A stretch of 33,772 bases of DNA from positions 1 to 33,772 of the IMG/VR virus record IMGVR_UViG_3300017716_002486; one strand, written 5' to 3'. The position numbers and the translations under genes are program-made. Source of the stretch: a virus. Its lineage: Duplodnaviria > Caudoviricetes. Below, piece by piece: positions 1 to 33,772 of this stretch (within the stretch, counting starts at the first letter, position 1; every line of letters starts with the position of its first letter). Below the pieces are notes generated by a model. That model was not told the DNA's origin and made no database searches. It saw only the letters and a list, made by a program, of their open reading frames with translations.

Positions 1-1
1 A

Positions 2-1588
2 TATAATGAAAATATTGCATTAAAATACAGACAAGCTGGCGTATCTACAGTTACCGCAGCATGGTCATCTAAAAAACTTGTTTTTGCATCTAAAAACAAA
101 CCTGAGAAAATTCTAATTATTGCGAACAAATTAGATACTGCAGTAGAATTCGCAAATAAAGTAAGAGGATTTACAGAACAATGGCCTTCTTGGGTTGGAG
201 TAGGATTCTCGTCTGAGAAAAACGCCCAAAGACACTTTAAATTAACAAATGGTTGTGAGGTTAAGGCGGTTGCAACATCTACCGACGCTTTACGTGGTTA
301 CACTCCTACAATATTAATATTTGACGAGGCAGCATACATTGAAGCTAACGGTGATTTTTGGGCGGCTTGTATGGCCTCCTTATCTACGGGTGGTAAAGTA
401 ATTGTTATTTCAACCCCTAATGGGTACGATGCTATCTATTACGAAATTTATGACCAAGCTTTGAAGAATATGAATGATTTCAAAATTTCAGAAATGGTTT
501 GGTGGAAAGACCCAAGGTATAATAAAGATTTACAGTTATTAAATGTTAAAGATTTAATCCATTATTATTTAAATCGTAATGAATATTCATCAGGAGTTGA
601 AACCGTTGATTATACTGATAGGGAAAAAGAATATGATAAAATTAAAGATTTAATTTCACAAGGATATAAACCAACCTCCTCTTGGTATGAGAAAATGGTA
701 AAGAAATTAAAATACGACAAACGTAAAATTAATCAGGAATTGGAATGTGCCTTTTTAGGTTCAGGTGATAACGTATTTGATTCAAATATTACTGAAAACA
801 TTAGAGTTAATATGGTTAAAAATCCTGAAACAAAAATGATTGGTGGTTCATTGTGGATTTGGAAAGAACCGGAAGTTGGTCATAAATACATTATGGGAAT
901 TGACGTATCAAGAGGTGATAGTGAAGACTTTTCAACGTTCCAAGTTATTGATTTTGATACAAGAGAACAAGTTGCTGAATATATTGGTAAAATTCCACCT
1001 GATGTATTGGCAGAATTAGCTTATAAATGGGCTATGATGTATTCAACATTTATTGTTGTGGATATCACGGGTGGTATGGGAGTTACTACATCTCGTAAAT
1101 TACAAGAATTAGGTTATAGAGATTTATATGTTGAAGGTGGTGATTTAACTAACAAATGGAAGTGGGACCCAAAGTCTTTAGATAGAATTCCCGGACTTAA
1201 CTTTAACAATAAAAGGGTTCAAATTATTGCAACCTTTGAAGAATACTTAAGACACGGTTTTATTATTAGGTCAAGTAGATTATTAAACGAAATGAATACT
1301 TTTGTTTACGTTAACGGAAGACCTGACCACCAAAAAGGACAACACGATGACTTAATTATGTCATTGGCAATGGCCATATATGTTGGTGAAACATCATTTG
1401 CGTCTTTGACAAGAGTTTCAGAACAGGCCAAAGTAATGATTGAATCTTGGCAAGTTAATAGTAACCAACCTGTATTGAGGTCACAATTTATAGACCCAAT
1501 GACTGACAATAGAAGTCAAAAAAAGGTTAATGAACCAACAAAAACTGATTATCAAAACTATTCTTGGTTATTTGGAGGAATGAGATAA
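2..1588 (+). CDS. terL: Terminase large subunit (T4 gp17-like), 5'-truncated by window edge
   Basis: The frame of the 371..1588 ORF is open back to position 2 (YNENIALKYRQAGVST...). It has a Walker A-like KYRQAGVST, Walker B ILIFDEAA, coupling motif ISTPNG, nuclease motifs YIMGIDVSRG and HDDLIMSLA, and lies upstream of the portal. Confidence 0.95.
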   Translation, partial: YNENIALKYRQAGVSTVTAAWSSKKLVFASKNKPEKILIIANKLDTAVEFANKVRGFTEQWPSWVGVGFSSEKNAQRHFKLTNGCEVKAVATSTDALRGYTPTILIFDEAAYIEANGDFWAACMASLSTGGKVIVISTPNGYDAIYYEIYDQALKNMNDFKISEMVWWKDPRYNKDLQLLNVKDLIHYYLNRNEYSSGVETVDYTDREKEYDKIKDLISQGYKPTSSWYEKMVKKLKYDKRKINQELECAFLGSGDNVFDSNITENIRVNMVKNPETKMIGGSLWIWKEPEVGHKYIMGIDVSRGDSEDFSTFQVIDFDTREQVAEYIGKIPPDVLAELAYKWAMMYSTFIVVDITGGMGVTTSRKLQELGYRDLYVEGGDLTNKWKWDPKSLDRIPGLNFNNKRVQIIATFEEYLRHGFIIRSSRLLNEMNTFVYVNGRPDHQKGQHDDLIMSLAMAIYVGETSFASLTRVSEQAKVMIESWQVNSNQPVLRSQFIDPMTDNRSQKKVNEPTKTDYQNYSWLFGGMR

Positions 1589-1596
1589 TTATTAAT

Positions 1597-1752
1597 ATGG
1601 GATTAGATAGTTTACCTAATAGCGGAAATAGATTTACAGGGTCAAGAATGATTGTTCCTGGTTTGGGATTGTCCACATATAAAGTACAAAAAAATGATAA
1701 AATTGTAATTAAACCTTTAATTACACCTAGTACTGGCTCTACCTCAAATTAA
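1597..1752 (+). CDS. Small hypothetical protein (51 aa, MGLDSLPNSGNRF...)
   Basis: Fills the terminase-portal gap. ATG at 1597 after an A/T-rich leader is more plausible than the overlapping start at 1564. Confidence 0.5.
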   Translation: MGLDSLPNSGNRFTGSRMIVPGLGLSTYKVQKNDKIVIKPLITPSTGSTSN

Positions 1753-1789
1753 TTTATTCTCAAATTAACATTTAATATTCCTACTTAAG

Positions 1790-1796
1790 TATTTAT
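1790..1796 (+). promoter_or_regulatory. TATTTAT motif upstream of portal (candidate late promoter)
   Basis: 8 nt before the portal ATG; the same heptamer recurs before about 10 gene starts. Confidence 0.6.
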
Positions 1797-1804
1797 ATTT
1801 TAGT

Positions 1805-3613
1805 ATGGCAGAACAAAATTTTACAGTTTGGCAAAGATTAACACAGGCCTTTGGTCCAAACTCTCTTTTAAATCAAGACTACCCAAGTGTAAAGTTTGAT
1901 AAACAAGAGTTATTAAAGACAACCTCAAAACGAGAATACGAACAAAAATTATTACAATCTCAACAGACATTTTATTTGTCTAACCAATGGGCGAAGATTG
2001 AAAATAATTTATACACTCAAGCAATTTATTATGAACCAACAAGACTTTCAGCGTTTTACGACTATGAGTCTATGGAATTCACTCCTGAAATTTCGGCAGC
2101 GTTAGACATATATGCCGAAGAATCAACAACAATTGACCAAAATGGTCATATGTTACAAATTTATTCTGAATCACATAGAATTAAATCAATCGTTGCTGAT
2201 TTGTTTAACAATGTATTAGACCTTAACACTAACTTACCTATGTGGGTAAGGAATACTTGTAAGTATGGTGATAATTTTGTTTATTTAAAATTGGACCCTG
2301 AAAAAGGTGTTATTGGATGTATGCAATTACCAGTTGTTGAAATTGAACGATTGGAGAGAGGTATGATGACTAAAAATACTTCAGCCGATACTGACCCAAC
2401 CAAGAAACATATGAAATTCACTTGGAAACACAAGGATATGGAATTCAATACTTGGGAGGTTGCTCACTTTAGATTATTAGGTGACGACAGGAGATTACCT
2501 TATGGTACATCTATGTTGGAAAAAGCTCGTCGTATTTGGAAGCAATTATTATTATCAGAAGATGCGATGTTAATCTACAGAACCTCAAGAGCACCTGAAA
2601 GACGTGTGTTTAAAGTGTTTGTGGGTAATATGGACGATAAAGATGTTGAAGCGTATGTCCAAAGAGTTGCCAATAAATTTAAAAGAGACCAAGTTGTTGA
2701 CCATAAAACAGGTAACGTTGATATGAGATTTAATCAAATGGCTGTTGACCAAGATTATTTCATTCCTGTACGTGACCCGGCTCAAGCATCACCAATTGAA
2801 ACTTTACCAGGAGCTCAAAATTTATCAGAAATTGCGGATATTGAATATATCCAAAAGAAATTATTGACCGCATTACGTGTACCTAAAGCTTTCTTGGGAT
2901 TTGAAGAAGTTGTTGGTGACGGTAAAAACTTAGCATTACAAGATATTCGTTTTGCAAGAACTATTAACAGAATTCAAAAGAGTATGTTGCAAGAACTTAA
3001 TAAGATTGCAATTATTCACTTGTTTATGTTAGGGTTTGAAGATGAATTATCAAACTTTAGATTATCTTTAACTAACCCATCAAAACAAGCTGACTTGTTG
3101 ATGGTTGATATTTGGAAAGAAAAAATCCTTTTATATAAAGATATGGTTATTGACCCAGGAACAGGTATTTCTGCGGTTTCACAATCGTGGGCTAAGAAAC
3201 ACATATTAGGATTCTCTGATGAAGAAATTAAATTAGATATCCAACAACAAAGAATTGAAAGAGCGGTTGGTGAGGAACTCAAGAAAACCGCTGAGGTTAT
3301 CGTTAAGACAGGTTTATTTGACACTTTGGATAAGTTATATGGTAAGAAGGAAGGAGAACCTGCAGGAACACCTTCTGAAGGTGGAGAGACACCTCCTGAT
3401 TTGGGAGGAATTGGAGGAGCGCCAGGAGGTTCAACACCACCACCTCCACCTGAAGCCGGAGCTCCGTCACCTGTACCTGAAAATTTAAATAGAGATAAGA
3501 AAAACCTTATATTAGAAAGTACTCTTAAGGATGATTATGATTTTGTAGATTTTAATAAAAATAAGGACTCTATGAAAGAAATTAACGAGACTTTGGAAAA
3601 ACTATTAAAATAA
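1805..3613 (+). CDS. Portal protein (T4 gp20-like)
   Basis: Motifs PEISAALDIYAEE, EDAMLIYRTSRAPERRVF, DYFIPVR, IETLPGAQNL, DIEYIQKKLLTALRVPK; located between terminase and protease. Confidence 0.96.
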   Translation: MAEQNFTVWQRLTQAFGPNSLLNQDYPSVKFDKQELLKTTSKREYEQKLLQSQQTFYLSNQWAKIENNLYTQAIYYEPTRLSAFYDYESMEFTPEISAALDIYAEESTTIDQNGHMLQIYSESHRIKSIVADLFNNVLDLNTNLPMWVRNTCKYGDNFVYLKLDPEKGVIGCMQLPVVEIERLERGMMTKNTSADTDPTKKHMKFTWKHKDMEFNTWEVAHFRLLGDDRRLPYGTSMLEKARRIWKQLLLSEDAMLIYRTSRAPERRVFKVFVGNMDDKDVEAYVQRVANKFKRDQVVDHKTGNVDMRFNQMAVDQDYFIPVRDPAQASPIETLPGAQNLSEIADIEYIQKKLLTALRVPKAFLGFEEVVGDGKNLALQDIRFARTINRIQKSMLQELNKIAIIHLFMLGFEDELSNFRLSLTNPSKQADLLMVDIWKEKILLYKDMVIDPGTGISAVSQSWAKKHILGFSDEEIKLDIQQQRIERAVGEELKKTAEVIVKTGLFDTLDKLYGKKEGEPAGTPSEGGETPPDLGGIGGAPGGSTPPPPPEAGAPSPVPENLNRDKKNLILESTLKDDYDFVDFNKNKDSMKEINETLEKLLK

Positions 3614-3616
3614 GAA

Positions 3617-3623
3617 TATTTAT
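3617..3623 (+). promoter_or_regulatory. TATTTAT motif (candidate late promoter)
   Basis: 4 nt before ATG 3628. Confidence 0.55.
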
Positions 3624-3627
3624 TATT

Positions 3628-4347
3628 ATGAAATTCGGATACCTTAAAACAGCAATAGAAAAAAAATTAGTTAATTCATTTGTAAATGAATCATTAACTA
3701 ACGATTTAAAAACATTTAAACAATTAGTTTTAAAATCAACTCCCACTAAAAAATTATTTTTCATTTATGATAAATTAAATGAAAATTTGGGAATGGACAA
3801 AGAAAGTGCGTCTTTATTAGTTGATGAGATTATTAAAGAATCTAAAGGTATTACTATTCCTGAAAAACATTTCTTGAAATTAGCTAAATGGGTTAATAAC
3901 GACTTAAAAGTTAGTGAGTATCATAATATTGACCAAATCTTAAATACTAATCTTCAGAATATTGAAGAAACAGTTGAAAGTAAAAAATTGGTAATTGAAA
4001 ATTTAACAAAAACAAAAAAAATTGTTAAAGAAGGTATTTCTAAATTACCTTTATCTTCAGTTAGTAAAATTATGAACTCAACTGCAAATCAATATTTGAA
4101 TAAACTTGATGAATCAACAAAAAAAGAAGTATTGTCAATTTTCAAACAAGATGAGACAGTTTTAATTGAAAATTTTAAAACTGAAAAGAAAGAAGTTTTG
4201 AAAAAATTAGACGAGATGATAAATTCAAGTTCGGAAGACGAATTGAAGACAAGATTAAATGAAACAAAAGAAAGAATTAAATCAACTCAATTTAATTTTA
4301 ACGAATTTGTTAAAATTAAAGAATTAAACAAACAATTAGTCCTCTGA
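3628..4347 (+). CDS. Hypothetical helical protein, possible prohead core component
   Basis: 239-aa Lys/Glu-rich ORF directly after the portal, with several [ILV]-x-E sites (FVNES, IIKES, IVKEG, LDES). Confidence 0.7.
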   Translation: MKFGYLKTAIEKKLVNSFVNESLTNDLKTFKQLVLKSTPTKKLFFIYDKLNENLGMDKESASLLVDEIIKESKGITIPEKHFLKLAKWVNNDLKVSEYHNIDQILNTNLQNIEETVESKKLVIENLTKTKKIVKEGISKLPLSSVSKIMNSTANQYLNKLDESTKKEVLSIFKQDETVLIENFKTEKKEVLKKLDEMINSSSEDELKTRLNETKERIKSTQFNFNEFVKIKELNKQLVL

Positions 4348-4518
4348 TTTACTCTGTAGGTAAATTGCCTTTCTTTTCTGTTCTCTCTTAATATCACTTT
4401 TTTTAACAAAAGTTTTACGTTTGGTTAGTTCTTTAACCTGTTTAACTTTTATCACTTTGTTTTTAAGCTCCTTTAAAGCTTTCTCAATGTTTTGGTTGTG
4501 TACTTTTACAATTAACAT
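4336..4518 (-). CDS. rpsU: Phage-encoded 30S ribosomal protein bS21 (Bacteroidota type)
   Basis: MLIVKVHNQNIEKALKELKNKVIKVKQVKELTKRKTFVKKSDIKREQKRKAIYLQ fits the bS21 pattern (NIxxALK...K...L..R..F.K.S..R....KAxY). ATG at 4518 is preferred over TTG at 4539. Confidence 0.88.
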   Translation of the reverse strand: MLIVKVHNQNIEKALKELKNKVIKVKQVKELTKRKTFVKKSDIKREQKRKAIYLQSKSED

Positions 4519-4532
4519 ACTAATTCTTATTT

Positions 4533-4563
4533 TTGACAAATTAATTATTTTTCATTATATTTT
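4533..4563 (+). promoter_or_regulatory. Housekeeping-type promoter TTGACA-N17-TATATT(TT)
   Basis: TTGACA 4533-4538, 17-bp spacer, TATATT 4556-4561. It also reads as TTG-N20-TATATTTT, one mismatch from Bacteroidota TAnnTTTG. Upstream of ORF 4595. Confidence 0.55.
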
Positions 4564-4594
4564 CCTAAAATAAACGTGAGAATTATGAACACAA

Positions 4595-5053
4595 ATGAAG
4601 AAAGGAAAATCCGTATCACTCAAAGGGTACAAAAAATTCAAGGTTAATTATGGAACAGTAGATTCTAAAAATTTAAAATCTTTTTATATAAATATACAAT
4701 CTTGGCTTAACCCTAAAAGAAATGAGGAAAATTGGGAAAGAGTGGTAATGAATTTTAATAGGTCAATCAGACATACTATCTATGAAATATTAAAATATGA
4801 TTTCATTGAAACAAATTTTATTGTTGACACTGATTTAAGAAGTAGTGGACTATCTTGTAATAAGTCGTCATTTATGAATTTAGAAATAACATTCTTTCTG
4901 AAAAATGTTTCAGAATTTAAATCACCTAAAATAAAAGAATTTGTCAAAGAGTCGATAGATTTGATTGACAGTGAAAATTTTAAAAGTAATAAGTATTTCA
5001 CTTTTGCATTAACTAAAACAGATAAAACAAAAGTAATTAATATTTATGAATAA
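4595..5053 (+). CDS. Hypothetical protein
   Basis: 152-aa ORF between bS21 and the prohead protease; no family recognised. Confidence 0.75.
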   Translation: MKKGKSVSLKGYKKFKVNYGTVDSKNLKSFYINIQSWLNPKRNEENWERVVMNFNRSIRHTIYEILKYDFIETNFIVDTDLRSSGLSCNKSSFMNLEITFFLKNVSEFKSPKIKEFVKESIDLIDSENFKSNKYFTFALTKTDKTKVINIYE

Positions 5054-5061
5054 AACGTAAA

Positions 5062-5781
5062 ATGCAAAACTTTAAAATTTTAGGTCCAAATGATAGTGGT
5101 AAAGGTATTCTGATTGAAATGGACGCTGGATATGTTTCTCCAACTGAGAGTCATAATCTAACAATGATACAGGAAAGTAAAACTCAATTGGATTATTCAA
5201 AACCGTTTGAGTTTTATGCCGTATTACAAAAATACAATACTCCAAATAGAAATGGTAGAGTTTACCCTGAAAGAATCCTAAAAAGAGAGGTTGAGAACTA
5301 TAAAAAAAATTATATAGATAAGGGTGTCGCTTTATCTGAATTAAATCACCCTGAGTCATCTCTGATTGATTTAGACCGTGTATCTCATATTATCACAGAG
5401 ATGTGGTGGGATGGACATATATTACTTGGTAAATTGAAACTTCTTACTTCACCTGGTTTCCACGAAAGAGGAATTGTTTCAACTAAAGGTGACCAAGCAG
5501 CTAACTTATTAAGACAAGGGGTTACTTTAGGTATATCCTCAAGAGGTGTCGGTTCATTAACAAAAAAAGGAGAACAAAATGAAGTTCAAGATGATTTTGA
5601 GTTAATTTGTTTTGACTTGGTATCTTCACCATCTACGCCAGGAGCATACTTATTCCAAGATATTAACGACAGAGCAAAGTACGAAGAAAACTTAAAAGAA
5701 GAACAAGAACAAAAATCTGAACAATCTGCATCTAAATCGCTTGATTTAATGAAAAAACTTAACGATTATTTATCAAAATAA
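5062..5781 (+). CDS. Prohead core protease (T4 gp21-like)
   Basis: Motifs NRNGRVYP, ELNHP, LDRVSH, GISSRGVGS, FDLVSSPSTPGA; TATTTAT at 5041-5047. Confidence 0.96.
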   Translation: MQNFKILGPNDSGKGILIEMDAGYVSPTESHNLTMIQESKTQLDYSKPFEFYAVLQKYNTPNRNGRVYPERILKREVENYKKNYIDKGVALSELNHPESSLIDLDRVSHIITEMWWDGHILLGKLKLLTSPGFHERGIVSTKGDQAANLLRQGVTLGISSRGVGSLTKKGEQNEVQDDFELICFDLVSSPSTPGAYLFQDINDRAKYEENLKEEQEQKSEQSASKSLDLMKKLNDYLSK

Positions 5782-5787
5782 TTTATT

Positions 5788-6003
5788 ATGGAAATGGATG
5801 AAAAGTATTTCGTAGCAAAAGTTCAGTATGATTTACCTGATGAAAATTCGGGCAAAATTAAAAAAGTAAGAGAAGAAAAACTCGTTAAGGGTTACAATGT
5901 AACAGATGTTGAGGCAAAAGTTACAAAAGCTTATGAATCTTTCTCTTATGATTGGAGAATCACATCAGTAGCTGAAAGTAAGATTGATGAGATTTTTGAA
6001 TAA
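5788..6003 (+). CDS. DUF4494-like small protein
   Basis: YFVAKVQY...GKIKKVREEKLV...TDVEAKV...ITSVAESKIDEIF resembles the Bacteroidota DUF4494 repeat unit (from memory). Confidence 0.6.
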   Translation: MEMDEKYFVAKVQYDLPDENSGKIKKVREEKLVKGYNVTDVEAKVTKAYESFSYDWRITSVAESKIDEIFE

Positions 6004-6026
6004 AAATTGATTTTTGTGAAAGTATT

Positions 6027-6052
6027 AAAGGAGGGTATATCCCTCCTTTTTT
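6027..6052 (+). terminator. Rho-independent terminator
   Basis: AAAGGAGGG-TATAT-CCCTCCTTT followed by a T run, 24 nt after the stop at 6003. Confidence 0.85.
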
Positions 6053-6094
6053 ATTTTATTTAATTTAAAATCTAACTTTTTTTAATCACATATA

Positions 6095-6101
6095 TATTTA
6101 T
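6095..6101 (+). promoter_or_regulatory. TATTTAT motif re-initiating the scaffold-MCP unit
   Basis: Located between the terminator (6027-6052) and the scaffold start, where a new promoter would be needed. Confidence 0.65.
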
Positions 6102-6119
6102 TAAGAAATGCATAAAAAA

Positions 6120-7622
6120 ATGGCAGAAAAAAACCTAGTTGAAGAAGCAGTAATCCAATTGAAAAATTTGGAAGAAGCAATCAATGAGAACGCAAAAGAA
6201 ATACTTGAGTCAACAATGAAGCAAGAAATTAGCGAGCTTGTAAAAGAGTCCTTAAATGAGGCTAATGAAGACGAAATGGAATTTGATGATTCTGAAGAAG
6301 AGTCTGAAGAGGAAATTGGGTCAGAAGATGAATCTGAAGAAGAAGAGTCTGATGAAGAAGAATATGACGAGGAAGAGTCTGATGAAGACGAATCCGAAGA
6401 AGATTTTGATTTTGAAGAAAACCCTGAAGTGATGGATTTCACGGCAATGGATAACTCTCCTGAAACTCACGATTTATTAATGACAGTTTTCAAAAAAATG
6501 AAACCTGAAGATGAGGTTGAAATCACAAAAGATGGTGATTACGTAAATCTTAAAGACGGAGACGAAGAGTACTTATTATCAGTTAACGAATCTTATGATG
6601 AAGATGACAAAGATAAGGAATTAGACTCTGAACTTGAAGAAACAATTTATGAAATTGCTATGGAGGATGAAGACGACGACAATGAAGAAGAATCGTTTTT
6701 TGACAAATTTAACCAAGACGATTTAGAAGATGCCGGTGATGAATTAGAAGAAACCATTTATGAAATCCATATGGATAGAGAAGATGAAGAATCTGATGAC
6801 GACGATGAAGAACTTCCAAGAGCACCTAAAGAAGACAGACCTGGTGGAATGTTCTTTGAAGATGATATGGACAAACTTATGTACGATGAAATGGAAGAGG
6901 AAATGCAATACCAATCAGAGGAACATATGTATGAATCTAAAAAAGGTATGAAGCCTGTTGTCGGAAAATCTGGTAAAATCGGAAGTCCTAAATTCTCTTA
7001 TAAAAAATCTGCAGGTGGTTTTAAAGAAAATATGAAAGCCGCTAATCCTACAAAAGGTACAGGTAAACCAAAATTTGAATATAAAGAATCTACTCCAAAA
7101 ATGAAGAAAGGTGAGTTTAAAGAAGCTGCTAGAACATTAGGAAATGGTTCTAATTTCAGAAAAGGTGGTCTACCAAAACCAAAGGCACACTCAAGTGCAA
7201 ATATCAATATGAAGGAGAACTACGAATTAATGGAAGAAGTTCAAATGTTGAGAGCTAAAAACGAAGAATACAGAAAAGCATTAAACCTTTTCAGAGACAA
7301 ACTTAACGAAGTTGCAGTATTCAACTCAAACTTAGCTTACACAACAAGACTTTTCACAGAACATTCAACATCTAAACAAGAGAAAATTAACATCTTGAGA
7401 AGATTTGATAGTGCTGAAACATTAAAAGAGTCTAAAAACCTTTACAAGTCAATTAAAGATGAGCTTTCATCTTTGAATAAAGGAAGTATCAATGAGTCAT
7501 TTGAAAGAGTTATTGACCACGAACCAGTAACAGGTTCTGCACAGTCACTAATTGAATCAAAAACTTATGAGAATCCTCAATTTATGAGAATGAAAGATTT
7601 AATGACTAAAATAATTAAATAA
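6120..7622 (+). CDS. Prohead scaffold/core protein (T4 gp22-like); alternative start at 6108
   Basis: Long Asp/Glu-rich low-complexity region, C-terminal coiled coil (LNEVAVFNSNLAY), many [ILVMY]-x-E sites; immediately before the MCP. Confidence 0.8.
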   Translation: MAEKNLVEEAVIQLKNLEEAINENAKEILESTMKQEISELVKESLNEANEDEMEFDDSEEESEEEIGSEDESEEEESDEEEYDEEESDEDESEEDFDFEENPEVMDFTAMDNSPETHDLLMTVFKKMKPEDEVEITKDGDYVNLKDGDEEYLLSVNESYDEDDKDKELDSELEETIYEIAMEDEDDDNEEESFFDKFNQDDLEDAGDELEETIYEIHMDREDEESDDDDEELPRAPKEDRPGGMFFEDDMDKLMYDEMEEEMQYQSEEHMYESKKGMKPVVGKSGKIGSPKFSYKKSAGGFKENMKAANPTKGTGKPKFEYKESTPKMKKGEFKEAARTLGNGSNFRKGGLPKPKAHSSANINMKENYELMEEVQMLRAKNEEYRKALNLFRDKLNEVAVFNSNLAYTTRLFTEHSTSKQEKINILRRFDSAETLKESKNLYKSIKDELSSLNKGSINESFERVIDHEPVTGSAQSLIESKTYENPQFMRMKDLMTKIIK

Positions 7623-7657
7623 AACAATAAACTAAAAAAATAATAAAAACCAAAAAA

Positions 7658-9505
7658 ATGGGAGCATTATTAGAATCAGGTCTTGTTGGTAACATCGGTC
7701 TTAAGCACCTTAAAGTTATCAAAGAAGATACTATCAACAAATGGGACAAATTAGGGTTCCTTGAAGGTCTTAGAGGCCACCTAAAAGAAAACGTAGCTCA
7801 ATTATATGAGAACCAAGCATCTCAATTGATTAACGAAGCATCTTCAGACGCATCTTCAGGTTCGTTTGAAACAGTTGTATTCCCAATCATCAGACGTGTA
7901 TTCTCTAAATTGTTAGCGAACGATATCGTATCAGTACAAGCAATGAACTTACCAATTGGTAAATTGTTCTTCTTTGTACCTAAAATCCAAGGATATAACG
8001 GAGGTACCGCTAACCAATCAGGTGAGCACTACGCACCAATCGGTTCTCCTGGAAACTATCCTGGTGACCCTAACACAGGTTACACTACAGGTAACGGTAC
8101 TTACAACCCAACTTACGCTAAAAACCTTTATGATTTATTCTACGAAGGTGGCGAAGCAGGTTTAGACCCTCCTGGATTGTTTGACTATTCTAAAGGACAA
8201 TGGAGTGCTATCACAGCATCTACACAAGTTCAAACTTGGACAAACGGTAATTTAGTTGATATTGGAATCATCACAGGTGCTACAGGTACTGAGTATCGTA
8301 GAGTAATCCTTAAGATGACAGGTTTTGTTAGCGCAGGACAAGGTAAATTAATTTCACCAGATGGTTCTGAATTGGATACTGAAACATTCTTGTCAGATTT
8401 AAGAATCTTACCTCTTGTAAACGCAACGGGTGGATTATCAGCTTCTACAGCATGTGCAACTTTAACTAACTTAACTACACCATTATTGTTCAGAGTTGTT
8501 ACTCAACAATACGGTAAAGGTATTGTTAGCTATGGTAGTAACGTAACTACAAGCTGGCCGTCTAACGGAGGTGGAACTTATCCTGATGTTTGTACTGCGA
8601 ATGGTGTTATCTACTTAGAAGTTGATTTACAGTGTCCAGTATGTGTAGGTTGTTCTCAAGCTACTCCTGATGGATATTCAGGTACAACTTTATTCTCAGG
8701 TCAATCAGGTTCATCTTTTATAGCGGTATTTAGACGTTACAAAGAGTTAGAATTTGAAGATAAGATTGGTGAAGTTTCTTTCGACCTTCAGTCTGTAACA
8801 GTTTCTGTTACTGAAAGAAAGTTAAGAGCTCAGTGGTCTCCTGAATTAGCTCAAGACGTTGCGGCTTTCCACAACATTGACGCTGAAGCTGAATTAACAG
8901 CATTATTGTCTGAACAAGTTGCAGCTGAAATTGACCGTGAAATCTTAAGAGATTTACGTAAAGGTGCTGCATGGAACTTACGTTGGGACTACAACGGATG
9001 GAGAAGAATCTCTTCTACTACATCTTACACTCAGAAAGACTGGAACCAAACTTTGATTACAGCTATCAACCAATTATCTGCACAAATTCACAAGTCAACA
9101 CTTCGTGGAGGAGCTAACTGGATTGTTGTATCTTCTGAAGTTTCTGCTATCTTTGATGACTTAGAGTACTTCCACGTATCTAACGCATCTCCTGAGCAAG
9201 ACCAATACAATATGGGTATTGAAAGAGTTGGTACTTTAGCAGGTCGTTACCAAGTATACCGTGACCCTTACTTCCCAGCTAACCAAGTGTTAGTAGGACA
9301 CAAAGGAACGTCATTGTTAGATACTGGTTACATCTACGCTCCATACGTACCACTTCAATTAACTCCAACAATGTATAACCCGTTCAACTTTACTCCAATC
9401 AAGGGTATTATGACGAGATACGCGAAGAAGATGGTAAATAACAGGTTCTACGGAAGAATTACTGTTGATGGTGTTCGTACATTTGACTTACAAGAGCTTA
9501 GATAA
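7658..9505 (+). CDS. Major capsid protein (T4 gp23-like)
   Basis: Motifs FPIIRRVF, IVSVQAMNLPIG, RKLRAQWSPELAQD, DAEAELTALLSEQVAAEIDREI, GYIYAPYVPL, FTPIKGIMTRYA. Confidence 0.97.
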   Translation: MGALLESGLVGNIGLKHLKVIKEDTINKWDKLGFLEGLRGHLKENVAQLYENQASQLINEASSDASSGSFETVVFPIIRRVFSKLLANDIVSVQAMNLPIGKLFFFVPKIQGYNGGTANQSGEHYAPIGSPGNYPGDPNTGYTTGNGTYNPTYAKNLYDLFYEGGEAGLDPPGLFDYSKGQWSAITASTQVQTWTNGNLVDIGIITGATGTEYRRVILKMTGFVSAGQGKLISPDGSELDTETFLSDLRILPLVNATGGLSASTACATLTNLTTPLLFRVVTQQYGKGIVSYGSNVTTSWPSNGGGTYPDVCTANGVIYLEVDLQCPVCVGCSQATPDGYSGTTLFSGQSGSSFIAVFRRYKELEFEDKIGEVSFDLQSVTVSVTERKLRAQWSPELAQDVAAFHNIDAEAELTALLSEQVAAEIDREILRDLRKGAAWNLRWDYNGWRRISSTTSYTQKDWNQTLITAINQLSAQIHKSTLRGGANWIVVSSEVSAIFDDLEYFHVSNASPEQDQYNMGIERVGTLAGRYQVYRDPYFPANQVLVGHKGTSLLDTGYIYAPYVPLQLTPTMYNPFNFTPIKGIMTRYAKKMVNNRFYGRITVDGVRTFDLQELR

Positions 9506-9524
9506 TCTTATCTTAAGTATAACT

Positions 9525-9554
9525 AAAAAGGGACAAGAAATTGTCCCTTTTTTT
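9525..9554 (+). terminator. Rho-independent terminator after MCP
   Basis: AAAAAGGGACAA-GAAA-TTGTCCCTTTTTTT, a perfect stem with a GNRA loop. Confidence 0.9.
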
Positions 9555-9607
9555 ATTTATACTTGTGAACAATTTACTTTTTGGATAAATAAGTTATATT
9601 TATTAAT

Positions 9608-10294
9608 ATGAAAAAAATAGAATTAACAGAATTACAAGTTAACGAAATTATAAAACTTTATACTGAAGATTTATTGGGTTCTCCCACTATTAGTGAAAAA
9701 TTAAAAATACATAAAACTATTGTTCTAAACACATTAAGAGATAATGGTATTGTTCTTGGGTCATCAGGTAGACGAAATATTGGTGGTAGAGAAGTCGCTA
9801 TGAAAAAATATGAGTCAAAACCTCAAACAAAAGAACGTAAAAGAAAAAATTACGATAAATGGTATGAACAAAATAAAGAACATCGTAAAGAATATCTAAA
9901 AGAATATAGAGAAAAAAATATAGATAAAATTCGTGAGGTTAAAAGAACTTACGAAAAAACTCGTAAACATACTGACCCCATTTATAAATTAATCAATAAT
10001 TTTCGTACTGCGGTATATCAGGTATTGAAAGAAAGTAACGTTCAAAAGAACGGACATTATTTTGAAATTTTGAAATACACTCCTGATGAGTTAATTACTC
10101 ATTTAGAAGAAAAATTTACAGGTGAAATGTCGTGGGATAATTACGGGATATGGCACGTTGACCACATACGTCCAATTTCTTCATTTAACATTCAAGAGAT
10201 TGGGGATGAGTCATTTATGGAATGTTGGTCGTTAAAAAACCTCCAACCGTTATGGGGTGATGAGAATATTCGTAAATCAAATAAAACGGTGTAA
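9608..10294 (+). CDS. Free-standing HNH (homing-type) endonuclease with N-terminal HTH-like region
   Basis: C-terminal WHVDHIRP...NLQPLWGDENIRKSNK HNH motif, basic helical linker; TATTTAT at 9597-9603. Confidence 0.88.
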   Translation: MKKIELTELQVNEIIKLYTEDLLGSPTISEKLKIHKTIVLNTLRDNGIVLGSSGRRNIGGREVAMKKYESKPQTKERKRKNYDKWYEQNKEHRKEYLKEYREKNIDKIREVKRTYEKTRKHTDPIYKLINNFRTAVYQVLKESNVQKNGHYFEILKYTPDELITHLEEKFTGEMSWDNYGIWHVDHIRPISSFNIQEIGDESFMECWSLKNLQPLWGDENIRKSNKTV

Positions 10295-10316
10295 AAAAAG
10301 GGACATTGTCCCTTTT
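10295..10316. terminator. Probable bidirectional terminator between convergent genes; copy of the MCP terminator
   Basis: AAAAAGGGAC-ATT-GTCCCTTTT between the HNH stop and the convergent lysozyme-like stop. Confidence 0.7.
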
Positions 10317-10998
10317 ATACTGTTCCGTAGGTTTTTTGAGCCCATTCTCGTCTGATTCTTTTAGCTCTATCTTTATTTGATGGTCGTTCAACATTGTCTA
10401 CAATCCAATCAATCCACCACCCAATTGTGTGATTTTCATTATATCCTGAATATTTTTCTTTAATGTGATTTGACATAAAAGTTATTTGTCTATCGCAATC
10501 TTTTAATACTGACATATCCCCTCCGTACGCATCTAATAATGATATTCCTAAACCACCACATATATTAAATTGCCATAAACCAAATGAACAATACCCATCA
10601 ATTGGTTTGTATTTATTACCTCTTTTATTACTAATTCCTCTATCACCTTTAGCGTCACACTTAAACTTTGATTCTCCGTAAGCGTTGGCAACTAATGCTG
10701 CGACTAACGAGTCATTTGGAGTACTTGTAAAATATTTTTTTAATTTATTGAATAAGTCGGTACCGTCAGTGTTTGTTGTGCCGGTTACTCTAAAGTCAGT
10801 TTTATCTTCACCGTTAGAGCTTTCTCCTCCATCAGAACCTTCTCCATCTGCACCTTCTCCATCATCATTGGAGTTATTATATTTGCCCATTCTTTTTTTA
10901 ACTCTATCAAACAATAATTTTATAAAATCATCGGTTTGGGGTTCTGTTTCTTGTTCTACTAATCTTTTAAGTTGAGATTCTGTAATTTTTAATTTCAT
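10315..10998 (-). CDS. Phage tail-lysozyme-like (Phage_lysozyme2) peptidoglycan hydrolase with N-terminal leader
   Basis: AALVANAYGES (catalytic Glu), SFGLWQF, C-terminal VERP...R; leader MKLKITESQLKRLVEQE and a Gly/Asp/Glu linker; TATTTAT on the minus strand at 11003-11009. Confidence 0.72.
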   Translation of the reverse strand: MKLKITESQLKRLVEQETEPQTDDFIKLLFDRVKKRMGKYNNSNDDGEGADGEGSDGGESSNGEDKTDFRVTGTTNTDGTDLFNKLKKYFTSTPNDSLVAALVANAYGESKFKCDAKGDRGISNKRGNKYKPIDGYCSFGLWQFNICGGLGISLLDAYGGDMSVLKDCDRQITFMSNHIKEKYSGYNENHTIGWWIDWIVDNVERPSNKDRAKRIRREWAQKTYGTV

Positions 10999-11000
10999 AA

Positions 11001-11237
11001 TTATAAATATCTAATAAGTATGGAAATAAATTCAGATTCTGGTAGAGTGTATATATTCTTACTGTAGGAATGCTCAAGGATTCTAATTATGATTTCTTTT
11101 TTGTCTTCTTCTGTTAAGTTCTGAATTGTTAATAAGAAGTCATCTTCGTTACTATATTGAATTTTACCAAAGATTGTTTTATTTGACATTACTTTGTTTA
11201 ATTGTTCAACTATTTTATCTGTGTTAGAATTATCCAT
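11001..11237 (-). CDS. Hypothetical protein
   Basis: 78-aa ORF abutting the lysozyme-like gene. Confidence 0.65.
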   Translation of the reverse strand: MDNSNTDKIVEQLNKVMSNKTIFGKIQYSNEDDFLLTIQNLTEEDKKEIIIRILEHSYSKNIYTLPESEFISILIRYL

Positions 11238-11274
11238 TTTGGTGATATTTATTTAATATAGTATAACTTAAAGA

Positions 11275-12204
11275 ATGAAAGAATCAAGTTTAATAAAATC
11301 CATAAGAAAGGTCATTAAAGAGACGGATTCCAGTTCATCTGCTGGGGCGTTTAATGTTCCGTTTAGAACAGGGTTGAGATTATGGGATAAAAAAACAATT
11401 GCTCCTTATACTGAACCTTTAGATGGTTATAATAATGCGGAACTTTATGTTGACGCGTTAGACGGTAACATAGATACTAAAAACGTTAAAGACGTTGAAA
11501 ATAAATCACTTAGGTCGTCAAAATTTTATAAGAATCATCCAACTGATAGTGATGAAGATGGAAGTAATTTAAATGATAATCCTTTTAATAAAAAATTACT
11601 TAAAAAAGTTTTTGGACAGAAAAAAATAAAAGAAGCTACTGACACTACTTTAAGTTCTGGTGAATACACGGGACCAATTGAAATAGGTTTAAAAAAATGG
11701 AGAAAACAAGAATTAGGACCGTTTAGTGAATTTTCAAAGAGTTTTGTTAATAAAAAAATAAAACAAAAAACTTTAAAGAATAATAAAAAAAGAAATGTTG
11801 GTGTTTGGGAGAAACATCCTGAAAGTGGATATGAAATACCGACTCACGATGTTCACACAATTAATGAAGACTTGGGGGTGTGGTTTGGTACTAAAAAGAA
11901 ACCTAAAGGAAGTAAACAACCTAAAGGACCTTGGGTTAATATATGTAAGAAAGTTGATGGTAAACATCCTCCTTGTGGTAGACCTGAAGCGAGTGATAAA
12001 TCTTATCCTAAATGTAGAGCTACGGGAGTTGCCAGTAAAATGACAGATTCACAAAAGAAATCGGCTTGTCAACAAAAAAGAAATGCCGAAAAAACACATT
12101 CTAAAACAGGTACGGGTAATAAACCAAAAATGGTTAGTTACAAACCTAGAAAGAAAACTAACGAATCAGTTTTAATTAAACAAATTATTAAATCTTTGAA
12201 ATGA
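11275..12204 (+). CDS. Modular hypothetical protein: duplicated module plus Cys/Lys-rich DUF5872-like C-terminal domain
   Basis: Internal repeat (IKE..D....G....P...GL..W.K....P..E twice), then LGVWF...WVNI...PCGR...YPKCR; TATTTAT at 11246-11252. Confidence 0.7.
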   Translation: MKESSLIKSIRKVIKETDSSSSAGAFNVPFRTGLRLWDKKTIAPYTEPLDGYNNAELYVDALDGNIDTKNVKDVENKSLRSSKFYKNHPTDSDEDGSNLNDNPFNKKLLKKVFGQKKIKEATDTTLSSGEYTGPIEIGLKKWRKQELGPFSEFSKSFVNKKIKQKTLKNNKKRNVGVWEKHPESGYEIPTHDVHTINEDLGVWFGTKKKPKGSKQPKGPWVNICKKVDGKHPPCGRPEASDKSYPKCRATGVASKMTDSQKKSACQQKRNAEKTHSKTGTGNKPKMVSYKPRKKTNESVLIKQIIKSLK

Positions 12205-12593
12205 AAGTTTGTATAAAATATAGTAAAAAACTTTTTAAGGACAAACAAATAAAAATCATTAAAGATTTTGTAAAATTATTAAACAAAATAATGCCATTAT
12301 CTGAAGAAATAAATTTGTTTTTTTTAGATAAGAGAGTTGGTAAAATGACAACGGGTTCTTATAAAGATGACATACATACAATAAAAGTTTTAGTTAAAAA
12401 TAGAATAATGTCTGATATATTAAGGACATTGTCCCACGAATGGGGACATGCCTTTGATAATGAACATATTAATTTTAAAGATAGAAGAGATGTTGGAGGG
12501 GACTCTGAAAATTTTGCAAATTCTATTTCAGGTGCAATAACCAAACATTACATTAAGAAACATCCTGAATTAGAAGATACTATTTTTGAGTAA
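12201..12593 (+). CDS. Small zincin-like metallopeptidase (HExxH)
   Basis: ILRTLSHEWGH plus downstream E-N-F-A-N, an ImmA/IrrE-like motif arrangement. Confidence 0.7.
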   Translation: MKVCIKYSKKLFKDKQIKIIKDFVKLLNKIMPLSEEINLFFLDKRVGKMTTGSYKDDIHTIKVLVKNRIMSDILRTLSHEWGHAFDNEHINFKDRRDVGGDSENFANSISGAITKHYIKKHPELEDTIFE

Positions 12594-13002
12594 TCAATTC
12601 AGTTGAAATTTTGGTGTAAATGGTATCCAAAGAATGTCTAATCTGATATTCCATTTCTTTCTCCATTTGCATGGCTCTTAATTCCATTTCGTTTTTGAAG
12701 AAATCTTTAAGTTTATTCCATTCGGTATCACTTAATTTAATGAAATAACTATATGTGTGGTTTGTGATTGTAACTTCACCGTCCTCCATTGTGATAAAAA
12801 TACCTAACTGTTCATTTTTAATGTATTTTTTTCTTGAAATTGGGGCAATTAACAAGTCAGAATTTTGACTATGGATTAACTTACGACAAATGAATGTACA
12901 TTGTTTAATGTTTGTTCTGGCCTCTTGTCGTTCAACAAATGATTTATTTGAAATGTCTCGTAATGAAATTTTGAATTTCGCGTAAAGTCTTTTAATTGTC
13001 AT
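12580..13002 (-). CDS. Hypothetical protein
   Basis: 140-aa ORF with its own host-type promoter. Confidence 0.7.
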   Translation of the reverse strand: MTIKRLYAKFKISLRDISNKSFVERQEARTNIKQCTFICRKLIHSQNSDLLIAPISRKKYIKNEQLGIFITMEDGEVTITNHTYSYFIKLSDTEWNKLKDFFKNEMELRAMQMEKEMEYQIRHSLDTIYTKISTELITQK

Positions 13003-13023
13003 TGTAGTTTTTATTTATTTCTA

Positions 13024-13054
13024 CAAATATACAACAAAAGTTTTAATTTAACAA
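13024..13054 (-). promoter_or_regulatory. Bacteroidota-type primary sigma promoter TTG-N20-TATATTTG
   Basis: The minus strand reads TTG (13054-13052), 20 nt, TATATTTG (13031-13024), an exact TAnnTTTG -7 element, 21 nt before ATG 13002. Confidence 0.7.
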
Positions 13055-13068
13055 TAAATTTAAAAATT

Positions 13069-13572
13069 TTAACAATATGCTCCTGAACAGTGTTTTTTTC
13101 CGTCTAAACCTTTTATTTTACCTTTACATACTTGTACAGCGTGTCCATTACTATAAGCTGAGGGGTACACTTTATATTTCGCCTTTGCTGACGCTTTTCC
13201 TCTTGCACATAATTTTGTACCCGCTTTTTTACGTCCTTCATTCATTTGGTATAACGATAATGCTTCACCAGGATTTTTTGCAGTCATTGCTAAGTCTTTA
13301 AGGATATTGTCGTCCTCCATAACTTCTTCAGATTTCCACATATCACCACTTTCAGTTTCGTTCATTAAAAAATCAAATACTTGGTCTATATTGTTTTTTG
13401 CTTCGGCAATATGGTCTTGAGCCCAATCGTGACCGTCATCTAGTATTGATTCAATTTCAGATTTATCAAAATCTAATAATAAACCTATTTGTCTGTGCAT
13501 TTGTTCTAAATTACTGAAGAACATATATCTTTGAGTTTCCTCTTTTAGAATTTTTTTAATTAATTTGTCCAT
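13069..13572 (-). CDS. Modular hypothetical protein with C-terminal YPSAY Cys/Lys-rich domain
   Basis: Leader MDKLIKKILKEE, acidic helical domain (DWAQDHIAEAK), then MNE|GRKK...AKAKYKVYPSAYSNG...C. Confidence 0.7.
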   Translation of the reverse strand: MDKLIKKILKEETQRYMFFSNLEQMHRQIGLLLDFDKSEIESILDDGHDWAQDHIAEAKNNIDQVFDFLMNETESGDMWKSEEVMEDDNILKDLAMTAKNPGEALSLYQMNEGRKKAGTKLCARGKASAKAKYKVYPSAYSNGHAVQVCKGKIKGLDGKKHCSGAYC

Positions 13573-13576
13573 AATA

Positions 13577-14083
13577 TTACGATTTTAAATCTGTTTTTAA
13601 GTCATTACATACTATTGAAAGAAATGTGCTAATTTCTCGTTCAAGTCCTTCATATTTTTCAAATACATTTTCACCTTCAGTACTTTCAAAATTACACAAT
13701 GAATAAGTACCTTCAGTATCACAATAAATTTCACCATAAAACTCATCGTTATTAACATTTAAATATCCTGAATGTAATATTTCATCAACATTCTCTTCGG
13801 TTGATTCGTATTTAAATTCCATTGATGGTATCCCTTCCATTTCATTAAATACCCAAGTTTCTCCTTGGTCTGCGACAGATTTTGTTGTGGTTAATTCCTC
13901 ATCATCCAAAAACTCATTGTTCATTGAGTAATGGTCCAAATACTTTTTCTCTTTATCAGATAAAGAATCCATTCCTGATTTATTAATTTTATCTAAAATT
14001 TGGTCAATTTCCCCTATTCCTTCATTCAGTAGGTTGTCAACAACAAATTTTAATTGTGATTCTGTTAATCTAATTTTTTTCAT
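13577..14083 (-). CDS. Hypothetical protein with leader and DUF6576-like motif
   Basis: MKKIRLTESQLK...LLNE then IDQILDKINKSGMDSLSDKEKKYL. Confidence 0.7.
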   Translation of the reverse strand: MKKIRLTESQLKFVVDNLLNEGIGEIDQILDKINKSGMDSLSDKEKKYLDHYSMNNEFLDDEELTTTKSVADQGETWVFNEMEGIPSMEFKYESTEENVDEILHSGYLNVNNDEFYGEIYCDTEGTYSLCNFESTEGENVFEKYEGLEREISTFLSIVCNDLKTDLKS

Positions 14084-15567
14084 TATTTCTTATTAACTAT
14101 TTGAAATTTTAATGTTCTTTTATAAGTATTAACCTCACCTGAAGAAAGTACTTTAATATCAACATAATATTCATTAGGTATTTTATCACGAGTATCAAAA
14201 ATGAAATAATATTCATTTGATGTTCTATTAATCATTGTCCAATCTTGAACTTGAACTTCAGTTTGACCTTCTCTGACATAGATTCTATAAGACGCTTCCA
14301 CTTTTTGTAAAGTTTCTTGTGATGAATACGCCTTTTTAATTACTACCCCAACTTTTCTAATGTCGGTGTTTAATATTTTTTCATCTTGTTTAATTCCATA
14401 ATAATCAAATCCGTATAATGAAGGGTCTTTACTCTTTATTCCAATTGAGAATGATTGTGCGAATGGTAGACCAACAAATGTGTTAGTTATGTTTGGTAAG
14501 GTTTGTTCATTGTAAATTACATTTGACCAAATATCTTGATATGTACAAGGACTTGTTATGTTCATTGCAGGTATTTCTACAGAATAAACACCTTGTGTCA
14601 CTAAACAGGTTGGTAAATCTGTATATATTACACCACCAATATTGTTAACAATACTAACTGTTGGGGTTTCATCTAAATTAGTAAACGCTCCATTAATATA
14701 TGAATATAAATAAAGATTGTTAACAGTATTTCCGTAAAAAGAATTACGGTCATCTTGAACTAAATCATTATATGTTGTTTCTAAAAATGGTTCGTAGAAT
14801 GTTTGAGTGTATTTTGTAAAAAAACCAATAACATAATTTTCAGTTAAACCCGTTAATAATTCTAATTGAGGTAAAAATGCAACACCCCATCCTGCAACTT
14901 GTAAACCATTAAAAATTGAATTAATTTCATTAGTCATATCAAACTCAATGTCCTCATTACCTAATTCAAAATGTTGAGTATCAACAATTGTGATGCCGGA
15001 ATAATTTACATCACTATTGTTTGAGTTGTCATAAATACCATTAGTACTCCATTGTGATAATGTTGTTGTTTGATACCAATTTGAGGGTCTTTCAGAGAAC
15101 GCCTTATCGTTTATTTCTTCAGATGGAGTTAGTACTCCCGTTGGGGTATTTGAAGTTTTATTGGTTGGATAATAATCATATCCAACTCCCTCATCCCAAT
15201 TTTGGACACTTCCATAATTACCTGAAGTAAGTGGAATCCTAAATAACACCAAATCAAATGATGTTGCTCTTCTAACTCCTTCAGAATCATATGTGTTTAA
15301 TAACTCGGTATCAAACGATGATGTATTAGTCATCCTTAATGTATGAGTAATATTTGAATTACAATCTGTTGAGATTATTCCTGATGCGTATTTTGAAATT
15401 AAATCTGTTAAATCTAAATCAAAAATAAAACGAGAATATGATGTGTTAGTAAATGAATTGTTGGTCGGCCCAAAATACAATTGTGTCACTGGATTTCTCG
15501 CAGTATTTACATAATTGTCATAAACGATTGTATTATTCTTACTAAAATATGATTTGTGAACTGACAT
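14083..15567 (-). CDS. Probable virion structural (tail/baseplate-associated) beta-rich protein
   Basis: 494 aa, Asn/Thr/Tyr-rich, YSRFIFDLDL and WDEGVGYDY segments, Ig-like C-terminus; next to the spike-like gene; tandem TATTTAT on the minus strand at 15580-15590. Confidence 0.6.
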   Translation of the reverse strand: MSVHKSYFSKNNTIVYDNYVNTARNPVTQLYFGPTNNSFTNTSYSRFIFDLDLTDLISKYASGIISTDCNSNITHTLRMTNTSSFDTELLNTYDSEGVRRATSFDLVLFRIPLTSGNYGSVQNWDEGVGYDYYPTNKTSNTPTGVLTPSEEINDKAFSERPSNWYQTTTLSQWSTNGIYDNSNNSDVNYSGITIVDTQHFELGNEDIEFDMTNEINSIFNGLQVAGWGVAFLPQLELLTGLTENYVIGFFTKYTQTFYEPFLETTYNDLVQDDRNSFYGNTVNNLYLYSYINGAFTNLDETPTVSIVNNIGGVIYTDLPTCLVTQGVYSVEIPAMNITSPCTYQDIWSNVIYNEQTLPNITNTFVGLPFAQSFSIGIKSKDPSLYGFDYYGIKQDEKILNTDIRKVGVVIKKAYSSQETLQKVEASYRIYVREGQTEVQVQDWTMINRTSNEYYFIFDTRDKIPNEYYVDIKVLSSGEVNTYKRTLKFQIVNKK

Positions 15568-15590
15568 TATTTATGGTTTATAAATAAATA

Positions 15591-17114
15591 TCAATTAATA
15601 CGAATATATTGATTCAGAATAGTATCTTTAGCATTCAATAATTCAATTATCATATTTGGGGTAACATTCTTATCTCCATACGGGCCCTCATCAGGCTTTT
15701 CATTTGGGTTATGTACGTGACTAATTAAAAAATCCACTATAAGACCAATTAACTTCATTAACTCATCACCTCTGACCATAGGGTCGGTTCTAGTCCCAAT
15801 AAGGTCTAATTCGTTCTGTGTTAAAGTCGTAATACTATTATTAAGATTAATTGGTTTCCTACTTGGTACAGTTGTTTTATGACTAATTAAATAAAGTGTA
15901 TCACCCCCAATTGTAACGTATGTATCATTAACTTTTGTGGTTATTTTATCCTGTACTTTTTCAATTTTAGGTTTTGGTATTGAAACAACATTATTTGGTG
16001 AATAGATTATGGATGAACCTTTTTTTGTAAAATAAGTTACGTTATTTCTAAAAAAATCAGAATTAGTACTAATAATAACATCAGTACTTCTAATACCTTG
16101 TGATATTTTTGGGCCATAACAGAAGAATCCTGGAAATCTTGGTTCTGTGAGTGGGTAATTATAAGCCGGTGGCATATTAACAAGACCTAATTCATTAAAA
16201 CATTTACTAATAAATGTGTTAATTACAGTTACGGCTGACAATTTAGGTAATGCATTAAATGTGTATACAAATAAAGGCGAATTACCTAACGAGTTTGTTA
16301 AATCAGTATCCTCACTTAAATTGTTAGATAATGTACTATCGTTTTCTTTTAAATCGTAAATTTTAATACTACCCGAATAATTAAATTCACTTTCTAAATT
16401 ATCAATGTCATATACTACATATTTTTTAACAGGTATTGAATCTTGCTGGAGATAAAAATAGGTGTACGGGTCTCCAATATCCTGTGTCTTCTCTTTCCAT
16501 CTTGAAAGGTCAATAAATGCTCTATTTGGGTTTTTTGTTGGTATAGTATTAGGTACGAATTCAATTACTTTACCTGCTCTCAACAATAAAGATTCTTCTC
16601 CTAAAATAATATCAGCACTTCCTCGTCCCATTACTGCAACCTCATTTGTTTTAGGAAACACCCCATCAATTTTAGGATTAATTAACTTTGGGTTACCTGA
16701 TTCAAGAACATTACCAATAACGTTAGATTTGGGTCCTACTAATGATTTTGCATCCGCAATATTGTCACCTAAATTAGTATTAGATAATGTTTGTAAATAT
16801 GTTTCTTTGTTAATGTTTAATATATTGGATGGTGAACTACTAATCCAATACTGGTCGTTGAAATTCGTGTTATCGGGATTTGAATAAATTAATAAAACTC
16901 TTTCATCTTTCTTTGGAGCTTGATTAAAGTAAATTGGTAAAAATGATACAAAAATATATGGGTCATTTTTACCCCATTCAGTAAATGATGTACTATCAAG
17001 AGCGTCCTCATCAATATCAAAAGGACGAGCTCGTATTTTAAGAGTACCAGGTTGTGGAGCTCCTTCAACCGCCAAGATAACACCTTCTCTTATAAATCTT
17101 TTACTTGTTACCAT
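15591..17114 (-). CDS. Probable baseplate hub/central spike (gp5/Gp138-like)
   Basis: N-terminal OB-fold-like segment (GTLKIRA...FLP....PKKDERVLLI), GRGSADIIL beta segment, C-terminal VRGDEL...LISHVH with an HxH spike-tip motif. Confidence 0.6.
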   Translation of the reverse strand: MVTSKRFIREGVILAVEGAPQPGTLKIRARPFDIDEDALDSTSFTEWGKNDPYIFVSFLPIYFNQAPKKDERVLLIYSNPDNTNFNDQYWISSSPSNILNINKETYLQTLSNTNLGDNIADAKSLVGPKSNVIGNVLESGNPKLINPKIDGVFPKTNEVAVMGRGSADIILGEESLLLRAGKVIEFVPNTIPTKNPNRAFIDLSRWKEKTQDIGDPYTYFYLQQDSIPVKKYVVYDIDNLESEFNYSGSIKIYDLKENDSTLSNNLSEDTDLTNSLGNSPLFVYTFNALPKLSAVTVINTFISKCFNELGLVNMPPAYNYPLTEPRFPGFFCYGPKISQGIRSTDVIISTNSDFFRNNVTYFTKKGSSIIYSPNNVVSIPKPKIEKVQDKITTKVNDTYVTIGGDTLYLISHKTTVPSRKPINLNNSITTLTQNELDLIGTRTDPMVRGDELMKLIGLIVDFLISHVHNPNEKPDEGPYGDKNVTPNMIIELLNAKDTILNQYIRIN

Positions 17115-17319
17115 TTCTATTTTCGTATTCTTCTAAAATTAAATTATATACTTTTTCTACCTCATCAAAATGGTGAGATAGTTTAATAATTGCTTGTTTA
17201 GTTGCTTCAAAATTTTCAGTTAAAAACTGCAAAGCCGACTCAAGTTCCTTGTTACTTTTATTTTTATAATCTTTGATAGTTTCAAAGACTTTTTCCGATG
17301 TTTTATCTGTCTGTATCAT
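17101..17319 (-). CDS. Small coiled-coil hypothetical protein
   Basis: 72-aa helical ORF overlapping the spike-like gene start. Confidence 0.7.
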   Translation of the reverse strand: MIQTDKTSEKVFETIKDYKNKSNKELESALQFLTENFEATKQAIIKLSHHFDEVEKVYNLILEEYENRNGNK

Positions 17320-17322
17320 ATA

Positions 17323-19281
17323 TTAAAATTTCTTACCAAAAGCTGATTGAGGGATAGTTGTTCCACCACCAAAGGCGGCAACCGCCAATGCAGGTACGGC
17401 AATTTGAACTTTACCATTTTCAGCCTCCTCCATAGCCATTGCTTTCATTTGTGCCAATTTCCCAAGTACAAATTTATTTGGAGCTCCACTTGGAAGGTTA
17501 CCTGTTGGAATCCCTAACTTTTGCATTTCTTCAACTGTAGCTAAAAAAGCCCTTGTATATGAATACCCATCTAACGCTTGTGACGCAAATAATAAAGGTA
17601 ATGGTATTTCACCACCCCATCCGGACGTTAAAACTCTAAATAAATTTAATAACTCATCAATAACTGATTTGCATTGTCGGTAGTCTTTAATAAAATTAGC
17701 GACAATAATTAAAAGTTGTACTAACTTAGCAATCATTGCGTATTTTTTAGTAGCCTTTTCTTTGGCCAAATCTTTAACAATAACTTGTAATAAATTAAAA
17801 ATATCTTTTTTAATTAAATCAAATAAAACTTTAACAAAAATTGCAACAATTTTAGAAGTAATACTGATTACATATCTTTTAAACTTATTAAAAAAATCTT
17901 GAACATTATCTATAGTATAATCAATATTTTCACTAACTGATTGAGATAATGATTTAATCATTATCATTATTGGTAACAATACTTTAGGTGATAAAATAGA
18001 CATTACAAGTCCGTTTGGTAAATTTTTTATAAATTCATTATTTAGATTTAATTTAAATGATGGAAGGTTGAGATTTAAATTAAATTCTTTTTGAGCATTT
18101 GATAAAACTTTATCTACCAATCCATTTATTGCGTCATTTTCTTCAGATATTGTTGTACCACTAATAATTTGGTCTAATCCTTCAAAAATTAAATCAGTAT
18201 TTATAGGTAATTGAAAATTATCACAATCAACTAATTCTACAACTTTTTTGTTATATTTGTTTTGTTGTTCCTCAATATCCCTTAAATTTAAACTTGTTAA
18301 TTCAAAAAAGTTTTCATCAATCCCGTCTAATTCAGGTATTTTTGAAGAACCTTGAGTGTCAATTTCTTGGGTTGAATCAAAACATAATCCTAAAATACGA
18401 TTCATAAATTTTTGAATCTTGGTATTTGCTTCTAAAGATTTTGTACCTGCTTCTACAGATAATGCACCTGTCAAAATATCCATTATTTTGGCTGAATATA
18501 AATGAGGCTCAACTACCTCAATACTATTAAAATAATCGGTAACAAAATCAACAACTTTATTTGGTACGTTATTTATACCGTTAGAAGATAATCTTTGGTT
18601 TAATTCAATCTTAAAAAAACTACCCTGATTACCGTTATTATCTTGATTCACAAATGTTATGTTAAATAAATTTTGACCTGAACCACCTTGATATAATAAT
18701 CCTTGATTACTGGGGTCGGTTGAAAATGGTTGGTTAGGATTTTGAGTTCTTTTATATAATTCTCTGTTTAAACTTTTTCGGGTATCATTAACTGAAAATG
18801 GTTTTTTTTCATAATAAAATTTTCCTTTGTTTCCACTAGGATTAATTTGTAATTGTTTGAAAAAATCTATGGAATTAATATTAACATATATTGGATTATT
18901 TGGAACAAACTCCTGTTGGGAAGAACAATTTATTGCGTGGATAGTTTCCTGAATTATAATTTTCATTATTTCAGGTTTACTTTTAGATATTGCGGAAATA
19001 AATTTGTCTTTAAAATATTTTGAAGTATTAGACCCTGAACCATTTGTAAGTGATGTGATATCAAATAGTTGAGATAATTGTGACTTTGTATCTTGTTTGA
19101 TACGTTGAGCGTTTTGTTTAAATTCCTCTAACGTCGCCTTTCCCTTGTCTAATGCAGATTCTAAATTATCCCCTTGATTTTTAAGTTGATTTACTTGAGC
19201 AACTTTTGCCTCGGTATAAGTTTTTGCCCCACCAATTTTAGTCTTTAACGTTTCATAACTATTTTTTAAATCAATAGACAT
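17323..19281 (-). CDS. Large hypothetical protein (possibly structural)
   Basis: 652-aa uninterrupted ORF in the same operon; no family recognised. Confidence 0.75.
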   Translation of the reverse strand: MSIDLKNSYETLKTKIGGAKTYTEAKVAQVNQLKNQGDNLESALDKGKATLEEFKQNAQRIKQDTKSQLSQLFDITSLTNGSGSNTSKYFKDKFISAISKSKPEIMKIIIQETIHAINCSSQQEFVPNNPIYVNINSIDFFKQLQINPSGNKGKFYYEKKPFSVNDTRKSLNRELYKRTQNPNQPFSTDPSNQGLLYQGGSGQNLFNITFVNQDNNGNQGSFFKIELNQRLSSNGINNVPNKVVDFVTDYFNSIEVVEPHLYSAKIMDILTGALSVEAGTKSLEANTKIQKFMNRILGLCFDSTQEIDTQGSSKIPELDGIDENFFELTSLNLRDIEEQQNKYNKKVVELVDCDNFQLPINTDLIFEGLDQIISGTTISEENDAINGLVDKVLSNAQKEFNLNLNLPSFKLNLNNEFIKNLPNGLVMSILSPKVLLPIMIMIKSLSQSVSENIDYTIDNVQDFFNKFKRYVISITSKIVAIFVKVLFDLIKKDIFNLLQVIVKDLAKEKATKKYAMIAKLVQLLIIVANFIKDYRQCKSVIDELLNLFRVLTSGWGGEIPLPLLFASQALDGYSYTRAFLATVEEMQKLGIPTGNLPSGAPNKFVLGKLAQMKAMAMEEAENGKVQIAVPALAVAAFGGGTTIPQSAFGKKF

Positions 19282-19283
19282 TG

Positions 19284-19646
19284 TTATAGTGACAATTTAA
19301 TATTATTATCAGAATCAATATCTTTGTCAATTAAACCTTTTAATACATCATCATCAAATTCAGACAAATTAAATGAATCCGTTTGAGAACTCTTTTCCCA
19401 TATATTTGCTTGTAATTTTGACAATGAAATTTTCTTCTCAACACATTCGTTGATTATCTTTTGTTGTTTTTCAATAACAGGACCTATTAAAGTCATATCT
19501 TCAGGTTCCTTCATCATTGAAACCATTTTGTTTTGAATTCTTAATGCTGTAGACCTTTGTTCAACTAATTCGTTGTATATTTCTTGCATAAGAACTTGAA
19601 TTGATTCCTTTGTAAAATTAATTTCTTTTTTTCTGGGTTTTGTCAT
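19284..19646 (-). CDS. Hypothetical coiled-coil protein (start MTKPRKK)
   Basis: ATG at 19646 lies 4 nt after a minus-strand TATTTAT (19651-19657) and avoids overlap with the upstream gene. Confidence 0.7.
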   Translation of the reverse strand: MTKPRKKEINFTKESIQVLMQEIYNELVEQRSTALRIQNKMVSMMKEPEDMTLIGPVIEKQQKIINECVEKKISLSKLQANIWEKSSQTDSFNLSEFDDDVLKGLIDKDIDSDNNIKLSL

Positions 19647-19674
19647 ACTAATAAATATAAAATCTACAGTTTTA

Positions 19675-20421
19675 TCAATCCTCAATTGTCTTAATTAAGT
19701 TCTCATATAATATTTTATACTTTTTCATACTTGTTCTAATTTCTTTTGTTGAAAGATTAGTCATTTCTCGGAGTGAAAGGAGTATTAAATTTTTATTAAA
19801 TTTATTATTATCTGACGTTTGGAATATTAACTTATAGTTTTCCAAAATATCACATAATGCTAAACCTAGTTTGTGTTCATTAGAGGACTCATCAAAATCT
19901 GAAAGTTTACTTTTAACAACACCAAGTAAATCCATTAAAACATTTTTATTTTCGTCTTCTTCGTCTTCTAAATAATAAACCATTGAAGGGTTATTCTCTA
20001 AATCTGATGAAATGTCTTCATACGATATTTTACGGTTAGTTTCTTTTTGGTCTTTAAGAATCTGTCCCATTAAATAATTTTTACAGATTGTTCCAAAATA
20101 TGAATAAGCTTTCTTTTCTTTAGAAGGACTAAATTTTTCAATTTTAGTCATTAAAAAAGAATGAGTATCAGTATGAATTTCATTAAAATTCATATCTTTA
20201 CGATATAGTTTATATCTTCTAATAATAGAAGATATCATTTTGTCTAATGGATGTCTTAAATAGTCATTATAAATTTTATTCCTTTCATCGTAAGTGGAAG
20301 CAGTTAAGAACCTCCTAACCGCCAATTCTTCTCTTTGGTCAAAATAGTTTTCGCCAGGAGCTTTAACTTTTTTACCCGTCTGAATAACTATTTCTGTAGT
20401 ACCTGAATAATCATTATTCAT
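19675..20421 (-). CDS. Putative phage sigma factor (sigma70 region-2 / T4 gp55-like)
   Basis: ERNKIY...LDKMISSIIRRY...FLMTKIEKFSPSKEKKAYSYFGTICKNYL parallels sigma regions 2.1-2.4 (LxxAIEKFDPxKxxxFSTYAxxxIRN). Confidence 0.6.
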   Translation of the reverse strand: MNNDYSGTTEIVIQTGKKVKAPGENYFDQREELAVRRFLTASTYDERNKIYNDYLRHPLDKMISSIIRRYKLYRKDMNFNEIHTDTHSFLMTKIEKFSPSKEKKAYSYFGTICKNYLMGQILKDQKETNRKISYEDISSDLENNPSMVYYLEDEEDENKNVLMDLLGVVKSKLSDFDESSNEHKLGLALCDILENYKLIFQTSDNNKFNKNLILLSLREMTNLSTKEIRTSMKKYKILYENLIKTIED

Positions 20422-21227
20422 TAAACTGTTTCAGGTTCGTATTTTATGTTACGGTCTTCAACAAAGAAATATTCTTTCTTAGCTGAATTAATCCAAAACT
20501 TAACCTCATCTTCAGAAAGTGTTGTATCACCGTTTTTATAATTCCAAAAAATAGAACCTTGTCTTAAGTTAATATGTTTGTAACCTAATCTTGGAATTGA
20601 CATAATTTTAACTGAATTATAAGTTAATCTCAAAAATAACTCATATACAAACGTTAATTTTATTGATGGTTTAAACCCTCCAAAATCAACAAACGTATCT
20701 TTTTTAATTACCATACCTGATGTTTGGAAATTTTGATATGTATGTAAAGTTTCGTTGGTTAAATAACCCATTTCTTGACTGAAGTTAGCGGCAAATGTTG
20801 CTTCATTAGTAAATCCTGCAAATAATCCCTTGTCATCAATGTCTACTACAATTGGTAGGAAACAATCAACATCTGTGTAAACTTCAGAATATTTTTTAGC
20901 GTTTTTAAACCAAATTTTTGAGTATTCATCATCAAATTCTAAAATAGTTACCCATTTTGTTTTAGATTCCGCAACACCTAAATTAACTTGGTCACAGAAA
21001 TTGGGTTCTAAATCCCATTCAATCATTCTTACATTTAAATCTCCAAAATCAAACGATTTTAAAAATTCAATAAGACTAATTTCCGATGTGTGAATAATTA
21101 TTACTTCAGAAGGTTTAACTTCTTGGTTTTTAATTGACTGAATTGATTTTTCAAGAAAATCGTCAAAAAAAGGTACTACCGCAGATTTAATTGGTAGTAC
21201 AATTGTTAAATCAAAATTATTTTCCAT
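20421..21227 (-). CDS. Glycosyltransferase family 2 (GT-A fold)
   Basis: LTIVLP, SIQSIKNQ, EVIII, NLGVAESKTKWVTILEFDD, FGGF. Confidence 0.85.
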   Translation of the reverse strand: MENNFDLTIVLPIKSAVVPFFDDFLEKSIQSIKNQEVKPSEVIIIHTSEISLIEFLKSFDFGDLNVRMIEWDLEPNFCDQVNLGVAESKTKWVTILEFDDEYSKIWFKNAKKYSEVYTDVDCFLPIVVDIDDKGLFAGFTNEATFAANFSQEMGYLTNETLHTYQNFQTSGMVIKKDTFVDFGGFKPSIKLTFVYELFLRLTYNSVKIMSIPRLGYKHINLRQGSIFWNYKNGDTTLSEDEVKFWINSAKKEYFFVEDRNIKYEPETV

Positions 21228-22287
21228 AATGTTCTTCTATTTTAAATTTATTTAATTGTTGTGAAAAAGTATCAACTCTAAAAGTTAAATAAGATGTGAA
21301 TAAATCAACTACAGAAGTATTAAATTTCTCCAAATTTTGATATTTGGATGACGTATTTAAACCATCTTCGTATAATTTTTCAGAAATATTGTCTTCAACC
21401 CAATTTTGAATATAATCAGCAATCATATCAATTAATTTGTCACCATCTTTAGTCCAAATGCCGTTATTTTCATCCATCCAAGTTGGTTTAATATCTGGTA
21501 CTAACCCAACTACAGGACAATTAGATGCCATAGATTCAAGAGGAAATGTACCAAATGAACTTTGAGTGTCCATCCATACTGATAAACAAGACTCTTTTAA
21601 TGTATTTGAAAATTCTTCTTCAGTTTGAGAACGCATATCTTTAAATGTTATCCATCTAAATTGAGGGTATTTTAAATAAAACTTTTTAATTAAATTAATA
21701 CCATCTCTTTGTTCTCTTGAATGTACAGCAATTATTGGTTTTGCAGGATACTTTGAAACTGAAAACTTATCTGAAATTACAGGTTCAATAATATCATAAG
21801 ATACACCTTTCATAATTGGTGACACATAACCTTTTAACCATTCACTTGTAATAATTGATTTAGTGAATCCTAAAGTTGACCAACTTTGACCTGGTGATAA
21901 TGTTTCGGTAACCCAATCTCCTGATTGACATAATACAATTTTACCACAAGGTAAATTACTAACTTGAGGCATCATATAACCAAAAATATCAGGTACAATA
22001 ATAAAATCTTCAGGAGAAATTTGTAATTGTTGTCCTTCAATTGGGTTATGAGGTAATTCCATATATTCACTACCTAACCATTCCCCAACACCTGTATAAT
22101 CTTTTTGTTCGTGTAGGATAATTGAATTAAAACCGGCATTTTTTAAAGAAAGAGCCATTCGGTAAATGTATGAGACAGATGCCTTAGCATTACCTTTTGT
22201 GTCTTGTATAAAAAAATACAGTCTTGATTTTTTTTCTTTTAAGTTGTTAATTGATATTGACAACTTTTCAAAATTATTTTGTTCCAT
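21217..22287 (-). CDS. Glycosyltransferase, GT-B fold (GT4-like)
   Basis: C-terminal SSFGTFPLESMASNCPVVG donor-binding motif; DFIIVPD. Confidence 0.8.
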   Translation of the reverse strand: MEQNNFEKLSISINNLKEKKSRLYFFIQDTKGNAKASVSYIYRMALSLKNAGFNSIILHEQKDYTGVGEWLGSEYMELPHNPIEGQQLQISPEDFIIVPDIFGYMMPQVSNLPCGKIVLCQSGDWVTETLSPGQSWSTLGFTKSIITSEWLKGYVSPIMKGVSYDIIEPVISDKFSVSKYPAKPIIAVHSREQRDGINLIKKFYLKYPQFRWITFKDMRSQTEEEFSNTLKESCLSVWMDTQSSFGTFPLESMASNCPVVGLVPDIKPTWMDENNGIWTKDGDKLIDMIADYIQNWVEDNISEKLYEDGLNTSSKYQNLEKFNTSVVDLFTSYLTFRVDTFSQQLNKFKIEEHYGK

Positions 22288-22308
22288 TCTTATATAATTT
22301 ATTTTTTA

Positions 22309-22575
22309 TTAATATTTTTTTAAAACTCCGTTGTTTAATAATGTATTAAACGCTAATTTATAAGGAAGACTTACTGCAGTTTTTGGGCCTAAAGCTTCAT
22401 CAGCATCTTCACGTTCAGTAATTAAAACTTCAATCATTGTTTTTATCATTTCATATTTTACAACAGAAATGTGTTGTTCGGTTTTACCCGATTCATCGGT
22501 GGTTGGGGCTAAATTAACTTGGTCTTCTATTTCAGAAATGTCAAGATAATAGTGTTCGTTAAATAAGGTCAACAT
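22309..22575 (-). CDS. Hypothetical protein
   Basis: 88-aa ORF overlapping the upstream gene end. Confidence 0.7.
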   Translation of the reverse strand: MLTLFNEHYYLDISEIEDQVNLAPTTDESGKTEQHISVVKYEMIKTMIEVLITEREDADEALGPKTAVSLPYKLAFNTLLNNGVLKKY

Positions 22576-23227
22576 GCTTAATTTCCTCTATTTTGTTTAT
22601 TAGTTCTTTTAGTGTTACTATTTCGCTATTACACATTGTTCCCTCATTATATGTTGTTACATATTTTATACATTTTTCAGGATATAATTTAATTAAATCA
22701 GGATTCGCAGTAACAATTACATCATAGTCAGAAAGTTTATTTTGTAAATTGTTGTTATTGTAAAAAATAACCGAATCAATTACACACCCAAATTTTGAAA
22801 TGAAAAATAATGATGCAGGTTTTGATTTACTAAATTCTTTTGAAAAAATTGAAAATTCATATTTCCCTTTTGTTGATTCAATTATGTCATTTAAAACCAC
22901 AAATGAATTTAATTCCGTTGAAGGGGAATGTCCAAAAATTTGCATTGCAAAATCTTCATAAAGAAAATCATAAAAATCATCCTCATTTTGAAATTTAAAG
23001 TGTTCTATTAAATTTAAACTTGTTACAGGAAGGTCCATTTCATATTTAAAAGATTCTGACTGTTCATCTAATTCTGTATTTCCTGACATATCTAATGTAT
23101 ACGTCTTTATCCCATCACTATAGTCTTCAGAATATGCCTCAATGTAGTTCTTTTCATAAACTTGAGAAATCTTTAAGTTAATGTCCCTTAAAACTCCATT
23201 TAAATCAATGCCAATTTTATTTGTCAT
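22559..23227 (-). CDS. HAD-superfamily 5'(3')-deoxynucleotidase-like protein (degenerate motif)
   Basis: N-terminal KIGIDLNGVLRD resembles NT5C-type IxIDxDGVLxD. Confidence 0.6.
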   Translation of the reverse strand: MTNKIGIDLNGVLRDINLKISQVYEKNYIEAYSEDYSDGIKTYTLDMSGNTELDEQSESFKYEMDLPVTSLNLIEHFKFQNEDDFYDFLYEDFAMQIFGHSPSTELNSFVVLNDIIESTKGKYEFSIFSKEFSKSKPASLFFISKFGCVIDSVIFYNNNNLQNKLSDYDVIVTANPDLIKLYPEKCIKYVTTYNEGTMCNSEIVTLKELINKIEEIKHVDLI

Positions 23228-23954
23228 ATCTTTTTAAGATTTTTGAAATTAATGGATTTCTTACAATATCTTCATCACCAAATTTGTGAATTCCAATATC
23301 CGGAACATCTTTAAACTTTTCAATTGCATCAAACAAACCCGAATGTTCTTTATTTTTATATCTATCAGTTTGTTCAATATCACCTGAAATGAAAAATTTA
23401 CTATTAAACCCAATACGAGTTAAAAGTAATTTCATTTGTCCTGGTGATGAGTTTTGGGCCTCCTCAAAAATTAATATTGAGTTATCAATGTTCATACCTC
23501 TCATATATGCAAGAGCAAACACCTCAATTACCTCAATAGATTTTAATTTTTCCCTAATTTCTTTACCAATAATTTTATTTAAAAGGTAATAAGATGGGAA
23601 AATATACGGGTCCAATTTTTCTTCCAAATTGCCTGGCAATGAGCCTAATTTTTCTTCAGCTTCAACCGCAGGTCTTACAATGATAATTTTCTCATATGGT
23701 GTTCTTGAATCTTGTAATAAGTCTACCGCACATTTCATTGCAATATAACTTTTACCGACCCCCGCAGGTCCTGAACAAATTGTAATTTGATTTTCGGTTA
23801 ATTTATCGTAATATTCTTCTTGACCTTTAGATAAAAATTTATTTTTAGTTTTACTTTTTATGATTTGACCAATTTGTTCTTTTTTGCTAATTTTTGGTTT
23901 TGCCTCTGTTTGAAAAGTTTGAGGTTCTTTTATTGGTGGTTTTTTTCTAGTCAT
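23217..23954 (-). CDS. phoH: PhoH family ATPase
   Basis: GPAGVGKS Walker A, RPAVEAEEKLGSLPG, LAYMRG, EEAQN, LLTRIG, GDIEQTD, DIVRNPLI. Confidence 0.96.
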   Translation of the reverse strand: MTRKKPPIKEPQTFQTEAKPKISKKEQIGQIIKSKTKNKFLSKGQEEYYDKLTENQITICSGPAGVGKSYIAMKCAVDLLQDSRTPYEKIIIVRPAVEAEEKLGSLPGNLEEKLDPYIFPSYYLLNKIIGKEIREKLKSIEVIEVFALAYMRGMNIDNSILIFEEAQNSSPGQMKLLLTRIGFNSKFFISGDIEQTDRYKNKEHSGLFDAIEKFKDVPDIGIHKFGDEDIVRNPLISKILKRYDK

Positions 23955-23961
23955 TATTTAA

Positions 23962-24963
23962 TTAATATTTTTTATCTAAAATCATTTTACTGATTCTTAT
24001 TTGTTCATCCCAATGTTCAATCATTTCGTCCATTAACATTTCAAATGTATAATCAGGTTTCCATCCTAAAGTAGTTCTAATTTTTGTAGAATCACCTTTA
24101 AGGTATTTTAACTCTTCAGGTCTCAAGTATTTTGCGTCCTGAACAACATATTCAGTATAGTCTAAATTTAATTTTTTGAAAACATACTCAATCATCTCTT
24201 TAACCGAATGTGTAACCATTGTTGATACTACAAAATCTTCAGGGGTGTCGTGATTTAAAATAGCATGCATTGCTCTCACATAATCTTTAGAATGTCCCCA
24301 ATCTCGGTAAGAATCCATATTACCAATTTCTAACTTATCTTTTAATCCGTATTTAATTTCAACCGCAGTTTTAACTACTTTATTAGTTACAAAATTAGAA
24401 CCTCTTCTTGGTGATTCGTGATTAAATAAAATACCATTAACTGCGTGTAAATTATATGCTCTTCTATAATTTCTAACTAACGAATAGGCTAAAAGTTTAG
24501 AACATCCATATGGACTAACTGGATTCATCGGAGTAGTTTCTCTTTGGAATCCATCGTCATCAACGGAATTACCAAACATTTCAGATGAAGACGCTTGATA
24601 AAATTTAGCGTTTGGGCAACTTCTTTTATAAGCTTCTAAAATATTTAAAGTTCCCATACCATTTGTTTCCAAAGTAAATTCAGGTATGTCAAAACTAATT
24701 CTAACGTGTGATTGTGCCGCTAAATTGTAAATCTCATCTGGTTGTATTTTATCTAACAACTTTTGTAAACTACTTTGGTCTAACAAATCACCATAATAAG
24801 AATGAATTTTACTTTTAATACTATCCATTCTTGTTTGTTGATGTTCAGGTGTTGAATTTCTTCTAACAATTCCGTGAACTTCATATCCTAACTCTAAAAG
24901 ATATTCCGCCAAATAACTTCCGTCTTGTCCGGAGATTCCGGTTATAAATGCTTTTTTACTCAT
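23962..24963 (-). CDS. gmd: GDP-mannose 4,6-dehydratase (copy 1)
   Basis: ITGISGQDGSYLAE, YNLAAQSHV, YQASSSEMFG, SPYGCSK, NGILFNHESPRRG, RDWGH. Confidence 0.96.
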   Translation of the reverse strand: MSKKAFITGISGQDGSYLAEYLLELGYEVHGIVRRNSTPEHQQTRMDSIKSKIHSYYGDLLDQSSLQKLLDKIQPDEIYNLAAQSHVRISFDIPEFTLETNGMGTLNILEAYKRSCPNAKFYQASSSEMFGNSVDDDGFQRETTPMNPVSPYGCSKLLAYSLVRNYRRAYNLHAVNGILFNHESPRRGSNFVTNKVVKTAVEIKYGLKDKLEIGNMDSYRDWGHSKDYVRAMHAILNHDTPEDFVVSTMVTHSVKEMIEYVFKKLNLDYTEYVVQDAKYLRPEELKYLKGDSTKIRTTLGWKPDYTFEMLMDEMIEHWDEQIRISKMILDKKY

Positions 24964-25553
24964 ACTGTTTTAAAAATTTTCATTTTAGTTAAATCGGGCC
25001 AGTCCTCAACGACCCATTGTCTTGGTTTATCTTGTATTGCTTTTGGTAATTTTTCTAATCCTAATTTTGCAGTTTCGGGGGTCATATAGTAATGGTATCC
25101 GTAACATTCAATATTTTGTTCTCTCCAAGGAATATTTGGAATTCTTCCATCATATGACATTCGTTTAAGAATATTTGCAGACTCTTCATTATCAGTTAAA
25201 ATAACCCCACCTCGTCCTAAACTTAAATGTTTTTGATATTGAAAACTAATACACATAAATGTATTAGAAATATAACTACTTTTTTCCCATAGTACAGCCG
25301 CGTCTATGACATTTTCAGTTACATAATAGTAATTGACCCAATTTTCATCTTTCCATTCTAATTCAATATTTAATTTATTCGCCAAAAATGGTACTGACAA
25401 ATATGTTCTTTTTGGTACTGTAATTTTTTTAGTGTTTGTATGACGTAAACACAATTCAATTCCGTGTGTACAACTATCAACTAAAACTGCAAATTTAGAA
25501 CCGAAAAATTTGGATAACTCATTTTCAAAATCTGTTAATATATTAAAACTCAT
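24960..25553 (-). CDS. DegT/DnrJ/EryC1/StrS PLP-dependent sugar aminotransferase-like protein (short form)
   Basis: FENEL...AVLVDSCTHGIELCL, IDAA, SFQYQKHLSLGRGG (PLP Lys), GYHYYM. Confidence 0.85.
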   Translation of the reverse strand: MSFNILTDFENELSKFFGSKFAVLVDSCTHGIELCLRHTNTKKITVPKRTYLSVPFLANKLNIELEWKDENWVNYYYVTENVIDAAVLWEKSSYISNTFMCISFQYQKHLSLGRGGVILTDNEESANILKRMSYDGRIPNIPWREQNIECYGYHYYMTPETAKLGLEKLPKAIQDKPRQWVVEDWPDLTKMKIFKTV

Positions 25554-26362
25554 AATCTAATTATATTTTTTATTGTTTTAGAATAAATTACCGCAACATT
25601 ACTTAAATCACTAGTTCTACAAATTAAAGACCCACATTTTGAAAGAAGTAACATCTCTAAAAACGCCTCAAACCAAAATTGTTTATTTTTAAAAACAACA
25701 GGATTATTTAAAAACATTGATGTTGTATCATTATTTTCAAACACCGCCCTAAGTAAATCGTCAACGTAGTTTACATTATCTCCAAATAACGCTTTTAATT
25801 TTTTTAAACTTTCATCATTATCTGAGGCAACAAAATATTTAACATCAGGTTTTAAATGAGATTTAAAATCTTCAAAACTAACTACTCCATAATCACTTGC
25901 GTGATACATATTCATATCAGTTAATCTAATATGTACCCCAACTGTATTCTCATCAATGTTAAATTTATTTTGATAGTATTCAACCTTATCTAATAGTTCT
26001 TTTTTTAAATTAATTTTTTTAATTATTTCAGAATATTTTGGTAAATTAGATGAATTTTCAATAGGATTAAATTTACTGTAGTTACTTAATGAACTCTCAC
26101 AATCTATTTCTTTATAATTTACGTAAGAAACTGCACGTGATTTAAAATGACGATTAACAGGTGTAAATGAATCTTCTACTTCAGTAGTATCGTCAGGTAT
26201 TAACGTTTGGTCTAAAACACTGTCAAACATATTTGGGTTAGTTCTTGGGTCAATAATATTTAAATAATATGAATCTGCCTCGTGTAAAACTGCGTTTCTT
26301 ATACCCAAAATGTATTTAGAAAAAATTCCACCTGCGAACCATATGTTTAATTTACATTTCAT
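25550..26362 (-). CDS. Fucosyltransferase-like (NodZ/GT23/O-FucT fold)
   Basis: VGVHIRLTD, YFVASDN, AFLEMLLLSKC....RTSDLS match the three fucosyltransferase-superfamily motifs. Confidence 0.75.
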   Translation of the reverse strand: MKCKLNIWFAGGIFSKYILGIRNAVLHEADSYYLNIIDPRTNPNMFDSVLDQTLIPDDTTEVEDSFTPVNRHFKSRAVSYVNYKEIDCESSLSNYSKFNPIENSSNLPKYSEIIKKINLKKELLDKVEYYQNKFNIDENTVGVHIRLTDMNMYHASDYGVVSFEDFKSHLKPDVKYFVASDNDESLKKLKALFGDNVNYVDDLLRAVFENNDTTSMFLNNPVVFKNKQFWFEAFLEMLLLSKCGSLICRTSDLSNVAVIYSKTIKNIIRL

Positions 26363-26873
26363 TATTTTTTAATTTTTTTGCATTTTTTATTATTTTACTA
26401 CCGTCAATTTTTTTCACTAAAACTGCCGGATTACCTTTATATACTCCCCACTCTTCTGTATCTCCCATAAGTAAACTTCCTGCAGATAATAGAACGCCCT
26501 TTCTTAATCTTGACCCTGGCATTACTATAGAATTAGTACCGATATTTGAGAATTCCTCCATAATAATTGGAGATATGATTTGTTTTCCTTTTAGTTCTTT
26601 AGGTATTAAACACCCAAAAAGTCCACTACCGTCAAATCTATCCGAACCGCATATCAGTCTGGCACCTGACATAATATTATTAAATCCTTTACATTCAAAA
26701 TAACCGTCCTCTCCACCAATTATTGTAACATATGGTGAGATATGGGTATAATCACCAATTTTACAATTTACTGTTGAATATACTCCTTTATCTATTGCAA
26801 TATTTTTACCTAATTTTAATTCTCTTTTAAATTCAGAATCAGGATGAATATAAACGTTATTGTCTGTTATCAT
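26352..26873 (-). CDS. Hexapeptide-repeat (LbH) acyltransferase
   Basis: KIGDYTHISPYVTI, IGTNSIVMPG, WGVYKGNPAVLVK. Confidence 0.88.
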   Translation of the reverse strand: MITDNNVYIHPDSEFKRELKLGKNIAIDKGVYSTVNCKIGDYTHISPYVTIIGGEDGYFECKGFNNIMSGARLICGSDRFDGSGLFGCLIPKELKGKQIISPIIMEEFSNIGTNSIVMPGSRLRKGVLLSAGSLLMGDTEEWGVYKGNPAVLVKKIDGSKIIKNAKKLKNNEM

Positions 26874-27282
26874 TTATAAAAGTTTTGTCAAATTCTTGCC
26901 CTTCGTATGGACCTGTTTTATATTCGTAAACCAACGTATCATCTTCTAAAATTTCGTAAGTATGTCCACCTTCTAAAGTGAATGATGCGTCGCCAGGATA
27001 AAGTACTGGTGTAGTTATTAAAGAATCATCAGTGTCGTATAAAAGACATTTAACACTTCCTTGTATACACATCCAACTTTCTTGAGCAATTACATCGTAG
27101 TTACGTTCTTTCCAAATATGTTTATGAGGTGGAAATGTTTTTCCTTTTTCCATATTTAACATTCCACATTGTATAAAATTATTTTTAGGTACAATTTCAT
27201 TTCTACCTTTTATAATGTCTGACTTCCGAACAATTATATGTAATAATTTTTCAGGATTTACTTTAGAATATATTTTTTCCAT
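26857..27282 (-). CDS. Cupin-fold protein (WbuC / sugar isomerase-like)
   Basis: PPHKH...QE...IQG...GGHTYEILED...EYKTGPY; start at MEKIYSK (27282), just after the upstream stop. Confidence 0.8.
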   Translation of the reverse strand: MEKIYSKVNPEKLLHIIVRKSDIIKGRNEIVPKNNFIQCGMLNMEKGKTFPPHKHIWKERNYDVIAQESWMCIQGSVKCLLYDTDDSLITTPVLYPGDASFTLEGGHTYEILEDDTLVYEYKTGPYEGQEFDKTFINDNRQ

Positions 27283-27286
27283 TTTA

Positions 27287-28096
27287 TTAAATTTTAAACC
27301 AATTATTTGGTAATACGTCGTTAGTATTAAAAAATTGAAATGTTGGACCAAACCATTTAGACGGACCAACCACAATTTTATTTGGGTTGTTGTTCAACCA
27401 CGCTCCCCACCAAGAAAAACTTGAATTACAAATAATATTATTATCACATTTTGACATCAAATACAATTCAATGTAATCTTTTTCATCCTCAATAAAAATA
27501 AAATTATCAAATTTAAAATTCTCTTTACACCAAGGAATATCATCACTAAAAACAATATACTTTTCAGTATTATATTTTGTCAATCTAATACCTTCATTGT
27601 AATAGTCCATAGTTTGAGTTGGGTGGATATCTGGATTTTTAAGATAATCTCCACGTCGGACGTGTATTGAGGTTGTTTTAAATTGTAATAAATCACTGTA
27701 TTTTTGATTAATTATTTCATTAATTTCATCTGTCGGGGAAAATAAATCTTTAATAATCTCTTTGTTCTCAAGAAAATATTTTTCAGACTGAAAAAATCCA
27801 TCAATAATATAATCATCGTTAGGTATATTATATTTGGTATATTCAAATGGATACTCATACCTTGGTAAATTATTTTTAGGTTTTTCAGTTAAAACATTAG
27901 ATAACATTCGTAATTTTCGATATTCAAAACTATGAATTAAACTTGGTTGTTCAGATGAGTAATTATATAATGTTTTAAAATGTTCATCTAAATTCATAAT
28001 TGAAAATTCAGTATTTTTCTCAATAGAAAGTGATTTTGCTGTGGCGATTTGGAATAACATATTACATAATCCGCCTTTAATGTTTAAGTATATCAT
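27287..28096 (-). CDS. Alpha-1,2-fucosyltransferase (GT11)
   Basis: GGLCNMLFQ, GFFQSEKYF, SIHVRRGDY, FSDDIPWC, NSSFSWWGAWLN. Confidence 0.93.
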   Translation of the reverse strand: MIYLNIKGGLCNMLFQIATAKSLSIEKNTEFSIMNLDEHFKTLYNYSSEQPSLIHSFEYRKLRMLSNVLTEKPKNNLPRYEYPFEYTKYNIPNDDYIIDGFFQSEKYFLENKEIIKDLFSPTDEINEIINQKYSDLLQFKTTSIHVRRGDYLKNPDIHPTQTMDYYNEGIRLTKYNTEKYIVFSDDIPWCKENFKFDNFIFIEDEKDYIELYLMSKCDNNIICNSSFSWWGAWLNNNPNKIVVGPSKWFGPTFQFFNTNDVLPNNWFKI

Positions 28097-28097
28097 A

Positions 28098-29084
28098 TCA
28101 ATCTATTTTACCGTCACTATAATAAACCATCCAATAATTAATCATTTCATTTAGCATAGATTCAAATGTATAATCGTGAGACCATCCTGTTGATTTTATT
28201 AACTTTGAAGAATCTCCTTTTAAATCGTGAAGTTCCTCTGGTCTTAAAAACTTTTCATCTTGAGTTACGTATTCTTTATAATCTAAACCTAAAGAAGAAA
28301 ATACATAGTCACAAAGTTCTCTAACTGAATGAGATATTCCTGTAGAACAAACAAAATCATCAGGATTTTCTAATTGAAGAATTTCCCACATTGCTTTAAC
28401 ATAATCTTTAGCGTGACCCCAATCTCGTGTGGCGTCAAGGTTACCCAATTTTAATTGATTAGATAACCCTAATTTAATCTTAACTGCTTCTTTACATACT
28501 TTATTAGTTACAAAATTTGTTCCTCTTCTTGGTGACTCGTGGTTAAATAATATACCATTAGAAACAAACATACCATAAGAGTTTCTATAGTTACGACAAA
28601 TGTTATAACTGAACACTTTAGCACATCCATATGGTGATACAGGATTAAGTGGAGTAGATTCTCTCTGATAACCATCAGAATCAATTGAATTACCAAACAT
28701 TTCAGATGACGACGCTTGGTAAATTTTAGTATTGGGTTTAATAAGTTTTACCGCTTCTAATAAATTTAAAGTACCTATACCTGTAACATTTACAGTATAA
28801 ATTGGTTGGTCAAATGAAATTCTAACGTGAGATTGTGCGGCCAAATTATAAATTTCATCAGGCATAACTTTTTGAATTACACTGATTAATGAAGATACGT
28901 CAGTCATATCAGCATAATATAATGTAATCTTATCATAAACATTATCTAATCTTGCGGTTTGATTTTCTGCGACAGAATTTCGTTTTAAAATTCCATAAAC
29001 TTCATAACCTTTTTCTAATAAAAATTCTGAAAGATATGACCCGTCTTGTCCGTTAATTCCGGTTATAATTGCTTTTTTACTCAT
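28098..29084 (-). CDS. gmd: GDP-mannose 4,6-dehydratase (copy 2)
   Basis: ITGINGQDGSYL, YNLAAQSHV, YQASSSEMFG, SPYGCAK, NHESPRRG, RDWGHAKDYV. Confidence 0.96.
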   Translation of the reverse strand: MSKKAIITGINGQDGSYLSEFLLEKGYEVYGILKRNSVAENQTARLDNVYDKITLYYADMTDVSSLISVIQKVMPDEIYNLAAQSHVRISFDQPIYTVNVTGIGTLNLLEAVKLIKPNTKIYQASSSEMFGNSIDSDGYQRESTPLNPVSPYGCAKVFSYNICRNYRNSYGMFVSNGILFNHESPRRGTNFVTNKVCKEAVKIKLGLSNQLKLGNLDATRDWGHAKDYVKAMWEILQLENPDDFVCSTGISHSVRELCDYVFSSLGLDYKEYVTQDEKFLRPEELHDLKGDSSKLIKSTGWSHDYTFESMLNEMINYWMVYYSDGKID

Positions 29085-29872
29085 TTATTTTCTGATATTT
29101 TTTCTTTAATAAAATTTTCCCAATATGACATTTTTAATTTATCAAATGACCAATCTTTAGTTGTCATTTCTTCATATTTTTGATTTAAAAAATCATATGT
29201 AACTTCATCCCAATTGTTAATAAACAATATAGGTAAATCGTTTAATAAGTGATGGGTTTCTTCATAAATTACAATAGGTATACTCCCCATATACAATGCT
29301 TCCCATATCCTATGGGTATCAATTCCATTACCTCTCGGACATAAAACAAACTTTGATGATTTAATTTCTTGTAGGTATTTTTTACGTCCTTCTATTGTTG
29401 GTTCAATTCCCCCAATTTTTACCCATTTTTCCTTGGAAAATTTATTATATACTAATTGTCGCAATTGGGGATAAGTATTAATACTAAAATTAAGATAAAC
29501 TAAATTAGTTTTTTGAATGTCTTCGTTAGACACATCAACCATAATTTTTTTATTACCGTAGATTCTGTGTAATGGAGAATCACTACAATCGCTAGTAATC
29601 CCTAAAGGTATTCCAAAAGTATTTGGATTTTTACTAACTTTATTAATACAAAATATTTTATTAAATCTATTTGATATCTCTTCAACTACGGGATAGTCAG
29701 AATGTCCAATAACACAAATATTGTTAACTTTTGAAGGGTGAGTTTTTCCTCTCCAAGGAAACGTAGAGTTTAAATAAAAAAAGTCAGTTTTAATGTAACA
29801 AATATCATTATTGTTACAAAAATTTAAAAAACTATCGGGATTAATGATATCGTCCTCATTAAATAAAATCAT
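29081..29872 (-). CDS. Exostosin-like glycosyltransferase (GT47)
   Basis: SSKFVLCPRGNGIDTHRIWEALYMGSIPIV. Confidence 0.82.
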   Translation of the reverse strand: MILFNEDDIINPDSFLNFCNNNDICYIKTDFFYLNSTFPWRGKTHPSKVNNICVIGHSDYPVVEEISNRFNKIFCINKVSKNPNTFGIPLGITSDCSDSPLHRIYGNKKIMVDVSNEDIQKTNLVYLNFSINTYPQLRQLVYNKFSKEKWVKIGGIEPTIEGRKKYLQEIKSSKFVLCPRGNGIDTHRIWEALYMGSIPIVIYEETHHLLNDLPILFINNWDEVTYDFLNQKYEEMTTKDWSFDKLKMSYWENFIKEKISENK

Positions 29873-29873
29873 A

Positions 29874-30497
29874 TTATTTTACGTTTTTAAAAAGATAGTC
29901 ATTACTATTATAAAATTCAATCATTTCATATTGATTTTCAGACATAAATTCAAATATTTCATCTTTATGTGTACATTCAATTAAGATGTATTCAGGTCTT
30001 ATTTTGTCTAAATCCATTCCTAATAATACTTGTAACTCGTACCCTTCAACATCTAATGAGAAAAAATCAATTTTATTAATGTTATGTTTATCCAATAATG
30101 TCTGTAACATTATTGTTTCAAGATTATATGAATTTCTAATCATATTTTGACATTTTTCCCCCTCGGACATCCAAAATTCATCAGCCTCCTCACTTTTACG
30201 AGAATTTGCAACAAATGACATAAGATTCACATCATTAAATTTAACAACTTCACCATCTTTATCTGAAACACAAGCGTTTACACAAATTGATTTTTTTCTA
30301 AAATCTTTCATTAATCTATATTTGTAATAAATTGGTTCAACTAGCATACCTGACCAATTTCGGAATAATTCTAAATGTGCGGTGTTTGATTGTGTTATTC
30401 CGTCATTACCCCCAATTTCTAAATAAACTCCATTTTCATAATTGAGGTATTTCTCAATTATTTTTTTATCCATATCACCAACTCCAAAATATTGCAT
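29874..30497 (-). CDS. FkbM family methyltransferase
   Basis: GVYLEIGGNDGITQSNT, WSGMLVEP, IDFFSLDVEGYEL. Confidence 0.92.
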   Translation of the reverse strand: MQYFGVGDMDKKIIEKYLNYENGVYLEIGGNDGITQSNTAHLELFRNWSGMLVEPIYYKYRLMKDFRKKSICVNACVSDKDGEVVKFNDVNLMSFVANSRKSEEADEFWMSEGEKCQNMIRNSYNLETIMLQTLLDKHNINKIDFFSLDVEGYELQVLLGMDLDKIRPEYILIECTHKDEIFEFMSENQYEMIEFYNSNDYLFKNVK

Positions 30498-30510
30498 ATT
30501 TTATAATTTT

Positions 30511-31104
30511 TTAATTTATTTTTTTAAAAATTGAGAACCCATTACCATCATTAGTTTTTTCAAGTAATTCATAATTTTTATCATTGATTAATTCGTGATG
30601 AATTAAACTTGTTTTAATTTCTCTGATATCATCTAACGCAACTATTTTAGTTCTCTCTTTTAATTTATTCCATTCAGGATATGTTGAGAATTCCCCTCCA
30701 TCTAAAAGTAAAAAATCAATTTCATCTAAAATTTCGTCAATAACGTTTGGGCACATATTAATATTATCCAAATCTTCTTTTAACCATTCTTGTTTGAAAG
30801 ATTCTAAATTATAGTTTGATGAAAATGATGATACCTCATCATATGAAACAATACTACCATAAACCATTTTAAATTTACCTTCATATTCTTTTAGATTATT
30901 TACGGCGATATCAAAAAATGTTTTATTACTTTCTAATGTTACAAATTCTGAATCAGGTAACATTGATTCTAAAATACATAATGTGGAACCCATTCCTTTC
31001 CACGTGCCGATTTCTACAATTTTTTTACAATTGTAATTTTGAATTGTTTTTTTTAAGATTTGACCTCTTTCAGATGACTGAATCATTTGTCCTTGTACGT
31101 CCAT
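30511..31104 (-). CDS. Class I SAM-dependent methyltransferase
   Basis: IVEIGTWKGMGST, IDFLLLDGG, VALDD. Confidence 0.82.
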   Translation of the reverse strand: MDVQGQMIQSSERGQILKKTIQNYNCKKIVEIGTWKGMGSTLCILESMLPDSEFVTLESNKTFFDIAVNNLKEYEGKFKMVYGSIVSYDEVSSFSSNYNLESFKQEWLKEDLDNINMCPNVIDEILDEIDFLLLDGGEFSTYPEWNKLKERTKIVALDDIREIKTSLIHHELINDKNYELLEKTNDGNGFSIFKKIN

Positions 31105-31895
31105 TACTTTTTTATTTTTATGTTTATGTCGTTTATTGTATCTTTTAATAATTGAGAATAGTCGTACTGATTAAACTCACTTTTTAAATAATATTCTTTT
31201 CTTCTTTCATATTCGTTAAACTTATCTTTATGTTCAACAACTAAAGATTCATAAGACAACCCATAGTGATTGTATAAATCTCTTATGAAATCGTTAACAA
31301 AAGTTAATCTCCCTGAACCGACTAATCGGTGGGAAGTTGAATTTATTGATTCGTTTACCACGTGGATTGGATGAATCAAATCCCTATAAAAATAAGTGTC
31401 TCCAATCTCAATTTTTGTTTTATTGATTATAGAATTAAAAATTTTACCAAATAGAAAATTATTATCTCTGATTATAGAATTAAAATTGAATGGATATAAA
31501 ATAATAACGTTATGATAATTCTCTTGGTTATCAGTAATTAATTTAGTTAGTTTATATTTTGATTGTATATATGGGGTACTATAAAAATTATAGTCCATAT
31601 TTAGACTAATACTACCATCATACTGATTCCATAATTCACACGTTGAGTAAACTATAATTTTATTTGAAATGGTTTTAAATTTCTCAATAATATCTAAAGT
31701 TAAATGAAAATTAATATCGTCATATAGCTCAATGTTATCAATAAATTTTCTTGACTCCCCAAGACAGATAAAAACTCTATCCCATTCTTTGGATAACAAA
31801 GAATCGTAATTAATATTTCTTGATGGTATTTTTATATAATCATCAGGAAAATAATATGATAATTGTGATGTACTACCTATTACTAAATTATCCAT
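31104..31895 (-). CDS. Divergent NAD-dependent epimerase/reductase (extended SDR)
   Basis: YSTCELW, PYIQSK (YxxxK), PFNF, IGDTYFYRDLIH; degenerate Rossmann motif GSTSQLS. Confidence 0.75.
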   Translation of the reverse strand: MDNLVIGSTSQLSYYFPDDYIKIPSRNINYDSLLSKEWDRVFICLGESRKFIDNIELYDDINFHLTLDIIEKFKTISNKIIVYSTCELWNQYDGSISLNMDYNFYSTPYIQSKYKLTKLITDNQENYHNVIILYPFNFNSIIRDNNFLFGKIFNSIINKTKIEIGDTYFYRDLIHPIHVVNESINSTSHRLVGSGRLTFVNDFIRDLYNHYGLSYESLVVEHKDKFNEYERRKEYYLKSEFNQYDYSQLLKDTINDINIKIKK

Positions 31896-32256
31896 TTTTT
31901 AAAGATAGTTTTTCATACCCTAATTTAATTTCTGACAAACTATTTGAGAAAAATTTATTTTGTAATTCTCTTTTATGAATCATTCTTAGATAATTACATT
32001 TATCTACATAACTAGCCAACACCTCGTCGGTTTTAGCTTTATCCACCGCCTCAAAAGTTGTCTTATTTGACGAATATAATTTTAGATATTCTTCAGACTC
32101 AATAATTAAATTAAATTTTTTTAATCCAATATGTTCTATAAGGTCTGATTTTATAGTGTTAATAATATGGTCAATTTGGGAGCCATTTTCTTTTTTTAAC
32201 TCTAATATTGTGTAGTAGTCAAAAGCATAAGCTTCGTCAACAGTAATCTTTATCAT
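31888..32256 (-). CDS. Small helical hypothetical protein (DUF6165-like)
   Basis: MIKITVDE...DYYTILELK...N..R...K...EIK resembles small proteins found in glycan clusters (from memory). Confidence 0.5.
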   Translation of the reverse strand: MIKITVDEAYAFDYYTILELKKENGSQIDHIINTIKSDLIEHIGLKKFNLIIESEEYLKLYSSNKTTFEAVDKAKTDEVLASYVDKCNYLRMIHKRELQNKFFSNSLSEIKLGYEKLSLKNG

Positions 32257-32259
32257 ATT

Positions 32260-32919
32260 TTAATTAATGATTTCAAATTTATTTAATCCTACAGTGTTAT
32301 AATATGGTGAGTAACCTCTGACGTAATTGTGATAGAAAAATGTAGGTTTATCCATCTTGTAACTATTAACTAAACATTTAATACTTGATTCCATCAAATG
32401 TACTTCTTCAGCGTTTTCAATCAATGAAATTAGGTTAAATATATTGTGATTAGTGGGGTTCTCAATAATTTTTAAATCGGACCTAACTTTAGATTTATCA
32501 ATATTATGTGTGAAAATGTATCTCTCATTATTTGGATTCAACTCCAACATAATTTCTTTTTCGGTTTCAAAATCCCTGTCAATATGGAAATTTTGAAATC
32601 TAACTGAAAATGGTACATCATTTCCTTTATAAAAACCTTCATCAAATGTTGTACAATTGACTGAAGATAAAGATTCAAAACCTATTTTAATAACATCTTT
32701 TGAGATTTTATTTTCAAAAATATATACATTAACATCCCAATCTTCACCAACAGATAGTACCGTGATATTTTCATCATCTTGGTACATATATTTAACATTT
32801 TCGTAGTTATGAGGTTTACAGAATACCGTTACTTCACCATAAATTTCTTTATAGTGTCTAATAATACCATTACATATGATATGGTCGCCTAATCCTAAAT
32901 GATGGTAAATATATTTCAT
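32260..32919 (-). CDS. Putative glycosyltransferase (GT9-like GLGD motif)
   Basis: HHLGLGDHIICNG at the N-terminus, LIENAEEVHLMESS near the C-terminus. Confidence 0.55.
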   Translation of the reverse strand: MKYIYHHLGLGDHIICNGIIRHYKEIYGEVTVFCKPHNYENVKYMYQDDENITVLSVGEDWDVNVYIFENKISKDVIKIGFESLSSVNCTTFDEGFYKGNDVPFSVRFQNFHIDRDFETEKEIMLELNPNNERYIFTHNIDKSKVRSDLKIIENPTNHNIFNLISLIENAEEVHLMESSIKCLVNSYKMDKPTFFYHNYVRGYSPYYNTVGLNKFEIIN

Positions 32920-33542
32920 TAGATGTTCTTTAATAAGGTATTCATATCATCAATTGTTTTGATATAGTGAAAGGTAATATAATTTGATACATCGTCAACA
33001 GAGATACCATAAAAACTTGGTGATTGAGATTTAAAAAAATTGTAATCAATTGATTTAATCCCTAAATTTTGTAAAAATAAACCTAATGTAACATCAGAAT
33101 AACCTGTGTTTAATATTCTTACGTGTTGGGTTATTTTAGATAGTAATTCTGAGTGAATTAAATACCCTGCTCCACCTGAACAATAACTAAGACTAGTGTC
33201 TCCTGGCCAAGTACCACTAATAACTGAACCGTGAACAAATTCTTTATCTAATGTATCTACAAATTCTTCTAATTTTTTTGTATTAACAAATGTGTCATCA
33301 TCACAAAAGAAAAACCATTCATAATCTTTTATATTTTTTGAAACATAATGTAATGCGTTAATATGTTTATCTTCGTTTGAATGGTAATCAGTTCTATTTG
33401 AAACTTTAACTATATTTTTTTCATTATCTTCGTGGTCAGAATAAAACAAACAATCCACATTTTTACCCCAACTTTCTTTAACATTAAAGTATCTATCAGG
33501 GTTCATTGACCCGTGTAATAATACGTATAAAATTTTCTTCAT
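32919..33542 (-). CDS. Fringe-like / GT31 glycosyltransferase
   Basis: YEWFFFCDDDTFVN, YCSGGAGYLI, SDVTLG, ITFHY. Confidence 0.85.
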   Translation of the reverse strand: MKKILYVLLHGSMNPDRYFNVKESWGKNVDCLFYSDHEDNEKNIVKVSNRTDYHSNEDKHINALHYVSKNIKDYEWFFFCDDDTFVNTKKLEEFVDTLDKEFVHGSVISGTWPGDTSLSYCSGGAGYLIHSELLSKITQHVRILNTGYSDVTLGLFLQNLGIKSIDYNFFKSQSPSFYGISVDDVSNYITFHYIKTIDDMNTLLKNI

Positions 33543-33772
33543 ATAACCGCCAAATAATCTTGTCCAACAGGTTTATCGTTCTCATCAATCCTTTCTCCAA
33601 CAAATCTACCGTATTCTCTTTTAATTGGAAACGGTTGTTTTTCAAAAAAGTCATCGTGAACTTTTTGGTCGTCTTTAAAAATTGAATAAATTGTTTGTAG
33701 AAAAGTTTGGTCAGCTCCGTAACTTAATTGTTTGTTATTCACAAATTTTAAAATCATATCAGTTAAAGGTAC
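33539..33772 (-). CDS. C-terminal part of a probable glycosyltransferase-like protein (5'-truncated)
   Basis: Frame open to the window end (VPLTDMILKF...); YGADQTFLQ...VHD...FVGE. Confidence 0.55.
   Translation of the reverse strand, partial: VPLTDMILKFVNNKQLSYGADQTFLQTIYSIFKDDQKVHDDFFEKQPFPIKREYGRFVGERIDENDKPVGQDYLAVI

Follow-up and report, generated by a model that had tools for sequence, protein, structure and literature searches.

The stretch of virus DNA analysed here (the window, 33,772 nt) is, to judge from its gp20-, gp21- and gp23-like genes, the head region of a jumbo myophage of the bS21-encoding type. The bS21 gene lies on the reverse strand amid genes for terminase, portal and protease as well as the major capsid protein (MCP), which is the order described for bS21 phages. 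The likeness to the bS21-encoding freshwater phages of PMC9723584, for which Bacteroidetes hosts are predicted, lies in this gene order and in relatives of 296-321 kb; the main text of that paper contains neither "motif" nor "promoter", and its two passages with "N-terminal" are about bS21. The head genes on which the argument draws are:

4336-4518, reverse strand, bS21 (PF01165)
5062..5781, forward strand, prohead protease of the T4 gp21 family (S77), the predicted processing enzyme (PF03420, E 1.6e-25)
6108..7622, forward strand, probable head scaffold, between protease and MCP, acidic, with several [ILVM]-x-E sites
7658..9505, forward strand, MCP of the gp23 family (PF07068)

The protease is 38% identical to T4 gp21 across 138 aa, and its residues H96 and S159, which we take to be catalytic as in T4 gp21, are invariant in 45 homologues. 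The probable scaffold, for which a family search gave no match, has a C-terminal domain conserved among 58 homologues; at its end stands L-I-E, and behind this a conserved tail. In the MCP the predicted maturation site is L-I-N-E60/A, and LINEA is present in all 24 distinct variants; the T4 gp23 counterpart is F-L-T-E65/A, an equivalence judged by eye since BLAST left the N-terminal part unaligned with T4 gp23, which loses 65 residues (PMC9958956).

Beyond the MCP lie four ORFs which the original prediction had described as unrelated proteins beginning with similar basic amphipathic leaders, and which had led it to propose a portable address tag for loading cargo into the prohead:

10315..10998, reverse strand, lysozyme-like leader protein (Phage_lysozyme2 at aa 97-224, PF18013, E 1.3e-7)
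10954..10998, reverse strand, its leader, aa 1-15, first-half form (profile A, 20.8 bits)
11275..12204, forward strand, predicted polyprotein with a short leader at aa 1-16, modules and a C-terminal leader-like helix
11275..11322, forward strand, its leader, aa 1-16, short form (profile B, 12.5 bits)
13069..13572, reverse strand, predicted two-module precursor with a short leader at aa 1-11, a helical module and a second module
13540..13572, reverse strand, its leader, aa 1-11, short form (profile B, 23.5 bits)
13577..14083, reverse strand, leader protein with DUF6576 (PF20216, E 3.6e-12, aa 25-54) and a beta-rich body
14021..14083, reverse strand, its leader, aa 1-21, long form (profile A, 28.6 bits)

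All four N-termini, as well as the C-terminal tail of ORF 11275, are found where the prediction placed them, and their likeness goes beyond chance: profiles trained only on the N-termini of two relatives (G001 and G002), with thresholds of 8.3 and 7.1 bits set at 0.2% of 7,559 decoys, recover all four ORFs. By their sequences the leaders are one module in two forms, long (MKK..RLTESDL.RIVKRVI.E) and short (IKKILKE); the leader of ORF 14083 is predicted to have an extended start and then a helix over residues 8-21, with E21 as its last residue. The predicted [ILV]-x-E endings hold in part, in that the fuller pattern Φ-x-x-Φ-Φ-x-E fits three of the four leaders, while that of ORF 10998 is a first half only, with L-V-E off-register. 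The scaffold, protease, portal and MCP give no score with the leader profiles, and of the 42 window ORFs 3 more (9608, 11001 and 27287) pass them. Endonuclease 9608 was rejected as a carrier: it reaches 18.3 bits on profile A, but the motif is not kept in its relatives. One of these relatives starts almost leader-like.

The end of the leader can be located by a blind scan of DNA for sequences encoding only R-L-T-E-S-D-[LF]. The motif lies at most 8 residues from a Met in 126 of 128 distinct hits, and motif position 17 is E in 113 of 127; identity is 0.90 at this E, 0.33 at the next position and at most 0.24 thereafter, with 122 payloads falling into 96 families. In the blind set hydrophobic residues stand at E-6 in 112 of 113 sequences, at E-3 in 103 and at E-2 in all 113, as against none at E-5 and one at E-4, and the T4 IPII/IPIII and gp24 propeptides have the same hydrophobic spacing. 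A final E is also present in 27 of 28 leaders picked without requiring one, and the full Φ-x-x-Φ-Φ-x-E lies within 28 residues in only 27 of the 46 leader proteins of G001; two cautions apply to these counts, the low information content of the L/I-x-E motif and the relatedness of the sequences, which makes them non-independent. Leaders with the first half only are recognised by I-T-E, a pattern that ordinary helix starts have as well. The pN/pS of the leaders (0.35-0.54) was set aside as circular, the leaders having been picked by peptide pattern, and a codon test was used in its place.

Predicted cut sites also punctuate two predicted precursors. ORF 11275 contains one module twice, following E16 and E120, then a basic Cys-containing module past E198 and the leader-like C-terminal helix past E297. 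A site of the [ILVM/F]-x-E type precedes all 42 copies of module 1 (background 13%) and all 30 DLxVWFG modules (background about 2%), and the ORF 11275 modules have free-standing homologues in P-SCSP2 and HTVC027P. Module 2 of ORF 13572, likewise basic and Cys-containing, starts past E112, and shares 63-66% identity with stand-alone podovirus proteins that start 6 residues past E112; taken together, the stand-alone homologues from the two podoviruses start 0-6 residues from predicted cuts and lack the leader. Orthologues of ORF 13572 exchange long and short leaders. A suspected homology between ORF 13572 and an Immutovirus polyprotein was not detected.

In this group of giant freshwater phages, which are uncultured, at least one gene in ten carries the leader. 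Three relatives have leaders on 46 of 342 ORFs (G001), 52 of 357 (G002) and 22 of 226 (G003), covering 41, 39 and 21 payload families respectively; a 99-kb fragment (G005) has them on just 3 of 86. A scan of relatives, proposed with the original prediction, thus finds many unrelated payloads, and it finds them genome-wide. The supposed clustering behind the MCP is only local: 30 of the 46 leader genes of G001 lie at 180-240 kb, and its MCP lies at 303 kb. What stands of the proposed tag is that it is portable, sits on unrelated proteins and has a gp21-type end; it is distributed across the genome and also occurs internally and C-terminally, instead of forming an N-terminal, MCP-side cluster. 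Profile matches number 3,502 among 8,000 candidates scored, and 96 of the best-scoring 120 of these have 2-3 leader copies. The S77 protease is present in all 6 near-complete leader-bearing genomes, and in 12 of 17 records overall.

The resemblance would be convergent if, in a genome rich in AT, it came merely from Lys-rich starts and generic motifs for starting a helix, as the score of endonuclease 9608 and the start of its relative might suggest. This explanation is very improbable; for the long and short forms it has largely fallen, though single first-half-only cases may be of this kind. It conflicts with the roughly 30-fold excess of leaders over shuffled and internal controls, with the occurrence of nearly identical peptides of 22 residues in 96 payload families that are unrelated to each other, and with the cellular genomes, where 185,579 yield one match, itself on a phage-like contig. 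In the held-out G003, fixed patterns match 14 and 9 of 226 ORFs, compared with shuffle means of 0.6 and 0.2.

Among cultured phages the search found no long leader; Immutovirus and Mel-JY01 have leader-like starts by eye, and 2 of 49 Immutovirus ORFs pass the profiles. No NCBIfam family covers the leader, the 40 of 4,952 papers listed in a literature search by leader motif strings included nothing relevant, and an Atlas search with the leader gave a best score of 0.84, under the useful range. Profile matches in the PDB were helices of ribosomal eL34, judged to be chance, with no phage chain among them. No proteomics on any leader carrier was found, nor any data from virions, on cleavage or on localisation.

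The original prediction further linked the leader to a TATTTAT element directly upstream of two of the genes. Both sites are present, and a third lies upstream of the neighbouring 15567 gene:

11003..11009, reverse strand, TATTTAT, 11 nt before ORF 10998, a likely late-promoter element by inferred function
11246..11252, forward strand, TATTTAT, 29 nt before ORF 11275, likewise a likely late-promoter element
15584..15590, reverse strand, TATTTAT, at -23 before the 15567 gene and probably used by ORFs 14083 and 13572, which have the same orientation

These last two ORFs have no TATTTAT of their own and follow the 15567 gene; because the ORFs abut, they probably share its transcript. RNA libraries contain near-exact contig pieces over the scaffold and the MCP, and over ORFs 11275, 13572 and 14083 in part, with no ORF 10998 piece among those listed; such contigs are silent on level, timing and start, and may include DNA carry-over. 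In G001 the element precedes 22 of 46 leader genes, compared with 7 of 63 annotated non-virion genes (p 2.4e-5), and 5 of the 7 tail/neck genes have it in the absence of a leader; leader proteins had been excluded from both comparison sets, so that these contain none by construction. Leader genes make up 72 of 257 genes with TATTTAT and 48 of 668 without. The proposed association holds as an enrichment, but the element is not cargo-specific, because tail and portal genes without the leader have it too; it marks structural genes generally.

This enrichment raises the possibility that the leader is only what a cassette of promoter plus start contributes to the coding sequence, that recombination spread the cassette and strong late expression kept it, and that the peptide itself does nothing. 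Where residues are shared, identical codons do exceed the expectation from codon usage in G002 (0.65 vs 0.48) and G003 (0.58 vs 0.51), and one G002 family has 13 paralogues; codons in G001, however, are saturated (0.43 vs 0.45), and the spacing to the promoter ranges from 11 to 50 nt. A mere expression cassette is unlikely, indeed about a one-in-ten prospect in our estimation, because leader copies are also internal and C-terminal, where they could not aid initiation; nor does it account for conservation that reaches residue 21 and stops at a fixed Glu. Cassette capture may still be the route by which the tag spread.

The payloads themselves are mostly unfamiliar, 103 of 120 leader proteins having no Pfam match. 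The lysozyme-like assignment of ORF 10998 is borne out by its PF18013 match, and 29 of its 37 homologues found by body alone score above the leader threshold. In the ORF 14083 model, pLDDT is about 90 at aa 71-160 and 42-50 in the leader; its fold has no match in the PDB, and BFVD gave only uncultured DUF6576 proteins. For the 46 leader proteins of G001 the family search gave no replication, tail or baseplate match apart from one weak DHH hit, and this is the count that tests whether the leader also sits on such proteins; the annotated tail and replication genes of G001 fall in the non-leader set. A SLOG protein whose gene lacks TATTTAT also passed as a leader protein. A truncation of the Svi3-3 SAM lyase, considered as a natural leader, proved to be a fragment-library construct (PMC7877911).

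Recognisable payloads are often cell-wall binders (PG_binding_1, OmpA, LysM, lysozyme) and could act outside a head. Together with the basic, predicted amphipathic character of the leader and the ClpB-like ATPase and Hsp70 encoded by G001, this lends some plausibility to a tag that docks somewhere other than in the head, be it on a phage Clp-type ATPase or chaperone, on a membrane or on nucleic acid, and that the prohead protease may or may not cut there. We consider this unlikely, since it leaves three things unexplained: the T4-register Glu at which conservation ends, the presence of such sites at module borders and at the starts of podovirus proteins, and the retention of the same site by the MCP.

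Several independent sequence tests support a portable tag with a gp21-type end on unrelated, probably late proteins. The explanation we prefer, with a probability of about 0.7, is that the shared peptide serves to load proteins into the head and is removed as a propeptide by the gp21-like protease; packaging and cleavage of the tagged proteins we infer from T4 precedent. By that analogy, the tag would dock proteins that are otherwise unrelated, and probably late, into the head during its assembly, its basic amphipathic helix binding the scaffolding core; at maturation the protease would cut after the tag's last Glu and divide precursors of the 11275 and 13572 types into small basic modules, and what it releases would remain in the head. 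That some of them are ejected into the host has a little under an even chance. The 46-52 cargo genes count against head loading, as they far exceed T4's three internal proteins plus Alt. More tentatively, the tag may constitute a genome-wide cargo system, in which an address captured with a late promoter brings at least 50 proteins into the head, fast-turnover ones as well as polyproteins punctuated by leaders; once freed by the protease, they would be injected as a kit consisting of cell-wall enzymes and small basic proteins along with counter-defence factors, a SAM lyase-family protein for example. If so, the tag would be a sequence marker of injected proteins among ORFans.

The principle is known from T4, and the leader would be a variant of it on a larger scale. 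According to PMC9026906, PMC9958956, PMC3012670 and PMC5694885, gp21 removes the T4 capsid-targeting sequence (CTS) of IPII and IPIII, and also of IPI, Alt and the gp24 propeptide; targeting maps to residues 4 and 7 and processing to residues 8 and 10, and Alt is a precedent for C-terminal processing (PMC9026906). The leader phages share with T4 a T4-type portal, an S77 protease and gp23, and the leader resembles the CTS as a short basic N-terminal peptide on divergent payloads, with an L/I-x-E end and hydrophobic residues at E-6, E-3 and E-2. Unlike the CTS, with which it shares, in the T4 N-termini inspected, this spacing and no sequence identity past it, it is 11-22 residues long, its long form adding a strand and a T-E cap; it has interchangeable forms and internal tandem copies that would make polyproteins; and it has at least 46-52 carriers per genome in G001 and G002, against about four in T4. 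According to PMC9958956, it is not yet settled how a T4-type head core selects its proteins, and thousands of natural tag variants offer conserved positions to test against a receptor. In a common lake phage group the tag also gives a likely location to 10-15% of ORFs, most of them without a family match, and its carriers narrow the search for injected and counter-defence proteins to a short list of candidates.

A second parallel is found in SPN3US, phiKZ and 201phi2-1, where cleavage after Glu affects many head proteins, among them 8 of about 50 in phiKZ-like SPN3US and 19 in 201phi2-1 (PMC5694885, PMC9026906). As reported there, the motif in these phages is A/S-x-E and propeptides often exceed 100 residues, whereas the phages considered here have a T4-type head module and a short leader common to unrelated families. 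Closer to the present case, the phiKZ-like phages have several sites per propeptide, and their diverged paralogues gp53 and gp54 have identical N-termini.

The four leaders of the original prediction, similar N-terminal peptides on window ORFs 10998, 11275, 13572 and 14083 (named by their start positions), were confirmed on the sequence, and the tail of ORF 11275 and both sites of TATTTAT, a motif upstream of genes, were found as it had described them. The window encodes a terminase, a T4-type portal, a reverse-strand bS21, an S77 prohead protease, a probable scaffold and a gp23-type major capsid protein (MCP), the same arrangement as is described in PMC9723584 for freshwater bS21 phages with predicted Bacteroidetes hosts; the bS21 gene lies inside the head module:

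4336-4518 (-), bS21 ribosomal protein gene

The nearest cultured MCPs, those of Immutovirus and Mel-JY01, are only 41-43% identical. The comparison set comprised 80 IMG/VR loci retrieved via the MCP, and uncultured relative genomes were read as overlapping stretches (G001, 321 kb; G002, 296 kb; G003, 229 kb and 76% complete; G005, 99 kb), with ORFs called mechanically from ATG at a length of at least 60 amino acids, so that some called starts may be wrong.

Patterns for the first and second halves of the leader, which were composed after inspection of G001 and G002, occur in 28 of 342 G001 ORFs and 33 of 357 G002 ORFs (first half; shuffle mean 1.0) and in 11 and 17 ORFs, respectively (second half; shuffle means 0.3-0.4); the held-out G003 has 14 and 9 among 226 ORFs (shuffle means 0.6 and 0.2), and G005 has 1 and 0 among 86. 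Profiles trained on G001 and G002 retrieve all four window leader ORFs and are positive for 46/342, 52/357, 22/226 and 3/86 ORFs in G001, G002, G003 and G005, counts which miss further leader-like classes and include a few false positives (ORF 9608 and a SLOG protein). The full register is present in the leaders of 27 of the 46 G001 carriers; it is missing from 10998 and from the other leaders that have only the first half. The leader observation is real, and the carriers represent 41, 39 and 21 payload families in G001, G002 and G003; they are less often common to G001 and G002 than other ORFs are (10/44 versus 119/247). They are scattered genome-wide and not concentrated at the MCP gene. ORF 9608 was rejected as a carrier, its first helix mimicking the leader with a T-E that is not kept in relatives; the gene directly follows that of the MCP, as it does in many relatives:

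9608-10294 (+), endonuclease VII/HNH-like gene

The two kinds of leader originally distinguished are forms of one element, because the same ORF 13572 body is preceded by the short or the long form, depending on the orthologue. In structure predictions residues 1-7 of the long form are extended and 8-21 helical, and the whole-protein model sets a low-confidence leader apart from the folded body. A scan covering part of the viral contigs, with DNA encoding only R-L-T-E-S-D-[LF] as the query, gave at least 128 distinct matches, 126 of 128 lying within 8 residues of a Met. Glu occupies motif position 17 in 113 of 127 scan leaders, identity collapsing beyond it, and most of the remaining 14 are a longer form with a similar terminal site; the 122 scan payloads fall into 96 families. 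In 185,579 cellular genomes a longer leader pattern, found in 73 of 134 scan loci, matches only once; the contig concerned is 3 kb long and almost the same in sequence as genes of G002. Some leaders belong to a third class, ..E.I.RI..LM.. (G001 199953, 234048; G002 97101; G003 5040, 19452), which by eye resembles the last helix of the scaffold.

The T4 prohead protease gp21 cleaves after L/I-x-E, and in the capsid-targeting sequence (CTS) of T4 IPIII residues 4 and 7 serve targeting and residues 8 and 10 processing, according to PMC9026906. Hydrophobic residues stand at the three CTS-equivalent distances from the leader Glu in 112/113, 103/113 and 113/113 cases, the spacing also seen in T4 IPII/III and gp24. 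In ORF 11275 and its relatives, one module begins 4-11 residues after [ILVM]-x-E in 42/42 copies (background 13%) and another directly after such a site in 30/30 (background about 2%), despite varying upstream sequence; these are counts of related sequences. In relatives of 13572 the second module directly follows a Glu in 22/23. The window MCP site L-I-N-E60|A is kept in 24/24 variants. An S77 protease was present in all six of the near-complete genomes with leaders that were tested, along with 7-14 long leaders each. The cut motif by itself is weak evidence. Core head proteins score negative on the leader profiles, and three of them have C-terminal sites:

3509-3613, portal C-terminal region, [ILV]-x-E then a short amphipathic tail
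5690-5781, protease C-terminal region, the same arrangement
7550-7622, scaffold C-terminal region, the same arrangement

T4 gp21 and gp22 likewise end in such a site and tail. The conserved portal site differs from the situation in T4, whose portal is reported to be unprocessed.

Leader genes are enriched for TATTTAT, a putative late-promoter element with distance peaks 11-12 and 18-24 nt upstream of the start. The motif also precedes leaderless terminase, portal, sheath, tube and baseplate genes. Codons at residues shared among leaders are saturated in G001, and in G002 and G003 their similarity lies somewhat above expectation, which indicates that copying at the DNA level occurs. Against a pure expression role for the leader, two or three leader copies with unrelated domains between them are present in 96 of the 120 best database matches (a ranking led by multi-copy proteins, whose scores are additive), and many orthologues of 11275 carry the same helix at the C-terminal end, two of them in the full long form. 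A conserved ORF with a weak, below-cut-off sigma-70 family match (E 0.0036) is a candidate for the late sigma factor that would act at TATTTAT:

19675-20421 (-), conserved ORF

Head loading with cleavage is our preferred reading of the leader, with a probability of roughly 0.7. Its mode of action is probably that of the T4 CTS, to which it is not homologous, and T4 IPI and Alt (PMC9958956) offer an analogy by which payloads could plausibly be ejected. No cultured carrier or proteomics was found, nor, in searches of open-access main texts, any description of this leader.

Pfam matches are absent from 103 of 120 leader proteins and from 89 of 96 scan representatives, some of which are truncated; the matched domains include PG_binding_1, OmpA, LysM, PAP2, LRR, SET, DUF6576 and nucleoside deoxyribosyltransferase-family, and 29 of 37 lysozyme homologues have a leader. 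One G001 gene (216460), whose product is a candidate packaged anti-restriction protein, is preceded by TATTTAT at -24. Its N-terminus resembles a leader, ends V-L-N-E and escaped the profiles; in the relative L280 a different leader precedes the same body:

L094:12460-13074 (+), SAM lyase-family gene (PF23780)

The first-half leader is also found on all members of expanded paralogue families of about 100-150 amino acids with no Pfam match, and no leader was seen on a G001 Thoeris inhibitor or on several of its proteins that bear C-terminal domains of type IX secretion:

G002, 13 ORFs, e.g. L115:14757-18671, paralogue family with first-half leader
G001, 5 ORFs, L093:14185-17208, paralogue family with first-half leader
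L095:10444-11256, L094:10559-11698 and L095:8422-10248, G001 Tad6-family Thoeris inhibitor and type IX secretion C-terminal-domain proteins

The basic modules of 11275 and 13572 have homologues which are separate small genes, without a leader, upstream of the capsid gene in the podoviruses P-SCSP2 and HTVC027P. Gene 22 of P-SCSP2 starts, by eye, at the residue matching predicted cut site E198 of 11275, and gene 19 starts 6 residues past E112 of 13572. Runs of tiny, very basic genes occur there, two genes in them being homologous to modules of 13572 and 11275, and may represent a widely distributed group of basic peptides inside the head:

L286:3998-4976 and L285:4391-5846, gene runs upstream of the capsid gene (P-SCSP2, HTVC027P)

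Elsewhere in the window there is a long run of genes which by eye appear to be sugar-nucleotide and glycosyltransferase genes; the first, the one scanned for domains, has a Glycos_transf_2 match:

20421-33757 (-), apparent sugar-nucleotide and glycosyltransferase genes
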